Shown here: piece after piece, positions 1 to 64,000 of the stretch
Layout of the letters: each line of letters begins with the position of its first letter
Position numbering within the stretch: the first letter of the stretch is position 1
DNA from: Chloroflexota bacterium
Lineage (GTDB): Bacteria > Chloroflexota > Dehalococcoidia > UBA2247 > RBG-13-53-26
Assembly: GCA_016875915.1 (NCBI GenBank)
Contig: VGOM01000007.1
Span: 1-64,000, forward strand
Length of the DNA: 64,000 bases
Direction of reading: 5' to 3'
Made by a program: the position numbers and the translations under genes
Notes under the pieces: generated by a model
What the model saw: the letters and a program-made list of their open reading frames with translations, nothing else
What the model was told of the DNA's origin: nothing
The model's database searches: none

Positions 1-12
1 GGCGACGGTGAA

Positions 13-177
13 GATGGCGAAGTACGAGTGTACGGCCTGTGGCTACATATACGATCCTGAGAAGGGCGATCCCGACGGCGGCATCCCACCGGGAACCCCC
101 TTCGAGAAGCTGCCGGACGACTGGACTTGCCCACAGTGCGGCGTGGGCAAGGACGAGTTCCAGAAGGTGAAGGACTA
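13..177 (+). CDS. Rubredoxin (53 aa, complete)
   Basis: Translation [52 protein letters not shown] has two CxxCG knuckles in the typical rubredoxin length and layout. ATG at 13, stop at 175-177. Confidence 0.9.
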
Positions 178-657
178 GCGGCTGAAGTCCAGGACACAGA
201 GTCCAGCGCCCTGGCAGATGCGGGACCGTGAGGTGTAGCGCAGCCTCTCATCGAACTCGGCCGCCCACGTGGAATACTCCGTGTCGCAGATGCGGGCGCC
301 AATCTTGCCAGACAGGGCCTCCCGGCCGGACTTGATCATGGCATCGTGCCAGGGGCAGCGGCTGATGCTGATGCGGAGTCCATCAGGGGAGCGCCGCTCC
401 ACCTGAAAGGCGAAGCCCTCCACACCCAGCTTGGCGGCGAAGCACTCCAGAAAGGCCTCCTCGCCTCCGGTCCGCTTCAGCATTCCCTTGAGCGTCCGGG
501 CCTGGATCTTGGGGAAGACCTTCCACACCTCATCATCAACGTCCAGGGCGGCGTCGAAGCCGAATCTCTCCTCCAGCTTCATGAACCACAGTCCATCGAT
601 GGCGGTGTAGCTGCGTCGGAAGAACTCGGCGGTCTGCTCCGGGCTCAACTCGGTCAT
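175..657 (-). CDS. Uncharacterised conserved-domain protein, a single copy of the domain that is tandemly duplicated in 57696..58865
   Basis: Start taken at MTELSPEQ inside the 188-aa ORF. Shares the pattern hhxDxxWFxxVxxRxGxDxAxxxDxxxW ... CxxhxxhxxxxxxhxxxC with both halves of the 389-aa protein at 57696..58865. Confidence 0.6.
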
Positions 658-785
658 GGTCGACTCCTCCCCGGCAATGGCGAAACCGGCGGGGTACTCA
701 CATCCCGGGACAAGAATAGGATAATCAGCCGTGCAACACAAATGATGCGCCGGCCAATTAGAACAAGCAAGGTAAATCGACTATA

Positions 786-1379
786 ATGCTTCCCATGCAA
801 AATCCCGAACCCGAACCGGAAGTCCGCGCGCCACGGAAGGGGCAGATGAGGATCAACCTGCGCGAGATCCTGATCATGGCCCTCATCTTCCTGGTGGTCT
901 TCGCAGCAGTGCAGTTCGGCGTGCAGAGCTTCAGGGTGGACGGTCCAAGCATGGAGCCATCCTTCACCGAGGGCGAGTTCATCATGGTGAACAAACTGAC
1001 CTACCACTTCAGCGACCCGCGGAGGGGCGACGTGATCATCTTCGACCCGCCATTCTCATCCAGCTACCCGTTCATCAAGAGAGTGGTCGGCCTGCCCGGC
1101 GAAACGGTGGAGATCAGGCACGGCGACATCTACATCAACGGCCGCCTGTTGAACGAGACGCCCACCATGGGCGATCCCAACAGGGACATAGGACCGATGC
1201 GAGTGGAGAAGGGCCACTACTTCGTCCTGGGCGACAACCGTGACAACAGCCGCGACTCCTCCGAGGGCTGGACGGTGCCGCGCGACAACATCATCGGCAG
1301 GAGCTGGATGGTCTACTGGCCCCTGTCGCACTTGGGCCTGTCGCCGGGCTACTCGTACACCCTGGGCACCGTGGCCTAG
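786..1379 (+). CDS. lepB: Signal peptidase I
   Basis: N-terminal TM helix, then SMEPS(F) box, GDVIIF, KRVVGLPGE, GDNRDNSRDS motifs. An alternative start at MRINL (846) is possible. Confidence 0.9.
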   Translation: MLPMQNPEPEPEVRAPRKGQMRINLREILIMALIFLVVFAAVQFGVQSFRVDGPSMEPSFTEGEFIMVNKLTYHFSDPRRGDVIIFDPPFSSSYPFIKRVVGLPGETVEIRHGDIYINGRLLNETPTMGDPNRDIGPMRVEKGHYFVLGDNRDNSRDSSEGWTVPRDNIIGRSWMVYWPLSHLGLSPGYSYTLGTVA

Positions 1380-1442
1380 CCCGGCCAACGCCGGAGACCA
1401 AGAAGGGCGCCGGGGCGAAGGCGCCGGACAAAGGAAGGAGAC

Positions 1443-3407
1443 TTGACCGTGAAGCACCTGAAGAAGCTGTTCACTCCCCTCAGGATCGGCTCCGTGGAGC
1501 TGAAGAACCGGATCGTCATGGCACCGATGACCACCACCTGGGCTCCCAACGACGGCACGGTGCCGGACAAGATGATCGACTACTGGGAGGAACGGGCCAA
1601 GGGCGGAGTAGGGCTGATCATCTTCGAAACGGTGGTTGTGGATTCTGCCCATCCATATATAGTCCAGAGCGTGGGACTGTGGGATGACAAGCTCATCCCC
1701 AGCTTCAAGAGACTCGTCGACGCCATGCATGCCCACGGCGCCAAGGTGGCGCCCCAGATCTCCCACCCCGGCCCGGAGTCTTTCGGATGGATATACGGTG
1801 TCCAGCCCGTGGGGCCCTCGGCTGTGGTCAGCAAGAGGCACGGGCAGGTCTGCCGGGAGCTGACCCTGGAGGAGATCAAGAAGATCATCGAGCAGTACGG
1901 GGATGCGGCCAGACGCGCGAGGGAGGCGGGCTGCGACTGCATGGAGTTGCATGCGGCCCACAGGTACATGCTGGCGGGGTCATTCCTGTCACCGCTGCGC
2001 AATCAGCGCACGGATGAGTACGGCGGGGGCATCGATGGGCGGCTGAAGTTCGTCCTGGAAGTGGTGGAGAACATCAAGAAGAAGGCGGGGAAGGACTTCC
2101 CGATCATCATGCGCATGTCCGGCGACGAGCACATGGCCGGGGGCAGGGACTTGGCAGACTCGCTGTACATCACACCGAAGCTGGCCGAGGCAGGCGTGGA
2201 CGCCTTTGAGATCTCCGGAGGGGTGGACCCAGACGACACCTACCGGGTGCTGCCCTGCATGGGCATGCCGCCCGGGGCCAATGTGCCCCAGGCAGCCGCC
2301 ATCAAGCAGGTGGTGGATGTGCCCGTGCTGGTGGTGGGCAAGATCACCGACCCGCGGTTCGCCGATGACGTCCTGATCAAGGGCTACGCCGACGCCATAG
2401 TCATGGGAAGAGCCCTCATCGCCGACCCGGAACTGCCCAACAAGGCCAAGGCAGGCCATTTCGAGGACATCGCTCCCTGCACCAGTTGCGGCCAGGGCTG
2501 TCTGCGGATGGGCCTGACCTTTGAAGCCTTCACCTGCGTCATCAATCCCACTGTGGGCAGAGAGAAGGAGATGGCCATCACCCCGGCGGCCAAGCCCAAG
2601 AAGGTGCTGGTGGTCGGCGGCGGGCCGGGGGGCATGGAGGCGGCCCGCGTGGCGGCGATCAGGGGCCACAACGTGACGCTGTGGGAGACGGCCGCCAAGC
2701 TGGGCGGACAGCTCTGCCTGGCTCCCATCCCCCCCACGAAGCAGGATATGGCCAAGTGGGTGATCTACCTCTCCGCCCAGATGAAGAAGGCCAAGGTCAA
2801 GGTGGAACTGAACAGGGAGGCCACGGCGGAGTCCATCGTGGACTTCAAGCCGGATGTGGTCATCGTGGCCACCGGCGGCAAGCCGCTCATCCCGCCCATT
2901 CCGGGCATCGAGGGGAAGAAGGTGGTCACGGCCGCCGATGTCCTGGCCGGGAAGGTGGGCGTGGGCCGGGGCAATGCCCTGGTGGTGGGAGGCGGCATGG
3001 TAGGCTGCGAGGTGGCCGACTGGCTGGCCAGCCGGGGGCTGGACCAGACCACAGGGAGCGTCCACGTGACCATAGTGGAGATGCTGCAGGATATCGGCAT
3101 GGATGAAATCCCCCAGACCAGGATGCTGCTCATCCCCAGGCTGGAACAGAAGGGGGTGAAGTGGACTACCTCGGCCACGGTGAAAGAACTGACGGAGGAC
3201 GGCGCCGTGTACACCAAGGATGGCCGGGACGAGACCATCCGGGGCATGGAATTCATAATCATCGCCTGCGGGGCCGCTTCCGTCGATGACCTGAGCGAGA
3301 AGATCAAGGACAGAGTGCCCGAGGTTCATGTCATCGGCGACGCCAAGAAGGCCCGGAAGGCGCTGGAGGCCATCGCCGAGGCGGCGGAGATCGCCAGGAA
3401 GATCTGA
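1443..3407 (+). CDS. OYE-family NADH:flavin oxidoreductase fused to an FAD/NAD(P)-binding domain (2,4-dienoyl-CoA reductase / BaiCD-BaiH-like), paralog 1 of 3
   Basis: 654 aa. N-terminal TIM-barrel OYE motifs (RIVMAPM, HAAHRYML), central 4-Cys stretch (CTSCGQGCLRMG), C-terminal GGGPGG Rossmann motif. TTG/GTG start follows a GGAGG RBS. Confidence 0.85.
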   Translation: MTVKHLKKLFTPLRIGSVELKNRIVMAPMTTTWAPNDGTVPDKMIDYWEERAKGGVGLIIFETVVVDSAHPYIVQSVGLWDDKLIPSFKRLVDAMHAHGAKVAPQISHPGPESFGWIYGVQPVGPSAVVSKRHGQVCRELTLEEIKKIIEQYGDAARRAREAGCDCMELHAAHRYMLAGSFLSPLRNQRTDEYGGGIDGRLKFVLEVVENIKKKAGKDFPIIMRMSGDEHMAGGRDLADSLYITPKLAEAGVDAFEISGGVDPDDTYRVLPCMGMPPGANVPQAAAIKQVVDVPVLVVGKITDPRFADDVLIKGYADAIVMGRALIADPELPNKAKAGHFEDIAPCTSCGQGCLRMGLTFEAFTCVINPTVGREKEMAITPAAKPKKVLVVGGGPGGMEAARVAAIRGHNVTLWETAAKLGGQLCLAPIPPTKQDMAKWVIYLSAQMKKAKVKVELNREATAESIVDFKPDVVIVATGGKPLIPPIPGIEGKKVVTAADVLAGKVGVGRGNALVVGGGMVGCEVADWLASRGLDQTTGSVHVTIVEMLQDIGMDEIPQTRMLLIPRLEQKGVKWTTSATVKELTEDGAVYTKDGRDETIRGMEFIIIACGAASVDDLSEKIKDRVPEVHVIGDAKKARKALEAIAEAAEIARKI

Positions 3408-3519
3408 TCCCGCCTCTCCTCAGCTGTAGCCAGGGAGAGCGGGCGAGCACAATCGCCAAGGGAAGAGTGGGGTTTCTGAGCCGACTGCGGAGGCAGCGCT
3501 CCAGGCCGGGAGGGAAGAC

Positions 3520-4503
3520 ATGCTGGTGATCATGAAGAACGATGCCACGGAATCGCAGGTCGAGGCGGTGGTCCGGGAGATCAAACGCATGGGCTACCGG
3601 GGGATCCCCATACCGGGGGCCCTGCGAACGGCCGTGTGCATCACAGGGAATGAGGGCCCCGTTGACGATTCGCGCCTGCTGTCCATGAGCGGCGTCAAGG
3701 AGACCGTCCGGGTCACCAAGCCCTACAAGCTGGTCAGCAAGGAGACTCGCGCGCAGCCGACAGTCATCGTCGTCGGCCAGGTGGCCATCGGCGGCGGCAA
3801 GCCGGTGGTCATGGCGGGCCCCTGCGCCATCGAGAATGAGACACAGACGCTGACCATCGCCCGGATCGTGAAGGAGCACGGGGCCCAGGTCTTCCGCGGC
3901 GGAGCCTTCAAGCCGAGGACCTCGCCCTACAGCTTCCAGGGTCTGGGGGAGGAAGGCCTGCGACTGCTGAAGAAGGTCCGAGAAGAGACGGGGCTGCTGG
4001 TGATCACCGAGGCCATCGACCACACCAACCTGGAGCTGGTAGAGGAGTACGCCGACATCATCCAGATCGGGGCGAGGAACATGCAGAACTACTCCATCCT
4101 GCGCCGGGCAGGACGCTCGACACGGCCGATCCTGCTCAAGCGGGGCTTCGCGGCCACCATTGAGGAACTGCTGATGTCGGCCGAGTACGTCATGGCGGCG
4201 GGGAACACCGACGTCATCCTGTGCGAGCGGGGCATCCGGACCTTCGCCGATGTGACCAGAAACACCCTGGACCTGAGCGCCATACCCTCGATCAAGGAGC
4301 TGAGCCACCTCCCCGTCGTGGTTGACCCCAGCCATGCGGCCGGGCGGAGCGAGTACGTCATCCCTCTTTCCAGGGGGGCCATCGCCGTGGGCGCCGACGG
4401 CCTGCTGGTTGAAGTGCACCACGACCCGGCACACGCGCTCTCCGACGGCAGGCAATCGCTGGACGCCGAGCAGTTCGCATCGTTGATGCGCCAGATCACC
4501 TAG
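3520..4503 (+). CDS. 3-deoxy-7-phosphoheptulonate (DAHP) synthase, type I-beta with N-terminal regulatory domain
   Basis: KDO8P/DAHP-synthase core motifs ([34 protein letters not shown]) after a ~90-aa N-terminal extension. GGGAGGGAAG RBS. Confidence 0.85.
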
Positions 4504-4531
4504 AGCAGGCCGGGACCGGCGAGGCAGAGCT

Positions 4532-5089
4532 TTGGAGTCCTTCCACTACACGAAGGTTCCTTCCCCTTTTGGGGGACTGGCCATCCTCTGGCGGCAGGGA
4601 GACGGCGGGCCGGAGGTGCACCGGATCCTCCTGCCCAACGAGACAGGCCGAGCCGGGTCCGGGACTCGACAGAGCTTCGTCCACGCGACGCCCGCATCGT
4701 GCTCCGTCATCGCCAGCCTGGGGGAACGCATCCAACGCTGCCTCGAAGGGGAAGCGGTGGAGTTCGACCTGGCTGCCATGGCGCTTGACTCCTGCTCCGG
4801 ATTCCAGCGGAGGGTCCTTCTGGCCGACTACGGCATCCCCAGAGGCTGGGTGAGCACCTACGGCAGGGTGGCCCGCAGCCTGGGCTGTCCCGCCGGGGGC
4901 AGGGCGGTTGGGGGCGCTCTGGCGCACAACCCGTTCCCCATCGTCATCCCCTGTCACCGGGTGGTCAGAGCCAACCTGGAGCTGGGGGGCTTCGGGGGCG
5001 GCCTCGCCATGAAGCGGGCCCTGCTGGAACTGGAGGGCCTGAAGCTCTCGGAATCGGGGCAGGTGCTCACCGACAGGATCTTCTACTGA
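4532..5089 (+). CDS. ogt: Methylated-DNA-protein-cysteine methyltransferase
   Basis: IPCHRVV active-site motif, YGxxA and ALxxNP motifs. N-terminal Ada/Ogt-type domain present. TTG start at 4532 is uncertain. Confidence 0.8.
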   Translation: MESFHYTKVPSPFGGLAILWRQGDGGPEVHRILLPNETGRAGSGTRQSFVHATPASCSVIASLGERIQRCLEGEAVEFDLAAMALDSCSGFQRRVLLADYGIPRGWVSTYGRVARSLGCPAGGRAVGGALAHNPFPIVIPCHRVVRANLELGGFGGGLAMKRALLELEGLKLSESGQVLTDRIFY

Positions 5090-5144
5090 CCGCCCCATGG
5101 GGGTGATGGCGGGAGATGGGCCCCCGGATCACGGATGGCAGCCC

Positions 5145-5714
5145 TCAGAGAATATGGGTCAGCAGGATTCTGAGGCCGATGCCGATGAGGATAAGCCCGC
5201 CAACCGCTTCCGCCCATTCCCCCAGGATATGACCCGCCTTTCTGCCCAGCAGGAAGCCCAAGGCAGTGATGGCAAAGGCCACCCCTCCGATGGTCAGGGC
5301 AGCCAGGGCGATGTTCACCTCCAGGAAGGCGAAACTGAGGCCGACGGCCAGGGCGTCGATGCTGGTGGCCACGGCCAGGACCAGCAGGGCAAGCCCTCTG
5401 GTGGCATCCCTGGTTCCGGCTTCGGACTCTTCTGAATGCAGGGACTCCCAGAGCATACGGCCACCGATGACGGCCAGCAGACCGAAGGCCACCCAGTGGT
5501 CGTAGGAGGCGATGAAGTCCACTATGGTGCTCCCCACAGCCCAACCGATGGCAGTCATGAGGGTCTGGGCCACTCCAAAGGCCAGGGCGGTGCGGAGCAT
5601 CCGCCGGGAGGAAGGGCTGGCGGCGGAGATGCTCACTGCCATCGTCACGGCAAAGCAGTCGGCAGACAGACCGACGGCTATGAGCAAGAGGGAGGTCAGA
5701 TCCACCTGAGCCAT
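5145..5714 (-). CDS. mntP: Manganese efflux pump MntP
   Basis: 189-aa polytopic membrane protein with two DUF204-type repeats (SxDxFAV ... SIDALAVG). Confidence 0.75.
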   Translation of the reverse strand: MAQVDLTSLLLIAVGLSADCFAVTMAVSISAASPSSRRMLRTALAFGVAQTLMTAIGWAVGSTIVDFIASYDHWVAFGLLAVIGGRMLWESLHSEESEAGTRDATRGLALLVLAVATSIDALAVGLSFAFLEVNIALAALTIGGVAFAITALGFLLGRKAGHILGEWAEAVGGLILIGIGLRILLTHIL

Positions 5715-5842
5715 CGCACCAGTGTACGGTCAGGCCGGGCATTTGCCAAATCGCTCCGCCCGCAGGTGCGGGGCAAGGTGCCAGGCGAGGGCTGGACTTC
5801 GGCCCGGGAATGGGAGAGAATGGCTGCAGCCGGGAGTAGGGA

Positions 5843-6559
5843 ATGCCTGTGCTCTTCTTCGTAGTCCTGATCTGCGTGCTGATCGCCGGGGGCATCGCCT
5901 TCGCCATCTGGCGCCGCCGGCTGAGAGAGAAACGCATGATGGCGCTGGCCATGTGGGCTGAGTCCAACGGCTTCAGCTTCCGGGCCACGGTGGACAGGGG
6001 CATGCACTGGCGCTTCAGGGACTTCCGTTGCCTTCAGCGGGGCGACGACCGCTACGGCTACAACATCATGGAGGGAACGGCAGGCAAACGGCCGGTGTGC
6101 GCCTTCGACTACCACTATGAGACCCACTCATCGGGCAGCAAGGGACAGCGGCAGACGCACCACCACCACATGTCAGCCCTGGTCATGGAATCCGGCCTGC
6201 CGCTCAAACCGTTGTTCATCCGTCCCGAGGGCTTCCTCGACCAGGTGGCGGAGTTCGTCGGATTCGACGACATCGACTTCGAGTCGGCGGAGTTCAGCAA
6301 GCGATTCCTGGTCAAGTCGCCCGACCGCCGCTGGGCCTATGACGTGCTGCACCAGAAGACGATGGAGTTGATGCTGGCTCATCCCAACTTCACCCTGGAC
6401 TTCCAGGGGAGCCAGATCATGGCCTACCGCGACAACAAGACCCTCGCTCCGGGGGAGTTCAGCGCAGCCCTGAAGCTGATCGCGGTGATCCTGGACAACC
6501 TGCCCGAATCCGTGGTCCGGGAGCAGAGGAGCGTCAATACGGAGGTCCGACAAACATGA
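5843..6559 (+). CDS. Membrane-anchored protein, DUF3137-like LemA partner
   Basis: N-terminal TM helix plus a soluble domain with an internal His run. Its stop overlaps the lemA start. DUF3137 is recalled from memory and unverified. Confidence 0.5.
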   Translation: MPVLFFVVLICVLIAGGIAFAIWRRRLREKRMMALAMWAESNGFSFRATVDRGMHWRFRDFRCLQRGDDRYGYNIMEGTAGKRPVCAFDYHYETHSSGSKGQRQTHHHHMSALVMESGLPLKPLFIRPEGFLDQVAEFVGFDDIDFESAEFSKRFLVKSPDRRWAYDVLHQKTMELMLAHPNFTLDFQGSQIMAYRDNKTLAPGEFSAALKLIAVILDNLPESVVREQRSVNTEVRQT

Positions 6560-7116
6560 ATCCAATAGCCATCGCCGTCCTGGCCGTTGTGGTCCTGCTG
6601 ATACTTTGGGTGGCCTTCATGTACAACTCGCTGATCCGGGGCCGCAATCACTGCGACGAAGCGTGGTCCAACATCGACACCGAACTCAAGCGGCGCTACG
6701 ACCTGATCCCCAACCTGGTGAACGCGGTCAAGGGATACGCCGCGCACGAGAGGGAGGTGATGGAGCGGGTGACCCAGGCCCGGACCAACGCCATAGCCAG
6801 CCAGGGCTCGCCGGCCTCGCAGGCTAGGGACGAGAACGTGCTGGTGGACAGCCTGCGCCGTCTGCTGGCGGTGGTCGAGAAGTACCCCGACCTGAAGGCC
6901 AATCAGAACTTCCTGTCCCTGCAGGAGGAACTGGTCAACACCGAAGACCGCATCCAGAGGGCGCGGCGGTTCTACAACGGCAATGTGCGGGACTACAACA
7001 ACCGCGTGGAGGTCCTGCCCTCCAACATCGTGGCGAAGTGCTTCGGCCTGAAGAAACGGGAGTTCTTCGAGATCGAGGCCGCCGTGGAGCGGGCAGCACC
7101 TGCGGTGAAGATCTGA
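6556..7116 (+). CDS. lemA: LemA family protein
   Basis: N-terminal TM helix plus YNSLIxxRNxCDEAWSNIDTELKRRYDLIPNLV and EKYPDLKANQNF motifs typical of LemA. Confidence 0.85.
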   Translation: MNPIAIAVLAVVVLLILWVAFMYNSLIRGRNHCDEAWSNIDTELKRRYDLIPNLVNAVKGYAAHEREVMERVTQARTNAIASQGSPASQARDENVLVDSLRRLLAVVEKYPDLKANQNFLSLQEELVNTEDRIQRARRFYNGNVRDYNNRVEVLPSNIVAKCFGLKKREFFEIEAAVERAAPAVKI

Positions 7117-7161
7117 AGCAGGGCAACACCCTGCGTCAGGTGAGAGACGTCCACCTGGGCT

Positions 7162-7920
7162 TCAGATCCTGGCCGCCAGACCGCTGATGAAAGCCGTGAG
7201 GTTCCTCTCTGCGCGCCGCGCGCTTCTGAAGAGGGTGAACACGTTGATCAGGTACCACGGGTGGAGAAGGAAGGAAACCGCAGCCCTCTTCCAGAGGAGT
7301 CTGCCGTCCGCAGTGAGAACCCGGTCGAAGGGTTGGACGCCCTGCCGCGTTGTGTCCGAAATGGACCGAATGGCGATGAAGGGCACCCCCCGGGCGGAGG
7401 CTATCCTGGCAATCCAGTAGCTCTCCATATCGACGATGTCCGCCCGCAGGCCAATGCCGAGCGCCTGCGTCTTCTGAGTGCCGGAGGCCAGATGCCTCAC
7501 CGTGACACCGGTGCCAAGGAGGACGCGGGGCACCCCCTGCCCTGCCGTCTCTGAGGCCAGGGCGAGCAGCCGGGCATCGGCATGACAGGCCTCAGACTCC
7601 CCCTCCCACCCCAGAGGTCCGGACGCGCAATGCAGGGTCGAGCAGACAATCACGTCACCGATGGCCAAGTCCCGACTCAGCGCCCCGGCGAAGCCCAAGG
7701 AGATCACAGCGGTGACCGGGTAGCGCTGCAGAGCAAGATGAGCCGCAGCAGCAGCCTTCTCCCTGCCCATCCCGGTCCGTGCCAGGAGGCAGTCCCGGCC
7801 TTCCAGCCTGCCCCGGTACACCTTGCCGCCCGGGCCGGCGATGACCTCCTCAATGGCCATCCTTCCCCGCAGGCCAGCTATCTCCTGGTCGAATGCACCC
7901 AACAGAGCCAGCATCGGCAC
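7162..7920 (-). CDS. Nucleoside phosphorylase family protein (MTA/SAH nucleosidase, futalosine hydrolase or HpnG-like)
   Basis: PNP_UDP_1-type fold signals: GMGREKAAAAAHLAL, VISLGFAGAL, DMESYWIARIA, FIAIRSISD. Confidence 0.65.
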   Translation of the reverse strand: MPMLALLGAFDQEIAGLRGRMAIEEVIAGPGGKVYRGRLEGRDCLLARTGMGREKAAAAAHLALQRYPVTAVISLGFAGALSRDLAIGDVIVCSTLHCASGPLGWEGESEACHADARLLALASETAGQGVPRVLLGTGVTVRHLASGTQKTQALGIGLRADIVDMESYWIARIASARGVPFIAIRSISDTTRQGVQPFDRVLTADGRLLWKRAAVSFLLHPWYLINVFTLFRSARRAERNLTAFISGLAARI

Positions 7921-7965
7921 CCCAAGGCGAGCAGACGATGACTTGTGCCGTCGTCGGCTGCCGGG

Positions 7966-9939
7966 CTAGGTCTTCTCGGCGGGTTTCTGGCCGAAGTACT
8001 TCATGAGTATGCCGGCCAAGCCGTCAACTGATGACCCACCGGAGACCATCACGTCCGGTACGAACTTGAGGTTCTTCTCGGCGAGCTGCCCGATGGTGTT
8101 CACCAGCACGGCTCCATCCTGTCCCAGAGCCGTCTGCTGGGCCTGGTAGCCCTTGGCCTTGCCGACACCGATGGCCTCGAAGGCGGCGCCATCGCCCTTC
8201 CCGATAGCTTCCCGGGAGGATCCTTCGCCTTTGCCGATGGCTTCCCTCTTGGCTCCTTCGGCCTTGCCCATCCTCTCGGTGTAGAAGGCTTCGCCATCGG
8301 CTTCGGCCTTCCTCTGCTCAGCCTTGTTCTTCTGAATGGACACGCCCACTTCGGCAGCGGCCAACTCGGCCTGTTTGTCCGCAGTACCCCGGGACTTCTC
8401 TGTCTGAATGCGCTGCTGCTGGGCCTCCTGCTGCTTCTTGTACGTAGCGATCTCCTGGTTGGCGATCTCTCTGGCAGTCAGGACATTGACTAGCTGCTCA
8501 GGCAGAACAACGTCCTGGATGTAGACACCCCTCGTTTCCACTTTGTACTGGTCAAGCTTGGTCTGAACATGCTCGAAGGCTTCTTCCTGAACCCGCTGCC
8601 TGGTTTCGATGAACTGAACGGCCGGCATGCTCTGCAACTTGTCCCTGAAGTGATTGCCCACAGCCCCCTGGAGCACCTCGTCGACCAGGTTGAGCATGGT
8701 GCCGACCATGGAAATGACCACGGGGGCGTTTCTGTCGGAGACGTGGATCTGAACCTGGAGGTCGATGCTGAACTTGAAGCCCTCTCTGCTCTTGGCCAGG
8801 ATGGTGGACAGGTTGGCGTCGAGCTTGTGCGCCCGAGACCGGGCCTCGGCCCAGTTGAGGGTGAGTATGGCAGTGGGAACGACCTCGGCGTTGTAGCAGT
8901 GGGGATTGATAGGGTATTTCCCCGTCCTGAGAGGCTCTCTCCATATCCCACGGTGCCCCGGACGGACCAGTGTGCCGAACTTGAACTCCTCTCCGGTGAC
9001 GCTCTCCGACGGCAGGCCGACGTAGGACTTGATGACGGCGACCTCGCCCTGCTCCACCACCAGCATGGGAACCTTCTGGACAGAGACCAGGAAGGGATTG
9101 AGGTTGTACGCGCCGTAGAGAAGGACGTCGTGCTGCAGACCAATCTTGCCGCCGCTGTCGAGGAAGGTCTGGAAGTCCTGGTAGTTGTTGTGGACGCTGT
9201 TCTTGCTGCCGAGGACAGCTTCGATGATGTCTATGTCCCCCTGAGTTGCCTCCAGGGCCCTGATCTCGCCGAATCCGCCGATTCGGCTGGCGATATCACC
9301 GGCCAGGAGGGGATCACCCTCGTAGGTGGTGACCACCCCGACCATGTCCTTCCCGCTGGCGTCAGGGGTAATGACCACTACTCCAAGCTGGTCAGGAGTG
9401 AGCCCGAAGTGCTTCGGCTTGAGTTCCTCCTTGGTATTCAGTAGTTCGGGAAGGATGGGCACGCCATAGACACTCTGTCTGGTGAGCACCAGGAATGCCA
9501 CCGGATGTATGGGGGCGGCGGTTCCCGGCGGCAATACCGGCCTTTGAACGCCCTTCTGGCCGCCGTTTTCGATGAAGGCCTTGAGGCTGGTGAAGTTGGA
9601 GAACTCCTTCTTGTAGACCGCCGACTTGGCCCCGATGGGCAGCGGATCGCCAACCTGAGCGATGACCACGCCGATTTCGCCCGCTGGAACCTGGACCCAG
9701 GGATGGCGTTCCACGGAATACACCGGCCAGAATCTGAAGAAGAATCCGGGCATGATGAGCCCCGCCTGGTAGCCAGCTTCTCCTTCGAAGCCTATGGGGT
9801 TGTCCTCCGGCAGTTTCTTGCCGAAGCGTTTGCGCACCAGGCCAACTTCCAGCGCCCCGATGAACCCTGTGGAAGGATAGATGAGGACAACAGCGATGAC
9901 AACGAGGGCAATCGAACCGAGAACGATCCCCAGAACCAT
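7966..9939 (-). CDS. Flotillin-like SPFH/band-7 membrane protein
   Basis: 657 aa. N-terminal TM helix and a long C-terminal Glu/Ala/Lys/Gln-rich coiled-coil repeat region (KQQEAQQQRIQTEK ... AEQRKAEADGEAF) typical of bacterial flotillins (YqiK/FloT-like). Confidence 0.6.
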   Translation of the reverse strand: MVLGIVLGSIALVVIAVVLIYPSTGFIGALEVGLVRKRFGKKLPEDNPIGFEGEAGYQAGLIMPGFFFRFWPVYSVERHPWVQVPAGEIGVVIAQVGDPLPIGAKSAVYKKEFSNFTSLKAFIENGGQKGVQRPVLPPGTAAPIHPVAFLVLTRQSVYGVPILPELLNTKEELKPKHFGLTPDQLGVVVITPDASGKDMVGVVTTYEGDPLLAGDIASRIGGFGEIRALEATQGDIDIIEAVLGSKNSVHNNYQDFQTFLDSGGKIGLQHDVLLYGAYNLNPFLVSVQKVPMLVVEQGEVAVIKSYVGLPSESVTGEEFKFGTLVRPGHRGIWREPLRTGKYPINPHCYNAEVVPTAILTLNWAEARSRAHKLDANLSTILAKSREGFKFSIDLQVQIHVSDRNAPVVISMVGTMLNLVDEVLQGAVGNHFRDKLQSMPAVQFIETRQRVQEEAFEHVQTKLDQYKVETRGVYIQDVVLPEQLVNVLTAREIANQEIATYKKQQEAQQQRIQTEKSRGTADKQAELAAAEVGVSIQKNKAEQRKAEADGEAFYTERMGKAEGAKREAIGKGEGSSREAIGKGDGAAFEAIGVGKAKGYQAQQTALGQDGAVLVNTIGQLAEKNLKFVPDVMVSGGSSVDGLAGILMKYFGQKPAEKT

Positions 9940-10105
9940 GATTCACCTCCTGGCTATGGCAATCCCGTTGTTGTCGGCGGCGCCGGCGGCGGAGCATGGG
10001 CGAGCCCGCCGATAGTGCCTGCAACTACCGTATGCGAATGGTAGGCAGGCAGCGACTCGGATGTCAAGTGAGCGCAGAAGGCCGCCGGACCGGCGGCGGT
10101 TTGCG

Positions 10106-10134
10106 TTTGACAATGGATTGGCCTGTGGTAGTAT
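10106..10134 (+). promoter_or_regulatory. Candidate sigma70-type promoter for the small ORF at 10167
   Basis: TTGACA at 10106-10111, 16-17-nt spacer, TAGTAT at 10128-10133, about 33 nt upstream of the GTG start. Confidence 0.3.
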
Positions 10135-10166
10135 TGCGCCTAGACAAGCACTGAGGAGGCACTAGC

Positions 10167-10316
10167 GTGTTCTGTGGCACTGGCCCATGTGCATGGGGCT
10201 TCTGGACCGGCGTAGGCATACTGATAGGGGCCGCCGCCTCAGGGGTGGGGCTTCTGGGCTTTCTGCTCTACCGCCGACTGAAGAAGCCCGGCAAGCCGTC
10301 CACGGCTCAACAGTAG
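10167..10316 (+). CDS. Small hydrophobic peptide (49 aa) with CGTGPC motif, one TM helix and a basic tail
   Basis: GTG start 7 nt after a GGAGG RBS. Translation VFCGTGPCAWGFWTGVGILIGAAASGVGLLGFLLYRRLKKPGKPSTAQQ. Not in the ORF track because it is short and GTG-initiated. Confidence 0.4.
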   Translation: MFCGTGPCAWGFWTGVGILIGAAASGVGLLGFLLYRRLKKPGKPSTAQQ

Positions 10317-10448
10317 CTGGTTTCCCCCTCCCCAGCAGACGATTCCACAGCGTCAGCGCGACTGATTCCCTCTCATCACACGGTCGCTGGCATGCGCACC
10401 TCAAGCTCCGGGCGGAGTCAGACCCCCGTGCCGGAATCGCCCCACCCA

Positions 10449-10476
10449 TGGATCCCGCATCAAGTGCGGGATGACA
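10449..10476. repeat. Conserved hairpin motif, copy 1 (TGGATCCCGCATCAAGTGCGGGATGACA)
   Basis: Perfect 8-bp stem ATCCCGCA/TGCGGGAT with TCAAG loop, about 80 bp downstream of the minus-strand MoCo gene stop. Same motif at 34546 and 40597. Confidence 0.7.
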
Positions 10477-10551
10477 AACAGAAAGGGAGCGCGGGTGGAC
10501 ATCGGGGGTGAGGCACGGGATTGCATTGGAGGGGAGTCCGCCGAGTGGGGT

Positions 10552-12759
10552 TCAGGAGGCCTTGGCCACTTCGACCAGGGCGGTGTTGTAGGGGAAGGAG
10601 CCGCCGGGTGAGTGCCTGTCAGGGGTGAGGACGTTGGCGCAGCCACCTCTGTCCACGCGGTCCGGATCCGGGGCATACCAGGCCCCGTGGGGCACATCGA
10701 CCACGCCGGGCATGATCCTCTCCGTGACGCGGGCCTTGATGAGTATCTGCCCCCGGTCGTTGAACACCCTGACCATATCGCCATCGTTGATGCCACGAGC
10801 ACGGGCGTCTTCGGAGTTGATCAGCAGGGCATGATCCTGGAGTTCCCTCAGCCAAGGGATGTTCTCGAACTGACTGAGGGCCCGCCTCTTGAGATGGGTG
10901 GTGATCAGCTGCAGCGGGTACTTCCGGGCCAGGGGATCGTTGCGGCCTTCCCAGCTCCCGATGTACTTGGGGACGGCGGGCAGACCGGGTATGCCCAGGT
11001 CCGCCCACTGCCGTGAGTAGATTTCGATCTTCCCCGAGGGAGTGGGGAAGGGGTTGGCGGCCGGGTCTTTCACCTGAGCCCTGAAGGCAACGTAGGGCTC
11101 GATGGTCTTCAAGCGGTACACACCCCGCTTCTTGAAGCGGCGGTAGTCATAGACGCCGTTGTTCATGGCCCGTTCCTGCAGTATCTGCTCCTCAGTCTTG
11201 TCCAGATAGCCCTTGATGCCCAGGCGCTCGGCCAGTTCGGCGGCAATGCGCCAGGGGGGCCGGGATTCCCCCAGTGGTTCGATGACCTTGTTGACGCAGC
11301 CGACGTAGGCCGAGCCCACCCCCGGGGTGACGTCGTTCCTCTCCATGAAGGTGGCCACCGGCAGTATGATGTCGGCGAACTTGGCCGTGGGCGTCATGAA
11401 CTGCTCTTCGACGACGATGAACTCCAGGGAGTTCAGCGCCCGGGCGATCTTGTTGCTGTCGGGGAACTGGACCAGGTAGTTGCACTGGGCGACCACCAGC
11501 GCCTTGTAGTCGGCGAAGTAGCCGCCGGCCCTGCCTCTGAGGATAGCATCAGCCAGCCTGGTGAAGTGGACCCGGGGTCTGCGGTAGAAGAGGGGGACCT
11601 TGCGGTCCGGCGGGAAGGCCCTCTCCACGGGGTTGGGCGCCCGGTCTATGGCGCTGGTCATGGAGTTCACCGGGTAGGGGAAACCACCCATGACCGACTC
11701 CCAGGCCCGGGCTCCGGCGTCCCCGCCGTGGATGCCGACGTTGCCGGTCATGGCGGCCAGGGTGATGGCGGCACGGTGGAACTGCTCGCCGTAGGCGGTG
11801 CGGCCCGGGGCGATGCCAGCCATCAGCGCCGCAGGCCGAGTGGTGGCGTACTGCCGGGCAAGCTCGACGATGGTCCCAGCAGCGACGCCGGTGATACCCT
11901 CCGCCCACTGCGGCGTCTTCGCTACACCATCCTCCGAGCCCAGGACGTAGTCCTTGAACCGGTCGAAGCCGACGGTATGCGCGGCGATGAAGTCCCGGTC
12001 GTAAAGCTTTTCGTCGACCATGACATAGGCCATGGCGATAAGCATGGCAGTGTCCGTCCCCGGCCTGATCGGTATCCAGCTGTCGGCGAAGGCGGCAGCG
12101 CTGTCGGTGTGCCGGGGATCAACGGAGATGATCGTGGTGCCGGCCTCCCGGGCACGGGCCAGATACCAGCAGGTGTTGGGGCCGGTGATGGTGCTGGCCG
12201 GGTCCCAGCCCCACATGATGATCAGCCTGGAGTTGAGTAAATCGTCGCGGGTGTTGCTGGCGAACCAGGTGCCGTAGGTAACCATCGAAGCGTACACCCC
12301 GGCCTGAAAGGAGGTCACTCCCCAGGGCGAGGTGTAGCCGCCGGCCATGCTCAGCAGGCGGTCCAGGGCCCCGAAGTTGTTCAGGGAGCAAACATCACCA
12401 GTCATCTGGGCCAGGATGATGGCTGGCGGACCGTAGGCATCCCTGACCCTCTTCAGCTCGGCGGCAACGGTGTCCAGGGCCTCGTCCCAGGAGGTGCGCT
12501 GGAAGCGGCCCTCCCCCCGGGGACCCGCCCGCTTCAGGGGATAGAGCAGGCGGTCCGGGGCGTAGACCCTCTGGCGGTAGGCCCGCCCCCGGAGGCAGCC
12601 GCGGAGCTGGGGCTCCTCGCCGTCGTCGCTCTCTATCCTGGTGATGACGCCGTCTCTGACGTGGACCTTGAGGAGGCAGGCACCGCCGCAGTGGCTGGCG
12701 CACATGGTGGCGATGACCCTGTCGCCGCCGGTCGATGTGCCGCCTTTGCCGTGACTCAT
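10552..12759 (-). CDS. Molybdopterin (Mo/W-bisPGD) oxidoreductase catalytic subunit, DMSO-reductase family, cytoplasmic, copy 2
   Basis: 735 aa. N-terminal CxxxCxxxC...C [4Fe-4S] motif (CASHCGGACLLKVHVRDG), no twin-arginine signal, C-terminal molybdopterin dinucleotide-binding beta-barrel region. Close paralog of 13226..15436. Confidence 0.85.
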   Translation of the reverse strand: MSHGKGGTSTGGDRVIATMCASHCGGACLLKVHVRDGVITRIESDDGEEPQLRGCLRGRAYRQRVYAPDRLLYPLKRAGPRGEGRFQRTSWDEALDTVAAELKRVRDAYGPPAIILAQMTGDVCSLNNFGALDRLLSMAGGYTSPWGVTSFQAGVYASMVTYGTWFASNTRDDLLNSRLIIMWGWDPASTITGPNTCWYLARAREAGTTIISVDPRHTDSAAAFADSWIPIRPGTDTAMLIAMAYVMVDEKLYDRDFIAAHTVGFDRFKDYVLGSEDGVAKTPQWAEGITGVAAGTIVELARQYATTRPAALMAGIAPGRTAYGEQFHRAAITLAAMTGNVGIHGGDAGARAWESVMGGFPYPVNSMTSAIDRAPNPVERAFPPDRKVPLFYRRPRVHFTRLADAILRGRAGGYFADYKALVVAQCNYLVQFPDSNKIARALNSLEFIVVEEQFMTPTAKFADIILPVATFMERNDVTPGVGSAYVGCVNKVIEPLGESRPPWRIAAELAERLGIKGYLDKTEEQILQERAMNNGVYDYRRFKKRGVYRLKTIEPYVAFRAQVKDPAANPFPTPSGKIEIYSRQWADLGIPGLPAVPKYIGSWEGRNDPLARKYPLQLITTHLKRRALSQFENIPWLRELQDHALLINSEDARARGINDGDMVRVFNDRGQILIKARVTERIMPGVVDVPHGAWYAPDPDRVDRGGCANVLTPDRHSPGGSFPYNTALVEVAKAS

Positions 12760-13223
12760 GCCTGACCCTGCTGCTTCTGGTACCAGAGCAGCTCGATCAT
12801 GACACCACCGACGCTGTCGGTGCCCAGGTAGGCGAAGGCCATCCAGCCCATGTTGTGCCAGAAGACGGGCTCAACGCCCTTGCTCTTGAAGCGGGCCAGC
12901 CAGCCGTGGAAATCGTCCACCTCGAAGCCCAGATGGTGCAGTCCCTCTCCCTTGGCGGCGAGGAACTCGGTGTAGATGCTCTCGCCCTGCAGAGGTTGGA
13001 TCAGCTCGATCTGTACGGGGCCGGACTGGGCGAAGGCCACCTTGATGCTGGTGCTGGTGGGCCGGCCACGGAGGAGGGCGCCCTCGAACTTGACCTCCGG
13101 GATGATGCCGAAGGGACCGATGCCGAAGGTGGAGTGGTAGAAGGCAGCGGTCCTGTCGACGTCCCGGACCACGATGCCTACCTGACTCAGCGGGGGAAGA
13201 CTCACGGGTGATTGGTCTTTCAT
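12756..13223 (-). CDS. VOC (glyoxalase/bleomycin-resistance/extradiol dioxygenase fold) family protein, copy 2
   Basis: Start taken at MKDQSPVSL. Conserved GIVVRDVD...HHLGFEVDD motifs. Paralog of 15433..15909. 4-nt overlap with the downstream MoCo gene. Confidence 0.7.
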   Translation of the reverse strand: MKDQSPVSLPPLSQVGIVVRDVDRTAAFYHSTFGIGPFGIIPEVKFEGALLRGRPTSTSIKVAFAQSGPVQIELIQPLQGESIYTEFLAAKGEGLHHLGFEVDDFHGWLARFKSKGVEPVFWHNMGWMAFAYLGTDSVGGVMIELLWYQKQQGQA

Positions 13224-13225
13224 GT

Positions 13226-15436
13226 TCAGATCCTTTCTACCTGCACCAGGGTGGTGTTGGAGCAGAAGGCCCCTCCCGGCGAGTGCTCGTCCCGGGTGAG
13301 GACATTGCAGCACCCTCCCCGGTCAACCCCATTCTCGTCGGGGTCATACCAGGCCCCTTGAGGGATGTCGACCACTCCGGGCATGATCCGCTCCGTGACC
13401 CTGGCGGGAATGACCATCCGGCCCCTGTCGTTGAACACCCTGACCATGTCGCCATCATTGATGCCCCTGGCCTGAGCGTCGGCGGAGTTGACGGACACGG
13501 CCTGAGTCTGGAGCTCGCGCAGCCAGGGCAGATTGTCGTACTGGGAGTGGGCCCGCCTCATGATGTGCGTGGTGACAAGCTGCAGCGGGTATCTGGCAGC
13601 AAGGGGATCACGGCGGCTCTCCCAGGTCTCGATGTACCTAGGGATGGGCGGAATCCGGGGATCGTCCATGTCCGCCAGGCGCTGGGAGTAGATCTCGATC
13701 TTGCCGCTGGGGGTGGGGAAGGGATTGTTCTGCGGATCTTCGATCTGAGCCTTGAAGGCCACAAACGGTTCGGCCATCCTCAGCTTGTGGATGCCGTCCT
13801 TCTTGAAGACATCGTAGTCGGCGATGTCGCGGCTGCCCTTGACGATCTCCCGCAGCCAGCCGTCCTCCGTATGCTCGCTGTAGTCGGCGACGCCTAGCTT
13901 CGCGGCCAGATCCATGCCGATCTGCAGGTGTGATCTGGCTTCGCCCGGCGGCTCGGCGGCCTTGTTCATGTAGCCGTAGAATCCCGTAGCGCCGTCCAGG
14001 GCAATGTCGTTCTTCTCCAAGGAGTTGCAGGTGGGCAGGACCAGGTCGGCGAACCTGGCCCCGGGGGTCGTGAACTGCTCGAAGACGACGACGAACTCCA
14101 GGCTCTTCAGGGCCCGGACGGCCTTGTTGACGTCGAGGTACTGATTGGGGTAGTCGGTGTCCACCAGATAGAGCAGCTTGTAGTCGGCGGGGTAGCCGCC
14201 GGCCCTGCCCCTGAGGATGGCATCGGACATCTTGGCGGTGTTGACCTGGCCACGCCTCATGGCCACGCCGAAGGCGGGGAGGGCATTGCGGCGGGGCGGG
14301 GCGTCGGCCTCAACGGGGTTGCGGGGCGATTTCGGACCACGGCCCAGGCTGAAGTAGGCCGTGGGACCGGCGGTGGGCCAGGAGCGTCCACCGGAGCTCC
14401 CGCCGTGGACGCCGACATTGCCGGTCATGGCGGCCAGGACCATGGCCGCCCGGTGATACTGCTCGCCGTAGGCGGTCCGTCCCGGAGCGATGCCGGCGAT
14501 GAGGGCCGCCGGCGTGGCGGTGGCATATTCCCTGGCGAAAGCAGCGATGGTGGCGGCGGGCACGCCGGTGATGGCCTCTGCCCAGGCGGGCGTCTTGGCC
14601 ACACCGTCCTCCAGTCCGAGGACATAGTGCTTGAAGTGATTGAGGCCCACGGTGTAGGTATCCAGAAAGGCCTGGTCCTGCAGGTTCTCCTTGATGATGA
14701 CGTAGGCCATGGCGATGAGCATGGCGGCGTCCGTGCCGGGGACGATGGGGATCCATTGCTGGGAGAAGGTGGCGTTCGATTCGGTGTACCGGGGGTCGAC
14801 GGAGACAATCCTGATCCCGGCCTCCCCGGCCTGGGCCAGGTACCAGGCGGTGTTGGTGTTCTGAATGGTCACCGAGGGATTCCAGCCCCACATGATGATA
14901 AGGCGGGAGTTGAGCAGGTCATCGCGGGTGTTGCCGGTGTCCACGGTGCCGTAGGTAGCCAGCTCGGCGAACAGTCCCCCGTCGAAGGAGAAGGTGCCCC
15001 AGACATCCGAGCAGCCACCGATCATATTCAGCACCTTGTAGTGGCACATGGCGTTGTGCAGCACGGAGGTATCACCTCCGGACCACTTGAAGAGGATGGC
15101 GGCGGGACCGTAGGTCTCCCGGACCCGGTTCAGCTCCCGGGCCAGGGTGTCCAGGGCCTCTTCCCAGGAGATCCGGGTGAACCGGCCCTCTCCGCGCTGG
15201 CCGACTCTCTTCAGAGGGTGCAGCAGCCGGTCGGGGGCATACATCCGCTGGCGGTAGGCCCGGCCGCGAACGCAGGCCCGGAACTGGGGATCGGCGCCGT
15301 CATCGGTCTCGATCCTGGCCACGACGCCGTCTTTGACGTGGACCTTGAGGAGGCATGCCCCGCCGCAGTGGCTGGAGTGCGTGGAGTAGATCACCTCCTC
15401 CGAGGCGGGCTGCCGATGGTCATGGTGAGCGCTCAT
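13226..15436 (-). CDS. Molybdopterin (Mo/W-bisPGD) oxidoreductase catalytic subunit, DMSO-reductase family, cytoplasmic, copy 1
   Basis: 736 aa. N-terminal CGGACLLKVHVKDG [4Fe-4S] motif. Collinear paralog of 10552..12759 with long identical blocks (LLNSRLIIMWGW, DRGGC). Confidence 0.85.
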   Translation of the reverse strand: MSAHHDHRQPASEEVIYSTHSSHCGGACLLKVHVKDGVVARIETDDGADPQFRACVRGRAYRQRMYAPDRLLHPLKRVGQRGEGRFTRISWEEALDTLARELNRVRETYGPAAILFKWSGGDTSVLHNAMCHYKVLNMIGGCSDVWGTFSFDGGLFAELATYGTVDTGNTRDDLLNSRLIIMWGWNPSVTIQNTNTAWYLAQAGEAGIRIVSVDPRYTESNATFSQQWIPIVPGTDAAMLIAMAYVIIKENLQDQAFLDTYTVGLNHFKHYVLGLEDGVAKTPAWAEAITGVPAATIAAFAREYATATPAALIAGIAPGRTAYGEQYHRAAMVLAAMTGNVGVHGGSSGGRSWPTAGPTAYFSLGRGPKSPRNPVEADAPPRRNALPAFGVAMRRGQVNTAKMSDAILRGRAGGYPADYKLLYLVDTDYPNQYLDVNKAVRALKSLEFVVVFEQFTTPGARFADLVLPTCNSLEKNDIALDGATGFYGYMNKAAEPPGEARSHLQIGMDLAAKLGVADYSEHTEDGWLREIVKGSRDIADYDVFKKDGIHKLRMAEPFVAFKAQIEDPQNNPFPTPSGKIEIYSQRLADMDDPRIPPIPRYIETWESRRDPLAARYPLQLVTTHIMRRAHSQYDNLPWLRELQTQAVSVNSADAQARGINDGDMVRVFNDRGRMVIPARVTERIMPGVVDIPQGAWYDPDENGVDRGGCCNVLTRDEHSPGGAFCSNTTLVQVERI

Positions 15437-15909
15437 TTCTCATCCTTCCCGCGTTTGGCCAGATGAAACAGCTCGAAGGTGACGCCGCCGATTCTGTCGG
15501 TGTTCAGATAGGCGAAAGAGGCCAGTCCCGGAAGCACCTGGTGGAACACCGGCCGCACTTCCTCCCTGCCGAGCTGAGACAGAAGTCCATCGTAGTCGTC
15601 CACGCGGAAGCGGAGGTGGTGCAGGCCTTCACCCTTGTGCCTCAGGAACTCTGAATGGGGCGTATCGCCCTCCAGGACCTGGATCAGCTCGATCTCGATG
15701 GTTCCGGAGCGGGCGAAGGCCATCTTCAGCCGGCAGCGGCCCGGCCTGTCCCTGAAGATGAACCCCTGCAGGTCAACCTCACTGATCTGGAAGGGGCCCC
15801 AGCCGAAGAGGGCGGTGAGATGCTCGACGGCCCGGTCAACATCGTGAACGACAATGCCCACCTGTTCCACCGGAGGCAGCTTCACCGCAGGCTCCAGACT
15901 GTCCGACAT
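15433..15909 (-). CDS. VOC (glyoxalase fold) family protein, copy 1
   Basis: 158 aa. GIVVHDVD...EGLHHLRFRVDDYD motifs. Overlaps the downstream MoCo gene by 4 nt. Confidence 0.7.
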   Translation of the reverse strand: MSDSLEPAVKLPPVEQVGIVVHDVDRAVEHLTALFGWGPFQISEVDLQGFIFRDRPGRCRLKMAFARSGTIEIELIQVLEGDTPHSEFLRHKGEGLHHLRFRVDDYDGLLSQLGREEVRPVFHQVLPGLASFAYLNTDRIGGVTFELFHLAKRGKDEK

Positions 15910-15925
15910 CAGAGCACAACTCCAA

Positions 15926-16498
15926 CTAATGGGCGATACCGGCAGGCTCCGACTTGGGCTTGAAGATCACGGCCGGCCGGATCTTGGTCTTGTAGGTGAA
16001 TCCCACGGCATGGTGGGCCCCGCCATACTTGGCCTGGAGATCCTCCAGCGGCCCGGCATCCAGGGCCCGCATGGGGCAGCCAGCGACGCAGATGGGCGCT
16101 TTGCCCTCGGCCCAGCGCTCGAGGCAGAAGTCGCACTTCTCCATCTTGGCGTTTTCTTCGGCGCCGAACTGAGGGGCCTTGTAGGGGCAGACCTCGAGGC
16201 AGCGCTGGCAGGAGTCCTTGCCCAGGCAGAGCCCCCGGTCGACGACCACTATGCCATCCTCATCCCGCTTGGTCATGGCGTCCACGGGGCAGGCGGGGAT
16301 GCAGGCCGGGTGGGTGCAGTGGTAGCAGGCAGCAGCCATGAAGGCCACGAAGGGGTGCGGATACTTGCCCTTCTCTATGGTGGTCACCCGCATCCAGCTG
16401 GCCGGGCCAGCGGGGACATCATGCCAGTCCTTGCAGGCCACCACGCAGGCGTAGCAGCCGGTGCATCTGGTTTGGTCAAAGTAGAAAGCCAACTGCAT
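15926..16498 (-). CDS. DmsB-type 4x[4Fe-4S] ferredoxin electron-transfer subunit
   Basis: 190 aa. Four Cys clusters (CTGCYACVVAC, CYHCTHPACIPAC, CQRCLEVC, CDFC...CVAGCP) in the DmsB/PsrB arrangement. AGGAGG RBS. Confidence 0.85.
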   Translation of the reverse strand: MQLAFYFDQTRCTGCYACVVACKDWHDVPAGPASWMRVTTIEKGKYPHPFVAFMAAACYHCTHPACIPACPVDAMTKRDEDGIVVVDRGLCLGKDSCQRCLEVCPYKAPQFGAEENAKMEKCDFCLERWAEGKAPICVAGCPMRALDAGPLEDLQAKYGGAHHAVGFTYKTKIRPAVIFKPKSEPAGIAH

Positions 16499-16575
16499 GC
16501 GGTCAGTCCTCCTTCTTCAGAGCAGCCCTGAGCCCGTGGGTGGACGCGAGCGTTTCAGAGCACTCCCGGCACGCG

Positions 16576-18372
16576 TCATGAGGCAGAACGCCCCTTCCTG
16601 GCCCTCGTGAGCAGCGCAATGGCGGTCAATCCGGAGATGGCAAGACCTGTGGCCAGAAGCCACCACCAGGGGAAGAAGGGGCTCCGAGAAGGCGTCTCCC
16701 CACCGGGAACGTCGGGGCCCTCTGGGGCCGCCGGCGGGTCGGGAGTTGATGGCGGGGCATCCCCATCAGGGGTCACGGTTGCCGCGGTGAAGCGCTCCAC
16801 GGCCTCACGCGAGAGGTTGCCGGCGGTGTCGACGGACACGGCACGGATCTGGTACGCTTGGCCATCATCCAGCGCGGGCAAGGCGCAGATCCAAGTGTCG
16901 GTGCCCTGGCCATCAAGCCATCTCTCTGCCTGGACCCAGGCCGAGCCATCCCAGCAAGCGCGGTCGCTTCCTCTGCCAATGGCCACCTGCACCCTGGCGA
17001 TCTGCCCCGGCGGGGCATCCGAAGCAGTGCCGCTGACGGCGGACAAAAGTCCCACCAAATCGGGGACGTCCTCAATGGTGACCGACGGAGGAGCAGTGTC
17101 AACGGTGAAGGATTGTCCGGTCAAGGCACTCACGTTCCCGGCTGCATCAGTGGCCATCAGTTCCACCGAGTGGGCTCCGTCGCTGAGCTCTGTGACCGTG
17201 AAGATAATATCTTCGTCGGGCTCGTCGAACAAGCCATCGGCGGCAGCAGCCGCAATCCAGTGGCCGCCATCAAGCTCATATTGTACCAGCACGATCGGGC
17301 TGGTGGCATCCGAGGCGCTGCCGCTGAAGCCGGGTGTGCTGTCGCTCGTAACACTGCTCCCGGCAGGGAGTAGCAACACGCTGGGGGCGGTGGTATCCGT
17401 GACGAAGCTGGCGGAGAGGTAGCCGGCGGCTGCGGTGGAGTTGCCCAGAACGTCGGCAGACCGCAGCTCAACGGTGTGGGAGCCATCGCTGAGGCCAGAG
17501 AAAGCAACGGCGAACTCCTCCACCGGCTCATCGAAGGCCCCATCGGGCGATGAGGCCGCCGTCCACTGCCCGCCATCCAGGGAGCCCTCCACCGCGGCCG
17601 CCAAACTGCCGGCGTCCGCGGCGGTGCCATGGAGGATGACGTTCGAGGCGCCGATGTAGGCGGGGAGGGGTTCCAGAGCGAGAGAGGGCGCCGTGGTGTC
17701 TATGGCGAAGGTGTCGGCCACCGGGGCGCTGACGTTGCCAGCGGCGTCCCTGGCCCTAGCCTGCACGGTGTGCGGACCATCGGCGAGGGCAGCGGTGGTG
17801 AAGGAGTAGCCCTCAGAGAGGGAGTCGAAGGCGCCGTCAACGGCCGCCGCCACGGACCACTGTGCGCCGTCGAGGCGGAACTCCACCGCGGCTATGTGAC
17901 TGGTGGAATCCTGGGCCGAACCGGTCACGGTGGGGGTGTTGTCGGCCGAGGCGTCGGGAGACAGAGGGACGATGGAGATCATGGGTGGAACGGTGTCGAC
18001 ACAGAAGACGGCAACGGCGTAGTCGTCGGCCGCCGTGGTGTAGCCCGCCTTGGTCGTAGCTTTGACATCGGCCTGATGCCATCCATCATCGAGATCCCCG
18101 GCAATGAAGGTATAGGGTTCGACGGCTGAGCCTCCGAAGGCTCCATCAACGGGGGCCGCCGGCAGCCAGGGGCCGTCGTCAACCCTGTATTCAACAGAGG
18201 CGACGGGGCTGTTCTCATGTGCGGCCGTCCCGGTGAAGCTGACTGTATGAGCGGCGGCGTACTCCGGGTACGAATCAAGGCTCACGGAGGGGGCTGGCCC
18301 ATCCGCGTGAGCAGTGGCGGGCAACACCGGCGTGAGGAACACGGCGATCAAAGCCAGGGCCGATCCCAGCAT
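16576..18372 (-). CDS. Secreted cell-surface protein with about five tandem Ig-like repeats and a C-terminal TM anchor
   Basis: Signal peptide (MLGSALALIAVFLTPVLPATAHA). Roughly 90-aa repeats sharing DTTAPS...GTAxDxxS...VEFRLDGGxWxAA..DGAFD. C-terminus PFFPWWWLLATGLAISGLTAIALLTRARKGRSAS is a hydrophobic helix plus basic tail. Confidence 0.65.
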   Translation of the reverse strand: MLGSALALIAVFLTPVLPATAHADGPAPSVSLDSYPEYAAAHTVSFTGTAAHENSPVASVEYRVDDGPWLPAAPVDGAFGGSAVEPYTFIAGDLDDGWHQADVKATTKAGYTTAADDYAVAVFCVDTVPPMISIVPLSPDASADNTPTVTGSAQDSTSHIAAVEFRLDGAQWSVAAAVDGAFDSLSEGYSFTTAALADGPHTVQARARDAAGNVSAPVADTFAIDTTAPSLALEPLPAYIGASNVILHGTAADAGSLAAAVEGSLDGGQWTAASSPDGAFDEPVEEFAVAFSGLSDGSHTVELRSADVLGNSTAAAGYLSASFVTDTTAPSVLLLPAGSSVTSDSTPGFSGSASDATSPIVLVQYELDGGHWIAAAAADGLFDEPDEDIIFTVTELSDGAHSVELMATDAAGNVSALTGQSFTVDTAPPSVTIEDVPDLVGLLSAVSGTASDAPPGQIARVQVAIGRGSDRACWDGSAWVQAERWLDGQGTDTWICALPALDDGQAYQIRAVSVDTAGNLSREAVERFTAATVTPDGDAPPSTPDPPAAPEGPDVPGGETPSRSPFFPWWWLLATGLAISGLTAIALLTRARKGRSAS

Positions 18373-18444
18373 CCCAAGGCTCGCCACGAGGGGACACCGG
18401 GTCAAGGCAGGCCCCCGGGAATGGCAGCCTCCCACAGGCGCGAC

Positions 18445-18783
18445 CTAGCCCTCATCCGTTTCCCGGTCTATCCATTCCAGGTAGTCATCATTGCCGGCCA
18501 TGATGGGCAGGGCTATGATCTCTGGAACGGTGTAGCTGTGCGCACCTTTGACCATGGCAATCACCCGGGGGACGAGCGCCATCCTGGTCTTGGCGATGAG
18601 CAGGCTCTCCTGGGCGGAATCCAGTTTTCCCTGCCACCAGAAGAGCGAGTGCACGCCGGGGACGATGTTGACGCAGGCCACCTTCCGCTGATCCAGAAGC
18701 AGCCGGGCTAGCCGCTCGGCTTCCTCCTTTGATGCGGTGGTGATCAGCACCACCGCTTTGTCTGTACCCTTGGTCTCTGTCAT
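18445..18783 (-). CDS. cutA: Divalent-cation tolerance protein CutA
   Basis: 112 aa from ATG at 18783. VVLITTASKEEAERLARLLLDQRKVACVNIVPGVHSLFWWQGK matches the CutA1 fold. Confidence 0.8.
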   Translation of the reverse strand: MTETKGTDKAVVLITTASKEEAERLARLLLDQRKVACVNIVPGVHSLFWWQGKLDSAQESLLIAKTRMALVPRVIAMVKGAHSYTVPEIIALPIMAGNDDYLEWIDRETDEG

Positions 18784-18931
18784 GGAGAAGTGAACCTCCC
18801 TTCCGGATCCGCCCACTGGAAACAGCATGAACCAGGGAGCTCCGGGAGACCGTCTGTGCCTGAATGATAGCCTATGGGGCTGCCCCGAATCAAAGCGGGG
18901 CCGGCCCATGCGGAATGCCGTTTCCGCTGGA

Positions 18932-18960
18932 TGTACAACAGTCTCATGAGGAAGTATAAT
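18932..18960 (+). promoter_or_regulatory. Candidate sigma70-type promoter for the GNAT gene
   Basis: TGTACA, 17-nt spacer, then a perfect TATAAT at 18955-18960, about 80 bp upstream of the ATG at 19038. Confidence 0.35.
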
Positions 18961-19037
18961 CGTAGCTGAGCCGACACGATGCCCGGGTTGCGGCCCCATC
19001 GCGACAATGTCCCATATTCCACCAATCAGACGGAGGT

Positions 19038-19673
19038 TTGATGCAGAGCGGTGACCCTGACAGTCAGCAGAGATCAGTCAACAGGCGGACGGAGGTCGAA
19101 GAGGACCACCAGACCCAGCCAACAGGGGACGAGGAGGACTCCAGGCCGAGGAAGCTGGAGCTGGAGATCAGGGAGATCGAGGTGGATGACATCCCCGAGG
19201 TCTTTCACCTGGGCGAGCAGATCTTCACCGTGGACAGGGTGCCCACGCTCTACCGTACCTGGGACGAATACGAAGTCACATCGCTGTTCAACTCCGACCC
19301 GGAGTTCTGCCTGGTGGCCGAGATCGGCCATCTCATCGTGGGCTTCGCCCTGGGTACCACGGTGACCAAGACCAGATCATCATGGAAGTACGGCTATCTG
19401 GTCTGGTTGGGGGTGCTGCCCGAGTGGCAGCGTGACGGAATAGGCGGCCGACTCTTCGACAGGCTGGCGGAGAAGATGATTGAGGACGGGGTGCGCATGT
19501 TCCTGGTGGACACCGAGGCGGACAACACCCCGGCCCTGGATTTCTTCAAGAAGAAGGGGTTCACCAACCCCGAAGAACACATCTACCTCACCCTGAACCT
19601 CAAGACCTACCGGCAGATCCGGAGGAAGGCGCGGGGCGCGGCCAGAAAGCACCAGAATGGAAACCACTCCTAG
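19038..19673 (+). CDS. GNAT family N-acetyltransferase
   Basis: Acetyl-CoA binding region LVWLGVLPEWQRDGIGGRLFD. Low-complexity N-terminus makes the start uncertain. Confidence 0.75.
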   Translation: MMQSGDPDSQQRSVNRRTEVEEDHQTQPTGDEEDSRPRKLELEIREIEVDDIPEVFHLGEQIFTVDRVPTLYRTWDEYEVTSLFNSDPEFCLVAEIGHLIVGFALGTTVTKTRSSWKYGYLVWLGVLPEWQRDGIGGRLFDRLAEKMIEDGVRMFLVDTEADNTPALDFFKKKGFTNPEEHIYLTLNLKTYRQIRRKARGAARKHQNGNHS

Positions 19674-20781
19674 ATCGGCGCCGGAGGTACAGCCAAGGAG
19701 GCTGAGGAAGCTCATTCGTGAGCTGACCGACATCTACAGCCCTTCCGGCAAAGAGGAGGAGATCCTCGAGTATGCCGAGCAGCACCTGAAGAAGCACGAC
19801 CTGCCGGTGGAGAGGCAGGAGGTGGGCGAGAACCGATTCAATCTGGTGGTCTTCCCAGACAAATCAAATCGAGTCGACCTCTGCTTTGTGGGACACCTGG
19901 ACACGGTGGTGGCCTTTGACCTGGAGGACTACGGCTTCCACGAGGAAGGCGACACCCTCTTCGGGCTGGGCATCACCGACATGAAAGCCGGGTGCGCGGC
20001 CATGATGGAGGCGTTCTGCGTGCTGGCCGAAACCAAGAAGGGCCTATCCTCGGTAGGCCTGGCTCTGGTGGTCGGCGAGGAGCAGGAGGGCGACGGTGCC
20101 AAGACCCTGATCCGAGAGCTGAGCATCCCCTGGGCAGTGGTCGGCGAGCCCACGAACCTGGTGCCCTGCCTGGGCCACTATGGCTATCTGGAAGTGCTCC
20201 TGCGCACCCGCGGCAAGCGGGCCCATTCCTCCATGCCGGAGTTGGGGCAGAACGCCATCGAGACCATGCTGAAGTTGCTCCTGAAGCTGACCGAGTATGC
20301 CGACAACGCACCTCACGGCCTGGTGTACAACATCAGGCAGCTCACGGGATTCCCCGGCGGGTTCGTGGTCCCCGATAGCTGCGAGGCCTGGCTGGACCTT
20401 CATCTGCCCCCCGACGCCAGGATGGACATACTCAAAGCAGAACTGGAGCAGATCGTAGAAGGGGCCATCGAGAACATCCCGGGCATGGACGCCTACATCA
20501 GGTTCGAGAACGCCCATTCGGGGTATCTCATCTCGCAGAAGAGGCCGCTGGTGGGCAGACTGAGAGAGGCCTACCGGAAGATGTCCATCGGCTGGAAGCC
20601 TCAGGTGTTCCGGAGCCATTCGGACGCCAACATCCTCTGGGCCGGTGGAACCGACCCGATCATTCTGGGGCCAGGGCAACTGGAGACGGCCCATACCCCC
20701 GAGGAATCCGTGGAGTTCTCTCAGGTAGTGCAGGCGGCTGAGCTCTACCTGAACTTCGCCCGCTCGGTGCACAGACGATAG
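19657..20781 (+). CDS. M20 family metallopeptidase (ArgE/DapE-like deacylase)
   Basis: GHLDTV, GITDMKAG, VVGEEQEGDGAKTL motifs of the M20 zinc-binding and catalytic sites. Confidence 0.8.
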   Translation: METTPRSAPEVQPRRLRKLIRELTDIYSPSGKEEEILEYAEQHLKKHDLPVERQEVGENRFNLVVFPDKSNRVDLCFVGHLDTVVAFDLEDYGFHEEGDTLFGLGITDMKAGCAAMMEAFCVLAETKKGLSSVGLALVVGEEQEGDGAKTLIRELSIPWAVVGEPTNLVPCLGHYGYLEVLLRTRGKRAHSSMPELGQNAIETMLKLLLKLTEYADNAPHGLVYNIRQLTGFPGGFVVPDSCEAWLDLHLPPDARMDILKAELEQIVEGAIENIPGMDAYIRFENAHSGYLISQKRPLVGRLREAYRKMSIGWKPQVFRSHSDANILWAGGTDPIILGPGQLETAHTPEESVEFSQVVQAAELYLNFARSVHRR

Positions 20782-20841
20782 GCTCGGGGAACAGGGGGCG
20801 TGCCGGGGATGGTGCGTCACTCACCTCGGTTGGACGAATCC

Positions 20842-21585
20842 ATGCTGACCAGACAGGACCTGGAACGGTACGATCGGCAGATACGGTACGAGGGGTTCGG
20901 TGAGCAGGGGCAGCGCAGGCTCAAGGCATCGCACGTGGTGGTGGCCGGCGCCGGGGGGATCGGCTGTCCGGCCTCGATGTACCTGGCCTGTGCCGGGGTG
21001 GGGAGAATCACGGTCATCGACCACCAGTCCGTGGAACTGTCCAACCTCAACCGGCAGGTCCTGCACTGGGAAGAGGACATCGGCCGGCCCAAGTCTGTTT
21101 CCGCGGCGGCCAAGCTGAGGAACCTGAACCCTTCGACGGCCATCTCGCCAGTGACTGCCGAGATCACCGCGGCCAATGCCGGTGACCTTGTCAGAGGAGC
21201 CAGCGCAGTGCTGGATGCCATGGACAACTTCGAGACCAGAGCCGTCCTGAACCGGGCCACTGTGGCCAAAGGGATCCCCTTCATCCACGGAGGGGTCTGG
21301 GGTCTGTGCGGCCAGGTGACCACCATCATTCCAGGGAAGACACCGTGCCTGGCCTGCCTCTATCCGGAGAAGCCGGCGGAGAAGAGTCCTTTCCCGGTCT
21401 TCGGCGTGGCACCGGCCATGGTGGCCATCATCCAGGCCATTGAGGCCATCAAGATAATCGCCGGATTCGGCCGCCTGCTGGCGGGCCAGATGCTCTACTT
21501 CAACCAGGCCACCATGGACTTCAGCTTCCGCGAAGTGATCAGAAGGCCGGGTTGCCCGGTTTGCGGGCAGGCGGTCAAGCGATAG
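20842..21585 (+). CDS. ThiF/MoeB-family E1-like adenylyltransferase
   Basis: RYDRQI, VVVAGAGGIGCP Rossmann motif, C-terminal CxxC...CxxC zinc site. Start taken at MLTRQDL; the ORF opens at 20800. Confidence 0.8.
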   Translation: MLTRQDLERYDRQIRYEGFGEQGQRRLKASHVVVAGAGGIGCPASMYLACAGVGRITVIDHQSVELSNLNRQVLHWEEDIGRPKSVSAAAKLRNLNPSTAISPVTAEITAANAGDLVRGASAVLDAMDNFETRAVLNRATVAKGIPFIHGGVWGLCGQVTTIIPGKTPCLACLYPEKPAEKSPFPVFGVAPAMVAIIQAIEAIKIIAGFGRLLAGQMLYFNQATMDFSFREVIRRPGCPVCGQAVKR

Positions 21586-21588
21586 CCG

Positions 21589-21882
21589 ATGAAGATCCGC
21601 CTGAAGTCATTCTTCCACTATGACCTGAGTCAGGTCCTCGACCGGGGCATGATGGAACTGGAAGGCCGGAGTCCAACCCTGAGGGACCTCCTGAATGAGA
21701 TCTCTCTGAGGAGCGGCGGGAAGGTCCGGGCCATCGACCCGAAGACCGGAGAGATGGACGTGGAGTTCTTCGTGCTGCTCAACGGGCGCGAGGTGCCGGC
21801 TGTGCCGCAGGGGCTGGAGACCGAGATCCATGACGGCGACGAGGTGGGCATCGGCCTGATGCACTTCTGGGGTGGAGGCTAG
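21589..21882 (+). CDS. MoaD/ThiS-like ubiquitin-fold sulfur-carrier protein with C-terminal GG
   Basis: 97 aa ending ...GDEVGIGLMHFWGGG. Sits immediately downstream of the E1-like gene. Confidence 0.65.
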   Translation: MKIRLKSFFHYDLSQVLDRGMMELEGRSPTLRDLLNEISLRSGGKVRAIDPKTGEMDVEFFVLLNGREVPAVPQGLETEIHDGDEVGIGLMHFWGGG

Positions 21883-21953
21883 GCGGAGACAGCAAGGCGA
21901 TAGCAAGACCGCCTTCTCCACAGGGGCCGAAACACGGACAGGATGGGAACAAC

Positions 21954-22367
21954 TTGAATCAGGAAGAGCAGATACTGGATACTTACCGTATAGTGGCCGT
22001 GGTGGGTCTGTCGCCGGATGCAGAACGCCCCAGCTTCAGGGTGGCGTCATATCTCAAGGCACAGGGCTACAGGATCATCCCGGTGAACCCGAGGCTCAGT
22101 CAGGTACTGGGTGAGACCTGCTATCCGGAGTTGACCTCGATACCGGAGCCGGTGGAGGTGGTGGACATCTTCCGGCGGGCCGAGGAAGCGCCGGCGATCG
22201 TGGACCAGGCCATCGCCGTCGGGGCGAGGGCGGTCTGGATGCAGGAGGGAATAGTGAACGAGGCCGCAGCCCGGAAGGCCAGGGAGGCCGGGCTGCTGGT
22301 GGTGATGGACAGGTGCATGCGCAAAGAGCATCTGAAAGCAACAGAGAAGAAGTCAGGAGGTAGGTGA
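21954..22367 (+). CDS. CoA-binding domain protein (YccU/YneT-like)
   Basis: IVAVVGLSPDAERPSFRVASYLKAQGYRIIPVNP and VWMQEGI motifs. Confidence 0.75.
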   Translation: MNQEEQILDTYRIVAVVGLSPDAERPSFRVASYLKAQGYRIIPVNPRLSQVLGETCYPELTSIPEPVEVVDIFRRAEEAPAIVDQAIAVGARAVWMQEGIVNEAAARKAREAGLLVVMDRCMRKEHLKATEKKSGGR

Positions 22368-22870
22368 TGTCGAAGACCAATGACAACGTGGCAGCAGCAT
22401 TCGCCGGGGAGAGTCAGGCAAACCGGAAGTACCTCTTCTTTGCGGAGAAGGCCGAGGAAGAGGGGCACAAGCAGATAGCCCGGCTGTTCCGGGCCACCGC
22501 GGAGGCGGAGACGGTCCACGCGCGGAACCACCTCAAGGTTCTGCAGGGCATTATGTCAACTTCTGACAACCTCAAGACGGCCATCGGCGGTGAGAACCAC
22601 GAGTTCACGGAGATGTATCCCGGGTTCATCAAGCAGGCCGAGACCGAGAACCAGGCCAAGGCCAAGAACAGCTTCGACCTGGCCAACAGGGTGGAGGAGC
22701 TCCATCACGGCCTGTTCCAGGCCGCCCTGAGCAAGCTGGAGAAGAAGCAGTCCATGGAGGAGCAGCCCTTCTACGTGTGCCAGATCTGCGGCAACACGGT
22801 GGAGGGCAAGGCCCCCGACAAGTGCCCGGTGTGCGGCGCGCCGGCGAAGATGTTCAAGCGCGTCGACTAG
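22364..22870 (+). CDS. rbr: Rubrerythrin
   Basis: Diiron four-helix ExxH motifs plus a C-terminal rubredoxin-like CQICGN...CPVCG. Confidence 0.9.
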   Translation: MMSKTNDNVAAAFAGESQANRKYLFFAEKAEEEGHKQIARLFRATAEAETVHARNHLKVLQGIMSTSDNLKTAIGGENHEFTEMYPGFIKQAETENQAKAKNSFDLANRVEELHHGLFQAALSKLEKKQSMEEQPFYVCQICGNTVEGKAPDKCPVCGAPAKMFKRVD

Positions 22871-22938
22871 CTGCGCCGTTCCCGAAGCAATCGAACACCT
22901 GATGTCAGCGGCTCCCTGTCCGGAGCCGGGCGGAGGCT

Positions 22939-23517
22939 GTGATGAAGATCATGGGCATCATGGGCAGTCCACGGATAGGGGGCAACACCGAACTGCTCCT
23001 CGACGAAGCCCTGCGGGCGGCGGGAGTCCAGGGGGCGGAGACGGAGAAGATCGCCGTGGGCAGGCTGAAGATATCCCCCTGCAAGGAGGACTACGCCTGC
23101 CTCAAGGACGGCACCTGCGACATCAGGGACGCCATGGATGACATCTACCCCAAGCTGCTCGGCGCGGACGCCGTGATCATCGCCTCACCGATCTTCTTCT
23201 ACGGACTGACCAGTCAGGCCAAGGCGCTGATCGACCGCTGCCAGGCGCTGTGGGCCAGGAAGTACGTCCTGAAGCAGAAGCCGCACGGTTCGGGCAGGAG
23301 AGGCGCCCTCATAGCCGTCGGGGCCACCAAGGGAGAGAAGCTCTTCGAGGGATCGATACTGACGGCGAAGTACTTCTTCCAGACCATCGGCGTTGACTAT
23401 GCCGGGGAGTTGCTCATCCGGGGCATAGACAAGAAGGGCGAGATACGGGAGCATCCCACGGCGCTGAGGGATGCGGCGGAACTGGGCAGGCGGTTGGCGC
23501 TGCCAAGGCCGGAGTGA
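22939..23517 (+). CDS. NADPH-dependent FMN reductase / flavodoxin-like flavoprotein (Isf-like)
   Basis: MGSPRIGGNTE flavodoxin-like FMN loop. Cys-rich CKEDYACLKDGTC segment near the N-terminus. Confidence 0.7.
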   Translation: MMKIMGIMGSPRIGGNTELLLDEALRAAGVQGAETEKIAVGRLKISPCKEDYACLKDGTCDIRDAMDDIYPKLLGADAVIIASPIFFYGLTSQAKALIDRCQALWARKYVLKQKPHGSGRRGALIAVGATKGEKLFEGSILTAKYFFQTIGVDYAGELLIRGIDKKGEIREHPTALRDAAELGRRLALPRPE

Positions 23518-23603
23518 AGTCCATCCCGTCTCCGCCGGCGACACAGCCGAGCCGCTGAAGGAGTCATGGTGGCCCCATCCGACAGGTGAGGAGGAGTCAG
23601 GCG

Positions 23604-24134
23604 ATGTCGAAGCAGATCCAGAGAATGGCCGGCGCCCTGGAGACGGCCCTGGGGATGGAGATCGAGGGCAAGGAGTTCTATCAGAAGACAGGGCGGAAGA
23701 GCGTCAGTCCACTGGTTCAGGAACTGTTCAAACACTTGGCGGCGCAGGAGGATGTGCACTACCGCAGGGTGAAGGAGGTTCACGCGGCGGTCAAATCCGG
23801 GAACAGATGGCCGGAGAAGGAGTCCACCTTCAAGCGCCCCAGGAGCCTGCAGCGGGTCTTCAGGGAGGCCATAGACAAGATGGGCCCTCATTTCCAGGCT
23901 GCCTCCGCCGAGATTGACGCCCTCAAGGTGGCCATGGACATGGAGGACAAGAGCTGCAGCTTCTATCGAAATCGCGAGGAGGAGGCGGGGTCGGCGGCCG
24001 AGAAGGCCTTCTACAAGGCTCTGATGGGCGAGGAGAGGGTGCACTACCTCACACTGCAGTCCTCCCATGAGTACCTCTCCGATCCGGAGGGCTGGTTCAC
24101 CACGAAGGAGCGGTGGAGCCTGGACGGGATGTAG
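23604..24134 (+). CDS. Ferritin-like diiron protein (rubrerythrin family, no rubredoxin domain)
   Basis: Two ExxH half-sites (AQEDVHYRRV, EERVHYLTLQ) in a four-helix-bundle-length protein. Start taken at MSKQIQ. Confidence 0.6.
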   Translation: MSKQIQRMAGALETALGMEIEGKEFYQKTGRKSVSPLVQELFKHLAAQEDVHYRRVKEVHAAVKSGNRWPEKESTFKRPRSLQRVFREAIDKMGPHFQAASAEIDALKVAMDMEDKSCSFYRNREEEAGSAAEKAFYKALMGEERVHYLTLQSSHEYLSDPEGWFTTKERWSLDGM

Positions 24135-24222
24135 CCCCGGCCCTCGCCAGGCCCGGGTGCTGGTCTGGGTGGGGACGCGGGTATATAATCTTCTCTGCTC
24201 CGCGGAGCCGTCCTGAACGTCA

Positions 24223-24921
24223 ATGGCCATCGAAGTCGCGCTGCTGAAGTCGATACCGTACTTCCTGGGTTTGAGCACAGCGGAGCTCGAAGCCATCAGG
24301 AAGTACGTCTTCGAGCAGGCCGTGGGAAAGAACGACATGATCCTCATGGAGGGGGACCCGGCCAATGCGGTCTACTTCGTGGTCTCAGGGGCGGTGAAGG
24401 TCTTCAAGACGTCGGTTGAAGGCAAGGAGCAGATCCTGTGCATCCTCAGGCCGGGCGAGTCTTTCAATGACGTTGCCGTGTTCGACGGCGGCCCCAATCC
24501 GGCCAGCGCCATAGCCATGACCCCGGTGCTCCTCTACGGGATAAACAGGGCCAACGTGGAGACCATCCTCAGGGACTACCCCAACCTGGCCGCCAACGTG
24601 ATCAGGATCCTCTCCAAGAAGGTGCGCCACTTCGTGTCGCTGGTGGAGGACCTGTCGTTCCGGCACGTCACCGACAGATTGGCCAAGCTTCTTCTGGAGT
24701 ACGCCACGGACCACGGCACCGTCGCCGGGGAGCCCGGGGCGCGCCCGAGGCTGACCCAGCAGGAGATGGCCGCCGTGGTGGGCACGGCCCGGGAGGTGGT
24801 GGGCCGGTCTCTCAAGGCGCTGGAGGAAGAAGGGGCCATCAGGATGGACCGGCACCGGATCGTCATCGTCAACAAGAAGCGTCTGGAGCAGATGAGCGGG
24901 GTCGGGGCCGGGTCCGGCTAG
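24223..24921 (+). CDS. Crp/Fnr family transcriptional regulator
   Basis: cNMP-binding beta-roll region followed by a C-terminal HTH (REVVGRSLKALEEEG). No N-terminal FNR-type Cys cluster. Confidence 0.8.
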   Translation: MAIEVALLKSIPYFLGLSTAELEAIRKYVFEQAVGKNDMILMEGDPANAVYFVVSGAVKVFKTSVEGKEQILCILRPGESFNDVAVFDGGPNPASAIAMTPVLLYGINRANVETILRDYPNLAANVIRILSKKVRHFVSLVEDLSFRHVTDRLAKLLLEYATDHGTVAGEPGARPRLTQQEMAAVVGTAREVVGRSLKALEEEGAIRMDRHRIVIVNKKRLEQMSGVGAGSG

Positions 24922-24997
24922 ATGAGATGGAGACAAAGGTTACATACGTTCGGCCAGAGAGTGTGCCACTATCGCTGTTGGGCAAGCGAGGTTTGAG

Positions 24998-25225
24998 ATG
25001 CTGGTGAAGCCTATCCTGGATGAGGCGCTGTGCAATGGATGCGGGCTGTGTGTGGACGTCTGCCGGTGCGGGGCCCTGGTCCTGGTGAAGAAGATCATCA
25101 AGATCATCGAGGCAGAAGACTGCGGCTACTGCACCCAGTGCGAGCTGGTTTGCCCCACCGGGGCGATCCAGTGCCCATTCGAGATAGTGATCGAGGAAAC
25201 CATCGAGATAGGCCCTGAGGAGTAG
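24998..25225 (+). CDS. 2x[4Fe-4S] ferredoxin
   Basis: 75 aa with CNGCGLCVDVC and CGYCTQCELVCP motifs. Confidence 0.85.
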   Translation: MLVKPILDEALCNGCGLCVDVCRCGALVLVKKIIKIIEAEDCGYCTQCELVCPTGAIQCPFEIVIEETIEIGPEE

Positions 25226-25245
25226 TACCCGGGGGCGCGGCCCGA

Positions 25246-26349
25246 TCAGCCCAGAACCCTGGCGAACACGGGGTTCGAGGTGAGCACCCGGGAAGGCTCC
25301 AATCGATAAGACAGACCTTGGCGCGTCAGCCATCCCTCATTGACCATTTCATCCAGTCTGCGTAGTAGTCCGGCAGCAACGCCGTGCCCGTACCGGCTGA
25401 CCAAATCATCAGCCATCAACCCCTCTGAGAGCAAGCGCAGGCGCAACATGGCCTCCTCTGCGGCCTTGTCCGCCGGCCCCAGTTCCTCCGCCTCTTCCAC
25501 CAGTCCGCCGGGCTGGCAGAGGTAGGCATCCAGATCGGTCCGATTCCGGAACCGGCGTCCGTTCAGGTGCGAGGCGGCTGCGGGGCCGAGTCCGAGGTAC
25601 TCACCGCCGCGCCAGTAGTTCAGGTTGTGCAGACAGGCACGGCCCGGGAGGGCGAAGTTGGAGATCTCGTAGTGGATGTAGCCCGAACCCTGAAGGAGAC
25701 ACCGGGCAGCCTCGAAGAGATCGACCTGATCGTCCGCGGAGGGCAGATCAGGCGGCGGATTCGAGGCCAGGGCCGTGCCCGGCTCCAGCGACAGGCAGTA
25801 CAGCGAGAGATGGGGCACACGGAGGGCGGTCAGGCCGTCGAGGGTGGCCTGAAGAGCCGGCCAGCGCTGACCGGGCAGGCCGACAATGACGTCGACGGAT
25901 ATGTTCTCGAAGCCGGCCTCCCGGGCACGCTGAACCGCACCCAATGCCTGCGCGGCGCTATGGACCCTACCCGCCCGGCGGAGTTCCTCATCCTGAAGCG
26001 ACTGGACCCCGACGGAGAGTCGGTTCAGCCGGGAGTCCAGGGCAGCCCGAAGCAGATCAGCGCTGGCTGACTCCGGGTTGACCTCAATAGTGGCCTCCAC
26101 CATGGCCGAGAGGTCGAAGACCGAACGCAATCCCCCCAACAGCCTGGTCAGTCCCCGGGCTCCCAGGAGGCCGGGCGTGCCGCCGCCCAGGTAGAGGGTG
26201 TCGAATGACAGTCCGGGGCGGGCGCGGGCCTCGCCAATCAGAGCCTCAACATAGCTGTCGATGAGGTCGATCCGTCCGGCAAGGGAGTAGAAATCGCAGT
26301 AGGCGCACTTCCGGACGCAGAAGGGAACGTGGATGTAGAGTCCGGCCAT
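25246..26349 (-). CDS. hemW: Radical SAM heme chaperone HemW (HemN-like)
   Basis: LYIHVPFCVRKCAYCDF radical-SAM CxxxCxxC motif, about 367 aa (HemW size). Start taken at MAGLYIH. Confidence 0.8.
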   Translation of the reverse strand: MAGLYIHVPFCVRKCAYCDFYSLAGRIDLIDSYVEALIGEARARPGLSFDTLYLGGGTPGLLGARGLTRLLGGLRSVFDLSAMVEATIEVNPESASADLLRAALDSRLNRLSVGVQSLQDEELRRAGRVHSAAQALGAVQRAREAGFENISVDVIVGLPGQRWPALQATLDGLTALRVPHLSLYCLSLEPGTALASNPPPDLPSADDQVDLFEAARCLLQGSGYIHYEISNFALPGRACLHNLNYWRGGEYLGLGPAAASHLNGRRFRNRTDLDAYLCQPGGLVEEAEELGPADKAAEEAMLRLRLLSEGLMADDLVSRYGHGVAAGLLRRLDEMVNEGWLTRQGLSYRLEPSRVLTSNPVFARVLG

Positions 26350-26365
26350 CTGCCGCTGCCCGGAG

Positions 26366-26608
26366 CTATCCCTCGACGACATCGCCGGAGGCGGAGTCCA
26401 CCCTGATGCCTTTGGCGGCCACCCAGGCGATTCCCCTGTCGATGTCCTCGTCCGCGCCCTCCAGCTCCAGAACCACCCAACCCCTGTTCTCAGTCACATC
26501 GGCGCGGCGGATATTGGTCACCACCCCGAACTGGCGGCCGAGCAAGTAGATGACCGGCTCCTCAATGCGCTCCGGGGGGAAGGTGAACATCACCCGTCTC
26601 TTCGGCAT
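26366..26608 (-). CDS. NIL-domain-like small protein
   Basis: 80-aa protein. The pattern resembles the MetN C-terminal NIL domain (recalled from memory). Sits between the ThrC-like and hemW genes. Confidence 0.45.
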   Translation of the reverse strand: MPKRRVMFTFPPERIEEPVIYLLGRQFGVVTNIRRADVTENRGWVVLELEGADEDIDRGIAWVAAKGIRVDSASGDVVEG

Positions 26609-26616
26609 GGTCCCTC

Positions 26617-27858
26617 CTATCGAACCTCTGCGGCTGTCCCGGCGGCCGGCACTCTCTCTTTGAATGACTCCAGCGTGGGCTGGATGACGATGGGCTGAAC
26701 CACATCCCAGACCACCTCCTGGGTCTTGAGTCCGGCCGCGGTGATGCAGGCCACAGTGAGTTCATCGCGCCGGATCACCCCTGATCTTACCATGTTCTGC
26801 AATCCGGCAATGACCACCCCACCGGCGGTCTCGGTGAAGATGCCCTCGGTCCGGGCCAGGAGCTTCATGCCGGCAATGACCTCGTCGTCGCTCACCGCCG
26901 AGGCGCTGCCCCCGGACTCCCTGACGACCTTCAGGGCATAGTGGCCGTCGGCAGGATTGCCCACGGCGATGGACTTGGCGATGGTGTGCGGCTCCACGGG
27001 ATGGACGTGCAGCGTGCCGGCTCTGTAGGCATTGACGATGGGCGAGCTGCCGGCAGCCTGAACCAGGTGCATGTGGGTATTCACCGGCTCGATCAGGCCG
27101 AGCATGGACAGCTCGTTCAGTCCCTTCCAGATCCGGGTGAACAGCAGTCCCGAGGCAGACGGCGCCACAACGCAGTCCGGCGAGCGCCAATCCAACTGCT
27201 CTGCGATCTCATAGCCCAGGGTCTTGCTGCCTTCGGCATAGTAGGGACGCAGGCTGATATTGATGAAGCCCCAGCCATAGGCCTCGGCCAGCCTGTTGCA
27301 GAGGGCATTGACCCGGTCGTAGCTGCCTTCAACGGCGACCACCGTTGGCCCGTATACGGCCGTGCCCACCACCTTGCCTGCCTCAATGTCCGCCGGGATG
27401 AAGACGTAGGCGCGGAGTCCGGCCCGGGCCGCATGGGCGGCAACGCTGGCCGCCAGATTGCCGGTGGAGGCACAGGCGACGGTGCGGAAGCCCAGTTCTC
27501 GGGCCTTGGTGATGGCCACGGCCACGGCGCGGTCCTTGAAGGAATAGGTGGGGTTGAGACAGTCGTTCTTGATGTAGAGCTGCTCCAGTCCCAACTCCCG
27601 ACCCAGGTTGTCGCACCTGGTCAGGGGGGTGAAGCCCGTGCCGATGTCCACCACCGGGTCCTCGACGGGCAGAAGATCACGGTAGCGCCACATACTGGGC
27701 GGACCACTGCTCAGCGCCTGGCGGCTGACCCGCCTGGACATGGCCTTGTAGTCGTAGGCCACATCCAGCGGGCTGAAGCAGAAGTCGCAGAGGTTGACGG
27801 CTTTGAGGGGGTATTCACCGCCGCACTTGCGGCAGCGCAGGCTGGTGGCATAGGACAC
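26617..27858 (-). CDS. Threonine synthase-like PLP enzyme with N-terminal zinc ribbon
   Basis: N-terminal CRKCGG...CDFC zinc ribbon, PLP lysine motif SFKDR, glycine loop ASTGNLAAS. Confidence 0.75.
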   Translation of the reverse strand: MSYATSLRCRKCGGEYPLKAVNLCDFCFSPLDVAYDYKAMSRRVSRQALSSGPPSMWRYRDLLPVEDPVVDIGTGFTPLTRCDNLGRELGLEQLYIKNDCLNPTYSFKDRAVAVAITKARELGFRTVACASTGNLAASVAAHAARAGLRAYVFIPADIEAGKVVGTAVYGPTVVAVEGSYDRVNALCNRLAEAYGWGFINISLRPYYAEGSKTLGYEIAEQLDWRSPDCVVAPSASGLLFTRIWKGLNELSMLGLIEPVNTHMHLVQAAGSSPIVNAYRAGTLHVHPVEPHTIAKSIAVGNPADGHYALKVVRESGGSASAVSDDEVIAGMKLLARTEGIFTETAGGVVIAGLQNMVRSGVIRRDELTVACITAAGLKTQEVVWDVVQPIVIQPTLESFKERVPAAGTAAEVR

Positions 27859-27870
27859 TGTTCTGCTCCC

Positions 27871-28962
27871 TCAGTCCCCTTCCCGCAGTCCGGCTTCGCC
27901 GGCCAAGGCATCCTTCTTCTCCAGGGCGGAGTAGAACGCCTTCCAGAAGGGATCAACCCTGGGGTGGACCAGTTCCCTGCGCGCACCCCCGGCGGTGACG
28001 GTCATGCCCTGTCTGGCGTCGGTCAACTCTGCGACCACCGACGACCTGATCCCCTTCCGCGACAGAGCGGCAACGGCATCGGCCGCCCTGTGCTCGCGGC
28101 AAGCAATGACCAGGGTTCCCTCACTGATGGAGGAGTAGGGGTCGATGCCGAAGTAGCCGCAGACCTCGGGGACGCAGTCCTCGACCACAATGCGGTCGGC
28201 ATCCACTCTGATCCCCAGTCCGGAGGCCTGGCAGAGCTCATAGAGAGCACCCCAGATGCCACACTCCGTGGCGTCGTGCATGGCAGTCACACCGTCCTCC
28301 CTGACCCCAACGCCGGCCGCGGTGAGCGCATCATCAACGACGGACATCTTGTAGAAGATCCCCTGTGCCTTGCGACTGAAGGCCCCTCCGAACTGCCTGG
28401 CGATCAACTCAGGGAACATGGTGGCCAGTATCCCCACGGCTTCGATGGCCGGCCCCTTGGTGACGATGACTCTGTCGCCGGCCCGGCACATGGCCGGGGT
28501 GACGTATCTGTCCTTCTGGCCCACACTGATCACGGTGGCACCGCCGACCATGGGATAGTGGCAGTTCTCATACCTGGCGGTATGGCCACAGATGACGCAG
28601 ATGCCCAGTTGCTGACACTCCCGGTGGATGACGGTCCAGGTGATCTCCAGTTGCTCCCGGGTCATCTCCATAGGCAGGTTGAGATCGATGGAGAGGTAGG
28701 TCGGCTTCAGTCCAGAGGTCACCGCATCTGAGGCCAGTATGTGAAGGGCGAACCAGGCGGCCTTCTCCCAGCCGTACTCCGGCACGATGAAGACGGGGTC
28801 GGTAGTCAGGGCCACCGCCTTGTCCCCGATCTCAACGATGCCCACGTCAACGCCGTGCTGGGGACCGACCAGGACGCTGTCATTCCTGGCTCCAAGGCGG
28901 GGCAGTATCAGCTCCTCGAAGATCTCGGGGGATATCTTGCCTATCTCAGGAAGTTCCTTCAT
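27871..28962 (-). CDS. AIR-synthase-related (PurM/HypE/ThiL superfamily) protein
   Basis: PurM-like N-domain (DVGIVEIGDKAVALTTDPVF) and C-domain. Lacks the SelD N-terminal Cys/Sec loop and the HypE C-terminal Cys. Confidence 0.6.
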   Translation of the reverse strand: MKELPEIGKISPEIFEELILPRLGARNDSVLVGPQHGVDVGIVEIGDKAVALTTDPVFIVPEYGWEKAAWFALHILASDAVTSGLKPTYLSIDLNLPMEMTREQLEITWTVIHRECQQLGICVICGHTARYENCHYPMVGGATVISVGQKDRYVTPAMCRAGDRVIVTKGPAIEAVGILATMFPELIARQFGGAFSRKAQGIFYKMSVVDDALTAAGVGVREDGVTAMHDATECGIWGALYELCQASGLGIRVDADRIVVEDCVPEVCGYFGIDPYSSISEGTLVIACREHRAADAVAALSRKGIRSSVVAELTDARQGMTVTAGGARRELVHPRVDPFWKAFYSALEKKDALAGEAGLREGD

Positions 28963-29059
28963 GGCTCACCTCCGATGTCGCCTCGCTCAGGGACGGGGCG
29001 ACGACAGCAGTTCATGCCGGCATTGTATCAGGACCAGATACACTGATAGAAGGTCAAGG

Positions 29060-30202
29060 CTAGACCCCAGTCAACGCCTGTTCCAAGTCTTCGACAAGGT
29101 CGTCCACGTTCTCCAGGCCGACCGATAGGCGGATCAGCCCTTCCGTGATGCCCACGCCGTTTCTGACCGACTCCGGCATGGAGGCATGACTCATTGTAGC
29201 AGGATGTTCCACCAGGGAGTCCACGCCCCCGAGGGATTCCGCCAGCGAGAAGACCTTCATCCTCCTGAGGAACGCCGGGACGGCCTGGCTGCCGCCCTTG
29301 ATCTCGAAGGAGACCATGGCCCCAAATCCCTTCATCTGCCTTCTGGCGATGGCATGGCCGGGGTGGGACTTCAGTGACGGATAGAAGACCCGCTCCACCC
29401 TGGAGTGACAGTCCAGGTACTCGGCCACGGCGGTGGCGTTCCGCTCCTGCTGCTTCATCCTGACCGGCAGGGTCTTGATGCCTCGGAGTACCAGCCAGCA
29501 GTCGAAGGGAGAGGCGCAGGTCCCCATGGCATTCAGCAGGAACTGCACCCGGATGGCCAGATCATCGCTGGCGGTGACCACCGCCCCCCCGACGACGTCG
29601 CAATGCCCGTTGAGGTACTTGGTGGTCGAGTGCACCACCAGATCGACGCCGTACACGATGGGCCTGAGGAAGCAGGGTGTGGCGAAGGTGTTGTCCACCA
29701 CGGTAGTCAGATTGTGCCTCCTGGCTACGGCAACGGCCATCTCGAGGTCAACGATGTTCAGCAGCGGGTTGGACGGCGTCTCAATCCAGAGCATCCTGGT
29801 GCTGGGCCTCACAGCATCTTCAATGCGCCGGGGGCTATCCATCCTCACGAAGGAGCACTCCAGGCCGAACCGGGTCATGACGTCCTGAAAGAGACGATAT
29901 GTCCCCCCGTAGACATCATCCCCGCAGATGACGTGATCGCCCTTCTGGAGCAGACAGGCTACGGTGGTCTCGGCGGCCATTCCGGTGGCGAAGGCGAAAC
30001 CAGCCTTGCCGCCTTCCAGGGCAGCGATGGTCTCCTCCAGCGCACTGCGGGTCGGGTTGGAGGTTCTGGAGTAGTCATACCCCCGAGTCCGGCCCACGTC
30101 TTCAAAGACGAAGGTGGATGTCTGGTAGATGGGCGGTATCAGAGCGCCGGTGGCCGGGTCGGGCCCTCCAGCGGAATGAATAGCCAGCGTCTCAAATCGC
30201 AT
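29060..30202 (-). CDS. Cys/Met-metabolism PLP enzyme (cystathionine gamma-lyase / gamma-synthase / methionine gamma-lyase family)
   Basis: PLP lysine in VVHSTTKYLNGH. YSRTSNPT and AVESLGG motifs. Confidence 0.85.
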   Translation of the reverse strand: MRFETLAIHSAGGPDPATGALIPPIYQTSTFVFEDVGRTRGYDYSRTSNPTRSALEETIAALEGGKAGFAFATGMAAETTVACLLQKGDHVICGDDVYGGTYRLFQDVMTRFGLECSFVRMDSPRRIEDAVRPSTRMLWIETPSNPLLNIVDLEMAVAVARRHNLTTVVDNTFATPCFLRPIVYGVDLVVHSTTKYLNGHCDVVGGAVVTASDDLAIRVQFLLNAMGTCASPFDCWLVLRGIKTLPVRMKQQERNATAVAEYLDCHSRVERVFYPSLKSHPGHAIARRQMKGFGAMVSFEIKGGSQAVPAFLRRMKVFSLAESLGGVDSLVEHPATMSHASMPESVRNGVGITEGLIRLSVGLENVDDLVEDLEQALTGV

Positions 30203-30259
30203 TGTCTCTTCCCTCCCCTGTCCCTTCCAGAGAACGCCCGTGCGGGTCCTGCTGCTATT

Positions 30260-31234
30260 CTACTGGAAGACCCAGGTGCTGAGGTAGCGTTCCCCGGTAT
30301 CGGGCAGAACGACCACGATGATCTTGCCCCGGTTCTCCGGCCTCCGGGCCACCTGCAGAGCGGCCCAGGTGGCGGCACCGGAGGATATGCCCGCGAGTAT
30401 ACCCTCTTCCCTGGCCAGGCGCACGGTGGTGGCGCCGGCGTCCTCGTTGCTGACCCCGATGATCTCATCGATGAGCTCCGTTCTGAGCACAGCGGGCACA
30501 AAACCGGCGCCGATTCCCTGGATCTTGTGCGGTCCAGGCTGTCCCCCGGAAAGCACAGGGGAGGCGGCCGGCTCCACGGCGACGGTCAGGAAGCCGGGCC
30601 TGCGGGCCTTGATGACCTCGGACACGCCGGTGATGGTTCCCCCGGTGCCCACGCCAGAGACCAGGATGTCCACCTTCCCTTCGGTGTCCCTCCAGATCTC
30701 CTCGGCGGTGGTCAAACGATGTATCTCCGGATTCGAGGGGTTCTTGAACTGCTGTGGCATGAAGGAGTTGGGGGTGCTAGAAGTCAGCTCCTCGGCCTTC
30801 CGGACGGCCCCGGCCATTCCTTCAGCCCCCGGGGTAAGTACCAATTCAGCGCCGAGAATGCGCAGAATCTGGCGACGCTCCAGCGACATGGTGTCGGGCA
30901 TGACCAGGATCAGCCGGTACCCGCGGGCGGCACAGACGAAGGCCAGGGCAACGCCAGTGTTGCCGCTGGTGGGCTCGATGACCACGGAGTCCTTGTGCAG
31001 GAGGCCCTTCTCCTCAGCATCGGCGATCATGGCCATACCGATCCTATCCTTGACACTGCCCAGGGGATTGAAGGACTCCAGCTTGGCCAGGACCTCCGCA
31101 CCGGTCCCCCCGGCGATACGGTTCAGCCTGACCAGCGGAGTATTGCCGATCAGCTCCGAGCTGTCCCCGGCTATTCCCCTAGTGAGCCGGGGCAGGCTGA
31201 CCGTCTTGTAGCGTAACTTGTCAGCAGCGTGCAT
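30260..31234 (-). CDS. Cysteine synthase / cystathionine beta-synthase-like PLP enzyme (CysK/CysM family)
   Basis: IGNTPLV, SVKDR (PLP lysine), GNTG and GIGAGF motifs. Confidence 0.85.
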
Positions 31235-31296
31235 TGTGCCACCCTCCTCAATTCCCGAAGTCCGGCGCCTGACGAGCCGCCGGGACGACGCACCTA

Positions 31297-31797
31297 TCAG
31301 GGCAACCCGGCGACCCTGGTGTTCTCGTATGCAGTGACCAGGTCGCCGATGCCGGCAGCCAGCCTGTCACCGACGACGGTGTAGGCGGCTCCCGCCTTGG
31401 GGTAGTTCTTGCAGGCACCGGAGATGCCATCGCCCGTAGCTGCCTGGAATCTGGTGCCACAGGCATTGCAGACCAGAACGTCGCCAGCAAGTGAGAAGCT
31501 CTCTGACCGGCAGGGCGGACAGATGCTGGCCCGGAGCTGAATCTCCTCACCCAGCCGATAGGCCATGAAGACCATCTTCTTCCCCTGATCTTCCACCCTG
31601 AAATGGGCCATTTGAGCGTCATCGATCTCACTCCTGGAGACGGACACCTGCTCTCCATCCACCTGGGCAGTGACCCACGTAGGCTTGATCTCCACTCCTG
31701 TTCCGCCGGAGCTGCGGCTGCAACCGGCAGCCAGAAACGCCACGAGGGCCACCAGGACCAGCGATACCGCAGCGAACGCCAGTGTTCTGTGCTTCAT
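31297..31797 (-). CDS. Lipoprotein with CPPC...CxxCG metal-binding motif (DUF2318-like)
   Basis: Signal peptide plus lipobox (LAAGC). ICPPCRSE...CNACG. Sits directly upstream of an ABC ATPase/FtsX-like pair. Confidence 0.55.
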
Positions 31798-31864
31798 CCG
31801 ACTACCTCCTCAGCCTGTACTTGGATCACGCTCTGGAATCCTGCTAACACCGGGGGACTCCGAC

Positions 31865-32530
31865 TCAGCCGGCAGAGACCACCTCTCCGTCCCTCAGGGA
31901 GACGATCCTCCTGGCCCGATGGGCTATCTCGGGACTGTGAGTAACCATGATGATACTGACACCGTCCCTGTTCACCTGCTCGAAGAGCTGCAGAACCTCG
32001 ATGCCCGTCTTCTGGTCCACGTTGCCAGTCGGCTCATCGGCCAGAATGAGGGTACAGCCGTTGACCAGGGACCGGGCGATGGCCACTCTCTGCTGCTCTC
32101 CGCCGCTCAACTGACTGGGCTTGTGCCCGGCCCTCTTCTCCAGTCCCACCCGGCGGAGAAGCTCCATGGCCCGCTGTTCGGCATGCCCGTTCGAGGCACC
32201 GAAGGTCAGCGGCAGGAGAACGTTCTCCAGGGCGGTGAGGGAGGGGATGAGATGGTACTGCTGGAAGACATAGGCGATCTTCTTCCTGCGGATATCAACA
32301 AGAGCATTCTCACTCAAGTCGTCGATGCGCCGGCCGTCCAGGATGACCTGGCCACCGGTGAGCTTCTCCAGTCCGCCAATGACATTGAGGAGGGTCGATT
32401 TGCCGCTGCCGGAAGGACCTGTGATGGCCACGAAATCGCCATCCTCCACACGGAGGCTGACATCATTCAGCGCGGCTACCCTGGCCGGACCGCTGCCATA
32501 GATCTTCGACGCGTGCCTCACCTCCAGCAT
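31865..32530 (-). CDS. ABC transporter ATP-binding protein (MacB/LolD-type)
   Basis: Walker [10 protein letters not shown], signature [13 protein letters not shown], Walker [12 protein letters not shown]. Confidence 0.9.
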
Positions 32531-32539
32531 GGCATCACC

Positions 32540-33730
32540 TCAGAGGGACCTCAGCGACTCCGCGACTCTGATCTGGGAGGCCCGGAACGCGGGGTACACG
32601 CTGGCCACCGCGGCCACCAGGACAGCCAGGCCGAGTGCGGGGCCCAGATACTGCAGTTCGTAGGCCACGGCCAGGTCGTCGAAGATGAGGGGGCCGATGA
32701 CGTAGGACAGCAGGGTCCCGGCCGCGTATCCCAGCAAGCCCCCGATGACGCCGACGCCGATGGCCTCATAGACGAACATTCGGACGATCTGGCGGCGGGA
32801 AGCCCCGACGGCTTTCATGATGCCGATGTCTCTGACACGCTCGTGCACCGAGGAGATCATGGTATTGACCACCCCGAATGCTCCCACGATCAGGGTGATC
32901 CCGGCCAGAGTGATCATGAAACGGTTCACCTTGTTGACCAGATTCATCTCGGTCTCGGCTATCTGCCTCACGGCCACGGCGCGGACCCCGGGGATCTCCT
33001 CATTGATCATGTCGGCGATGTCCACCGCGGGACAGGCGGAGCACAGTGCCCGGATATCGGCCGCGGAAACCAGTCCTTCCCTGGCGAACAGTCTCTGAAC
33101 CGTGGGCAAGGGCACGAACACATGATAGTCATCATTGGAGCCGGTCTCCCCCAGCACACCGACAACGGTGGTCTGCTCCCCCCCGAGGAGGAGGGTGTCC
33201 CCCACGCCGAGGCGGAGCGATGCACTGGCCCTGGCACCGAGAACGGCCTCATCGGCCTGTTCCACATACCTGCCTTCAGACACGATCCACCAGGTCTTGA
33301 CAAGCCTTTCCTGCTCCGGATCAATGCCTACTACCATGGCGGACGTACCCTGCAGTTCAGTGTCCACGTAGAGCTTGGGGGCGATAGTGGCAATATCACC
33401 TTCATCCTGGATGTCGAGGGCCTCCCGTATGGCGTCATCGGCAATCCGTCTGACCTCAAGCAGTTTCTCTTCCGCAAAGTAGTTGTCGCCTATGGCCAGG
33501 GTCCCCAGGCGCAGGTCCCCCAACTGTAGATCCAGGTCGCTGACCGCCGGAGTGACCATCAGGTTCGGGCCGTACTTGTCGATTTCAGCATAGACCCTGT
33601 CCTCACCGGCCCGGGCCACGGTGAGCACGGCCACGAAGGCGGCCACGCCGATGGCCACGCCAAGCGCCGTGTAGAGCACGCGCCGCTTCCGGCGCAGCGC
33701 ATCCTTGAACACCACCTGAAGCAACTTCAT
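32540..33730 (-). CDS. ABC transporter permease, FtsX/MacB-like
   Basis: 396 aa: N-terminal TM helix, large extracytoplasmic domain, C-terminal FtsX-type 3-TM bundle. Confidence 0.8.
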   Translation of the reverse strand: MKLLQVVFKDALRRKRRVLYTALGVAIGVAAFVAVLTVARAGEDRVYAEIDKYGPNLMVTPAVSDLDLQLGDLRLGTLAIGDNYFAEEKLLEVRRIADDAIREALDIQDEGDIATIAPKLYVDTELQGTSAMVVGIDPEQERLVKTWWIVSEGRYVEQADEAVLGARASASLRLGVGDTLLLGGEQTTVVGVLGETGSNDDYHVFVPLPTVQRLFAREGLVSAADIRALCSACPAVDIADMINEEIPGVRAVAVRQIAETEMNLVNKVNRFMITLAGITLIVGAFGVVNTMISSVHERVRDIGIMKAVGASRRQIVRMFVYEAIGVGVIGGLLGYAAGTLLSYVIGPLIFDDLAVAYELQYLGPALGLAVLVAAVASVYPAFRASQIRVAESLRSL

Positions 33731-33905
33731 CCAGCCTCTACCTCCCGGCTAGAATAACACGATAATCATTATCATGTTAGTCATAAATTATCATGGGCTC
33801 CAGGCCTTGTCAAGCGATTCCGTGATCCTGAAACGAAGGGGGAGTCAGTCGGCGTCCATCAACAGAAGTCAGGGGCCGGGCCGAGGATTCACCGCCGAAT
33901 CGGTG

Positions 33906-34145
33906 CTACTTCCGCCTGCTTCTGGCCGACGACCCAGACCGGCGGGGCGATCCGGCCCTGGCCGCCTCAAGCATGGTCTCCCACTTGCCTTCGCTCGGCA
34001 GCGGACGGCCGGCCTGCTGCGGGCTGTAGTGGTCGAGATACATCAGATTGCCGCACTGGACACAGTTCTCGTACCACTCACCGAGGTAACTGCCCATCAT
34101 GAGTATGCCTCCGCACTTGGGGCACTTCCGCGAACTGAGACCCAT
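33906..34145 (-). CDS. Small zinc-ribbon protein (80 aa), locus B partner
   Basis: Start taken at MGLSSRKCPKCGG. The CxxC-x19-CVQCGNLMYLDHY pattern echoes CQSCGTQKQFHNY in 45090..45368. Confidence 0.5.
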   Translation of the reverse strand: MGLSSRKCPKCGGILMMGSYLGEWYENCVQCGNLMYLDHYSPQQAGRPLPSEGKWETMLEAARAGSPRRSGSSARSRRK

Positions 34146-34213
34146 AACTGCACCTCTCCTTCCTGGTCTTCCGGGGAACTGCCTATGACGATAGTCCAGC
34201 GGGCATCTCCAGT

Positions 34214-34231
34214 CTGTGACCGCGGTCACAG
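34214..34231. promoter_or_regulatory. Perfect 18-bp palindrome CTGTGACCGCGGTCACAG (candidate operator)
   Basis: Exact dyad symmetry about 70-85 bp upstream of the zinc-ribbon gene start. Confidence 0.45.
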
Positions 34232-34545
34232 TCGGCATGAGAGTGAAGCAATGAACAGGCGGCACTTGCAGTCCGGCAACCCCCGTGTTATGATGGCATC
34301 AACAACTGAATAGACGATACATAGAGTCCAACGGGTCATAGCTCAACGGTTACAGCCAAACTAGGAGAAAGAAAGGGCCGATCTGAGCACTCAAGCGGAC
34401 TCTTTTCTTTTGCCCAGAACCGTCTGGAGTCAGCTGGCTTGGACTAGCCGAGACTCCACCCCGTCACCCCTGGAGGGAACCGGACAGACTGCCTCCATCG
34501 GGCTGGCAATACCACCACTGATTCGAGATTCGTCTTTGCGGGAAG

Positions 34546-34573
34546 TGGATGACGCATCAAGTGCGGCGTGACT
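34546..34573. repeat. Conserved hairpin motif, copy 2 (TGGATGACGCATCAAGTGCGGCGTGACT)
   Basis: Same loop TCAAG and GCA/TGC stem core as copies 1 and 3, with one mismatch and one G-U wobble. About 160 bp downstream of the minus-strand 5-Cys gene stop. Confidence 0.6.
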
Positions 34574-34729
34574 TGGGGCGAGTGCCGGGAGGGGCACGAG
34601 CCATACGCAAGGTGCAACCTGGGCGCGCATGTACCGGCAGCAAGAGGAGTGCACCGGCCAGCGGGAACTGTGTGACACGCAAATGCCCGCCCGGGGACAG
34701 GGGAGACAGTCCCCGTTGGCGGTCCGGGA

Positions 34730-34984
34730 TCAGCCGTAGCTGAACTGCTGCTCCGGCTCGGATCTCCTCACCCGCCGGTGAGTCACTATGGATGGCACGT
34801 GCATACAGCCGATAAGGCGGTCGGCGAGGTCCTGGCAATCACTCATGTAACGGCAGTTGCGGCAGTCGTCGTTCGTCCTGCTGCAGGCGAAGGCCCAGCG
34901 TTCAATTAGCTTGTCGTCGTCCTTCTTGGGATACCACCTGGCCCATCTCTGTCGTCCACTGGATTTCTCTCCCATTACGCGCAT
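34730..34984 (-). CDS. Small 5-Cys protein, family member B (84 aa)
   Basis: Start at MRVMGEK with GGAGGAG RBS. RQRWARWYPKKDDDKLIERWAFACSRTNDDCRNCRYMSDCQDLADRLIGCM aligns with 45374..45622 at identical Cys positions 34/41/44/50/60. Confidence 0.65.
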   Translation of the reverse strand: MRVMGEKSSGRQRWARWYPKKDDDKLIERWAFACSRTNDDCRNCRYMSDCQDLADRLIGCMHVPSIVTHRRVRRSEPEQQFSYG

Positions 34985-35111
34985 GCCTCTGTCTCCTCCT
35001 TCTGAAAAGGGGGGATGGTTTTGGAATAGGGCAAGCATAGGGGAGGGAGATTAGCTCCAGATGAGGGCAACCTTAGAAGAGCCTTAGAGTTTTGTCACAG
35101 AGCGGAGGCCG

Positions 35112-35139
35112 TGTTATACTTTTACCAGTTCAAGTATAA
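35112..35139. promoter_or_regulatory. 9-bp inverted repeat GTTATACTT-N10-AAGTATAAC (candidate GntR-type operator)
   Basis: Perfect inverted repeat about 25-50 bp upstream of the GntR-PBP regulator ATG, in the divergent intergenic region. Confidence 0.4.
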
Positions 35140-35163
35140 CAATATCCAGCGATCGGCACCGGC

Positions 35164-36360
35164 ATGGCAGCACGCAAGACAACCGCCCAAACCCCGCCTG
35201 AGGGGAAGTCAACGGCCATTCTCCTCGGCGACACCGCTCACTCCCCGCTCTTCACCCAGATAGTGGCACAGGTGAGGCAACTGGTAGCCACTGGCAGGCT
35301 GAAGCCAGGCGAACGCTTGCCCACCGTCAGGGAATTGGCGGACACCCTCGGGGTCAGCCCCGGCACAGTGGTCAGGGCCTATCTCGATCTGGAGAAGCAG
35401 GGGGTTGTCCAGTCCAGGCGAGGGGCGGGCACGTTCGTCTCCGCCAGTGTCGGACGTCCCGGAGCGTCTGCGCTGCGCAGGGGCCAGCTCTCCAACATAG
35501 TGAGCGGCAGCATCCTGGAAGCCCTGACTCTGGGCTTTGAGCCCGATGAAGTGGAGGCGGCCTTCTCGGTGCACCTGGCCCGCTGGCGCGAGGAGCGACA
35601 GCGGCTAGCAGCCACACCACCGAAGAGAGGCAGGAACGGGAACAAGACGATTGCCATTGTCGCCAGCCATGACCTGGCGCTCAACCTTCTGGTGAGCCAT
35701 CTCAAACAGCGCGATCCCCGGACTCGGGTAGAGGTGACCTATGCCGGAAGCCTGGGCAGCCTGATCGCCCTGCAGGGCGGAAGGGCCGACATAGCCGGCA
35801 TCCACCTCCTGGATGGTGAGACCGGGGAATACAACTGCCCCTACGTGAAGCACGTCCTCCCCAACCAGGAGGTGGCCGTAGTGCACCTCGCCTACAGAGT
35901 GCAGGGCATGATGTTCGCCGCGGGCAACCCCAAGCGGATCAAGGGACTGGAGGACCTGAAGCGTCCCGATGTCAGGATGCTCAACCGCCAGAAGGGCTCG
36001 GGGACCCGGGTACTGCTGGACTTCCAGTTGCAGCAACTGGGGATAGCGCCGCGTGACGTTCAGGGATACGAAACAGAGGTGGACACCCATCTGGCTGTGG
36101 CCGACGGCGTGGCCCGGGGAGAGGCAGACGTGGGCATGGGCATCGAGGCGGCCGCCAGAGCCTGCGGGGCCGACTTCCTGCCACTGTTCAGGGAGAGATA
36201 CGACCTGATCATCCCGATGGAGACCTACAAGAGCAGGCGGCTGTCCCATCTCCTGGAGATCGTAGCCAGCGAGGATTTCAGAAGGGTGGTGGCCGAGACC
36301 GGGGGCTATGACACCTCACAGACCGGGGCGACCACCTTCTGCAGATACGAGAAGAACTAG
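35164..36360 (+). CDS. GntR-family HTH regulator fused to a periplasmic-binding-protein-like (tungstate/molybdate-binding-like) domain
   Basis: N-terminal winged HTH (LPTVRELADTLGVSPGTVVRAYLDLE), C-terminal PBP type-2-like domain. Sits immediately upstream of tupABC. Confidence 0.75.
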   Translation: MAARKTTAQTPPEGKSTAILLGDTAHSPLFTQIVAQVRQLVATGRLKPGERLPTVRELADTLGVSPGTVVRAYLDLEKQGVVQSRRGAGTFVSASVGRPGASALRRGQLSNIVSGSILEALTLGFEPDEVEAAFSVHLARWREERQRLAATPPKRGRNGNKTIAIVASHDLALNLLVSHLKQRDPRTRVEVTYAGSLGSLIALQGGRADIAGIHLLDGETGEYNCPYVKHVLPNQEVAVVHLAYRVQGMMFAAGNPKRIKGLEDLKRPDVRMLNRQKGSGTRVLLDFQLQQLGIAPRDVQGYETEVDTHLAVADGVARGEADVGMGIEAAARACGADFLPLFRERYDLIIPMETYKSRRLSHLLEIVASEDFRRVVAETGGYDTSQTGATTFCRYEKN

Positions 36361-36566
36361 GCACTCCGAGCCCTGACCCCTAGGGGCGGTGAGCCTACGG
36401 GGCAGCGGCCGGCAGGGTATCGCGGGAAACGGCGATGCCTCCCTCAGCTTGGAAAGGAGTGTATGGCTAGAAGGGCAGGCCCGGAATGCCGGGCGCCACC
36501 GGGTACGGATTGATGTCTTTGATGCGATCGGCCCCATGTTTATGTAAATAAAGGACAGAAGGATCA

Positions 36567-37451
36567 ATGACAAGAAAGCCACTGTATTGCCTGGTGACTG
36601 TGCTGGTTCTGGCAGCCCTGGTGATCGGCGCCATCGGCTGCAGCAGCGAGACCAGCGGAGGAGTGCTCAAGCCCGAGGGCAGACTCCGGGTGGCGACGAC
36701 CACCAGCCTGTATGACACCGGACTCTGGGGCTACCTGGAGCCGAAGTTCGAGAAGCAGTATGACGTGGAACTGGACGTACTGTCGGGGGGAACCGGCCTG
36801 GCACTGGAGTGGGGCAGGAGAGGAGACGTGGATGTCCTCACCGTGCATTCCAAGGCCGATGAACTGAAGTTCATCGCCGACGGCTATGCCGCAGAGCGTG
36901 TCTGGTTTGCCTGCAACTACTTCCTGATCGTGGGACCAGAGGACGATCCGGCCGGCATCAAGGGTATGTCACCGGAAGAGGCCTTCAAGACGCTGTACGA
37001 TGGCGGCGAAGGGAAGTTCGTCTCCCGCGGGGACAACTCCGGCACCCACAGCAAAGAGAAGGCCATATGGAAGGCCGCCGGCTATGCCGACTATGCGGCA
37101 CTGACAGAGGCCGGAATAGCAGCAGGGTGGTACCTGGAGGCGGGCAGGGGCATGGGGGATACCCTGGTAATGGCCCGCGAGTTGGGAGCGTACACGCTGA
37201 CAGACATCGGCACCTTCCTGGCATTTCAGAGCGACCTGCAACTGGTGCCCATCGTGGAGAGCGGCAGTATCCTGCTCAACGTTTACTCCGTGCTGGTCTG
37301 TGCGAAGAGCACGAAACAGGAGATGGCCAACAACCTGGTGACCTTCCTCACCTCGCCGGAGGTACAGGACCTGATCGCCGACTATGGCGTAGCGGACTAT
37401 GGCCAGTCACCGTTCACGTCCTGCGCCGGCCAAGATGAGCCGACGTCGTAG
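36567..37451 (+). CDS. tupA: Tungstate ABC transporter substrate-binding lipoprotein TupA
   Basis: Lipobox (AIGCSS), RLRVATTTSLYDTGLW and RGDNSGTHSKE motifs typical of TupA. Confidence 0.8.
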   Translation: MTRKPLYCLVTVLVLAALVIGAIGCSSETSGGVLKPEGRLRVATTTSLYDTGLWGYLEPKFEKQYDVELDVLSGGTGLALEWGRRGDVDVLTVHSKADELKFIADGYAAERVWFACNYFLIVGPEDDPAGIKGMSPEEAFKTLYDGGEGKFVSRGDNSGTHSKEKAIWKAAGYADYAALTEAGIAAGWYLEAGRGMGDTLVMARELGAYTLTDIGTFLAFQSDLQLVPIVESGSILLNVYSVLVCAKSTKQEMANNLVTFLTSPEVQDLIADYGVADYGQSPFTSCAGQDEPTS

Positions 37452-37475
37452 CAGCACTGGGAGAACTGCAAGACA

Positions 37476-38165
37476 TTGACCGAACTTTGGGACGGATTAG
37501 TACAAGCCCTGCACCTAATCGTCACCTTCGACGATGAGGTGGTGGACATCGCGTGGAGGTCGCTGCGGGTATCGGCGGCCTCCACCGTCCTGGCAGCCCT
37601 GATCTGCATCCCCCTGGGCGGACTGATCAGCTTCCGCAGTTTCCGGGGCAAGCGCCTGCTGATCAACGTCATCCAGACCTTCTACAGCGTGCCCACGGTC
37701 TGCGTGGGCCTGTTCGTCTTCCTGATGCTCTCGCGGGCTGGGCCCCTGGGGGGACTAGGACTCCTGTTCACGCCGTCGGCTATGGTGGTGGGGCAGGCGC
37801 TGCTGATCACGCCCATCATGCTGGGGCTGACCATCTCCGCCCTGAGCAGCGTGGACAAGAACATCAGGGACACCACCCTGTCCCTGGGTGCCTCCGAGCG
37901 GCAGGCCATCTGGGCCATTATCAAAGAGGCCAGATTCGCCATCAGCGCCGCCATCGTCCTCGGCTTCGGCCGGGCCATCTCCGAGGTGGGGGTAGCGATG
38001 ATGGTGGGAGGGAACATCAGGGGCTTCACCCAGATTCTGACCACGGCGATCGCTGACGAGGCCAACCAGGGTAACGTAGAACTGGCGCTGGCTCTCGGCG
38101 TGATCCTCCTGGCAATTGCCCTAGTCGTCACTCTGGGTGTCAACCTGGTACAGCAGAGGCGCTGA
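37476..38165 (+). CDS. tupB: Tungstate ABC transporter permease TupB
   Basis: 229-aa 5-6 TM permease with an ABC TMD EAA-like loop. Confidence 0.75.
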   Translation: MTELWDGLVQALHLIVTFDDEVVDIAWRSLRVSAASTVLAALICIPLGGLISFRSFRGKRLLINVIQTFYSVPTVCVGLFVFLMLSRAGPLGGLGLLFTPSAMVVGQALLITPIMLGLTISALSSVDKNIRDTTLSLGASERQAIWAIIKEARFAISAAIVLGFGRAISEVGVAMMVGGNIRGFTQILTTAIADEANQGNVELALALGVILLAIALVVTLGVNLVQQRR

Positions 38166-39241
38166 TGTCCATCATGCAAGTCATCGATCTACACCAGCGC
38201 CACGGCTCCAGGGAGACGCTGAAGGGCGTATCGTTCTCCCTAGAGCAGGGGGAGGTGTTCGGGATCATCGGCCCGACCGGCTCGGGGAAGACAACGCTGC
38301 TGCGCCTGCTGGACCAGATCGAGGTGCCCTCCTCAGGCAGGGTCTACTTCGAAGGGCGGGATGTCACCGGATCACCCAGGCTGCGGTCAGAGCTGAGGCG
38401 CAAGGTGGGGATGGTCCTTCAGAAGCCGGTGGTCTTTGATGCCAGTGTCTATGACAACGTGGCCTTCCCTCTGAGACTGCGAAGGTACAGCAGAAAGGTT
38501 GTCCACGGCAAGGTGGACACCATGCTGAATGCAGTGGGGCTCGATGGCTACCAGAGGCGGAATGCGCGCACGCTGTCGGGCGGCGAAACCCAGAAAGTGG
38601 CCCTGGCGCGGGCACTGATCACCAATCCGCAGGCACTGCTACTGGACGAGCCGACGGCCAACCTGGACCCGGTCAGCCTGAAGACGATCGAGGAGTTCAT
38701 CCTGCGGTTCAGCCGGGAGAACGGAACGACGATTGTCATTGCCACACACGAGATGGCCCAGGGCCAGCGCCTGGCCGACAGGATAGGCGTGATAATGGAG
38801 GGACAACTGGTCCAGATCGGCAAACCATCCGAGATCTTCTATGCGCCAAGCGACATCAGGGTCGCCCGCTTCGTAGGGGTTGAGAACATCCTGGAGGGAA
38901 GGGTGACTTCAAACCGGGAGGGGCTCGTTCACTTGGACGTCCACGGACGCGCCGTAGAGGCCATAGCCAATCGTCATCCAGGTGATGAGCTGCACCTGTT
39001 CATCAGACCGGAGGACGTAGTCCTGTCACTGAGCGAGGCCTCAACCAGCGCCAGGAACTCCTTCTCAGGTCAGATAGCCGGGCTGGCCATGTCTGGTCCC
39101 TTGGCCAGGGTACACCTCGATTGCGGCTTCCCGCTGGTGGCACTGATCACCAGACAGTCAGCCGAAGACCTGGGACTGCAGGTCGGGAAGCAAGCTCACG
39201 TTTCCTTCAAGGCAACCGCGGTCCACGTCATCGGGCAGTGA
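38165..39241 (+). CDS. tupC: Tungstate/molybdate ABC transporter ATP-binding protein with C-terminal TOBE domain
   Basis: Walker A GPTGSGKTT, LSGGETQKVALARAL, Walker B LLLDEPTANLD, C-terminal TOBE-like domain. Start overlaps the tupB stop. Confidence 0.85.
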   Translation: MSIMQVIDLHQRHGSRETLKGVSFSLEQGEVFGIIGPTGSGKTTLLRLLDQIEVPSSGRVYFEGRDVTGSPRLRSELRRKVGMVLQKPVVFDASVYDNVAFPLRLRRYSRKVVHGKVDTMLNAVGLDGYQRRNARTLSGGETQKVALARALITNPQALLLDEPTANLDPVSLKTIEEFILRFSRENGTTIVIATHEMAQGQRLADRIGVIMEGQLVQIGKPSEIFYAPSDIRVARFVGVENILEGRVTSNREGLVHLDVHGRAVEAIANRHPGDELHLFIRPEDVVLSLSEASTSARNSFSGQIAGLAMSGPLARVHLDCGFPLVALITRQSAEDLGLQVGKQAHVSFKATAVHVIGQ

Positions 39242-39375
39242 TAGCGACGCGGTTGACGTCTGCACGGGAGCCCGTATGGTACCATAGGGATCAGACCGTG
39301 CGGGTGTGCTGAAGCCTGATGGATGCTGGGCGTTCCGGCGACTCGAAGGCGACAGACAGAGAGGAGGAAAGACAG

Positions 39376-39872
39376 TGAAGGTTCTGGTTACCTATGTTTC
39401 GCGGACGGGCAACACGAAGAAGGTGGCCGAGGCGATCTTCAAGGAGATCAAGGGCACCAAGGAGATGAAGGACCTGGAGCAGGTCGGCGGACTTGAGGGC
39501 TATGACCTGGCCTTCGTGGGTTTCCCAATCGAGGCGTACGGGCCGGCCAAGCCGGCAGCGGCCTTCCTGGAGAAACACGCGACGGGCAGGAATATCGCCC
39601 TGTTCATCACCCACGCTGCACCGGAAGGCGACGACAGGATCAAGGAATGGCTCGAGAGCTGCAAAGGAGCCGCGGCCGGCGCCAAGTTGGTGGCGGTGTT
39701 TGACTGCCAGGGAGAACTGTCAGAACAGATAGCGGACTTTATGCTGAAGAGCGGGGACGAGCAGTTGGCTGCCTGGGCAAAGGAGCGCTCCACCACCATG
39801 GGCCAGCCTGATGCCACCAGGCTGAAGCGGGCAGCCGCCTGGGCCAAGGAGGTATTGAAGAGCTGCCGCTGA
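39376..39872 (+). CDS. Flavodoxin
   Basis: GTG start after GAGGAGG RBS. VKVLVTYVSRTGNTKKVAEAI FMN phosphate-binding loop. Confidence 0.8.
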
Positions 39873-40029
39873 GGCAGGCCTGTAGCTGTCCGAGGGGCGG
39901 AGCCCCGGGGCGAGCGAGGCCGATTCAGAGCAAGTTGGCGGGCTTGCCAGACCAAAGAGGAGTCACTCTTGGGGGGTCGGTCTGGCTCACCCGCCAGGAT
40001 ACACCTGAGTGTGGCCTGATTGAAGCCGC

Positions 40030-40434
40030 CTACACGCGTGTGCCTCCGACGCCGATGGGCACCTCCTCCGGCGTTTCCTCCAGCGTTTCCTCGCGGACCA
40101 TCTCGAACTCGCCTTCAAAGACGCAGCACTCACTGCCGTTGTCCATGGTGACAAGCCAGCTTCGCGGGCAGTCCTCTCGCCTCTCTCCAGCGCCGGTGAT
40201 CCGGCCCAGATCGCCCTGGTCACAGACAAGCCACAAGCGCCTCCGCATCCGGATCCGTGAGCCGATTCCGGGCTTCCCTCTCTCGCAGCCTGCGGCGGGC
40301 AGAACCAGGACCCCATCGGCACTGACCCAGACAGGGACATGGGTGGAGCGTCCCTCCACAACGATGACCCCGCTCTTGGAGCACCACCTCTCGTCAGCGA
40401 GTTGGCGCCGGGGCATCCACTCATCTGCACACAC
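40030..40434 (-). CDS. Hypothetical protein (orphan ORF in an 825-bp gap)
   Basis: Only protein-like frame in 39873..40698. Acidic C-terminus, no recognised motif. The overlapping plus-strand ORF is Ser-rich low complexity. Confidence 0.25.
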   Translation of the reverse strand: MCADEWMPRRQLADERWCSKSGVIVVEGRSTHVPVWVSADGVLVLPAAGCERGKPGIGSRIRMRRRLWLVCDQGDLGRITGAGERREDCPRSWLVTMDNGSECCVFEGEFEMVREETLEETPEEVPIGVGGTRV

Positions 40435-40533
40435 AGCCCTGGCCTCCTCGTTTGCCCAACACCGGGCAGAGGTCGCCTTGCGCCTCCGGGTTCAGGGATA
40501 ACACAACTGGATTCGTCTTGGAAGTGATTATGT

Positions 40534-40552
40534 TATAGAAGATACTTCTATA
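40534..40552. promoter_or_regulatory. Palindrome TATAGAAG-ATA-CTTCTATA in an AT-rich island
   Basis: Perfect 8-bp inverted repeat in an unusually AT-rich about 50-bp patch of a GC-rich genome, 100 bp upstream of the orphan ORF start. Confidence 0.35.
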
Positions 40553-40596
40553 TGCGACTGTTATGAGGCAGGCTTGGCGCCACGCCACCCCAGCCC

Positions 40597-40624
40597 TGGA
40601 TGCCGCATCAAGTGCGGCATGACA
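40597..40624. repeat. Conserved hairpin motif, copy 3 (TGGATGCCGCATCAAGTGCGGCATGACA)
   Basis: Perfect 8-bp stem ATGCCGCA/TGCGGCAT with TCAAG loop. Differs from copy 1 by a compensatory C-G to G-C swap. About 80 bp downstream of the lepA stop. Shares the upstream CCACCC flank with copy 1. Confidence 0.7.
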
Positions 40625-40698
40625 TCTCGGAGATGCGCGGGGTGACCCGACGTGGGCGGACCTGCCGGTGCAGGTCAGGTGGAGCGTGGTGCTGGGGA

Positions 40699-42494
40699 CT
40701 ACTCCTCGAGCTTGAGGAGGGAGAGGAAGGCTTCCTGGGGCACCTCCACGGAGCCAACCATCTTCATGCGCTTCTTGCCCTCTTTCTGCTTCTCAAGGAG
40801 CTTCCTCTTGCGGGTAACATCGCCGCCGTAGCACTTGGCCAGAACGTCCTTCCTGATCGGGGCGATGTCCTCTCTGGCCACGATCCTGCCACCGATGGAC
40901 GCCTGGAGGGGGACCTTGAACTGCTGCCGGGGGATGAGCTTCCTCAGCTTGCTCACCAGCACCCTAGCCCGTGCAATGGCGGCATCCCGGGTGGCGATGT
41001 AGGAGAAGGCATCCACAGGGTCGCCGTTGACCAGGATGTCCACCTTCACCAGGTCGCCGGTGCGGTAGCCGGCGAGCTCATAGTCCATGCTGGCATAGCC
41101 CTGGCTGACGCTCTTGAGCCGGTCGTAGAAGTCGGCGATGATCTCCACCAGGGGGAAGTCGTAGGTGAGGACCACCCTCCTCTGATCCGGATGATCCATG
41201 CCCGCCAGCGTGCCCCGGCGGGAGCTGGCCAGCTCCATGCAGGGTCCCACGAAGGCGGTGGGGACGACAATCTGGGCCCGGATCATGGGCTCCTCTATGT
41301 GGTCGATCTCCTGGACACTGGGGAACTTCGAGGGGTTGTCGATCATGAGCACATCGCCCGCGGTGGTGGCCACCTTGTAGACCACCGAGGGCATGGTGGC
41401 GATGAGGTTCTGCTCGTACTCGCGGCGCAGTCTCTCCACAGTGATCTCCATGTGGAGCATGCCCAGGAAGCCAACGCGGAAGCCATGGCCCAGGGCGGCG
41501 GAGTTCTCCTTCTGGAAGACGATGGAGGAGTCGTTGAGCTGGAGCTTCTCCAGGGCCATCTTGAGCTTGTCATAGTCGCCGGTGTCCACCGGGTAGAGTC
41601 CGCAGAAGACCATGGGCTGGAGCCGTCTGAAGCCGGCGATGAACGGGGTCTCCGGATGCTCCGGCGAGATGATGGTGTCACCGACACTGACATCGGCCAC
41701 TTCCCGGACCATGGCGCTGACGTAGCCCACGTCGCCGGCCACCAGCCGCTGGCAGGGCATGGGCTGGGGACTGAAGTGGCCCACGTCCTCCACATCGAAG
41801 GTCTTGCCGCTGGACTTGACCAGGATATGGTCGCCGGGCGAGATGCTGCCGGAGAAGACCCGGATGTGGGCGATGACCCCGCGATAGGGGTCGTAGTGGG
41901 AGTCAAAGACGAGGCAACTGAGGGGGGCGGCGGGCTCTCCTCCGGGGTGCGGGATGCGCGACACAATGGCCTCCAGGAGCGCGGGCACGCCGGTGCCCTC
42001 CCGGGCGGAGACCAGCAGGGCATCCTCGGCGGGCAGTCCGAGCATCTCCTCGAGCTGGAGCAGGCAGTCGTCGATCATGGCATTGGGGAGGTCGATCTTG
42101 TTGATCACGGGGATGATCTCCAAGCCGGCGTCAACGGCGAAGTAGGCATTGCCGATGGTCTGGGCCTCGACGCCCTGCGAGGCATCCACCAGGAGGACAG
42201 CCCCCTCACAGGCCTTGAGGCTGCGGGAGACCTCGTAGTTGAAGTCGATGTGGCCGGGGGTGTCAATCAGGTTCAGGACGTACTCAGCGCCGCCGGGGGA
42301 CCTGTAGGGTATCCTGACCGGTTTGGCCTTGATGGTGATGCCCCGCTCACGCTCCAGGTCCATGCTGTCCAGGACCTGCTCGCTGCCGGAGGTGCGGATC
42401 ACCCCGGTCAGCTCGAGGATGCGGTCGGCCAGGCTGGACTTGCCGTGGTCGATGTGGGCAATGATGCAGAAGTTGCGGATGGCCTTGGTCTTGC

Positions 42495-42498
<4 letters not shown>
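40699..42498 (-). CDS. lepA: Elongation factor 4 (LepA)
   Basis: IRNFCIIAHIDHGKSSLADR G1 motif, DTPGHIDF, and the LepA-specific C-terminal domain. Confidence 0.95.
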
Positions 42499-43754
<1,256 letters not shown>

Positions 43755-43821
43755 GCTTTCCTCTCAGATCCAGATTCCCAACGGGAGAGGCAACGTGCCC
43801 TCTCCTGCAGCCGCTGGGCAG

Positions 43822-44931
43822 CTACCGGCTCAGGATGGTGCGGCGGCCGTTGTAGCGCTCGGTATCATACTGGGTGGCCACGTCGACCAGGCTGAGCCGG
43901 CCCACGATATCCTTAAGGGGGACAGTGCCAATCCGGCCGTTGCCGTAGCTGACCATCTTGCCGAAATCACGGGCCACGATGAGATCGACCGCAGCGATGC
44001 CGAAGTAGCGGCCCATGCGGCGATCATAGGCACACGGCGCGCCACCGCGCTGCAAATGGCTGAGGACCAGGCTGCGCGTCTCCAGTTTGGTGGCACCGGA
44101 GATCTCCGTGGCCAGGTAATCGCCGATGCCGCCAAGGATCTTGTGGCCGAAGCTGTCTTCGCCCTGGTCCCTGATGAACTCCCCGCCGCCGGAGGGCTTG
44201 GCCCCTTCGGCCACGACGATGATCTCATATCTGGCCCCCTGCCGCCTTCCTTCAAGCACCAGATCGTTGATCTTCTGAACAGAGAAATCGTACTCAGGGA
44301 TGAGGATGATGAAGGCCCCGGCGGATTCGCCTCCCTCCAGAGCCAGCCAGCCGGCAGTGCGGCCCATGGTCTCCACCACAAATATCCTCTTGTGGGAGCC
44401 GGCGGTGGTCCGCAGCCGGTCGATCTCCTCGGTGATGACGTTCAGCGCAGTCTCGAATCCCAGGGCGTAGTCGGTCCCCCAGAGGTCCTTGTCGATGGTT
44501 TTCGGTATGGCGACGACGCTGACCCCTTCCTGGCTCAGTTTGGAGGCTACGCCGAGGGTATCCTCCCCGCCGATGGCCACGATGGCGTCCAGACCCAGGC
44601 CCTGGATGTTGCCCAGGACCTTCCGGGACTGGTCGTTCTTGGGGCTGTAGGGGTTGGTGCGGGAAGTGCCCAGCATGGTGCCGCCCAGCCTGTCCCAGGT
44701 GCGGACCACGTTCTGGTCCAGGGGCATCAGCCACTCCTGCGCATCGCCCCGCGACGGGTCGGCGGCTACGAGGCCCTTCCAGCCATCCCGGATGCCGATG
44801 ATCTCGTAGCTGGTGTCCCTCTCGCGCTGCAGTCGGTCGTCGAGGGAAGTCTTGACCACCCACTTGATGGCCGAGTTGAGGCCGGCGCAGTCGCCGCCGC
44901 CGGTGAGGATGCCTATCCTGCTCTTCCTCAT
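43822..44931 (-). CDS. pfk: 6-phosphofructokinase (ATP- or PPi-dependent)
   Basis: IGILTGGGDCAGLNSAI, GGDGS-like GGEDT and MGR motifs. Confidence 0.85.
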   Translation of the reverse strand: MRKSRIGILTGGGDCAGLNSAIKWVVKTSLDDRLQRERDTSYEIIGIRDGWKGLVAADPSRGDAQEWLMPLDQNVVRTWDRLGGTMLGTSRTNPYSPKNDQSRKVLGNIQGLGLDAIVAIGGEDTLGVASKLSQEGVSVVAIPKTIDKDLWGTDYALGFETALNVITEEIDRLRTTAGSHKRIFVVETMGRTAGWLALEGGESAGAFIILIPEYDFSVQKINDLVLEGRRQGARYEIIVVAEGAKPSGGGEFIRDQGEDSFGHKILGGIGDYLATEISGATKLETRSLVLSHLQRGGAPCAYDRRMGRYFGIAAVDLIVARDFGKMVSYGNGRIGTVPLKDIVGRLSLVDVATQYDTERYNGRRTILSR

Positions 44932-45089
44932 GACGCTGGCTAGATTCTAGGGTCGGGCCCCCCCGATGTCAATAAGGCCTGAGAACGAAGTGAGCGTGGA
45001 GCGGCGGGGGGCATCTGGCGACAAAAGTCGCATACAAGGATCACCTCTTACTCTAGACTGGGTCCGATCAGCGTAAGGGGGTAAGCAAG

Positions 45090-45368
45090 ATGGTGACCAG
45101 AAGCGCGGTAGCAGACGAAGAGACGGTAGCGGAGGAGAGGGGGGCCGAGTGTCAACACCACTGGGTGATTGATGCGGCAGCGGGGCCGGTGAGCAGCGGG
45201 AGGTGTCAGAGCTGCGGGACCCAGAAGCAGTTCCACAACTACCTGCCTGACTGCCTGGCGAACAAAGACAGGGAGACATACGAAGGGTGGCTGGCGAAGC
45301 ACAGCCAGAATGAGAGAAAGAGGTCCAGAGCGAAGCGGGGCATCGTGTCTCTTCTTGACGAGGACTAG
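45090..45368 (+). CDS. Small zinc-ribbon-like protein (92 aa), locus A partner
   Basis: AAGGGGGT RBS. CQHH...CQSCGTQKQFHNY. Only 5 nt upstream of the 5-Cys gene. Confidence 0.5.
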   Translation: MVTRSAVADEETVAEERGAECQHHWVIDAAAGPVSSGRCQSCGTQKQFHNYLPDCLANKDRETYEGWLAKHSQNERKRSRAKRGIVSLLDED

Positions 45369-45373
45369 GGGAG

Positions 45374-45622
45374 ATGGGGATGGCGGATGATATCCAGGGT
45401 GTGAGGCGGCGATGGGCCAGGTGGTATCCCAAGAAGCAGGATGACACCATAATTGAGCGCTGGGCCCGGGCTTGTAGTAGAATTAATAACGACTGTCGGG
45501 ACTGCGGTTTCGGCGAGGAGTGTCAGGACCTTGCCGACCGTCTCATTGTATGCATGACGGCATTACCGGGCAGAGGCGGACGCCGACAGAGAGGGCAGGA
45601 TCCCGGTCAAGGCAGCAACTGA
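45374..45622 (+). CDS. Small 5-Cys protein, family member A (82 aa)
   Basis: RRRWARWYPKKQDDTIIERWARACSRINNDCRDCGFGEECQDLADRLIVCM. Paralog of 34730..34984. Immediately upstream of dnaJ-clpB. Confidence 0.65.
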   Translation: MGMADDIQGVRRRWARWYPKKQDDTIIERWARACSRINNDCRDCGFGEECQDLADRLIVCMTALPGRGGRRQRGQDPGQGSN

Positions 45623-45644
45623 CCAGCGCGGTCTTTGAACCACC

Positions 45645-46658
45645 ATGGACTACAAGGACTACTACAAGGTCCTGGGCGCGGACAAGAAGGCCACCGCCAA
45701 GGAGATCAAGCACGTCTACCGCAAGCTGGCCCGCCAGCACCACCCGGACGTGAATCCAGGCAACAAGCAGGCCGAGGCGCGATTCAAGGAGATCAACGAG
45801 GCCTATGAGGTGCTGGGGGACGAAGAGAAGCGGAAGAAATACGACGAACTGGGCGCCAACTGGAAGCACTACGAGCAGTGGCAGCGGGCAGGCGGCGAAG
45901 CCAGCGGACAACCCTTTGACTGGAGCCAGTATGGCTTCGGGGCGGGGCCGGGCAGGGGCGGCCGCTACCAGACCCGGACGGTGTCCGAAGAGGAACTGAA
46001 GGACCTCTTCGGCGATTCCGGGCCATTCTCCAGCTTCTTCTACACCTTCTTCGGCGGCGGAGAGCAGCCGGAGATGGGCGGCAGACGGCACTTCAGGACG
46101 ACGTCGCGGCAGCACCGGGGCGAGGACCTGGAGCAGCCGGTAGAGATAAGCCTGGAGGAGGCCTTCAGCGGCACCAACCGCATCCTGCAGATGCAGGACG
46201 CCCACGGCAGAGTCCGCCGACTCGAAGCCAAGATCCCCGCCGGGGTCCAGGAAGGCTCCAGGGTCCGCCTGGCCGGCCAGGGGGGACACGGGGCGGGCGG
46301 GGGGCCGGGCGGCGACCTGTACCTGGTGGTCCACATCCTGCCCCATCATCTCTTTGAACGAAAAGAGGATGATCTTCACCTCAAGCTGGGCGTGCCCCTG
46401 ATCACCGCGGTGCTGGGAGGTGAGGTCAGCGTGCCCACGCTGAACGGCAGGGCAATAATGCTGAAGATCCCGCCCGAGACACAGAACGGGCGGGTGTTCC
46501 GGCTCCGGGGCAAGGGCCTTCCCAAGCTGGCAGCCTCTCCGCAGAAGCACGGGGACCTGCTGGCTGAGGTGAGGGTGGTCCTGCCCGACTGCCTCTCCGA
46601 CAAAGAGCGCAAGCTCTTCGAGGAACTGGCTAAGCTGCGTCCCGCAGACGGCGAGTAG
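45645..46658 (+). CDS. cbpA: DnaJ-class co-chaperone lacking the zinc-finger domain (CbpA-like)
   Basis: J domain (DYYKVLG...HPD), G/F-rich linker, two C-terminal beta-sandwich domains, no CxxCxGxG repeats. Confidence 0.8.
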   Translation: MDYKDYYKVLGADKKATAKEIKHVYRKLARQHHPDVNPGNKQAEARFKEINEAYEVLGDEEKRKKYDELGANWKHYEQWQRAGGEASGQPFDWSQYGFGAGPGRGGRYQTRTVSEEELKDLFGDSGPFSSFFYTFFGGGEQPEMGGRRHFRTTSRQHRGEDLEQPVEISLEEAFSGTNRILQMQDAHGRVRRLEAKIPAGVQEGSRVRLAGQGGHGAGGGPGGDLYLVVHILPHHLFERKEDDLHLKLGVPLITAVLGGEVSVPTLNGRAIMLKIPPETQNGRVFRLRGKGLPKLAASPQKHGDLLAEVRVVLPDCLSDKERKLFEELAKLRPADGE

Positions 46659-46719
46659 TCCACGGCAGGCGAGGGACCCGGTCCGAGACCACGACCACAG
46701 ACCAAGGGGGTGACAGCCG

Positions 46720-49362
46720 ATGAGCATGAACAAGTTCACCGAAAAGGCGCAGGAAGCCATCGTCTCGGCACAGCAGATCGCCGAGAGGAGCAATCATACC
46801 CAGCTTGACGTGGAACACCTGCTGGCGGCCTTGCTGGACCAGTCGGAAGGCATAGCGCCTCAGGTACTGCGGAAGCTGGGGGCTGACCAGGCGCAGGTCA
46901 AGGTCGAGCTAGCCAGCGAGATGGACCGCCTCCCCAAGGGGTATGGCGCGGTGCAACTGTCGATGTCCCCGCGCTTCAAACGGGTCCTGGATACGGCCCA
47001 GATCGAGGCGGGAAGGCTCAAGGATGAGTACGTCAGCACCGAGCACCTGCTGATCGCCCTTGTCGACGATCAGGACAGGGGAGCGGCCAGCCGCATCCTG
47101 AAGAGCCACGGGGTGACCAAGGACCGGATCTATCAGGTGCTGACCAGCATCAGGGGGACGCAGCGGGTGACCGACCCCAATCCCGAAGGCAAGTACCAGC
47201 CGCTGGAGAAGTACGGCCGGGACCTGACCGAGATGGCCCGCAAGGACAAACTGGACCCGGTGATCGGCCGGGACAAGGAGATCCGCCGGGTGATCCAGGT
47301 CCTGTCGCGCCGCACCAAGAACAACCCTGTTCTGATCGGCGAACCGGGCGTGGGCAAGACGGCCATCGTCGAAGGTCTGGCACAGCGGATAGTCAAGGGG
47401 GATGTGCCTGAGGGGCTGAAGAACAAGCGCCTGGTGGTGCTGGATCTGGGAGCCATCGTGGCCGGCTCGAAGTACCGCGGGGAGTTCGAGGAACGGCTCA
47501 AGGCGGTGCTGAAGGAGGTCCAGGAGGCCGAAGGCAGAATCCTCCTCTTCATCGATGAGCTGCACACCGTGGTGGGGGCCGGCGCCGCCGAGGGGGCCAT
47601 GGACGCCTCCAACATGCTCAAGCCGATGCTGGCCCGGGGAGAGCTGCACTGCATCGGGGCCACCACGCTGAACGAATACCGGAAGCACATTGAGAAGGAC
47701 GCCGCTCTGGAGCGCCGTTTCCAGCCGGTGATGGTCAACGAGCCAACGGTGGAGGACACTATCAGCATCCTGCGCGGACTGAAGGAACGATATGAGGTTC
47801 ACCACGGGGTGAGGATCAAGGACTCGGCGCTGGTAGCGGCAGCGGTGCTGTCACACCGCTACATCAGCGACCGCTTCCTGCCGGACAAGGCCATCGACCT
47901 GGTGGACGAGGCGGCCAGCAGACTGCGCATGGAGATCGACAGCGTGCCGGCGGAACTGGATGAAGTTCAAAGACGGACGATGCAACTGGAGATCGAGCGC
48001 CAGGCACTGAAGAAGGAGAGCGACGACACATCGAAGGAGCGCCTGGCGCACCTGGAGAAGGAGCTGGCCGACCTGAAGGAAGAGGGCAACCGGCTGAAGG
48101 CGCAGTGGCAGCAGGAGAAGGGGGCCATCCAGGGCATCCAGCAGATCAAGGAGCAGATCGAACAGGCCAAGCTGGAGGTGCAACAGGCGGAGCGGTCGGC
48201 CGACCTGGAGAAGGCGGCCCAACTGAAGTACGGCACCCTGGTGGAACTGGAGAGGCAACTCAGAGAGAAGGAATCCCATCTCACCGCGGCACAGGAGGGC
48301 CACACCATGCTGCAGCAGGAGGTGGGTGAAGAGGACATCGCCGAAGTGGTCAGTCACTGGACAGGGGTGCCGGTGAGCCGGCTGATGGAGGGCGAGATCC
48401 AGAAGCTGCTGAAGATGGAGGAGCGCCTGCACGTCCGGGTGGTGGGCCAGGATGAGGCCATCAACGCGGTGAGCAGCGCAATCAGACGGGCCAGGGCGGG
48501 GCTGCAGGACCCCAACCGGCCTCTGGGCAGCTTCATCTTCCTGGGGCCGACGGGGGTAGGCAAGACCGAGCTGGCCCGGGCGCTGGCCGAGTTCCTCTTC
48601 GACGACGAGCAGGCCATGATCCGCCTGGATATGTCCGAGTACATGGAGAAGCACACGGTGTCGCGGCTGATCGGCGCGCCGCCGGGGTATATCGGCTATG
48701 ACGAAGGGGGCCAGCTCACTGAAGCGGTGCGGCGGCGGCCCTACTCGGTGGTGCTGTTCGACGAGATCGAGAAGGCGCACCCCGACGTGTTCAATACGCT
48801 TCTCCAGATCCTCGACGACGGCCGGCTCACGGACGGCCATGGCCGGACGGTCGACTTCAAGAACACCGTGGTGATCATGACCAGCAACCTGGGCGGTCAC
48901 CTGTTCAGCGAGCCGGGCCTGGCCGACACGGACGAGGTCCGCCACCGGGTGATGGAGACGCTCCGGGCCCAGTTCCGGCCGGAGTTCCTCAACAGAATCG
49001 ACGAGGTAATCATCTTCCACTCGCTGGACCGCGACCAGATCAAGGAGATCGTGGACATCCAGATGAGGGGATTGAAGCAGCGGCTCGATGGCCGGCACAT
49101 GAGCTTTGAGCTGACGGATGCGGCCAAGGAACTGGTGGTGGAACAGGGATACGATCCCACCTACGGCGCCAGGCCTTTGAGGAGAACCATCCAGCGCCGC
49201 ATCCTGGACCCGCTGGCCCTGAGGGTTCTCGACGGCACCTTCAGCGACGGCGCCAGGATAGTGGTCGACGCCAGGGATGGGGAGATCGTCTTCCGTGAGG
49301 AGGACGGGGGGCACGAACACAAACAGAAATCATCGCACAAGAAGTCCGCGCGGTCCGGATAG
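46720..49362 (+). CDS. clpB: ATP-dependent disaggregase ClpB
   Basis: 880 aa: Clp-N repeats, two AAA+ modules ([16 protein letters not shown]), long M-domain coiled coil in NBD1. Confidence 0.95.
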
Positions 49363-49404
49363 CCGCGTCAGAGAACCAGGCAAGGGGAAGGCAAGGAGGA
49401 TGAG

Positions 49405-49926
49405 ATGAATGTAGTACTGTACACCACGCGCACCTGACCCTACTGCTACCAGGTGAAGGAGTTTCTTTCACAGAAGGGCATCGCCTACCAGGAGCGTGAC
49501 GTCTCGGTGGACCGGGAAGCGGCCCGGGAGATGATTCAGAAGACGGGGCAGCGGGGCGTGCCGGTGACCACGGTGGACGGCGAGGCGGTGATCGGCTTCG
49601 ACCGGGCCAGGCTGGAGCAGCTGCTGGCCAAGCAGGGTGGGGGGCAGCATCCCTCCATGGGTCTGCAGGTGGCCGACGCCAGCAAGATCGCCCAGAAAGT
49701 GGGCGCCGTGCCGGTCTTCGGAGCCCTGGTGGGCGGCGTCAGACCGGGCTCGGCCGGTGAGAAGGCGGGGCTGGAGCAGGGCGATGTGATCACCGAGGTC
49801 AACCTGCGCCGGATCAGCAACGCCGATGATCTGGAGAAGGCCGTGGCTGGACTGTCGGCGGGCAGCCGGGCGGCCATAGTCTTCATGCGGGGGCAGAAGG
49901 AGATCCGGGCGGAGGTCACCCTCTAG
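49405..49926 (+). CDS. Candidate selenoprotein: glutaredoxin-like domain (U-P-Y-C active site, in-frame TGA at 49435-49437) fused to a PDZ domain
   Basis: AAGGAGGA RBS 5 nt before the ATG at 49405. Read-through gives MNVVLYTTRT-U-PYCYQVKEFLSQKGIAYQERDVS...GVPVTTVDGEAVIGFDRARLEQLL, a complete Grx fold. The track ORF from 49453 would lack beta1 and the CxxC motif. Confidence 0.6.
49453..49471 (+). ncRNA. Candidate bacterial SECIS stem-loop (GUGAAGG-AGUUU-CUUUCAC)
   Basis: 7-bp stem (one G-U) with a 5-nt loop containing GUU, starting 16 nt 3' of the in-frame UGA. Confidence 0.35.
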
Positions 49927-50053
49927 GGCAACATCGGCGTCATTCTAGGGCACTATCACGCGGGGACGGCCGAGGGGCCGTCCCCGTTGCTTTGCGGCAA
50001 TGGCAGCCACGGCGGGGATGCGTCTATAATATCAACTGCCGGGGGAGACAGCG

Positions 50054-50854
50054 TTGAAGATCGTGCGTTTTGGGGCCGGGGGCAGGGCCAGGTACGGTGT
50101 GCTAGAAGGAGATACCATCCGCGGCCTCCGGGGCAGCCCCTTCGCCGACTCCGGAGTCGGCCTTGGCTCCCTCGAGTTCGACGGCAAGACCCTCGATGCG
50201 GGCAAGGCGAAGCTGCTCGCTCCCTGCACTCCATCCAAGCTGGTGTGCCTGGGGGTGAACTACCGCAGCCACGCTGAAGAGACAGGACTGCCCACGCCCC
50301 CGCTGCCCCTGATCTTCCTCAAGCCGTCCACGGCAGTGATCGGCCCGGAGGAGAAGATCGTCCTGCCCCCGCTGCCCAAGCGCCGCGTGGACTACGAAGC
50401 AGAGCTGGGAGTGGTCATCGGGAGAAGGGCCAGAAACGTGGCCAGGGAGGAGTTCGGCCGGTACGTGCTGGGCTACACCTGTGTGAACGACGTCACGGAG
50501 CGCTACGCTCAGCGGGACGACGGCCAGTGGACAAGGGCCAAGAGCTTCGACACCTTCGCCCCCATCGGGCCCTGGATCGAGACCGACATCAGCCCGCATG
50601 ACCTGAAGATCGAGAGTTGCCTCAACGGCGAGGTCCGCCAGTCAGCCCGGACCAGTGATCTGATATTCGGCGTGGCGGAGCTGGTGAGCTTCATCTCCGG
50701 CATCATGACGCTGCTGCCGGGCGATGTGATCGCCACAGGCACGCCCTCGGGCATCGGGCGGATGAATGCCGGCGATGTGATCGAGATCAGGATCGAGGGG
50801 ATCGGCACGCTGAGGAACTTCGTGGTGGACCAGTCTCAAGGAGAAGCGGCATGA
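50054..50854 (+). CDS. Fumarylacetoacetate hydrolase (FAH) family protein
   Basis: TTG start after GGGGGAG RBS. FAH-fold motifs (KLVCLGVNYRSHAEE, YEAELGVVIG, GDVIATGTPSGIG). Confidence 0.8.
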   Translation: MKIVRFGAGGRARYGVLEGDTIRGLRGSPFADSGVGLGSLEFDGKTLDAGKAKLLAPCTPSKLVCLGVNYRSHAEETGLPTPPLPLIFLKPSTAVIGPEEKIVLPPLPKRRVDYEAELGVVIGRRARNVAREEFGRYVLGYTCVNDVTERYAQRDDGQWTRAKSFDTFAPIGPWIETDISPHDLKIESCLNGEVRQSARTSDLIFGVAELVSFISGIMTLLPGDVIATGTPSGIGRMNAGDVIEIRIEGIGTLRNFVVDQSQGEAA

Positions 50855-52833
50855 GCAGACTGAAGCACCTCTTCCAGCCGGTGAAGATAGGCACCATGGA
50901 GATCCAGAACCGGATCGTGATGTCCGCCATGGACCCCGGCTTCGGCATTGACGACGACGGGTGCGTGACGGAACAGCTCACCGCGTTCCTGGTGGAGAGG
51001 GCCCGGAGCGGCCCAGGGATGATCGTCACCGGCGCGACTCCGGTGCACCCCTCGGGGACAGCAGATCCGAACACCATCAAGATGGTGCACCTGTGGGAGG
51101 ACAGGGTGCTGCCCAGTCTGGAAGCCATGGTGAAGGCGGTGCACCGCTACGACGTGAGGTTCGGGGCCCAGTTGAACCATGGAGGGCTGGCCCATATCCC
51201 TCAGGAGGCGGTGTGCGCTTCGGTGATCCCGGAACTGACCCAGCTCGGACTGCCTGTGAGGGAGGCCACCAGGGATGACCTGCAGGAGTATGTCGAGGCC
51301 TTCGCCGCCGGGGCAGAGAAGTCGGTGAGGGCGGGCTTCGACTTCATCGAGATCCATGGTGGTCACGGCTATCTGATCAACACCTTCCTCACTCCCTACT
51401 ACAACCGGAGGATGGACGAGTACGGCGGCAGCTTCGACAACAGGATCAAGTTCCTCCTGGAGATCATCCGGGCCATCAGGGAGAGGATCGGCCGCGGCGT
51501 TCCCCTCGGGGTGCGGCTGAACGGCGACGATTTCATTCCACAGGGAGGCTGGAGGCTGCCGGAGGTCTGCCGGCTGGCTCCCATCCTGGAGAGGGAGGCG
51601 GTGGACTACATCAACATATCGGCCGGGGCCACCTCCATGGGCACGTTGCACTACACCATTATGCCCATGTACCAGGAGCAGGGTGTCTTCGCCCCCTTCA
51701 GCGAGGAGGTGAAGAGATACGTCTCCATCCCAGTGATCCTCACGGGACGGATCAAGAGCCCGGTAGTGGCGGAAGGGATCATCAAGGAGGGCAGGGCCGA
51801 CCTGGTGGTCATGTCCCGGGCCCAGATCGCCGATCCCGATCTGGTAGAGAAGGCCAGACAGGGCCGCCTGGCTGACATACGGCCCTGCCTGGCGGAGTGC
51901 CTGGGGTGCATCGAGGGGATCCTGCGCTACGGCGAGGCAAGCTGCGCGGTGAACGCCAGACTGGGCAGGGAGTACCTCCTGAAGGAGATCGAGGGGGAGA
52001 AGAAGGCCTCGGCGAAGAGGGTGCTGGTGGCCGGGGCAGGGTGCGCCGGGCTGGAAGCGGCCCGAAGGGCGGCCTTCGCCGGGCACAAGGTGATTCTCTG
52101 CGAGAGCCGGAGTTGGATCGGCGGCCAACTCAGGCTGGCGGCCATGATGCCCGGGAGACAGGAGATCGGGGACATCATCCCCTGGTACGAGAGGCAGTTG
52201 CACAACCTAGGGGTGGAGATACGGCTGAACACCGCCGTGGATGAAGGCCTACTGGGCGACATTCGGCCCGACGTGCTGGTGATAGCCTGCGGCAGCCTGC
52301 CGGAGGTGTCTCTGGGGTTCATCGACGGACTGGGGAATATCAGGGATATCGAGCTGGTCATGGCCGACGAACTCATTGAGGAAGGACGGCTGACGGGCGC
52401 GGCCGTGCTGGTCATCGGCGGGGATCAGATCGGGCTGCAGGTGGCCGACCTTCTGTCACGGGACGGCAAGACCGTGCACGTGGTGGAGAAGGGGGACCAC
52501 TTCGGGCAGAAGATGGCCTCCAACGACAGGCGCTTCCTCATGGGCCGGCTGATCGCCCAAGGGGTGAAGAGGCACAAGAACGTGGAGGGCATCGAGGTCC
52601 TGCCCACCGACGAAGTGTGGATGACCAGCGGAGGCAGGCGCGAGAGGCTGCCAGCGATCGAGACCATTGTTCTGACCAGCCAGAGACGCCCCAACGTATT
52701 CCTGGAAGAGGCGGCCAAGCGGAAGGGCATCGAGACTCACATCGTCGGCGACTCCGCGGGCGTCGCCGCTGAGGGCCAGGGCACCATCATGGCGGCGATC
52801 ACCGCCGGATACGATGTGGGCCGACAGATCTAG
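50851..52833 (+). CDS. OYE-family NADH:flavin oxidoreductase fused to an FAD/NAD(P)-binding domain (BaiCD/BaiH-like), paralog 2 of 3
   Basis: 660 aa, collinear with 1443..3407 (IQNRIVMSAM, HGGHGYLIN, 4-Cys patch, VLVAGAGCAGLEAA). Start overlaps the FAH stop. Confidence 0.85.
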   Translation: MSRLKHLFQPVKIGTMEIQNRIVMSAMDPGFGIDDDGCVTEQLTAFLVERARSGPGMIVTGATPVHPSGTADPNTIKMVHLWEDRVLPSLEAMVKAVHRYDVRFGAQLNHGGLAHIPQEAVCASVIPELTQLGLPVREATRDDLQEYVEAFAAGAEKSVRAGFDFIEIHGGHGYLINTFLTPYYNRRMDEYGGSFDNRIKFLLEIIRAIRERIGRGVPLGVRLNGDDFIPQGGWRLPEVCRLAPILEREAVDYINISAGATSMGTLHYTIMPMYQEQGVFAPFSEEVKRYVSIPVILTGRIKSPVVAEGIIKEGRADLVVMSRAQIADPDLVEKARQGRLADIRPCLAECLGCIEGILRYGEASCAVNARLGREYLLKEIEGEKKASAKRVLVAGAGCAGLEAARRAAFAGHKVILCESRSWIGGQLRLAAMMPGRQEIGDIIPWYERQLHNLGVEIRLNTAVDEGLLGDIRPDVLVIACGSLPEVSLGFIDGLGNIRDIELVMADELIEEGRLTGAAVLVIGGDQIGLQVADLLSRDGKTVHVVEKGDHFGQKMASNDRRFLMGRLIAQGVKRHKNVEGIEVLPTDEVWMTSGGRRERLPAIETIVLTSQRRPNVFLEEAAKRKGIETHIVGDSAGVAAEGQGTIMAAITAGYDVGRQI

Positions 52834-52848
52834 GCAGGCCGGTCCCTG

Positions 52849-53379
52849 ATGACATCCCCAAACCCAGCAGAACGCGCCTTCCCCACGGACAGCGAATTCG
52901 AGTCGCTCTTCGGGGCGCAGATCGCCGCGGCCACCAGGATGCTGGCCGGGCATGCCGGAGGCATCTGCCAGTCGTGCCGCGGGGAGTGCTGCCGCAGGAT
53001 CGAGTGTGAGTTCTACTCAGACCGGTTCGACTGCTGCCCCATACACGGGTACCGTCCGGTGAAGTGCCGCTTCTACTACTGCGAGAAGATCCTGGAGAAC
53101 GAGACGCTGAGCGACGAGGCACGCTGGCTGCTCAACCGGCCGGCACGGGAGCTGTCTGACCGCCTCAGAGAGGACCAGGGCCTGCGGGTATTCATCGAGC
53201 CGCCAGTCAGAATCGGGGGCCGAAGCTGGCTGGCCCGGTTCGGCATCGAGGACGAAGTGGCCGGGATAGTCAGAGCCGTGAGCAAGGGCGCCCTGAGTGC
53301 CGAAGCCGGCACGGCCGGGCTGGCCGAACTGGTCCGGCAGTGCAGAGAGCGGCCGTCCGGCTCAGTGGACGATCGATGA
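52849..53379 (+). CDS. YkgJ/UPF0153-like Cys-rich putative Fe-S/zinc protein
   Basis: CQSCRGECCRR...C...CC...YRPVKCRFYYC pattern (CxxCxxCC ... RPxxCRxF). Family recalled from memory. Confidence 0.5.
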   Translation: MTSPNPAERAFPTDSEFESLFGAQIAAATRMLAGHAGGICQSCRGECCRRIECEFYSDRFDCCPIHGYRPVKCRFYYCEKILENETLSDEARWLLNRPARELSDRLREDQGLRVFIEPPVRIGGRSWLARFGIEDEVAGIVRAVSKGALSAEAGTAGLAELVRQCRERPSGSVDDR

Positions 53380-54408
53380 AGGCCCGGCGATGGTTTCCGG
53401 GATGAACTCCGGCGGCCTGACCAGCTCCATCGTCATAGCGCCCGGCGGGCACTTGAGCACACAGACACCGCAGCCGACGCACTTCTCGGCATTGATGACC
53501 GCCTTCGGCGCGTCAGGGCCATGGACCTTCTTCATCTCGATGCCATCGAAGAAGCACCAGGAGACGCAATCCCCGCAGCCGTCGCAGAGATCATTGTCCA
53601 CTTCGACCAGGAAGCGGCTGGCGGCCAGGGCCTGGGGCACCTTGTCCGCCCTGATGATGGGGTTGAGCACCAGGCAGGCACACTTGTCGCAGTAGCAGAT
53701 GAACTCCAGGGCCTCCATCGGCGAAACGTTGGCCACGGTGGGCACCAGGCCCGCCTTGCCGGCCTTCATGGACACGGCAATGGCCTCCCCCGCCGAGACC
53801 TTCCGTCCGCTGCCCCGATAGAGGTCGTATTCCGCCCTCCGGCCGAACTGGGTGCAGACCTCGGTGGGGTGATCACAGGCCTTGGCGCCCACGCGGCAGC
53901 AGCAGTGACGCACCGTGATCAGCTCCTTGTGGGCCTCGATGATGTCCGCGATGCTCTCGTGAGGCAACAGCTTCACATCCGGCGGGGTGGACTTGAGGAT
54001 GGGGGCCACCCTGAGCACGGCATTTCCCAGGGTGGTCAGTGAGTCGGCTATCTCGCGCCACCAGCCGCTCTCATAGAAGTCCATCCACAGCCTGTCGATG
54101 CCCGGCGGGACGTGCTGGGGCAGGCTGGCCAGGATGTTGTCATGCAGCGTGCCCAGGTCCCGGGGATAGCGGAACCCCTTCCGTGATGAAACCACCAGAC
54201 CTCTGCGGGCCAGATTGAGCACCCTGTCCGCCACCGCCCTCTCATCCATGCCGAACTTGGCCGCCAGATCGGCATTGGCCGCCGGCAACTCCAGGAGAAA
54301 CCGGGCCTCTTCAGGGGTCATGGCCTTCTCCAGTATCCGGTGCAGCAGCTCCGAGTCGCGGTGTCCACCCCTCTCCGCCAGCTTCACATAGGCCTCATCA
54401 GTCTTCAT
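53362..54408 (-). CDS. Fe-S protein with C-terminal 2x[4Fe-4S] ferredoxin domain
   Basis: C-terminal CDGCGDCVSWC and CVGCGVCVLKCP motifs plus additional Cys pairs (HCCCRVG, CYCDKCAC). N-terminal about 150 aa is unassigned. Confidence 0.6.
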   Translation of the reverse strand: MKTDEAYVKLAERGGHRDSELLHRILEKAMTPEEARFLLELPAANADLAAKFGMDERAVADRVLNLARRGLVVSSRKGFRYPRDLGTLHDNILASLPQHVPPGIDRLWMDFYESGWWREIADSLTTLGNAVLRVAPILKSTPPDVKLLPHESIADIIEAHKELITVRHCCCRVGAKACDHPTEVCTQFGRRAEYDLYRGSGRKVSAGEAIAVSMKAGKAGLVPTVANVSPMEALEFICYCDKCACLVLNPIIRADKVPQALAASRFLVEVDNDLCDGCGDCVSWCFFDGIEMKKVHGPDAPKAVINAEKCVGCGVCVLKCPPGAMTMELVRPPEFIPETIAGPSSIVH

Positions 54409-54447
54409 GCTTCTCCTCTCCTGTCGACAATCGCAGCAACCATCGGG

Positions 54448-54969
54448 TCACTTCCCGGGCGGCGCGAACATACTCCTGGTGATCCTCAGGCTCTTGGTCT
54501 CGTTCCGGTCCCAGACCTCCTCGAAGACGCGGTCGTAGCCGGTCTGCTGGATCTTCCATTCCCCGCCGACCTTGACGTACTCGTCATGATAGAAGGACGC
54601 CCCCCTCAGAGCGGTGTTGCTCTGAGTGACGATGACATAGTCGTGCAAAGCCCAGATCCCCCTGGCCGTGGTCTTGCCGGTGATCTCGATCTCGGGGTGA
54701 TGTCCGTGGTGCATGCTGATCATGGTCGGCCCCAGCCCTTCCCTGAGGAACTTCATGATGGCCTCCCGGCCCTGAAAGCTGTACTTGCCGCCGGAGTAGC
54801 TGGTGGTGGCATCCTCGGCGAAGCACTCCACCAACTCGTCCCACAGCTTGCTGTCCAGGCAGCGGAAGTAGCGGTACTTCAGGCGCTTGATGGCCTCTAT
54901 GTCGTCGCGAACGGCCTGCGCCCGCTCCAGCTTCTTCAACCGTGCTTCTATCTTCGAGGCCTCAGCCAT
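54448..54969 (-). CDS. SnoaL/NTF2-like protein resembling bile-acid 7-alpha-dehydratase BaiE
   Basis: 173 aa with DIEAIKRLKYRYFRCLDSKLWDEL, TTSYSGGK, ISMHHGHHPEIEI, GGEWKIQQTGY, which matches BaiE motifs as recalled from memory. Confidence 0.6.
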   Translation of the reverse strand: MAEASKIEARLKKLERAQAVRDDIEAIKRLKYRYFRCLDSKLWDELVECFAEDATTSYSGGKYSFQGREAIMKFLREGLGPTMISMHHGHHPEIEITGKTTARGIWALHDYVIVTQSNTALRGASFYHDEYVKVGGEWKIQQTGYDRVFEEVWDRNETKSLRITRSMFAPPGK

Positions 54970-55033
54970 GGCAATCCCCTTTCCGCCGGGACGCGGGGCC
55001 TTCGACCCCGGGGTCCCGGTCCGCTCAACGCTC

Positions 55034-56641
55034 CTACTTCTTGCCCGCTTGGGCAGCGTGACGGGCGGCGATGTAGCCGAAGATCATGCTCTTGCCCTGC
55101 GCCGCGCCGCTGTCGTAGTGGTGGCCCAGGGGCAGCATGGCCTGGGTATTGCTGGTGCAATACAGGCCAGGTATCACCCGACCGCGCACATCGATGACCT
55201 GAGCCTGAATATCGGTGACCAGTCCGCCCAGATTCCCCGCCGTGGTCAGGCCGAGGCGCACGCCATAGAAGGGCGGCTTCTCCAGCGCGCCAAGCACGGC
55301 ACCAGCGCCGCGTCCGGGGAAGACGAACTCTCCCCACTGGAGATCGAAGGTGCTCTCTCCCCGGCGGAAGTCGGGGTCCTTTCTCTCTCTGGCAAACCTA
55401 TTGAACCGCTCCACGGTCTCCACGAAGTTGTCCGCCGGAATGCCCAGCGCCCCGGCCAGCTCCGGGAGCGTCTGGCCGCGCTTGATCCAGTCGGCCACGT
55501 CCGTGCCCCTCTTCAAAGTCATCACAGGCATGAAATCCCGGAAGGCCTGGTCGCAGATCCAGAAGATGGGCCAGTTGGCGAATTCCCCCCTGATCCGGTC
55601 GTACTCCAGGAAGGCCCGGCCCATGTCAGGATAGAAGCTCTCGTTGCAGCAGCGCCGGCCATAGCGATTGACCATGATCATGTTGGGATACCCATAGATG
55701 AAAGGCCGGTAGAAGGGCTTGCCCCCCTCGACCACCTCGCCGGGGAGATTGAAGCCGGGCTGAAAGATGCTGTGGTCCATCAGGGCCAGCGCCGCGCCGA
55801 CCTCCATGCCCATGATATGGCCATCGCCTTCGTTGGAGGGAGCGGTGTACGCGTGAAGCGGCGGCGAGTAGATGAATCGCCGGTTCATCTCCTCGTTCCA
55901 CTCGAAGCCTCCCGTGGCCAGCAGGACGCCCCGTCGGCCCCTGACGAAGAAGTCGCGCCCGTTGCGCTCCGCGCGGAGTCCGACCACCCTGCCGTCGTCG
56001 ACGATCAACTCCTGACCGCGAACGCCCGTGATTATGTCAACTCCACGCTGGGCACAGGCCAGTGTCAGAGCGCCGATGAGGGCCCGGCCCTGAACCCAGG
56101 GCGGGCGGGGCCCGATGAGGTACTTCACCGGGTCCTTGCGCACTCTGGCCACGATGGGGTGGGCCTTCTCCGCCTCCTCCAGTACGGGGGGCATGATCTG
56201 GGGATCGGGCCAGATCTTCCGGCCCATGCACTTCCCGCCGGGGACATCGGCGCAGTACTCGGTGCGGCTGGCATCGGTCTCAGCAGTCATCTTCAAGGGT
56301 GTGTGTTCCTCGATGTAGCGGAGCATCACCGGGCCGTTGTCCAGGTAGGCAGCCAGGAGCGGCTCATCATGGTGCCCCATGCTCACTCCGCGGACGTAGG
56401 TCAGCGCGTCCTCCCGGGAGTCGTGGATGCCGGCTGCCGGCATGTGGTGATTGAACGGTATCCAGATCACCCCTCCGGAAAGGGCCGTGCCTCCGCCGAG
56501 GACATCGGCTTTCTCCAGCACCACCGTCTTCAGTCCCAAGTCATGGCCCACGATGGCGGCGGTCAGCCCGCCGCTGCTGGAGCCGACGGCCACCAGGTCA
56601 ACTTCTAGGTCCCAGCTCTGGGGAACCCTGTTCTTGATCAT
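55034..56641 (-). CDS. FAD-dependent oxidoreductase (3-ketosteroid-delta1-dehydrogenase / fumarate-reductase flavoprotein family; BaiJ-like)
   Basis: Start at MIKNRVP with GGAGGT RBS. VDLVAVGSSSGGLTAAI dinucleotide fold. C-terminal FAD_binding_2-type closure (AAGNLGG). Confidence 0.75.
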   Translation of the reverse strand: MIKNRVPQSWDLEVDLVAVGSSSGGLTAAIVGHDLGLKTVVLEKADVLGGGTALSGGVIWIPFNHHMPAAGIHDSREDALTYVRGVSMGHHDEPLLAAYLDNGPVMLRYIEEHTPLKMTAETDASRTEYCADVPGGKCMGRKIWPDPQIMPPVLEEAEKAHPIVARVRKDPVKYLIGPRPPWVQGRALIGALTLACAQRGVDIITGVRGQELIVDDGRVVGLRAERNGRDFFVRGRRGVLLATGGFEWNEEMNRRFIYSPPLHAYTAPSNEGDGHIMGMEVGAALALMDHSIFQPGFNLPGEVVEGGKPFYRPFIYGYPNMIMVNRYGRRCCNESFYPDMGRAFLEYDRIRGEFANWPIFWICDQAFRDFMPVMTLKRGTDVADWIKRGQTLPELAGALGIPADNFVETVERFNRFARERKDPDFRRGESTFDLQWGEFVFPGRGAGAVLGALEKPPFYGVRLGLTTAGNLGGLVTDIQAQVIDVRGRVIPGLYCTSNTQAMLPLGHHYDSGAAQGKSMIFGYIAARHAAQAGKK

Positions 56642-56835
56642 CGTTCGTACCTCCGTGGTGAGATTGGCCAAGACTGGTTCGGTGCTGAAGTCCCGTCTGC
56701 GGGATGGCAAAGCTCCATGATGCAACCATATGGTAGCACCGGCGCTTCGAGTTTATCAAAGCAGAGATTGGCGCTGGCCGCGAGTGTTGACTAAAATGGA
56801 CTGCAGAAGACTGACCGATCGCGGGAGGTGCTGAA

Positions 56836-57603
56836 GTGTACCCATCGTTTTCTCTGGCCAACAGAGTGGCCATCGTCACCGGTTCCGGCCGGGGCATTGG
56901 CAAGGCCACCGCCCTGGGCATGGCTCAGGCCGGTGCCGATGTGGCAATCCTGGCCCGCACCGCCGCCGATGTGGAGAAGACCGCAGGGGAGGTGCGCGCA
57001 CTGGGCAGGCGGGCCCTGGCCATTCCCACGGACGTCAGGATCAGCGAGCAGATACTGGCCATGGTGGAGGCGACACTGAAGGAGTTCGGGCGGATCGACG
57101 TACTGGTGAACAACGCCGGCGCCGCCTTCCTCGCGCCGACTCTCAGCCTCAGTGAGGGCGGCTGGGACGCCCTGATCCGGGAGAACCTGAAGACCCCCTT
57201 CCTGTGCAGCAAGGCGGTGGCCCCGGCCATGATCAAGCAGGGCAAGGGCAGCATCATCAACATCTCCTCCACAGAGGGGGTGCGCTCAGCGGCGACCACC
57301 GCGGCTTATGCCGCGGCCAAGGCAGGGGTGATCAACCTCACCCGCAGTCTGGCGGTGGAGTGGGCTCAGCACGGGATCAGAGTGAACGCCGTCTCCCCCG
57401 GATTCATCGAGAATCCGGGGTTGCCCGAGGCGCTGCAGGCGAACACAGGGCTTCAGGAGAAGCTGTCCAGGGTGCCGTTGGCCCGCATGGGCAGGCAGGA
57501 GGATATCGTGGGTGGCGTGATCTACCTGGCCTCAGATGCCGCCGCCTACGTCACCGGGGCCAACCTGATCATCGACGGCGGCCTGACCAGCGTGCTGGGC
57601 TGA
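56836..57603 (+). CDS. Short-chain dehydrogenase/reductase (SDR)
   Basis: GTG start after GGGAGGTG. TGSGRGIG cofactor motif, NNAG, catalytic YAAAK. Confidence 0.85.
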   Translation: MYPSFSLANRVAIVTGSGRGIGKATALGMAQAGADVAILARTAADVEKTAGEVRALGRRALAIPTDVRISEQILAMVEATLKEFGRIDVLVNNAGAAFLAPTLSLSEGGWDALIRENLKTPFLCSKAVAPAMIKQGKGSIINISSTEGVRSAATTAAYAAAKAGVINLTRSLAVEWAQHGIRVNAVSPGFIENPGLPEALQANTGLQEKLSRVPLARMGRQEDIVGGVIYLASDAAAYVTGANLIIDGGLTSVLG

Positions 57604-57695
57604 CGCCGGGCCGACAAGGACCACGCGTGAAACATACAGGGGTGGGCCATGCAGCCCACGCCTTTGCCATCTCTATCGGTGGATACGGCCGGACG

Positions 57696-58865
57696 CTATT
57701 GCTGGAGCTTGAACTCCCAGCGGCAGGCGATGTCTTCGGGGCTCTTCCGCGGCGGTAGTACGAGGGGGGTCACAGTCACCTTGGGGTTGACCAGGTACTT
57801 CTCGATGACCGGCTTCTCCAGGTGGTGACACATGGGGATGATCCTCTCTGGCTCCGCCTTCTCGAAGTAGTCCAGGGTGCGGCACTTCATCACCGTCATG
57901 ACCACGTGGTTGGGGCTGCGGACATCGTACTCGGCCGGGTACAGGCCGACGGTGTTGTCCAGAGGCAACTGGGTGACCTTGAGGGAGTCGAGCACCGTCT
58001 CCAGCTTGATGTTGGCTATCTTGGCGTACCTGGGATTGACCTTCTCTCCCACGATCATCCACGATGCCAGCTCGCACTCATTGGCGGCATCGGAACCATA
58101 CCGGGATTTCACCGCGTCGTAGTAGCCGCCGCTCATGATGATCCAGGCATACTGGTAGGACTGCATCAGCTTGAGAAGGAAGTCCTTGGAGAAGTTGGCA
58201 TGGGTGAGATTGAGATAGAAGGGACCGCTGTTGTCGTTCAGCTCTGGGATCTGATCCGATGGCCGCTCGTCGACCACCTCGGCCTTCTTCCTGATCTTGG
58301 TTCCCCTGGGGACTTTGATCTTGTACTCCCACTGACAGGCAATGTCCTCGCCGCTGCTGCGCGGAGGGAGCTTCAACGCCTTGACCTGGATATTGGGATT
58401 GACGATGTACTTCTTGATGATCTGGGGCTCATTCACCTGGCACATCGGCCCGATCCGGCCCGGCTCCTCCCGCTCACACCACTCCAGGGCAACGCACTTC
58501 CGCACCGTGACGATGGCATGGTTCTCGTTCTTGATATCGTAGTGAACCGGGAAGATGCCGCCCATGGTGTTGTCCAGAGGCAACTGGAGCAGCTTCAGTG
58601 AGTCCACAACGCTGTTCAGGGGGATGTTGGCCAGCTTGGCGTAGCGGGGATTGCAGCGCTCGGCCACCCTCAGCCACATCTCCAGGTCGCACTCCCAAGC
58701 CACCTTGTCGCCCCATCTCTTCTTCACCACGTCGAACCAGGCGGCATCCATGCGCAGCCAGGCCCACTGCCAGACGCCGATCAGTTTGACCAGGAACTCC
58801 TTTGAGAAATCCGAGAATCTCAGTCCGGGATTGAACGGGCCACTGAGGTCATTGAGCTCTGCCAT
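57696..58865 (-). CDS. Tandem-duplicated uncharacterised-domain protein (2 x about 180 aa)
   Basis: The two halves align residue by residue (ELNDLSGPFNPGLRFSDFSKEFLVKL... vs ELNDNSGPFYLNLTHANFSKDFLLKL...; ...NPRYAKLANI vs NPRYAKIANI; ...PPRSSGEDIACQWEYK vs PPRKSPEDIACRWEFK). Same domain as 175..657. Confidence 0.65.
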   Translation of the reverse strand: MAELNDLSGPFNPGLRFSDFSKEFLVKLIGVWQWAWLRMDAAWFDVVKKRWGDKVAWECDLEMWLRVAERCNPRYAKLANIPLNSVVDSLKLLQLPLDNTMGGIFPVHYDIKNENHAIVTVRKCVALEWCEREEPGRIGPMCQVNEPQIIKKYIVNPNIQVKALKLPPRSSGEDIACQWEYKIKVPRGTKIRKKAEVVDERPSDQIPELNDNSGPFYLNLTHANFSKDFLLKLMQSYQYAWIIMSGGYYDAVKSRYGSDAANECELASWMIVGEKVNPRYAKIANIKLETVLDSLKVTQLPLDNTVGLYPAEYDVRSPNHVVMTVMKCRTLDYFEKAEPERIIPMCHHLEKPVIEKYLVNPKVTVTPLVLPPRKSPEDIACRWEFKLQQ

Positions 58866-58942
58866 TCGGCCCCCTTTCGCTGCGAACCTTTCCTTGAATC
58901 CGATCGCCGTGCCCGCCCGCCGTCCGGGAGGGCCAACCCGCC

Positions 58943-60877
58943 CTAGATCTGGGCGGCCACCCTGGCCGCCTGGTAGGCCACCTCGGCGGCATCCCGCGGC
59001 CGGACGCAGTCGCCGACGCTGTATAGTTCCGCCGCCACGCCCTCAAGCTCCTGGGCCAGCTTGTTCTCCGACTTCATGCCCACCGCCAGAATGACCGTAT
59101 CGGCCGGCAGGGTATGGATGTCCCCTCCCATGGAGAAGATCACCGCTTTGTCGGTGATCTCCATGACAGTGGAGTTCAGATAGAGCGGAACCCGCAGGTC
59201 GAGCAGCCTTCTGGCCAGCGTCTTGAAGCTGAGCTTCTCCAGCTTGATGCCGTCCTCTCCCAGGCCGGCGCGGGTGACCAGGGAGACCTCCCGACCCTGC
59301 TCAGCCAGCCAGATGGCCACCTCCATGCCGATGAACCGTCCGCCGACCACGATGACCTTGCCCTCGGCCTGGACCTTGCCCTCGATGACGTCATGCCCCT
59401 GAACGACACTGCCGCCGGTGCCGCCGGGCACTCTGAGCCACACGGGCACCGCACCTGTGGCCACCACCACGGCATCCGGCCTCACCTCAGCGACCAGCCC
59501 CCTGGTGACCTCGGTGTTCAGGGTGATATTGACGCTGTACCGGTCCAGAAAGCGCTTGAGATACTGGGTGAACGCCGCATAGCCCTCTTTGCCGGGTGTG
59601 GCACAGGCCACATTCCACTGGCCGCCAAGCTGCGCTTTCTTCTCGTACAGTGAGACCCGATGTCCCCGCTGCGCCAGGAAGAGGGCCGCCTGCATGCCAC
59701 CCAGCCCACCGCCGACGACCATGACCCGCTTCGGCGCCTTAGCTGGAGGGGGAGGGTACCTGGCCTCCCTGTAGAGATAGGGATTCACAGAACAAGAACC
59801 CGGCCCGGCCTCAGGGTCGGTCTTGAGGCAGTTGTTGCAGTAAATGCAGCGGCGGACGTCCTCCACGGGGCCCCTATGGATCTTCTCCGGAAGCTCGGGG
59901 TCCGCCAGAAGAGGCCGGCCCATAGCCACGAAATCAGCCCTGCCCCCGGCAATGACCTCCTCGGCCAGCTCAGCGTCTATCTTGCCGGCGGCGATCACCG
60001 GCACCTGGACCGCTTTCTTGATGCGCTCCGCCATGGACACCATGGGGCCTTTGGGGTAGGGGTAACAGGGTATGCTCAGGGTGGACCAGTACTCCAGTCC
60101 CCCGGAGACGCTGATGGCGTCCGCGCCTGCTGCTTCCAGTATCCGGGCCTGCTCCGCGGCCTCGTCAAGGGTGACCCCGCCCTCCACGTCGTCACTGGCG
60201 TTGACTCTAACCCACAAGGGATACTCCCTGCCCACCTCCTGCCGGATCCGCTCCAGGACCATCCGGGCGAAGCGGGCCCGGTTCTCCACGGAGCCTCCGT
60301 ACTGATCGGTGCGGCGGTTGGTGACGGGGGACATGAAGCTGCTGATCAGGCAGCCATGGCAGGCATGAAGCTCAATGGCGTCGGCACCGGCCTGTCTGGC
60401 CCGGCGCGCCGCCTGGCCGAAATCCTCCATGTATCGCTCGATATCACTGCTGCTGAGCTCATGGTAGGGGTTCCTGGTCTCCTTCAGCCAGGGCATCATG
60501 GACGGGACCAGTATGGAGAACTCCTCAGGCACCACCTCGGAGTACAGGAGAAGCATGCCGATATGCATCAGTTGGATGCAGAAGGCGGCGCCGGCCTCAT
60601 GGACCGCATCGGCCACCCGGCTCCAGTCCGGCACGTGACCATCGTCACACAGGGCCATGGTGTACGGGAGTGCGGAGTCCCGGCTCACTGCGGCGAACTG
60701 CGGAGTGACCATGGCCGCGCCACCCGCCGCCCGGGTGCGGTAGTAGCTGACCAGTCGGTCGGTGACCCTGCCCTCCGCGTCCGCCAACTGGGTGCCCATG
60801 GCGGGCATGATAAGCCTGTTCTTCAACTGGAGCGAGCCTATCCTGCCCGGCTGGAACAGTGAGGGAAAACGCTTCAT
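58943..60877 (-). CDS. OYE-family NADH:flavin oxidoreductase fused to an FAD/NAD(P)-binding domain (BaiCD/BaiH-like), paralog 3 of 3
   Basis: 644 aa: LKNRLIMPAM, HACHGCLIS, CIYCNNC Cys patch, VMVVGGGLGGMQAA. Confidence 0.85.
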   Translation of the reverse strand: MKRFPSLFQPGRIGSLQLKNRLIMPAMGTQLADAEGRVTDRLVSYYRTRAAGGAAMVTPQFAAVSRDSALPYTMALCDDGHVPDWSRVADAVHEAGAAFCIQLMHIGMLLLYSEVVPEEFSILVPSMMPWLKETRNPYHELSSSDIERYMEDFGQAARRARQAGADAIELHACHGCLISSFMSPVTNRRTDQYGGSVENRARFARMVLERIRQEVGREYPLWVRVNASDDVEGGVTLDEAAEQARILEAAGADAISVSGGLEYWSTLSIPCYPYPKGPMVSMAERIKKAVQVPVIAAGKIDAELAEEVIAGGRADFVAMGRPLLADPELPEKIHRGPVEDVRRCIYCNNCLKTDPEAGPGSCSVNPYLYREARYPPPPAKAPKRVMVVGGGLGGMQAALFLAQRGHRVSLYEKKAQLGGQWNVACATPGKEGYAAFTQYLKRFLDRYSVNITLNTEVTRGLVAEVRPDAVVVATGAVPVWLRVPGGTGGSVVQGHDVIEGKVQAEGKVIVVGGRFIGMEVAIWLAEQGREVSLVTRAGLGEDGIKLEKLSFKTLARRLLDLRVPLYLNSTVMEITDKAVIFSMGGDIHTLPADTVILAVGMKSENKLAQELEGVAAELYSVGDCVRPRDAAEVAYQAARVAAQI

Positions 60878-61077
60878 CTCAAACGTATTCGCGGATTCGT
60901 GCGGCGACAGCAGCCACCTGGGAGGATGAACGCCGAATGAGTCTCAATATCGCCCTCAGCCCGAGGCAGGCATGCCCCGCGGCTACGAATAGAGATTATA
61001 TGCTCTGCGTGTCCTGCGGCGCAATTCGGCAGCATCAAGTCAGACGGGAACGAAGCTGCAGGCGCAGCGGTCGGCAG

Positions 61078-61617
61078 CTACTTCACGATACTGATGATCT
61101 GCTTGAACACGGGCCCTTCGGCCACCCGGAGAAGCTCGAAGAGGGCGGTCTCCACGCTGGTGATGCTGGCCCCGGCGTCCTTCATCTTCTGCAGTCCGAT
61201 GGCCTTGTTCTCCGCCCTCCTTGAAGAGACCGCGTCAGCCAAGACATGCACCTCATAGCCGGAGGCGACCAGATCGACGGTGGTCTGGTAGAGACAAACG
61301 TGAGCTTCGATGCCCGACAGCAGCACCTGGCACCGCTGCAGCCCCGAGAGCTCCCTGGAGAAGGCCTCGTCGCCGCAGCAACTGAAGCTCAGTTTGGGGA
61401 TACGCCGCGCGCCGGGCACCAGGTCGGCGATCTCGGGTACGGTCGGCCCCAGACCCCTGGGGTTCTGCTCGGTGAGCAGCAGGGGTAGGCCCAGAGCCTG
61501 GGCTCCCTTGATGATCTTCTGCACGTTCTCGAAGAGCAACTCCCTGCAGTGCATCGACTGGGCCAGCTTGCCCTGCATGTCGATGACCACCAGGACCGCC
61601 TTGTCGGTGGTGAGCAT
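61078..61617 (-). CDS. Isochorismatase-family cysteine hydrolase
   Basis: VLVVIDMQ, catalytic Cys in GIEAHVCL, about 180 aa. Confidence 0.8.
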   Translation of the reverse strand: MLTTDKAVLVVIDMQGKLAQSMHCRELLFENVQKIIKGAQALGLPLLLTEQNPRGLGPTVPEIADLVPGARRIPKLSFSCCGDEAFSRELSGLQRCQVLLSGIEAHVCLYQTTVDLVASGYEVHVLADAVSSRRAENKAIGLQKMKDAGASITSVETALFELLRVAEGPVFKQIISIVK

Positions 61618-61824
61618 GGGATGTTGCCTCCTCAGGAACAGTGTTCCGTCCGCTGCAGGTCAGAGCTGCAGCGTGTCCCAGCAATTGAAGCCCTTGGAGT
61701 AGTCCAGCAGGTACTCAATGATGGCCTTCCTCAGAGTCTGTTCCATATCCACCCCCCTGCCTTGATATCCTCTCCGAAAAGGACTTGGCAGGCATAGCCC
61801 GTCCGGGCCGACGCTCTCCCGGCT

Positions 61825-62082
61825 CTACCCATCCGAAGCCGGGCTACGCCTCAGCTCGAAGACCACCGGCTGCGGGTCGGGGCAGGAAACGGTGGCCTTG
61901 TCCGGGTCGTCCTCCCAGGGGAACGATCCCCCGAACTGCAGCACCTCGGCGAAGGGGAAGAGTGTGTGAAAGGCCCAGGAGCACATGCCGGGAGGGGTCT
62001 TCTCCCCCATGACGAACTCATCGCCCACCCGGTGGCCGGCAGAACAGGTCCCCGATATGACCCTGGCAATGACTTCCGCCAT
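61825..62082 (-). CDS. TIGR04076-family small protein
   Basis: 85 aa with GMCSWAF ... FGGSFPWE ... VSCPDPQPVVFELRR, matching TIGR04076 motifs as recalled (GFCSWAW...GASYPWM...CCTDG.RPVIFKLER). Confidence 0.5.
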   Translation of the reverse strand: MAEVIARVISGTCSAGHRVGDEFVMGEKTPPGMCSWAFHTLFPFAEVLQFGGSFPWEDDPDKATVSCPDPQPVVFELRRSPASDG

Positions 62083-62115
62083 TCCTCTCCCTTCTGCCCG
62101 CGGCGTAGGTACAGG

Positions 62116-63222
62116 CTAGAGATTGATGACGAACTGCCCGTCTTTGTACAGCAACTCGCCGTCCACGCGGATCTCGCCTCCATGTTGAAGGTCGCTGACC
62201 AGATCCCAGTGAACAGCGGACTCATTGGTGCTGCCGGTCTCAGGATAGCCCGCCCCCAGCGCCATGTGGAAGCTGCCGTTGATCTTCTCGTCGAAGAGGA
62301 TCTGCCGGGTGGCCCGGGTGATGCCCTCATTGGTGCCGACGGCGAACTCCCCGATGCGCCGCGAGCCCTGGTCGGTGTCCAGTATCTTCAGCAGGTACTC
62401 CTCGTTCTTCTCTGCGCTGGCCTTGACCACCCGCCCCCGCTCGAACCACAGTCGCACCCCCACAACCTCACGCCCACCCTCTATGGCGGGGTAGGAGAAG
62501 TAGGCATGTCCCTCGACGCTGTCCTCAACGGGGCCGGTGAATATCTCGCCGTCGGGCATGTTGTAGCGTCCGTCGCAGTTTATGAAGTGCCGTCCGGCGA
62601 TGCCCAGACGGAGGTCAGTCCCCGGCCCGACGACACGCACATGCTCCTTGCCCTTGAGCCAGGCGACGATCTTGTCCTGCCGGGCCGAAAAGCGCCTCCA
62701 GTAGCCCACCGGATCATTCATGTCGGGCATACAGGCCCCGTAGGCGAAGTCCTCGTATTCACTGAGGCTCATCTCGGCATCCTGGGCATAGGCGTTAGTG
62801 GGGAACAGGGCATAGGTCCAGCGCAGCTCACCCGCGGCAGAACGCCGCAGGAAGGTCTTCATCAGCTCGGTTCGCGCCTGATCGCGGAGCACCATCTTGG
62901 CCGGGTCAACGCTGGTCAGGGACTTGGTGTTGTCGTCTCCGCCGATGGAGATGCGCACGTCGTAGGTCTCCATGATGAGCTTGTGCGGCTGGTGGATGTA
63001 TCGAAGCTGGTCATCCGACCCATGTCGGAACAGCATCTCCTCCATCCCCGGCGGCGCGGCATTCATCAGCGGATGCCCGCCGGCCTGGAGCACCTTGATG
63101 TACACGGCCTTCAGTAGTGGCTCGGCCAGGCTGGCGCCCTCGATGAGCACCCTGTCCCCGCTGCGCACGGCAGCAGAGTAGCTGACCAGCAGGTGAGCCA
63201 GTTTCTCTACACGCGGATCCAA
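62116..63222 (-). CDS. M29-family aminopeptidase (AmpS/PepS-like)
   Basis: 368 aa. Conserved EIFTGPVE, IGEFAVGTN and HMALG motifs of aminopeptidase T/S. Confidence 0.75.
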   Translation of the reverse strand: MDPRVEKLAHLLVSYSAAVRSGDRVLIEGASLAEPLLKAVYIKVLQAGGHPLMNAAPPGMEEMLFRHGSDDQLRYIHQPHKLIMETYDVRISIGGDDNTKSLTSVDPAKMVLRDQARTELMKTFLRRSAAGELRWTYALFPTNAYAQDAEMSLSEYEDFAYGACMPDMNDPVGYWRRFSARQDKIVAWLKGKEHVRVVGPGTDLRLGIAGRHFINCDGRYNMPDGEIFTGPVEDSVEGHAYFSYPAIEGGREVVGVRLWFERGRVVKASAEKNEEYLLKILDTDQGSRRIGEFAVGTNEGITRATRQILFDEKINGSFHMALGAGYPETGSTNESAVHWDLVSDLQHGGEIRVDGELLYKDGQFVINL

Positions 63223-63243
63223 AAGCCCTGCCCTCCCGGATCC

Positions 63244-64000
63244 TCAGGCGACCATCACGCTCACGGCACCGGGGACGATCTCAAACGTAGCCGGCAGCCG
63301 GCCCACCAGCTCGCCGTCCATCTCCAGAAGGACCTCTTCCTCAGAGGTGACTTCAACCCGGCGGCCCTGCGAGTGACCCACCTTCTCCAGCCCCATGTGC
63401 TTCCCGTTGCGCAGTTTGGGAAGATGCCACAGCGCTTCGAGGGTGCCGAAATTGCCCACAGTGACGATGTCGAAGAGGCCGTCGTTCATCATGGCCTCCG
63501 GCGCGGCCAGAAAGCCCCGGCCGAAGAACCTGCCGTTGGCGATGACGACGTTCCTCGTGGCCAACCGTGCCGGCGGGCTGCCGTCAACGGAGATGGCCAC
63601 CTCCCTGGCCCTGTAGAAGAGTGCAGCGGTGAGAATGCCCCAGGCATAGTTGGGCCTCCGGCCGAGGATGCGGGGCGCCCGGATAGCCTTCTGAACCACC
63701 AGTCCCCCGGCGCCGAGGTCGGCGATGTTGATGAAGAGCCGGGTCTCCTCTTCTCCACGGAGGTTGACGAACCGCACTCTGCCGACGTCAACCCTCCTGA
63801 CGCAGCCGGCATCAGGGCTGTTCAGCACGGGGGTGGTTTCCGCGTTGATGCCCAGCGTCCGGGCCAGGTCGCAGCCGGAGCCCAGCGGGACAATGCCCAA
63901 TACCAGATCGTCCCGGAGCGGCAAACCGTTCTCGAACATGCCATTGACCACCTCATTGACGGTGCCGTCACCGCCGACGGCCACCACCACCCGGCAGCCG
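63244..64000 (-). CDS. Diacylglycerol/lipid kinase catalytic-domain protein (YegS/DgkA-like), N-terminally truncated by the window edge
   Basis: VVAVGGDGTVNEVVNG motif. The frame stays open to position 64000. Confidence 0.7.
   Translation of the reverse strand, partial: GCRVVVAVGGDGTVNEVVNGMFENGLPLRDDLVLGIVPLGSGCDLARTLGINAETTPVLNSPDAGCVRRVDVGRVRFVNLRGEEETRLFINIADLGAGGLVVQKAIRAPRILGRRPNYAWGILTAALFYRAREVAISVDGSPPARLATRNVVIANGRFFGRGFLAAPEAMMNDGLFDIVTVGNFGTLEALWHLPKLRNGKHMGLEKVGHSQGRRVEVTSEEEVLLEMDGELVGRLPATFEIVPGAVSVMVA

Follow-up and report, generated by a model that had tools for sequence, protein, structure and literature searches.

The 64,000-nucleotide stretch of Chloroflexota DNA analyzed herein (contig VGOM01000007.1, hereafter the window) carries three copies of a short palindromic repeat, each of which is located downstream of a gene on the minus strand (for coordinates see Table 1). 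Copy 1 lies 75 nt past the stop codon of a molybdopterin oxidoreductase gene and 509 nt ahead of the start of a Band_7 gene; copy 2 lies 156 nt past the stop of an ORF for a 102-aa Cys-rich protein; and copy 3 lies 74 nt past the stop of lepA. The initial annotation had placed all three sites 80-160 bp beyond the stops of minus-strand genes, and a co-oriented gene was indeed found upstream of every copy, but the measured distances are 74-156 nt. The distances to the downstream genes are variable, ranging from 160 to 510 nt. The Cys-rich ORF and the three further intergenic ORFs in Table 1 have no match in Pfam.

Table 1. Coordinates of the repeat copies (putative Ssn-related motifs, SRM) and of other features in the window. 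Bit scores are from the covariance model R1, the training set of which included the window copies.
Feature	Coordinates	Strand	Description
Copy 1, putative SRM	10445..10479	minus	T-GTC-ATCCCGCA-CTTGA-TGCGGGAT-C-CAT; perfect 8-bp hairpin; R1 51.9 bits, E 1e-13
Copy 2, putative SRM	34542..34576	minus	A-GTC-ACGCCGCA-CTTGA-TGCGTCAT-C-CAC; degenerate; R1 39.5 bits, two non-standard pairs
Copy 3, putative SRM	40593..40627	minus	T-GTC-ATGCCGCA-CTTGA-TGCGGCAT-C-CAG; perfect 8-bp hairpin; R1 51.0 bits
Copy 1, G-rich 3' extension	10437..10444	minus	...ATCCATGGGTGGGGCG; loosely common to copy 3
Copy 3, G-rich 3' extension	40580..40592	minus	...ATCCAGGGCTGGGGTGGCG
Copy 1, 28-mer	10449..10476	plus	TGGATCCCGCATCAAGTGCGGGATGACA
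Copy 2, 28-mer	34546..34573	plus	TGGATGACGCATCAAGTGCGGCGTGACT
Copy 3, 28-mer	40597..40624	plus	TGGATGCCGCATCAAGTGCGGCATGACA
Molybdopterin oxidoreductase gene	10552..12759	minus	upstream of copy 1; 735 aa
Molybdopterin oxidoreductase gene, paralog	13226..15436	minus	736 aa
Cys-rich ORF	34730..35038	minus	upstream of copy 2; 102 aa
lepA	40699..42498	minus	upstream of copy 3
Intergenic ORF	10162..10449		95 aa
Intergenic ORF	33906..34265		119 aa
Intergenic ORF	40030..40434	minus	134 aa
Sigma-70-like promoter region	10107..10316	plus	TTGACA, 16-nt spacer with TG, TAGTAT
ORF after the promoter	10167..10316		49 aa; MFCGTGPCAWGFWTGVGILIGAAASGVGLLGFLLYRRLKKPGKPSTAQQ
GntR-PBP_like regulator gene	35164..36360		precedes the riboswitch
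Moco riboswitch	36352..36475	plus	74.7 bits (gathering score 36)
ABC operon	36567..39241		PBP/permease/ATPase-TOBE
AT-rich block	40517..40553	minus	TCGCATATAGAAGTATCTTCTATAACATAATCACTTC

Several other features were observed in the neighborhood of the three sites. The two molybdopterin oxidoreductase genes are tandem paralogs with 71-78% nucleotide identity, and a small glyoxalase-family gene precedes each of them. Near copy 1, a near-consensus sigma-70-like promoter (10/12 matches) is followed by a 49-aa ORF, whose product resembles a single-pass membrane peptide; the position carries no called gene in three JGI contigs (Ga0194110, Ga0194111 and Ga0194113) that are 100% identical to the window. 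An independent assembly of the same population (L121, Logan SRR7979708 contig) ends 2 nt past the hairpin of copy 1 (window position 10447), a break of the type to be expected from dispersed repeats or hairpins. Beside copy 2, a 146-nt inverted paralogy of 74% identity (34802-34947 versus 45411-45556) is consistent with two copies of the gene for the small Cys-rich protein without Pfam family. The molybdenum/tungsten cofactor (Moco) riboswitch is located upstream of an ABC operon of molybdate/tungstate type. The AT-rich block near copy 3, in a genome of 63% G+C, contains a perfect palindrome, TATAGAAG-TAT-CTTCTATA, and is 100% identical in a close relative (L122, 6459-6495), in which the surrounding intergenic DNA is approximately 60-70% identical; the block resembles an operator or promoter serving the 134-aa ORF.

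The pattern TGGATSCCGCATCAAGTGCGGSATGACA, which had been reported for all three sites, was found to match copies 1 and 3 exactly and copy 2 with three mismatches, all on the plus strand, and no match was obtained in 100 dinucleotide shuffles. Copies 1 and 3 each form the perfect 8-bp stem and 5-nt loop originally described, and their 28-mers differ solely by the swap between C-G and G-C. Read on the minus strand, the repeat unit is TGTCAT-[ATSCCGCA CTTGA TGCGGSAT]-CCAG. After folding as single-stranded DNA, copies 1 and 3 gave approximately -10 kcal/mol with z-scores of -2.0 to -3.8 (copy 1, -10.2 kcal/mol and z -3.0). Copy 2 carries two mismatched stem positions on the minus strand, the hairpin is not its minimum-free-energy fold (z about -1), and it is probably a decaying copy. 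The CCACCC flank noted for copies 1 and 3 does adjoin both, but at different distances, and is better described as a G-rich tract on the minus strand (ATCCATGGGTGGGG versus ATCCAGGGCTGGGGTGG). Taken as hairpin plus G-rich tail, the repeat unit herein is about 37 nt long (family D13, copies 1 and 3 being 89% identical); outside this unit, no significant similarity was detected among the flanking sequences of the three copies. The sequence AAGACGAATC, common to copies 2 and 3, was considered as a second shared flank module and rejected as not significant.

Scanning of the window with the covariance model R1 detected only the three copies, the next best hit (11 bits) being the same palindrome read on the opposite strand. 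The same model detected no further or divergent copies in approximately 16 kb of adjoining sequence, nor in 43.6 kb of two relatives with 82-84% LepA identity. The repeat is therefore represented by 3 copies in about 80 kb of this genome, all of which are singletons without a clean inverted partner.

As proposed in the initial annotation, the repeat was searched for in other genomes. Using the pattern GGATNNNGCATCAAGTGCNNNNTGAC on one genome per species from a total of 185,579 species, we obtained at least 117 loci, compared with approximately 4 expected by chance (note that the loop and the three innermost base pairs were set by the pattern, so that their conservation is uninformative). The matches listed include Nitrospirota, Planctomycetota, Bacteroidota, Alpha-, Gamma- and Zetaproteobacteria, Coxiellaceae, CPR, Chloroflexota and others, and the CTTGA subtype (stem CCGCA/TGCGG) is nearly identical over 26-27 nt in many phyla, Chloroflexota and CPR included. 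On the other strand, every instance listed reads [T/C]GTCA-T-stem-CTTGA-stem-ATCCA[G/T]. Among the matches listed, a GTC-containing 5' flank is present in all 119 aligned instances from other genomes, and in the alignment of these matches ATCC is invariant and the next A nearly invariant. Elsewhere the motif falls mostly outside coding sequence: of the 120 instances listed, 102 are intergenic, as judged by crude ORF calls.

The three stem pairs left free by the pattern are paired in 351 of 360 cells (120 instances among the matches listed). At stem position 3, the position at which window copies 1 and 3 differ, these 120 instances carry U-A (77), C-G (37), G-C (3), A-U (2) and U-G (1), with none unpaired. 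For a 57-row alignment the covariation score was 0.181, a value that none of 500 shuffles attained (0.068 in shuffles), and sliding of the register destroyed the stem pairing. The proposal of selection on pairing was thus supported, position 3 taking all four Watson-Crick pairs without ever being unpaired, together with a compensatory variant in the relative L122 described below.

The same data bear on the possibility of a palindromic operator, recognized as duplex DNA by a dimeric transcription factor. A perfect inverted repeat in intergenic DNA, with copies upstream of the next minus-strand gene, is what such an operator would look like. However, complementary swaps occur within the genome and all four pairs occur at one position, that is, pairing is kept and not base identity; the asymmetric flanks indicate an oriented element, the distances to the downstream genes vary as given above, and the neighboring genes are unrelated. 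We therefore consider a duplex operator extremely improbable.

Another possibility, named first in the initial annotation, is a functional RNA, in particular an element within the 3' UTR of the upstream minus-strand genes that serves as a stabilizer against 3' exonucleases, a processing site or a factor-dependent terminator. Such roles are described for some E. coli REP elements. The stability of the hairpin and the short distance of the three window copies from the stop of a co-oriented gene agree with this possibility, as does the orientation across the genomes listed, in which the gene upstream reads in the same direction as the GTCAT strand in 64 cases versus 31 (crude ORF calls, roughly p = 0.001). 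However, this bias is only about 2:1, with one third of the listed instances lying antisense to the gene before them, and there is no bias for the gene downstream. Many of the listed instances also form inverted doublets. Rfam 15 gave no match at the three sites, either at the gathering threshold or at E up to 10, and the scan for tRNA and tmRNA gave none. No T-tract follows any copy on either strand and no terminator-like site was found in the scans, in good agreement with the earlier statement that the hairpin is not an intrinsic terminator. G-T wobble pairs show no strand asymmetry among the matches listed, and the asymmetric GTCAT and ATCCAG flanks, kept across phyla, fit better with recognition by a protein. 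Moreover, the sole activity tested for the SRM family, to which we assign the repeat below, is on DNA: the family acts as single-stranded DNA, and the nuclease SsnA does not bind the RNA form (PMC11893778). The RNA reading is accordingly unsupported, and we regard a role in 3' UTRs as quite unlikely. A leader peptide on the plus strand (ATG/GTG/CTG ... TGA, 8 codons) was also considered, and was dropped in view of the cross-phylum hairpin family and its flanks.

Among the 120 instances listed, 56 (47%) form tail-to-tail inverted doublets, with a reverse-oriented SRM 9-30 nt away (among loci L001-L117; for instance L013, L015, L023, L045 and L050). The loop of the partner is usually GAAA or CTTGA, and the partner is often GTCATTCCCGCGAAAGCGGGAATCCAG. 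A full-text search for this sequence led to Chenal et al. (Nat Commun 2025; PMC11893778), who define the Neisseria Transformation Sequence (NTS), CGTCATTCCCGCGMAVGCGGGAATCYRG, the class of Ssn-related motifs (SRM), and the nuclease SsnA. The palindromic core of NTS corresponds to the older dRS3 repeat (PMC11893778), and NTS is reported as intergenic, like the instances listed above, with 2% inside genes. SsnA is a 94-aa single-domain GIY-YIG nuclease (cd10448) that binds the hairpin solely as single-stranded DNA and on one strand, but not the duplex, the RNA or the complementary strand, and that cleaves the single strand a few nt on the 5' side of GTC (PMC11893778). Binding is sensitive to the stem sequence, and the C that directly follows the palindrome matters most for it, whereas the three nt ahead of the palindrome (GTC) matter most for cutting; the binding and cleavage specific to single-stranded DNA and to one strand are known only for the Neisseria and Wolbachia enzymes (PMC11893778).

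The anatomy of the window copies agrees well with that of SRM. On the minus strand all three copies read H-GTC-[8-bp palindrome, 5-nt loop]-C-YRN: the 5' flank H-GTC-W-Y is present as TGTCAT in copies 1 and 3 and as AGTCAC in copy 2, and the C directly 3' of the palindrome is present as C-CAT, C-CAC and C-CAG in copies 1, 2 and 3, respectively. The hairpin-forming semi-palindrome with a short loop is present in copies 1 and 3, and is imperfect in copy 2. Copy 1 could be aligned position by position with NTS, which in this format is C-GTC-ATTCCCGCG-MAV-GCGGGAAT-C-YRG. The SRM pattern HGTCWYN(0-2)YYVSBRHN(0-5)WNVSBRGN(0-2)RNCYNB, which is a weak criterion in either direction since about 0.9 chance hits are expected per 64 kb of this composition, fits copy 1, whereas copies 2 and 3 each miss it at a stem position. 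The functional strand of the motif is the minus strand, and not the plus strand on which it was originally written.

Compared with the published SRM and NTS, the repeat shares the H-GTC, the 6-9-bp palindrome with a short loop, the 3' C followed by YRG, and the multi-copy, intergenic distribution across phyla. It differs in that the window copies have a 5-nt CTTGA loop with CCGCA/TGCGG as inner stem, instead of the CCCGCG-GAAA/GCAG-type of NTS; in that the host is a Chloroflexota MAG, whereas the emphasis of PMC11893778 is on Pseudomonadati; and in that only 3 solitary copies exist in about 80 kb with no ssn gene in view. Neisseria dRS3/NIME (ATTCCC-N8-GGGAAT) represents the palindromic core of this superfamily, and many partner hairpins beside the CTTGA hairpin in other phyla are literally the dRS3-type sequence given above for the doublets, but the window arms are ATSCCGCA/TGCGGSAT without ATTCCC...GGGAAT, and no array or mosaic structure is present.

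If the repeat is an SRM, a gene for a small GIY-YIG nuclease is expected beside identical hairpins in other genomes. In two genomes (L070, from Seonamhaeicola sediminis, and L097), a CTTGA hairpin was indeed found immediately 5' of a gene for a 98-100-aa GIY-YIG protein, with an inverted SRM just past the stop codon, which is the published NTS-ssnA-NTS layout. Each product is a single PF01541 domain (Pfam, E 1e-15 to 1e-16); the nearest solved structure is UPF0213 BH0048 (E 0.002), and NCBIfam gave a weak match to GIY-YIG homing endonucleases. These proteins are candidate Ssn nucleases by size, single PF01541 domain and flanking SRMs. In a metagenome contig (L165), a near-identical CTTGA-loop copy, GTCACCCGCACTTGATGCGGGATCCA, which lacks the T of GTCAT, lies about 80 nt upstream of a GIY-YIG gene. 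Among metagenome loci with relatives of the small GIY-YIG gene first found in L070 and L097 (80 kept), a forward SRM within 200 nt upstream was found in 53, a reverse SRM downstream in 55 and both in 42, while the wrong orientations were found in 12 and 7, respectively; CTTGA is the third commonest loop at these 80 loci, after GAAG and GAAA.

Short extragenic palindromes are also the hallmark of classical REP/REPIN elements mobilized by RAYT (an IS200/IS605-type Y1 transposase), and hairpins may likewise be targets of IS110-type recombinases. The likeness is considerable: REP, REPIN and BIME are short extragenic palindromes recognized as single-stranded DNA hairpins by a small nuclease or transposase, itself encoded by a repeat-flanked gene, they form inverted doublets, and some have secondary effects on mRNA. 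The intergenic dispersal of the repeat and its short-spacer inverted doublets agree with this, and a phage recombinase is known to target Neisseria dRS3. On the other hand, the HUH/Y1 and GIY-YIG proteins are unrelated, REPs carry a 5' GTAG tetranucleotide where the repeat has GTCAT, and no RAYT was found with these hairpins. After unbiased all-versus-all clustering of the ORFs of 60 aa or more at the 117 loci listed, no recurrent neighbor, and no recurrent transposase family, was detected; the largest cluster covered 7 loci, and the large clusters around the listed loci were all housekeeping genes. The sole small gene found directly abutting the hairpin is that for the GIY-YIG nuclease. Mobilization by RAYT or an IS110-type recombinase is thus highly improbable. 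The options of a REP-like repeat and of a protein-binding site, both raised in the initial annotation, turned out to be right.

Taken from sequence, membership of the repeat in the SRM family is shown by its anatomy together with the cross-genome association, and we conclude that the three sites are likely to be solitary copies of SRM, that is, of a short dispersed extragenic DNA palindrome. The core of the SRM family, dRS3, has been known since 2000 and the family itself since 2025; the window contributes a CTTGA-loop example from Chloroflexota. The near-identity of this subtype across phyla and the common gene-less doublets do not appear to be spelled out in PMC11893778, and represent an incremental addition.

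Two further arrangements were observed among the loci in other genomes. The doublets have the appearance of SRM-ssn-SRM units that have lost the gene, resembling REPIN or MITE. In addition, short arrays made up of 5' half-sites alone (GTCATCCCGCAC plus about 8 nt, repeated) immediately precede the complete hairpin, as read on the GTCAT strand, in L005, L057 and L074 (Coxiellaceae), and in L026, L096, L038, L017 and L110; they sit on the side where Ssn reportedly cuts, and our guess is that they arise by slippage or by repair after cleavage. The strand that would be cleaved showed no bias with respect to replication, the GC skew being positive at 51 and negative at 58 of 109 loci.

In the known system, the SRM-ssn-inverted SRM unit is IS-like and the repeats are thought to spread from such units, the association of SRM with ssn being strongest for genomes with more than 200 SRMs, whereas the density herein, 3 copies in about 80 kb, is low and speaks against the assignment; in Neisseria, NTS/SsnA lowers the integration of transforming single-stranded DNA about 5-fold (PMC11893778). 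By analogy, the strand 5'-GTCAT...ATCC-3', herein the minus strand, would fold into the hairpin once it becomes single-stranded, as may happen during uptake, replication or repair. A putative Ssn, encoded elsewhere in the genome, would then take copies 1 and 3 as substrates, and the cut would fall upstream of GTC on the exposed single strand. The repeats would have spread from an IS-like SRM-ssn-inverted SRM unit, and would persist in intergenic DNA like REP elements. We infer from this model that the genome encodes a cognate Ssn by which the three copies are bound or cut, and that the window copies may affect recombination or the neighboring genes.

No GIY-YIG gene was detected in the 64-kb window, either by tblastn or by a GIY-YIG regular expression (the tblastn queries were a YhbQ sequence and a COG2827-like consensus, which did find the L070 and L097 genes), and none was present among the genes called in approximately 16 kb of adjoining contigs of the same organism. 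The copies may therefore be fossils, that is, SRMs of Ssn origin left in a lineage without active Ssn as inert or slowly decaying intergenic relics. The lack of an ssn gene in about 80 kb agrees with this possibility, as do the loss of pairing in copy 2, the occurrence of singletons only, without a clean inverted partner, and the absence of any copy from the 43.6 kb of the two relatives with 82-84% LepA identity.

For comparison of orthologous sites, the best LepA relatives of the window were found among Chloroflexota/Dehalococcoidia MAGs. In L122, with 95% LepA identity, a hairpin is present at the orthologous site after lepA (6394-6421, 43.3 bits), in the C-G form, which is also that of window copy 1, compared with the G-C form of window copy 3. 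The stretch between the lepA stop and the hairpin is not alignable between L122 and the window, the sequence just after the hairpin is poorly conserved, and the flanks are approximately 60-71% identical or not alignable. Selection on pairing and gene conversion between copies would each account for the compensatory change at the lepA site. In the L122 copy the 5' GTC is changed to ATC. In L122 (6370-6421), the CTTGA hairpin is directly adjoined, head to tail, by another SRM-like hairpin (GTCAG-GTCCGCC-TTG-GGCGGAT-C). At the site of copy 1 no comparison was possible, the next Band_7 homolog being only 66% identical.

These data cut both ways for fossil SRMs. The change from GTC to ATC in L122 concerns a position that matters for Neisseria cleavage and speaks for the fossil reading. 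In contrast, copies 1 and 3 are perfect hairpins, and the copy at the lepA site is a conservation island with a compensatory double change, indicating constraint or ongoing gene conversion. Weighing both sides, we consider that the fossil state is possible, if somewhat doubtful.

In the two more distant relatives (L125 and L126; 11790-11800), lepA overlaps a radical-SAM hemW-like gene, whereas in the window (40600-40700) this adjacency is replaced by the hairpin, an ORF of no known family and a different gene set. The hairpin is located at a synteny breakpoint, because the lepA-hemW adjacency of distant relatives is broken there, and its absence from these relatives indicates that the element is recent in the window lineage. 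Copies 2 and 3 were also considered as the two ends of an insertion between lepA and hemW, but the gene beyond copy 2 encodes a MacB/FtsX ABC permease and not HemW, so that a clean insertion could not be defined. It is conceivable that solitary hairpins are kept by selection for a host function independent of Ssn-driven spread, such as a mark for recombination or synteny breakpoints, or protection of upstream mRNAs at their 3' ends. We consider such a host function unlikely; in its favor are the perfect state of the lepA-site hairpin, kept through the compensatory change amid DNA that has diverged beyond alignment, and its position exactly at the broken lepA-hemW adjacency.

The assignment to SRM removes a false lead, in that the repeat is not a new structured RNA, and it places the repeat in a family with a known biochemical partner. 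In genome annotation, broken contigs and spurious small ORFs can be put down to hairpins of this type, and in biotechnology every SRM subtype is a lead to an Ssn nuclease whose specificity for single-stranded DNA may be distinct. If this genome carries no Ssn, the three copies would be relics of the family.

Follow-up and report, generated by a model that had tools for sequence, protein, structure and literature searches.

Organization of the operon

The minus strand between positions 10552 and 16498 of the 64-kb stretch of DNA from an uncultivated Chloroflexi bacterium analysed here (the window) carries a single tightly packed operon of five genes in the order FeS, VOC2, MoA2, VOC1 and MoA1 (Table 1). 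FeS and VOC2 are separated by a gap of 16 nt, as read from the sequence, and MoA2 and VOC1 by 2 nt. At both VOC2/MoA2 and VOC1/MoA1 junctions, the stop codon of the VOC gene overlaps the start codon of the MoA gene by 4 nt (ATGA). VOC1 starts at the ATG located at position 13223, not at a GTG further upstream. The five ORFs and their Pfam domains bear out the gene order FeS-VOC-MoCo-VOC-MoCo given in a preliminary description of this DNA, which had also proposed that the VOC and MoCo genes are translationally coupled and that one DmsB-like subunit is common to both catalytic subunits; the two 4-nt overlaps and the lone FeS gene at the head of the operon agree with these proposals. MoA1 and MoA2 share 58% identity over 738 columns, and VOC1 and VOC2 share 50% identity (E=1e-47), a paralogy that is far above chance level in both cases.

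The immediate neighbours of the operon encode CutA1, an Ig-like surface protein and a Band_7 flotillin-like protein, and give no hint of a pathway. Rubrerythrins, an FMN reductase and a Crp regulator are found in a conserved neighbourhood 6-8 kb away. The tungstate transporter previously noted 20 kb from the operon was found again as a TupA/TupB-like ABC transporter that scores below the NCBIfam cut-offs and lies behind a Moco/Tuco riboswitch.

Table 1. Genes of the operon, listed from the first to the last.
Feature	Coordinates	Strand	Characteristics
FeS (DmsB/YnfG-like electron-transfer subunit)	15926..16498	-	190 aa; operon's first gene; GGAGG RBS
VOC2 (methylmalonyl-CoA-epimerase-fold VOC protein, predicted)	15433..15909	-	158 aa; Pfam Glyoxalase_4 1.8e-16
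MoA2 (Tat-less DmsA/YnfE-type bis-MGD catalytic subunit, predicted)	13226..15436	-	736 aa; TIGR02166 682 bits
VOC1 (VOC2 paralogue)	12756..13223	-	155 aa; Pfam Glyoxalase_4 2.2e-21
MoA1 (second Tat-less DmsA/YnfE-type catalytic subunit, predicted)	10552..12759	-	735 aa; TIGR02166 645 bits

Catalytic subunits

MoA1 and MoA2 both contain the Pfam domains Molybdop_Fe4S4, Molybdopterin and Molydop_binding. The FS0 motif reads H20-x3-C24-x3-C28...C55 in MoA2 and C20-x3-C24-x3-C28...C55 in MoA1, and the ligand Ser lies within WGTFS and WGVTS, respectively. When MoA2 was compared to E. coli DmsA (40% identity), the ligand Ser residues aligned with each other, and this residue also aligned to Ser147 of the Rhodobacter DMSO reductase (DorA). 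TIGR02166 (DmsA/YnfE) is the top-scoring family, with both proteins below its cut-off of 777.7 bits (MoA1, 645.2 bits; MoA2, 682.3 bits), and bisC_fam comes second with 417-431 bits. The DmsA HMM aligns to MoA1 and MoA2 from profile position 36-42. In a pairwise alignment, E. coli DmsA is longer than MoA2 around GGTMTRSWPPGN, a segment that has no counterpart in MoA2. In the alignment to the Rhodobacter enzyme, Tyr114 and Trp116 of the latter have none either. Relatives of these proteins are named 'anaerobic dimethyl sulfoxide reductase subunit A' in the source (JGI) annotations.

Judging from these sequence features, MoA1 and MoA2 are Ser-ligated DmsA/YnfE-type subunits that belong to a large Tat-less clade sister to DmsA/YnfF. 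As to the placement called for in the preliminary description, the large subunits lie outside any characterised clade, given their scores below the TIGR02166 cut-off and the 40% identity to E. coli DmsA. The likeness to acetylene hydratase or pyrogallol transhydroxylase that had been suggested did not hold up, as MoA2 scored 286 bits against the structure of DMSO reductase, 179.9 bits against the transhydroxylase (4v4c) and 138.8 bits against acetylene hydratase (2e7z), the latter two each in two stretches. Both candidates were rejected: acetylene hydratase also on the Ser at the ligand position and the absence of the catalytic Asp by the FS0 Cys (the second FS0 Cys of MoA2 is followed by GGAC), and the transhydroxylase also on the presence of the FS0 domain (Molybdop_Fe4S4).

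The FeS subunit and the cellular location of the system

FeS contains 16 Cys residues arranged in four ferredoxin-type motifs, with room for four [4Fe-4S] clusters. Its top NCBIfam match is TIGR02951 (DMSO_dmsB; 168.5 bits, below the 214.1 equivalog cut-off), its Pfam domain is Fer4_11, and it shares 40-42% identity with E. coli DmsB and YnfG. The operon thus combines one predicted four-cluster DmsB-like subunit with a pair of Ser-ligated catalytic subunits that are old paralogues.

FeS has neither a signal peptide nor a transmembrane helix, and no Tat leader or RR motif was found in MoA1 and MoA2, in which FS0 begins at residue 20, or in about 90 relatives. A tblastn search of the 64-kb window for homologues of DmsC, YnfH and DmsD returned nothing better than E=0.04, no gene of the TorD/DmsD family was found in the window, and no DmsC/NrfD-type gene appears among the Pfam annotations in the neighbourhoods of those VOC-linked clusters that were inspected. 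As the preliminary description had stated, the enzymes lack a Tat signal and a membrane anchor. Since the leader is missing here and in the relatives and the window is devoid of DmsC, YnfH and DmsD homologues, the region is predicted to form one operon that encodes a Mo/W-bisMGD oxidoreductase system of the DmsAB type, soluble and located in the cytoplasm.

Fold and active site of the VOC proteins

VOC1 and VOC2 matched Pfam Glyoxalase_4 with 76.6 and 60.8 bits, respectively (threshold, 27). The AF2 model of VOC2 (pLDDT, 90.9), a protein 100% identical to FJ020_03650 of a Chloroflexi MAG, displays the order of strands and helices expected for paired beta-alpha-beta-beta-beta modules, and its top PDB matches are 3gm5 and methylmalonyl-CoA epimerases (MCEs), with a Foldseek probability of 1.00 to the latter. 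Against TIGR03081 (methylmalonyl-CoA epimerase), VOC1 and VOC2 reached 52.9 and 43.0 bits, short of the cut-off of 114.95. Relative to the metal site of MCE, the first His is replaced by Gln16 and Gln60 by Glu74 in VOC2, and only His98 and Glu146 are kept. According to the profile alignment, the catalytic Glu43 of the S. coelicolor MCE is replaced by Cys59 in the VOC2 type and by Ser in the VOC1 of this genome. The four putative metal ligands (Q16, E74, H98 and E146 in VOC2 numbering) are invariant across about 90 family members. The modelling indicates that the VOC proteins have the methylmalonyl-CoA epimerase fold with an altered active site; with one of the two catalytic MCE glutamates replaced and Gln in place of the first metal His, their catalytic competence is putative and is assumed here.

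Pairing of VOC and MoCo genes across genomes

The survey of gene neighbourhoods for MoCo and VOC pairs proposed in the preliminary description revealed that the adjacency recurs in many MAGs and is not unique to this genome. A MoCo gene lies within 1.5 kb on the same strand at 17 of 28 species-level loci that encode a VOC protein of at least 49% identity, and beside the VOC gene on the same strand at none of the approximately 48 loci with more distant VOCs. VOC-to-MoCo junctions overlap by 4 nt in 16 of 25 cases, and in 24 of 25 the genes overlap or stand no more than 11 nt apart. The identical five-gene cluster occurs at L004, L006, L010 and L171, and its variants are FeS-VOC-VOC-MoA (L007, L012 and L016), FeS-VOC-MoA-MoA, in which a separate VOC for the second MoA is missing (L014, L022 and L159), and VOC-FeS-MoA (L008, L009 and L017).

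The VOC partner had been described as obligate, a claim that we must abandon: MoA relatives at 43-65% identity are mostly found in the order MoA-FeS with no VOC, and one relative at 78% identity has neither VOC nor FeS nearby. Because many close MoA relatives lack an adjacent VOC gene (those of L001, L003 and L090 among them), the VOC protein is dispensable for the fold of MoA, and probably for its basic catalysis.

MoA2 orthologues at 81-84% identity are likewise preceded by a VOC2-type gene. MoA1 belongs to a separate subclade with orthologues at L004, L006, L007, L010, L012, L016, L028 and L110, and VOC1-type genes are found only upstream of MoA1-type genes. In neighbour-joining trees built without bootstrap, the VOC1 subclade follows that of MoA1, the VOC2 subclade that of MoA2, and a third subclade of VOC proteins follows a third one of MoA. 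Hence, of the tandem duplication initially described, the paralogy is real, but it does not reflect an event in this genome, as the copies fall into separate old subclades. The duplication appears to be old, each copy having orthologues in other MAGs and its own co-diverging VOC subclade. Taken with the junctions, this pattern indicates that the translation of either catalytic subunit is coupled to that of a particular VOC protein, of predicted methylmalonyl-CoA epimerase fold, with which the subunit has diverged in parallel. In the literature, we found no enzyme of the DMSO reductase family described together with a VOC partner, as had been stated previously.

The same VOC clade beside other enzymes

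In other genomes, VOC genes of the same clade precede genes for acetylene-hydratase-like (AHY-like) enzymes, again with a 4-nt overlap. These enzymes have no FeS subunit, and Zn-ADH and SDR genes adjoin them. The AHY-like proteins of L013, L015, L020, L025-L027 and L172 match 2e7z along the full length (E=2e-116) and keep the ligand Cys. Where acetylene hydratase has its catalytic Asp13, they have Gly, which makes them unlikely to be acetylene hydratases. The DmsA-like and AHY-like MoCo families share 26-28% identity, and their VOC proteins 53-67%. Members of the clade are also encoded upstream of glycyl-radical dehydratase-type enzymes with their activase, and in a cluster where two FAD-dependent oxidoreductase genes in tandem are accompanied by genes for an SDR, an enoyl-CoA hydratase and a LEH/SnoaL-like protein.

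Proposed function and alternatives

We propose that electrons would pass between a soluble carrier, the four clusters of FeS, FS0 and the Mo/W centre, where a redox step of the O-atom-transfer type could reduce an S- or N-oxide, or add an oxygen function to an organic molecule or take one away. The VOC protein would carry out a proton transfer (isomerisation, epimerisation or keto-enol tautomerisation) on the substrate or product of MoA through its conserved Gln/Glu/His/Glu metal site. Combining these two putative steps on the substrate or product of the same enzyme, the soluble oxidoreductase with two catalytic subunits and its VOC proteins may constitute a two-step catabolic module for an organic compound rather than a respiratory DMSO reductase, a reading that we put forward tentatively, with slightly less than even confidence. 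The AHY-like, glycyl-radical and FAD/SDR/hydratase contexts and the invariant metal-site residues speak for a catabolic role of the VOC protein as an enzyme acting on organic compounds; conversely, the top HMM match of the catalytic subunits is still DMSO/selenate reductase. The recurrence of the MoA/VOC pairing in many sediment bacteria suggests that these abundant 'DMSO reductases' have organic molecules as their substrates.

An ordinary cytoplasmic S-/N-oxide reductase for repair or detoxification, similar to E. coli BisC (acting for example on free methionine sulfoxide or DMSO/TMAO), with the VOC as a stress or detoxification protein that is transcribed together with it but has no mechanistic link to it, would fit the ranking of the families (DmsA/YnfE, then bisC_fam), the conserved Ser ligand, the nearby rubrerythrins, FMN reductase and Crp regulator, and the treatment of relatives as DMSO/TMAO reductases in source annotations and in the Dehalococcoidia literature. 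We nonetheless regard it as rather unlikely, as an independent VOC leaves the conserved 4-nt overlap, the co-diversification and the recurrence with AHY-like enzymes unexplained, while the scores under the subfamily cut-off and the missing counterparts of the DmsA segment and of Tyr114/Trp116 also argue against it. Moreover, the chemistry of DmsA paralogues can differ widely (PMC13524816).

The VOC could instead be non-catalytic, either as a stoichiometric third subunit or as a dedicated assembly or stabilisation factor that does for Tat-less MoCo enzymes what DmsD/TorD/NarJ-type chaperones do for exported or membrane-bound ones. Closely related VOCs accompanying two distant MoCo families, the near-stoichiometric synthesis implied by the 4-nt overlap, the co-diversification of VOC and MoA subclades and the lack of a TorD/DmsD-family gene in the window are all consistent with such a role. 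However, sister VOC genes also precede those of glycyl-radical enzymes, in which a molybdenum cofactor is absent, and occur in clusters of CoA-ester, SDR and hydratase genes. Many MoA relatives do without an adjacent VOC, and invariance such as that of the four putative metal ligands is typically seen in active enzymes. As we also know of no chaperone with a VOC fold, we consider this explanation unlikely.

The reading implied by automatic annotations, a respiratory DMSO reductase with its membrane anchor encoded elsewhere, agrees with the JGI names and the DmsB-like FeS subunit but is highly improbable, as none of the roughly 90 family members has a Tat leader, neither the window nor the VOC-linked neighbourhoods looked up contain a DmsC/NrfD-type gene, and an enzyme facing the cytoplasm could not, as such, conserve energy through quinol in the way DmsABC does.

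Returning to the two-step module, a more speculative and on balance doubtful extension is that VOCs of this clade are stoichiometric subunits that dock on large oxygen-sensitive DmsA-like, AHY-like and glycyl-radical enzymes and directly receive the newly formed product, be it an enol, a carbonyl or a chiral compound, or hand over the substrate. If true, cytoplasmic Mo/W enzymes with two active sites would form a new class that serves the anaerobic degradation of sedimentary organic matter, and the abundant 'DMSO reductases' of Dehalococcoidia would not be DMSO reductases.

Comparison with known systems

E. coli YnfEFGH offers the closest parallel in gene content, with two tandem paralogous DmsA-type genes (YnfE and YnfF) served by one DmsB-type four-cluster subunit (YnfG). 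MoA1 and MoA2 retain FS0 and the ligand Ser of DmsABC and YnfEFGH, with 40% identity of MoA2 to DmsA and 40-42% identity of FeS to DmsB/YnfG. Unlike in these systems, the Tat leader is missing here, the window has neither a YnfH/DmsC anchor nor DmsD, the FeS gene comes first, both catalytic genes have a VOC gene coupled to them, and the MoA HMM scores stay under the TIGR02166 cut-off of the DmsA/YnfE subfamily. Within the same phylum, DmsA-affiliated catalytic subunits of the marine Dehalococcoidia single-cell genomes DEH-J10 and DEH-C11, likened here by description, were proposed without experiments to be DMSO/TMAO reductases, and a VOC partner, a common FeS subunit and a cytoplasmic topology go unmentioned there (PMC4959651).

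Acetylene hydratase (2e7z) and the AHY-like proteins of Chloroflexi are both cytoplasmic, single-subunit enzymes of the DMSO reductase family, and the latter share with MoA the same VOC clade upstream and the 4-nt overlap. MoA differs from acetylene hydratase in being nearer to DMSO reductase (286 vs 139 bits) and in its ligand Ser. Pyrogallol-phloroglucinol transhydroxylase (4v4c) is also a cytoplasmic alpha-beta enzyme of this family with an FeS beta subunit, an organic substrate and no anchor. Its ligand is a Ser, its alpha subunit is devoid of FS0, and to our knowledge it has no VOC partner; MoA matches it with only 180 bits in two stretches and possesses FS0. Finally, methylmalonyl-CoA epimerase differs from the VOC proteins in profile score (43-53 bits vs 114.95) and in the Glu43 to Cys59/Ser, His to Gln16 and Gln to Glu74 replacements. 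It shares with them the two-module VOC fold and two metal ligands that align with His98 and Glu146, and the structural-genomics protein 3gm5, like the VOC proteins, has a Gln at ligand position 1.

A compact operon encodes two VOC-MoA pairs and a single FeS subunit

ORF listing and domain scans revealed five codirectional genes on the minus strand (10552-16498) that encode, in order, a ferredoxin-type FeS subunit, the glyoxalase-fold protein VOC2, the molybdopterin oxidoreductase MoA2, and the paralogues VOC1 and MoA1. FeS and VOC2 are separated by 16 nt and MoA2 and VOC1 by only 2 nt, and both VOC/MoA junctions consist of a 4-nt ATGA overlap. MoA1 and MoA2 share 58% identity over their full length, and VOC1 and VOC2 share 50%. 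The ORFs, domains, tight spacing and paralogue identities thus confirm the five-gene module of the preliminary description, with the start of VOC1 as the one small change. Given this divergence and the orthologues found for each copy, a recent duplication or an assembly artefact was ruled out. VOC2 matches a hypothetical protein from a Chloroflexi MAG with 100% identity, and the nearest loci belong to Dehalococcoidia and Chloroflexia MAGs. A promoter and terminator scan returned no convincing promoter 5' of the FeS gene and no minus-strand terminator 3' of MoA1.

A large surface protein with Ig-like domains (Big_13/Big_3_3) and a C-terminal anchor is encoded 77 nt upstream of the FeS gene. It occupies this position in three lineages (window, L007 and L014) and is not found there in L004, L006 and L171. 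This gene and the flanking CutA1, Band_7, GNAT and M20 peptidase genes were rejected as clues to the pathway, as they reflect lineage synteny only. A 49-aa ORF convergent on the end of MoA1 has no gene call in the public record. It has a ribosome-binding site of sequence GAGGAGG and a good sigma-70-like promoter in front, and its translation shows Cys-x5-Cys at the N-terminus and a single clear transmembrane helix. The region near the operon that carries rubrerythrin, FMN reductase and Crp regulator genes constitutes an oxidative-stress/anaerobic island; these genes are syntenic with clusters in L004 and L006, as are the rubrerythrins and FMN reductase in L171. The window also encodes two BaiCD/2,4-dienoyl-CoA-reductase-like Fe-S flavoenzymes of the OYE family, and a similar gene immediately precedes the FeS-VOC-MoA cluster of L107.

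Coordinates of features in the window and in comparison loci of other MAGs and metagenomes (L handles). AHY, acetylene hydratase.
Feature	Location	Coordinates	Strand	Remark
FeS, ferredoxin-type protein	window	15926-16498	-	190 aa
VOC2	window	15433-15909	-	158 aa
MoA2, molybdopterin oxidoreductase	window	13226-15436	-	736 aa
First-ligand stretch of FS0 [4Fe-4S] motif, MoA2	window	15367-15378		residues 20-23
VOC1	window	12756-13223	-	155 aa, from ATG of public gene call
MoA1, molybdopterin oxidoreductase	window	10552-12759	-	735 aa
First-ligand stretch of FS0 [4Fe-4S] motif, MoA1	window	12690-12701
49-aa ORF	window	10167-10316	+
Promoter of 49-aa ORF	window	10107-10134
Ig-like surface protein	window	16576-18435	-
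Ig-like surface protein	L007	3907-5370
Ig-like surface protein	L014	216-2477
ThiF/MoeB-family gene, two rubrerythrins, FMN reductase, Crp/Fnr-type regulator	window	20800-21585; 22364-24921	+
GntR-HTH regulator with oxyanion-binding domain	window	35164-36360
Moco/Tuco riboswitch (RF01055)	window	36352-36475	+
ABC transporter	window	36567-39241		TupA-like gene at 36567
BaiCD-like flavoenzyme	window	50851-52833	+
BaiCD-like flavoenzyme	window	58943-60877	-
Molybdopterin protein	L002	4540-7791		864 aa
VOC + AHY-like pair	L013	784-3482
VOC + AHY-like pair	L015	6001-8675
VOC + AHY-like pair	L025	3502-6124
VOC + AHY-like pair	L027	2999-5712
VOC + AHY-like pair	L172	7001-9675
VOC + glycyl-radical enzyme	L036	3183-7342
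VOC + glycyl-radical enzyme	L077	6001-9925
VOC + glycyl-radical enzyme	L030	1652-5457
Distant convergent VOC	L103	6773-7162
Distant convergent VOC	L104	6913-7314
Distant convergent VOC	L105	3667-4056
Distant convergent VOC	L113	6982-7380
Distant convergent VOC	L127	2647-3048

MoA1 and MoA2 are cytoplasmic enzymes of the DmsA type

The best NCBIfam model for MoA1 and MoA2 was the DmsA/YnfE subfamily (645 and 682 bits, just under the 777.7-bit cut-off), with alignments that begin at profile position 36-42, past the Tat leader. Among solved structures, Rhodobacter DMSO reductase and TMAO reductases gave the best matches (~280-286 bits), far above acetylene hydratase, at 139 bits, and pyrogallol transhydroxylase, at 180 bits. 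Aligned from FS0 to the C-terminus, MoA2 and E. coli DmsA share 40% identity, and the Mo-ligand Ser is conserved (WGTFS in MoA2, WGVTS in MoA1). Therefore, the likeness to acetylene hydratase and transhydroxylase initially proposed is wrong for MoA. A pairwise alignment with E. coli DmsA shows MoA2 to be shorter around the DmsA GGTMTRSWPPGN segment, which has no counterpart in MoA2, and Tyr114 and Trp116 of Rhodobacter DMSO reductase likewise align with no MoA2 residue. These differences suggest that the substrate of MoA need not be DMSO.

FS0 reads C-x3-C-x3-C in MoA1 and H-x3-C-x3-C in MoA2, where His takes the place of the first Cys, a motif and spacing of the NarG type. This His is typical of the MoA2 clade, and relatives vary at the first ligand in several ways. 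The FeS protein contains 16 Cys and four ferredoxin motifs, and shares 40-42% identity with E. coli DmsB and YnfG. The 64-kb window encodes no DmsC, YnfH or DmsD homologue, and none of the ~90 MoA relatives inspected (43-84% identity) carries a Tat leader, their N-termini beginning a few residues before FS0. The enzymes are thus soluble and cytoplasmic, as first thought.

A search of ~5.8 billion proteins retrieved more than 4,300 MoA relatives at E<=1e-50, with a length of ~730-750 aa, usually named 'anaerobic dimethyl sulfoxide reductase subunit A' by JGI. Those with a named host belong to Chloroflexota/Dehalococcoidia and one Deltaproteobacteria MAG. In a neighbor-joining tree that was not bootstrapped, the whole Tat-less MoA clade is sister to a group made up of E. 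coli DmsA and YnfF. In a Deltaproteobacteria MAG (L002), a molybdopterin protein without Fe4S4 domain is encoded upstream of the MoA relative, together with a TctABC transporter and an FeS subunit of its own, and resembles a transhydroxylase-like module. Such Dehalococcoidia genes were taken, without experiments, as candidate DMSO/TMAO reductases in the single-cell genome literature (PMC4959651, PMC7506110), and a 2026 study of Salmonella DmsA paralogues shows that the substrate cannot be read off from a resemblance to DmsA (PMC13524816).

VOC genes are coupled to particular MoA subclades

In a VOC-side survey of 80 loci (one genome per species) screened for MoCo and FeS genes, 17 of the 28 loci encoding a VOC at least 49% identical to a reference VOC carried a same-strand MoCo gene no more than 1.5 kb away, compared to none beside the VOC on the same strand at ~48 loci with more distant VOCs. 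VOC-to-MoCo junctions were ATGA/GTGA 4-nt overlaps in 16 of 25 cases, and 24 of 25 overlapped or were at most 11 nt apart. These counts rule out chance adjacency. The gene orders observed were FeS-VOC-MoA-VOC-MoA (window, L004, L006, L010, L171), FeS-VOC-VOC-MoA (L007, L012, L016), FeS-VOC-MoA-MoA (L014, L022, L159) and VOC-FeS-MoA (L008, L009, L017). With the same orders in many MAG loci, the adjacency is not unique to the source genome, the case that the preliminary description had named as telling against it.

We applied the same screen to 80 metagenome loci encoding MoA at 43-81% identity. Most exhibited the classical order of MoA then FeS without VOC, and a VOC was directly upstream only at L089, L107, L110 and L159; it is likewise missing from L001, L002 and L003, whose MoA relatives show 62-78% identity. 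VOC is therefore a trait of particular MoA subclades, in all of which the FeS gene is located upstream, and counts as an accessory specific to these subclades, not as the obligate partner once envisaged.

VOC1-type genes were found only 5' of MoA1-type genes, VOC2-type genes 5' of MoA2-type genes, and a third VOC group 5' of a third MoA group. Since the VOC groups track the MoA groups, the proposed tandem duplication is old: the paralogous pairs are real, and each copy has its own orthologues and VOC subclade. The module was inherited as a unit, with one VOC or MoA lost at times.

In another Tat-less subclade, a different and distant VOC (26-32% identical) is encoded convergently just after MoA-FeS pairs; where the alignment covers ligand position 1, it has the canonical His there. 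MoCo and VOC may have become associated a second time, independently, or the arrangement may reflect common ancestry of the contigs.

VOC proteins share an unusual predicted metal site

The AlphaFold model of VOC (25 sequences) is confident (pLDDT 90.9), and its best structural matches are the uncharacterised 3gm5 and methylmalonyl-CoA epimerases (MCE). VOC1 and VOC2 scored 43-53 bits against the curated MCE model, below its cut-off of 114.95 bits, and are not assigned to this enzyme. In a profile alignment with S. coelicolor MCE, a metal-ligand His is replaced by Gln16 and the ligand Gln60 by Glu74, while His98 and Glu146 are common to both; catalytic Glu43 is replaced by a Cys59 nearly invariant among VOCs (Ser in VOC1 of the window). 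Gln16 was rejected as a marker of MoCo-linked VOCs, perhaps with lost catalysis, because it is family-wide: nearly all of ~90 members exhibit the Q-E-(H/Q)-H-E signature, with or without a MoCo neighbour. That four predicted site residues are invariant speaks for a functional metal site in VOC.

The VOC clade also accompanies other anaerobic enzymes

At seven loci (L013, L015, L020, L025, L026, L027 and L172), a VOC 50-67% identical to a reference VOC immediately precedes the gene of another molybdoenzyme, which shares no more than 26-28% identity with MoA and matches acetylene hydratase (PDB 2e7z) over its full length (E=2e-116). This AHY-like enzyme retains the Cys at the tungsten-ligand position, whereas Gly replaces catalytic Asp13. 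Of the five junctions scored, those of L013, L015, L020 and L027 are 4-nt overlaps and that of L025 is a 2-nt gap; L026, cut by the contig end, was left out, and public gene calls give a 4-nt overlap in L172. These loci lack an FeS subunit, and Zn-dependent alcohol dehydrogenase or SDR genes adjoin several of them (L015, L025-L027). L013, L015, L025, L027 and L172 belong to Dehalococcoidia and Thermodesulfobacteriota MAGs.

Furthermore, a sister group of VOC1-type proteins is encoded directly 5' of glycyl-radical enzymes and their activase in L036 and L077. These enzymes are of the PFL2/dehydratase type, with sulfopropanediol dehydratase as best equivalog, under its cut-off. In L030, an SDR gene lies between VOC and a glycyl-radical enzyme gene on the opposite strand. 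Other close VOCs are found among thiolase, acyl-CoA dehydrogenase, MaoC, enoyl-CoA hydratase and SDR genes, or LEH/SnoaL-like and tandem FAD-oxidoreductase genes. What these contexts have in common is the anaerobic breakdown of organics via aldehydes, ketones, enols or CoA esters.

A riboswitch precedes an oxyanion transporter

Genes of an ABC transporter best matched TupA (148 bits), TupB (175 bits) and WtpC (308 bits), all below cut-offs. A full-model Moco/Tuco riboswitch (74.7 bits) is located directly upstream of the TupA-like substrate-binding gene, just after the gene of a GntR-type regulator. Because this Tup/Wtp-like transporter sits behind the riboswitch, the locus shows cofactor-regulated oxyanion uptake, and gives no verdict between tungsten, as suggested earlier, and molybdenum for the MoA enzymes.

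Discussion

Our results show a single operon, devoid of export signal and membrane anchor, in which one DmsB-like wire serves two Ser-ligated catalytic subunits, each translationally coupled to, and codiversified with, its own VOC. We infer that a soluble carrier would trade electrons with the FeS protein, whose four clusters would relay them to or from FS0 and the Mo/W centre, where a step of the oxygen-atom-transfer type may occur. VOC would act on the substrate or product by proton transfer, as an isomerisation, epimerisation or tautomerisation.

Three main rivals have to be weighed. VOC could be a structural or assembly subunit, consistent with its service to two unrelated MoCo families; however, its relatives also serve glycyl-radical enzymes and retain the predicted metal site. 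Alternatively, MoA could be an ordinary cytoplasmic S- or N-oxide reductase, as its family assignment suggests, with an unrelated, cotranscribed VOC, a view at odds with the conserved VOC/MoA coupling. A respiratory DMSO reductase is very unlikely because of the topology.

The MoA/VOC pairing is real and more than an annotation curiosity. The literature searched contained nothing relevant on a MoCo system with a VOC or glyoxalase, and it describes no epimerase-fold partner, conserved and translationally coupled, for cytoplasmic enzymes of the DMSO-reductase family. The analysis also brings to light a VOC subfamily with an unusual Gln/Glu/His/Glu predicted site.

In marine and freshwater sediments, Dehalococcoidia and related Chloroflexi rank with the most abundant bacteria, and metagenome studies routinely take their many DmsA-like genes as a sign of DMSO respiration. 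The whole Tat-less MoA clade is cytoplasmic and anchorless, part of it is hard-wired to an epimerase-fold enzyme, and the same VOC clade accompanies AHY-like and glycyl-radical enzymes. These observations argue that such genes function in the catabolism of organic compounds rather than in respiration, and the operon offers a concrete, clonable five-gene unit for testing one against the other. Its sharing of one FeS subunit between two catalytic paralogues has a precedent in ynfEFGH of E. coli.

Follow-up and report, generated by a model that had tools for sequence, protein, structure and literature searches.

A MetM-like enzyme and a stand-alone NIL-domain protein as a probable homocysteine route in a Dehalococcoidia cysteine/methionine operon

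Two described routes to homocysteine come closest to the locus reported here. In Streptomyces albulus, the MetM/MetO system converts O-phospho-L-homoserine into homocysteine by a thiocarboxylate route, work of Hasebe et al. 2024 (Appl Environ Microbiol 90:e01247-24) that is described in PMC12172450 and in a GapMind 2026 preprint; the preprint also states that MetM often carries a wrong annotation as threonine synthase. In the second route, a DUF39/COG1900 protein and a NIL-ferredoxin protein constitute an L-aspartate-semialdehyde sulfurtransferase (MA1821/MA1822 in Methanosarcina and DvMF_1464/DvMF_0262 in Desulfovibrio; PMC5764234, PMC12068725), and the NIL domain of MA1822 has been treated as a methionine-binding regulatory domain (PMC12068725).

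Here we analyse a stretch of 64,000 nucleotides (the window) from a Chloroflexota bacterium. On balance, we favour the reading that this region belongs to a cysteine/methionine operon of Dehalococcoidia (Chloroflexota) in which a MetM-like enzyme and a NIL accessory protein make up a homocysteine route. Gene identities, clade membership, synteny and the exchange of modules are observed here; the substrates, the sulfur donor and what NIL and the PurM-like protein do are inferred. Most likely, the MetM route is the known part of this arrangement, and a NIL protein in place of the known sulfur-carrier protein is what is different.

Both the MetM/MetO system and the window have a ThrC-homologous pyridoxal phosphate (PLP) enzyme with an N-terminal zinc ribbon, followed immediately by a small partner gene, and the default annotation of both enzymes is threonine synthase. 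However, the partner in the window is a cysteine-free protein of NIL/ACT fold ending in EG, whereas MetO is a β-grasp protein ending in GG, and the ThrC-like gene of the window sits in an Rrf2/CysK/CGL/NifS operon. There is no SAM riboswitch upstream of this operon, no MetO-like gene in the window or beside any ThrC-like gene, and neither MoeZ nor Mec was seen in the window. With the DUF39 system, the locus shares the pairing of a NIL domain with an enzyme for the C–S bond of homocysteine (a putative one here), and across Dehalococcoidia one module or the other is found at the corresponding place in the operon. In contrast to that system, the NIL protein of the window has no ferredoxin domain, and its partner is a PLP enzyme whose expected substrate is O-phosphohomoserine rather than aspartate semialdehyde.

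A cysteine/methionine operon with an exchangeable module

The window carries six collinear minus-strand genes between 25246 and 31234. All of the open reading frames given in a preliminary description were confirmed, and its domain assignments hold for all six genes as matches to Pfam or NCBIfam profiles. The genes, features within them and their upstream neighbours are as follows:

32540-33730, minus strand: MacB/FtsX-type permease, upstream of CysK (PF12704 and PF02687)
31865-32530, minus strand: ABC ATPase, upstream of CysK (PF00005)
31297-31797, minus strand: FtrD-like Cys-rich lipoprotein, upstream of CysK (PF10080)
30260-31234, minus strand: CysK, O-acetylserine sulfhydrylase (cysteine synthase A), 324 aa (TIGR01139, PF00291)
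29060-30202, minus strand: CGL/MetB-type (cystathionine γ-lyase/γ-synthase) PLP enzyme of cysteine/methionine metabolism, 380 aa (PF01053)
27871-28962, minus strand: PurM-superfamily ATP-dependent enzyme of an uncharacterised clade, 363 aa (AIRS, AIRS_C)
26617-27858, minus strand: MetM-like ThrC homologue, 413 aa (PALP, NF006050, likeness to a Nonomuraea protein)
27778-27834, minus strand: Cys4 zinc ribbon at the N terminus of the ThrC-like protein, C9xxC12...C24xxC27 (from the translation)
26366-26608, minus strand: stand-alone NIL-domain protein without cysteine, 80 aa (PF09383)
26369-26386, minus strand: C-terminal tail GDVVEG of the NIL protein, residues 75-80 (conserved in homologues)
25246-26382, minus strand: HemW-type radical-SAM haem chaperone, 378 aa, or 367 aa from 26349 (TIGR00539)

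From CysK to HemW, the intergenic gaps measure 57, 97, 12, 8 and −17 nt, the last one changing to +16 nt when the second Met of HemW (26349) is taken as its start. The stop codon of the ThrC-like gene overlaps a GGAGG ribosome-binding site that lies immediately ahead of NIL.

We compared the operon with 80 related Dehalococcoidia genome loci, dozens of which hold the same genes, HemW excepted, together, so the clustering is not due to chance. NIL comes directly after the ThrC-like gene in all 27 related loci in which this could be checked. In nine other loci DUF39, identified by PF01837 (HcyBio, 521 bits), takes the place of the CGL–ThrC-like–NIL module within the operon; the window itself has no DUF39 gene. 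DUF39 is a homocysteine-forming enzyme unrelated to the ThrC-like protein.

CysK, which would turn sulfide into cysteine, scores 463 bits against TIGR01139 (cut-off 351) and also matches PF00291. Most related loci have its gene, as a rule behind that of an Rrf2 regulator and beside CysE. The CGL/MetB-type enzyme matches PF01053 with 505 bits and reaches no NCBIfam equivalog cut-off, its best scores being 491 bits for MccB-type CGL (cut-off 594) and 488 bits for CGS (cut-off 513). Among the related loci its gene mostly co-occurs with ThrC-like and NIL and is missing from those of the DUF39 type. As for its exact reaction, we infer that it interconverts or desulfurates cysteine, cystathionine and homocysteine.

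The PurM-like protein belongs to an orphan clade

Judged by sequence, the PurM-like protein is a member of an orphan clade nearest HypE, SelD and ThiL. It falls below every NCBIfam cut-off (best match HypE, 77 bits where 252 are required); a profile search of the PDB gave HypE at 107 bits, SelD at 82 and ThiL at 59, and the predicted model (pLDDT 95) has TM-scores of 0.72–0.75 to HypE and about 0.63 to ThiL and SelD. The two-domain AIRS fold is common to all of these, and an N-terminal Gly-Lys pair (G8-K9) aligns with the catalytic K20 of SelD. In contrast, translation and alignments bear out the earlier remark that the protein has neither the N-terminal Cys/Sec of SelD nor the C-terminal PRIC motif of HypE, and no hydrogenase or selenium genes lie near it; in Dehalococcoidia its gene sits in a sulfur operon, adjoining ThrC-like/NIL, NifS or DUF39. 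No cysteine is invariant in the family.

The idea that this protein is specific to the sulfur route did not hold up: it also accompanies DUF39-type and CysK-only operons, and its relatives outside Dehalococcoidia lie in thiamine operons, as ThiL might. In Thermoplasmatota these relatives (X) are translationally coupled to ThiE, in the orders ThiD-X-ThiE (locus L087) and MFS-X-ThiE (L100); in Bacteroidota (L082, L089) a TPP riboswitch is followed by genes for a methyltransferase, X, ThiE and Trm112; and one relative comes after the thiamine transporter ThiT (L081). In the family tree, thiamine-linked clades surround the clade of our query, and the Thermoplasmatota clade is its sister.

A thiamine-pathway kinase (a ThiL analogue or another thiamine or thiazole kinase), present as a passenger among NifS-dependent cofactor genes, is thus a realistic candidate, if somewhat short of an even chance. 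It would explain the ThiE, ThiD, ThiT and riboswitch contexts in other phyla and the shape of the tree; ThiL is from this superfamily too and can be aligned along almost the entire length, and the downstream neighbours in Dehalococcoidia are cofactor genes (NadA, FdhD, MOSC and MnmA). However, neither the window nor any of the 80 Dehalococcoidia loci has a thi gene nearby, the contexts of several relatives are uninformative, and HypE and SelD outscore ThiL. The C-domain motif, HDxTEGG, is also of the HypE/SelD type, whereas that of ThiL is of the SDG type. Finally, adjacency to the homocysteine module and NifS has been kept through several rearrangements.

The molecular function is probably shared with the thiamine-linked relatives and would be a kinase-type activation, perhaps of thiamine monophosphate. 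Read in this way, the protein is not demonstrably a step of the homocysteine route. In Dehalococcoidia it nevertheless travels with the homocysteine module and the cysteine desulfurase NifS, and because the adjacency persists through three different gene orders, it may belong to the homocysteine pathway after all.

The ThrC-like protein groups with a MetM-like protein

The ThrC-like protein exceeds the cut-offs of two threonine-synthase equivalog models (NF006050, 326 bits against 303; TIGR00260, 284 bits against 167) and carries the PLP lysine motif SFKDR. Its closest relative, found by tblastn in a plasmid collection, is nevertheless a Nonomuraea gene with 50% identity in that search and 50–51% identity over 98% of the length, ribbon included. 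Upstream of that gene is a SAM riboswitch (RF00162, 68.7 bits), and downstream is a 91-aa protein that matches SAMP1 and ends in AVAGG. Because a SAM riboswitch and a ubiquitin-like (β-grasp) carrier ending in GG also mark the published system (PMC12172450; GapMind preprint), we take the Nonomuraea locus to be a MetM/MetO arrangement.

The match is reciprocal, the Nonomuraea protein being at most 38% identical to all other ThrC-like genes in the collection. The window protein is 34–39% identical to other zinc-ribbon ThrC-like proteins and to ThrC from a Priestia hom-thrC-thrB operon (38%). In a small neighbour-joining tree, the window and Dehalococcoidia sequences group with the Nonomuraea protein, apart from the Priestia ThrC, and 24 positions are specific to this clade. 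The MetM link comes from one actinomycete locus, identified by its context, and from this small tree, in which the window protein falls with the MetM-type homocysteine synthase and not with the compared ThrC and ThrC-like sequences. The Cys4 ribbon is kept in the Dehalococcoidia homologues and in the Nonomuraea protein but is not diagnostic, because other ThrC-like proteins have it too.

Could the gene instead encode an archaeal-type, zinc-ribbon threonine synthase that serves this organism, with NIL as its allosteric subunit and the operon placement a mere co-regulation of pathways that use O-phosphohomoserine? The absence of a second thrC from the window and the fetched flanks leaves room for this; PLP and core residues common to ThrC are conserved, zinc-ribbon ThrC-like proteins are widespread, and the NIL fold is of a regulatory, ligand-binding type. 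With ThrC, moreover, the protein has the fold, the PLP lysine motif and probably the substrate in common. We nonetheless consider this reading unlikely. The threonine-synthase models fail to separate MetM from ThrC, since TIGR00260 accepts the Nonomuraea MetM-like protein as well (270 bits), and identity to that protein, at 50–53%, is well above the 34–39% to ThrC and other ThrC-like proteins. The gene never adjoins hom, thrB or homK; its place is always within the cysteine/methionine operon between CGL and NifS, in the company of NIL and sulfur genes. Its exchange partner, DUF39, is likewise a homocysteine enzyme and not a threonine enzyme.

The gene most likely makes homocysteine, the methionine precursor, and by its relationships probably encodes an O-phosphohomoserine-dependent homocysteine synthase. 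Such an enzyme would bind O-phospho-L-homoserine, eliminate phosphate on PLP and then add a sulfur nucleophile at C-γ, whereas threonine synthase adds water at C-β. The preliminary description had suggested non-canonical sulfur incorporation instead of threonine synthesis. Given the grouping with MetM and a genuine NIL domain beside the gene, that is the best reading, but as a variation on the MetM pathway, which was described in 2024, the route is not wholly unknown.

The NIL protein is a likely accessory of the MetM-like enzyme

The 80-aa protein had been described as NIL-like, and both sequence and fold identify it as a genuine NIL domain. It scores 52.6 bits against PF09383 (cut-off 24); its predicted model (pLDDT 89) has a β-α-β-β-α-β fold, for which Foldseek returned MetN C2 domains at TM-scores of 0.77–0.82, followed by ACT domains. 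N32 aligns with N295 of MetN. Unlike the MetN domain, the protein stands alone instead of being fused to an ABC ATPase, its methionine binding is putative, it has an invariant GD[VI][VI]EG end and it is coupled to a biosynthetic enzyme. The suggested link of NIL to homocysteine genes is also borne out, by 35–43% identity to NIL-ferredoxin proteins that adjoin DUF39 in sister genomes.

Homologues are strikingly uniform: 115 of 120 have exactly 80 aa, and 119 of 120 lack cysteine and 119 end in Gly followed by the stop codon. In the tail, G75, D76 and G80 never vary among 37 sequences, and E79 is kept in at least 90% of them; the tail is predicted to be disordered (pLDDT <50) and corresponds, in an alignment with NIL-ferredoxin proteins, to Q[ND]V[IV]RN, their linker to the ferredoxin domain.

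From these features, NIL most likely serves as an accessory for methionine sensing or for sulfur delivery. We think that it is an obligatory accessory subunit of the ThrC-like enzyme, translationally coupled to it. The canonical MetO-COSH/MoeZ/Mec partner set would be missing, with NIL in its place beside the ThrC-like enzyme. Of the two roles we rank sensing first: NIL would sense methionine or homocysteine and so gate the O-phosphohomoserine branch point. Less likely, it would help to deliver sulfur.

A stronger form of delivery, in which NIL is a new type of sulfur carrier that serves the MetM-like enzyme as a C-terminal thiocarboxylate, seems improbable to us. Here the PurM-like enzyme would use ATP to activate the C-terminal glycine of NIL and a NifS persulfide would sulfurate it, the three standing in for MetO, MoeZ and the desulfurase. 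The fixed length with its Gly-stop end, a tail that is invariant though predicted to be disordered, a position after ThrC-like that is exactly that of MetO after MetM, and the gene orders ThrC-like–NIL–NifS–PurM-like, ThrC-like–NIL–PurM-like (with a 5-bp gap) and PurM-like–ThrC-like–NIL, in all of which the four genes stay together, speak for it. So does the fact that HypE, to which the PurM-like protein is structurally closest, acts on a flexible protein C terminus. But the fold is ACT/MetN-C2 rather than β-grasp, the end is EG rather than GG, and the tail extends only about 3 residues beyond the MetN C terminus and matches a linker that is not a free end in NIL-ferredoxin proteins. The PurM-like protein also occurs without NIL in DUF39-type and CysK-only operons, in its sister clades the coupling is to ThiE and no carrier protein lies nearby, and we know of no PurM-family enzyme that makes acyl phosphates of protein C termini.

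In two loci, NIL lies beside CysK without a ThrC-like gene, an arrangement that counts against the favoured reading and, for a carrier, recalls the CysO/CysM pairing.

Flanking genes

HemW, which scores 250 bits against TIGR00539 (cut-off 205), had been counted as an operon member. It is found in none of the 80 related loci and looks like an incidental neighbour. At the other end, the trio of lipoprotein, ABC ATPase and permease genes is found in many related loci as a part of this sulfur operon, where it often separates CGL from the ThrC-like gene.

The sulfur operon and its surroundings

Six collinear minus-strand open reading frames (ORFs), grouped as a sulfur amino-acid operon in the preliminary description of this sequence, were found at the coordinates proposed there, and Pfam and NCBIfam searches upheld every assignment. 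The operon and its flanking features are as follows.

Operon and neighbouring features in the window
21954-24134: rubrerythrin-type genes and a CoA-binding protein, beyond the Crp/Fnr-type regulator and ferredoxin
24223-25225, plus strand: Crp/Fnr-type regulator and 75-aa 2x[4Fe-4S] ferredoxin, convergent on the operon end
25246-26382, minus strand: HemW
26366-26608, minus strand: stand-alone NIL protein, 80 aa
26617-27858, minus strand: ThrC-like (MetM-like) enzyme, 413 aa
27871-28962, minus strand: PurM-like protein, 363 aa
29060-30202, minus strand: CGL/MetB-type enzyme
30260-31234, minus strand: CysK
31297-33730, minus strand: FtrD-like Cys-rich lipoprotein (PF10080), ABC ATPase and MacB/FtsX permease, directly upstream of the operon
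36352-36475, plus strand: molybdenum/tungsten-cofactor riboswitch (RF01055, 74.7 bits), 5′ of ABC uptake genes
36567-39241, plus strand: ABC uptake system (periplasmic binding protein, permease and ATPase with a TOBE domain), following the riboswitch

From CysK to HemW, the intergenic gaps are 57, 97, 12, 8 and -17 nt, and a GGAGG ribosome-binding site just 5′ of the NIL start overlaps the stop codon of the ThrC-like gene. CysK scores 463 bits against TIGR01139 (cut-off 351) and HemW was assigned by TIGR00539; the CGL/MetB-type PLP enzyme matches PF01053 at 505 bits and passes no NCBIfam equivalog cut-off. Promoter and terminator scans returned nothing beyond expectation. For the PurM-like, NIL and ThrC-like proteins alike, every close homologue belongs to a metagenome-assembled genome of the Chloroflexota/Dehalococcoidia, which places the source in this group. 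Because the operon genes recur jointly in dozens of loci, their juxtaposition by chance can be ruled out. HemW, which had been counted among the operon members, does not belong there: it was found in none of the 80 related loci, and its presence in the window is therefore incidental.

The lipoprotein, ATPase and permease trio directly upstream lies inside the sulfur operon in many related loci, often between CGL and the ThrC-like gene; iron or a sulfur compound is a possible substrate. The uptake system behind the riboswitch probably imports molybdate or tungstate. Ferredoxin and NIL are separate proteins in the window, whereas they are fused in systems built on DUF39 (HcyBio, PF01837), a homocysteine-forming enzyme unrelated to the ThrC-like protein.

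The ThrC-like enzyme groups with a MetM-type protein

A tblastn search of a plasmid collection with the ThrC-like protein retrieved a Nonomuraea gerenzanensis gene with 50% identity across 98% of the query, a span that takes in the Zn ribbon. This gene (locus L090; NZ_LT559118.1, 11804214-11817443) has a SAM riboswitch upstream (RF00162, 68.7 bits) and is followed by a gene for a 91-aa protein that ends in ...AVAGG and matches the ubiquitin-like SAMP1 model. According to papers that cite Hasebe et al. 2024, the ThrC homologue MetM forms homocysteine from O-phospho-L-homoserine, drawing on the thiocarboxylate of MetO, a ubiquitin-like sulfur carrier, as donor; a SAM riboswitch is located upstream of metM. 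The Nonomuraea order of riboswitch, ThrC-like gene and beta-grasp gene is the arrangement reported for MetM/MetO; our reference is thus assigned by gene context and not by comparison with the Streptomyces albulus MetM sequence. The riboswitch is unannotated in the PLSDB record, which names the replicon "plasmid I" and holds only 10 annotated features; at 11.85 Mb, it is evidently the chromosome.

In a reciprocal check, the Nonomuraea protein was at most 38% identical to every other ThrC-like gene product of the plasmid collection. We then compared the window protein and seven Dehalococcoidia homologues with the Nonomuraea protein, a Priestia ThrC and other Zn-ribbon ThrC-like proteins in a small neighbour-joining tree. 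The window and Dehalococcoidia proteins grouped with the Nonomuraea protein (48-53% identity), apart from Priestia ThrC, which is encoded in a hom-thrC-thrB operon (36-39% identity), and from the other Zn-ribbon proteins (29-39% identity); 24 positions are specific to the Dehalococcoidia and Nonomuraea clade. For the window protein itself, identity is 50-53% to the Nonomuraea protein and 34-39% to ThrC and other ThrC-like proteins. The earlier suspicion that this enzyme is something other than a ThrC is supported by the small tree, and by sequence it appears nearer to MetM-type proteins, as represented by a reference assigned by context, than to bona fide threonine synthases.

Two other characters proved undiagnostic. 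The N-terminal CxxC...CxxC Zn ribbon was rejected as a MetM signature because many ThrC-like proteins carry one, including those of haloarchaea, Chlorohelix, Azospirillum and Mycobacterium. The ThrC-like protein scores 326 bits with NF006050 (cut-off 303) and 284 bits with TIGR00260 (cut-off 167), but the latter score does not discriminate, because the MetM-like Nonomuraea protein also passes TIGR00260 (270 bits). That pass agrees with a remark in GapMind that threonine synthase is a frequent misannotation of MetM.

The window and its relatives also differ from the actinomycete system. We found no MetO-like ORF in the window or adjoining any ThrC-like gene across the 80 loci, and no SAM riboswitch in the window, where the molybdenum-cofactor riboswitch is the sole Rfam match, or in seven related loci. 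Where actinomycete metM has its SAM riboswitch, the related operons open with an Rrf2 regulator.

That the enzyme is instead a threonine synthase, or bifunctional, seems unlikely to us given its placement in the tree and the lack of hom or thrB near the gene, unlike in Priestia. It nevertheless stays a live rival, because a search for a second, canonical thrC in the 64-kb window and the fetched flanks returned none.

The ThrC-like/NIL pair is exchanged for DUF39

To place the window among its relatives, we collected 80 Dehalococcoidia genome loci by way of the PurM-like protein, mapped the six window proteins onto them, clustered the remaining ORFs and confirmed identities with Pfam. The commonest order begins with an Rrf2 regulator, CysK, CysE and CGL, with or without a MacB-type ABC transporter with an FtrD-like lipoprotein, and continues with the ThrC-like gene, NIL, a NifS-type cysteine desulfurase and the PurM-like gene, after which come cofactor or sulfur-acceptor genes (MOSC, FdhD, NadA or MnmA). 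NIL lies directly 3′ of the ThrC-like gene in every locus that has downstream sequence (27/27).

In nine loci (L019, L025, L035, L039, L047, L058, L060, L069 and L079) the CGL/ThrC-like/NIL block is missing and DUF39 takes its place, ahead of NifS and the PurM-like gene. The replacement protein matches PF01837, "homocysteine biosynthesis enzyme, sulfur-incorporation", at 521 bits. Genes for NIL-ferredoxin proteins, 35-43% identical to the stand-alone NIL, occur in three loci (L025, L036 and L039), with DUF39 called nearby in two of them. Experiments in methanogens and Desulfovibrio support DUF39 with NIL-ferredoxin as a route by which aspartate semialdehyde becomes homocysteine, and the route has been predicted for Dehalococcoides (PMC5764234, PMC12068725). 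The exchange of the two modules at one operon position is therefore strong contextual evidence that the ThrC-like/NIL pair likewise forms homocysteine. Although both systems share the NIL domain, DUF39 is absent from the window while sister genomes carry it at the same operon position, and the window NIL stops before the ferredoxin domain.

Two loci contain altered NIL genes. In L034 (about 4920-5388), a single ORF opens with the N-terminal ~100 residues of the CGL-type enzyme and closes with the C-terminal ~55 of NIL, which looks like the remnant of a deletion that took out the ThrC-like gene. In L009, the NIL gene (760-1002) has an in-frame stop at codon 4.

NIL resembles a ligand-sensing domain

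The identification of the small protein as a NIL domain was confirmed by its match to PF09383 (52.6 bits, cut-off 24) and by a Foldseek search with its AlphaFold model. The model (pLDDT 89) has a beta-alpha-beta-beta-alpha-beta fold, with disorder predicted only at residues 75-80, and retrieved first the C2/NIL domains of MetN, the ATPase of the methionine importer (TM 0.77-0.82), and ACT domains next. The conserved Asn32 in the NIL motif aligns with MetN Asn295, a residue required for methionine trans-inhibition. Among the best 120 homologues, length is exactly 80 residues in 115 and cysteine is lacking in 119; in 119, the last residue, part of a conserved ...GD[VI][VI]EG tail, is Gly and directly precedes the stop codon. 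A 37-sequence alignment showed G75, D76 and G80 to be invariant.

The NIL domain of MA1822 is regarded as a methionine-binding regulatory domain (PMC12068725). Given this, the MetN C2 fold and the Asn295 match, the conservative reading is that NIL would serve the homocysteine synthase as a small subunit for ligand sensing, gating the O-phosphohomoserine branch point by analogy with ACT-type regulatory subunits. Some features sit uneasily with a purely regulatory role: NIL takes the position of MetO, its free C-terminal end is invariant, and in two loci it adjoins CysK with no ThrC-like gene nearby. The latter stand-alone genes (L050:1486-1728, minus strand; L052:5039-5281) encode proteins ending in GDI[IV]EG, and NIL may therefore partner more than one fold-type-II PLP sulfhydrylase.

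A different role for the tail can be imagined, in which the PurM-like ATPase and sulfur from NifS would convert the C-terminal Gly of NIL to a thiocarboxylate that serves the MetM-type synthase, making NIL a new sulfur carrier. We consider this improbable: the conserved, disordered, Gly-ended tail is the sole carrier-like feature, whereas the fold is ferredoxin-like/ACT and not beta-grasp, the end is EG and not GG, and the tail extends just ~3 residues past the MetN C-terminus and in alignment matches the linker that precedes the ferredoxin domain in NIL-ferredoxin proteins. If true, it would represent a thiocarboxylate system of non-ubiquitin, non-E1 parts (NIL, PurM-like protein and NifS), and the thiamine-linked relatives of the PurM-like protein might use the same ATP-dependent activation to make vitamin B1. 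NIL does not fit the ThiS/MoaD/CysO/MetO type of carrier, having no beta-grasp fold, no Gly-Gly end and no E1-like gene (ThiF/MoeB/MoeZ) among the recurrent neighbours in the related loci.

A proposed route to homocysteine

The identity of the genes, their clade membership, their synteny, the swapping of modules and the fold of NIL are observed here; the substrate and chemistry are inferred. O-phosphohomoserine would bind to the PLP of the MetM-like enzyme and lose its phosphate by elimination, after which a sulfur nucleophile would add at C-gamma to give homocysteine; a HomK-type homoserine phosphotransferase is confirmed in Dehalococcoides. Candidate sulfur donors are free sulfide and sulfide or persulfide freed locally from cysteine by the CGL-type enzyme or NifS, with a NIL thiocarboxylate the least likely. 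As a ligand-sensing subunit, NIL would bind the MetM-like enzyme and modulate it in response to methionine or homocysteine. The system would work like MetM/MetO, but without a beta-grasp GG carrier or a SAM riboswitch.

Our literature search returned no description of a stand-alone NIL protein as the partner of a ThrC/MetM-type enzyme. Methionine synthesis in uncultured Dehalococcoidia, which are abundant in sediments and aquifers, is a gap in automated metabolic reconstruction, where the operon genes are routinely called "threonine synthase", "hypothetical/NIL protein" and "HypE". If a MetM-type enzyme with NIL were recognised as an interchangeable alternative to the DUF39 system, predictions of auxotrophy would be corrected and the MetM pathway, described in 2024, would reach organisms without the MetO carrier. 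The two-gene system would also offer a simple handle on NIL-domain function in homocysteine synthesis, a role left open for the DUF39/NIL-ferredoxin enzyme as well.

The PurM-like protein and thiamine operons

The PurM-like protein carries AIRS and AIRS_C domains, has HypE as its highest-scoring curated model, and belongs to a large clade of 332 representatives at 50% identity (E < 1e-30), in which no curated family cut-off is attained. Profiles rank HypE first (107 bits), then SelD (82) and ThiL (59), and the structural model (pLDDT 95) gives TM scores of 0.72-0.75 to HypE and ~0.63 to ThiL and SelD; the fold search did not discriminate between functions. As first described, the protein lacks the SelD and HypE signatures, having no PRIC tail and no SelD Cys/Sec, and the family contains no invariant Cys. 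HypE itself is rejected (TIGR02124 77 bits, cut-off 252; C-terminal Cys absent; no hyp neighbours), as are SelD (TIGR00476 49 bits, cut-off 125), despite a conserved N-terminal Gly-Lys that aligns with the catalytic Lys20 of SelD, and ThiL proper (TIGR01379 54 bits, cut-off 184; relatives 58-76 bits). A persulfide relay is unlikely because there is no invariant Cys.

Within Dehalococcoidia, the gene adjoins the homocysteine module in three arrangements. In the window it precedes the ThrC-like gene and NIL; in other loci it follows that pair, either across a 5-bp gap or with NifS in between. It is equally constant in DUF39-type and CysK-only operons and so is not tied to the NIL system in particular. 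No thiamine genes lie near it in the window or the 80 Dehalococcoidia loci. Several of its relatives elsewhere are found in thiamine contexts. In Thermoplasmatota (44-45% identity; sister clade in the family tree) the gene overlaps the start of ThiE, and in Marivirga (Bacteroidota) and a second contig of the same gene order it lies behind a TPP riboswitch in a methyltransferase-relative-ThiE(-Trm112) operon.

Relatives of the PurM-like gene in thiamine contexts
L087:6216-8649: ThiD, relative, ThiE (Thermoplasmatota; stop/start codons overlap)
L100:2736-5673: MFS, relative, ThiE (Thermoplasmatota; stop/start codons overlap)
L082:1836-4435: TPP riboswitch (RF00059), methyltransferase, relative, ThiE
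L089:6138-9015: TPP riboswitch (RF00059), methyltransferase, relative, ThiE, with Trm112 next
L081:1345-3311: relative after the thiamine transporter ThiT

Gene contexts of six more distant relatives (P0242, P0250, P0416, P0272, P0305 and P0267) were uninformative. The thiamine-operon context suggests that the PurM-like protein may act like ThiL without being a member of its family, and the most economical guess would make it a ThiL analogue, a kinase-type enzyme acting late in the synthesis or salvage of thiamine. However, such a role does not account for the persistent linkage to NifS and homocysteine enzymes in Dehalococcoidia, and we do not treat the protein as an established part of the homocysteine route. 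A literature search combining AIR synthase with the TPP riboswitch returned no account of the thiamine link of this clade. The family looks like an undescribed thiamine-pathway enzyme: a widespread orphan clearly tied to thiamine operons and TPP riboswitches, and a candidate for a missing thiamine step. Separately, locus L026 contains a tRNA-Sec gene (RF01852, 73 bits; 2913-3005, minus strand) about 5 kb from its NifS/PurM-like pair.
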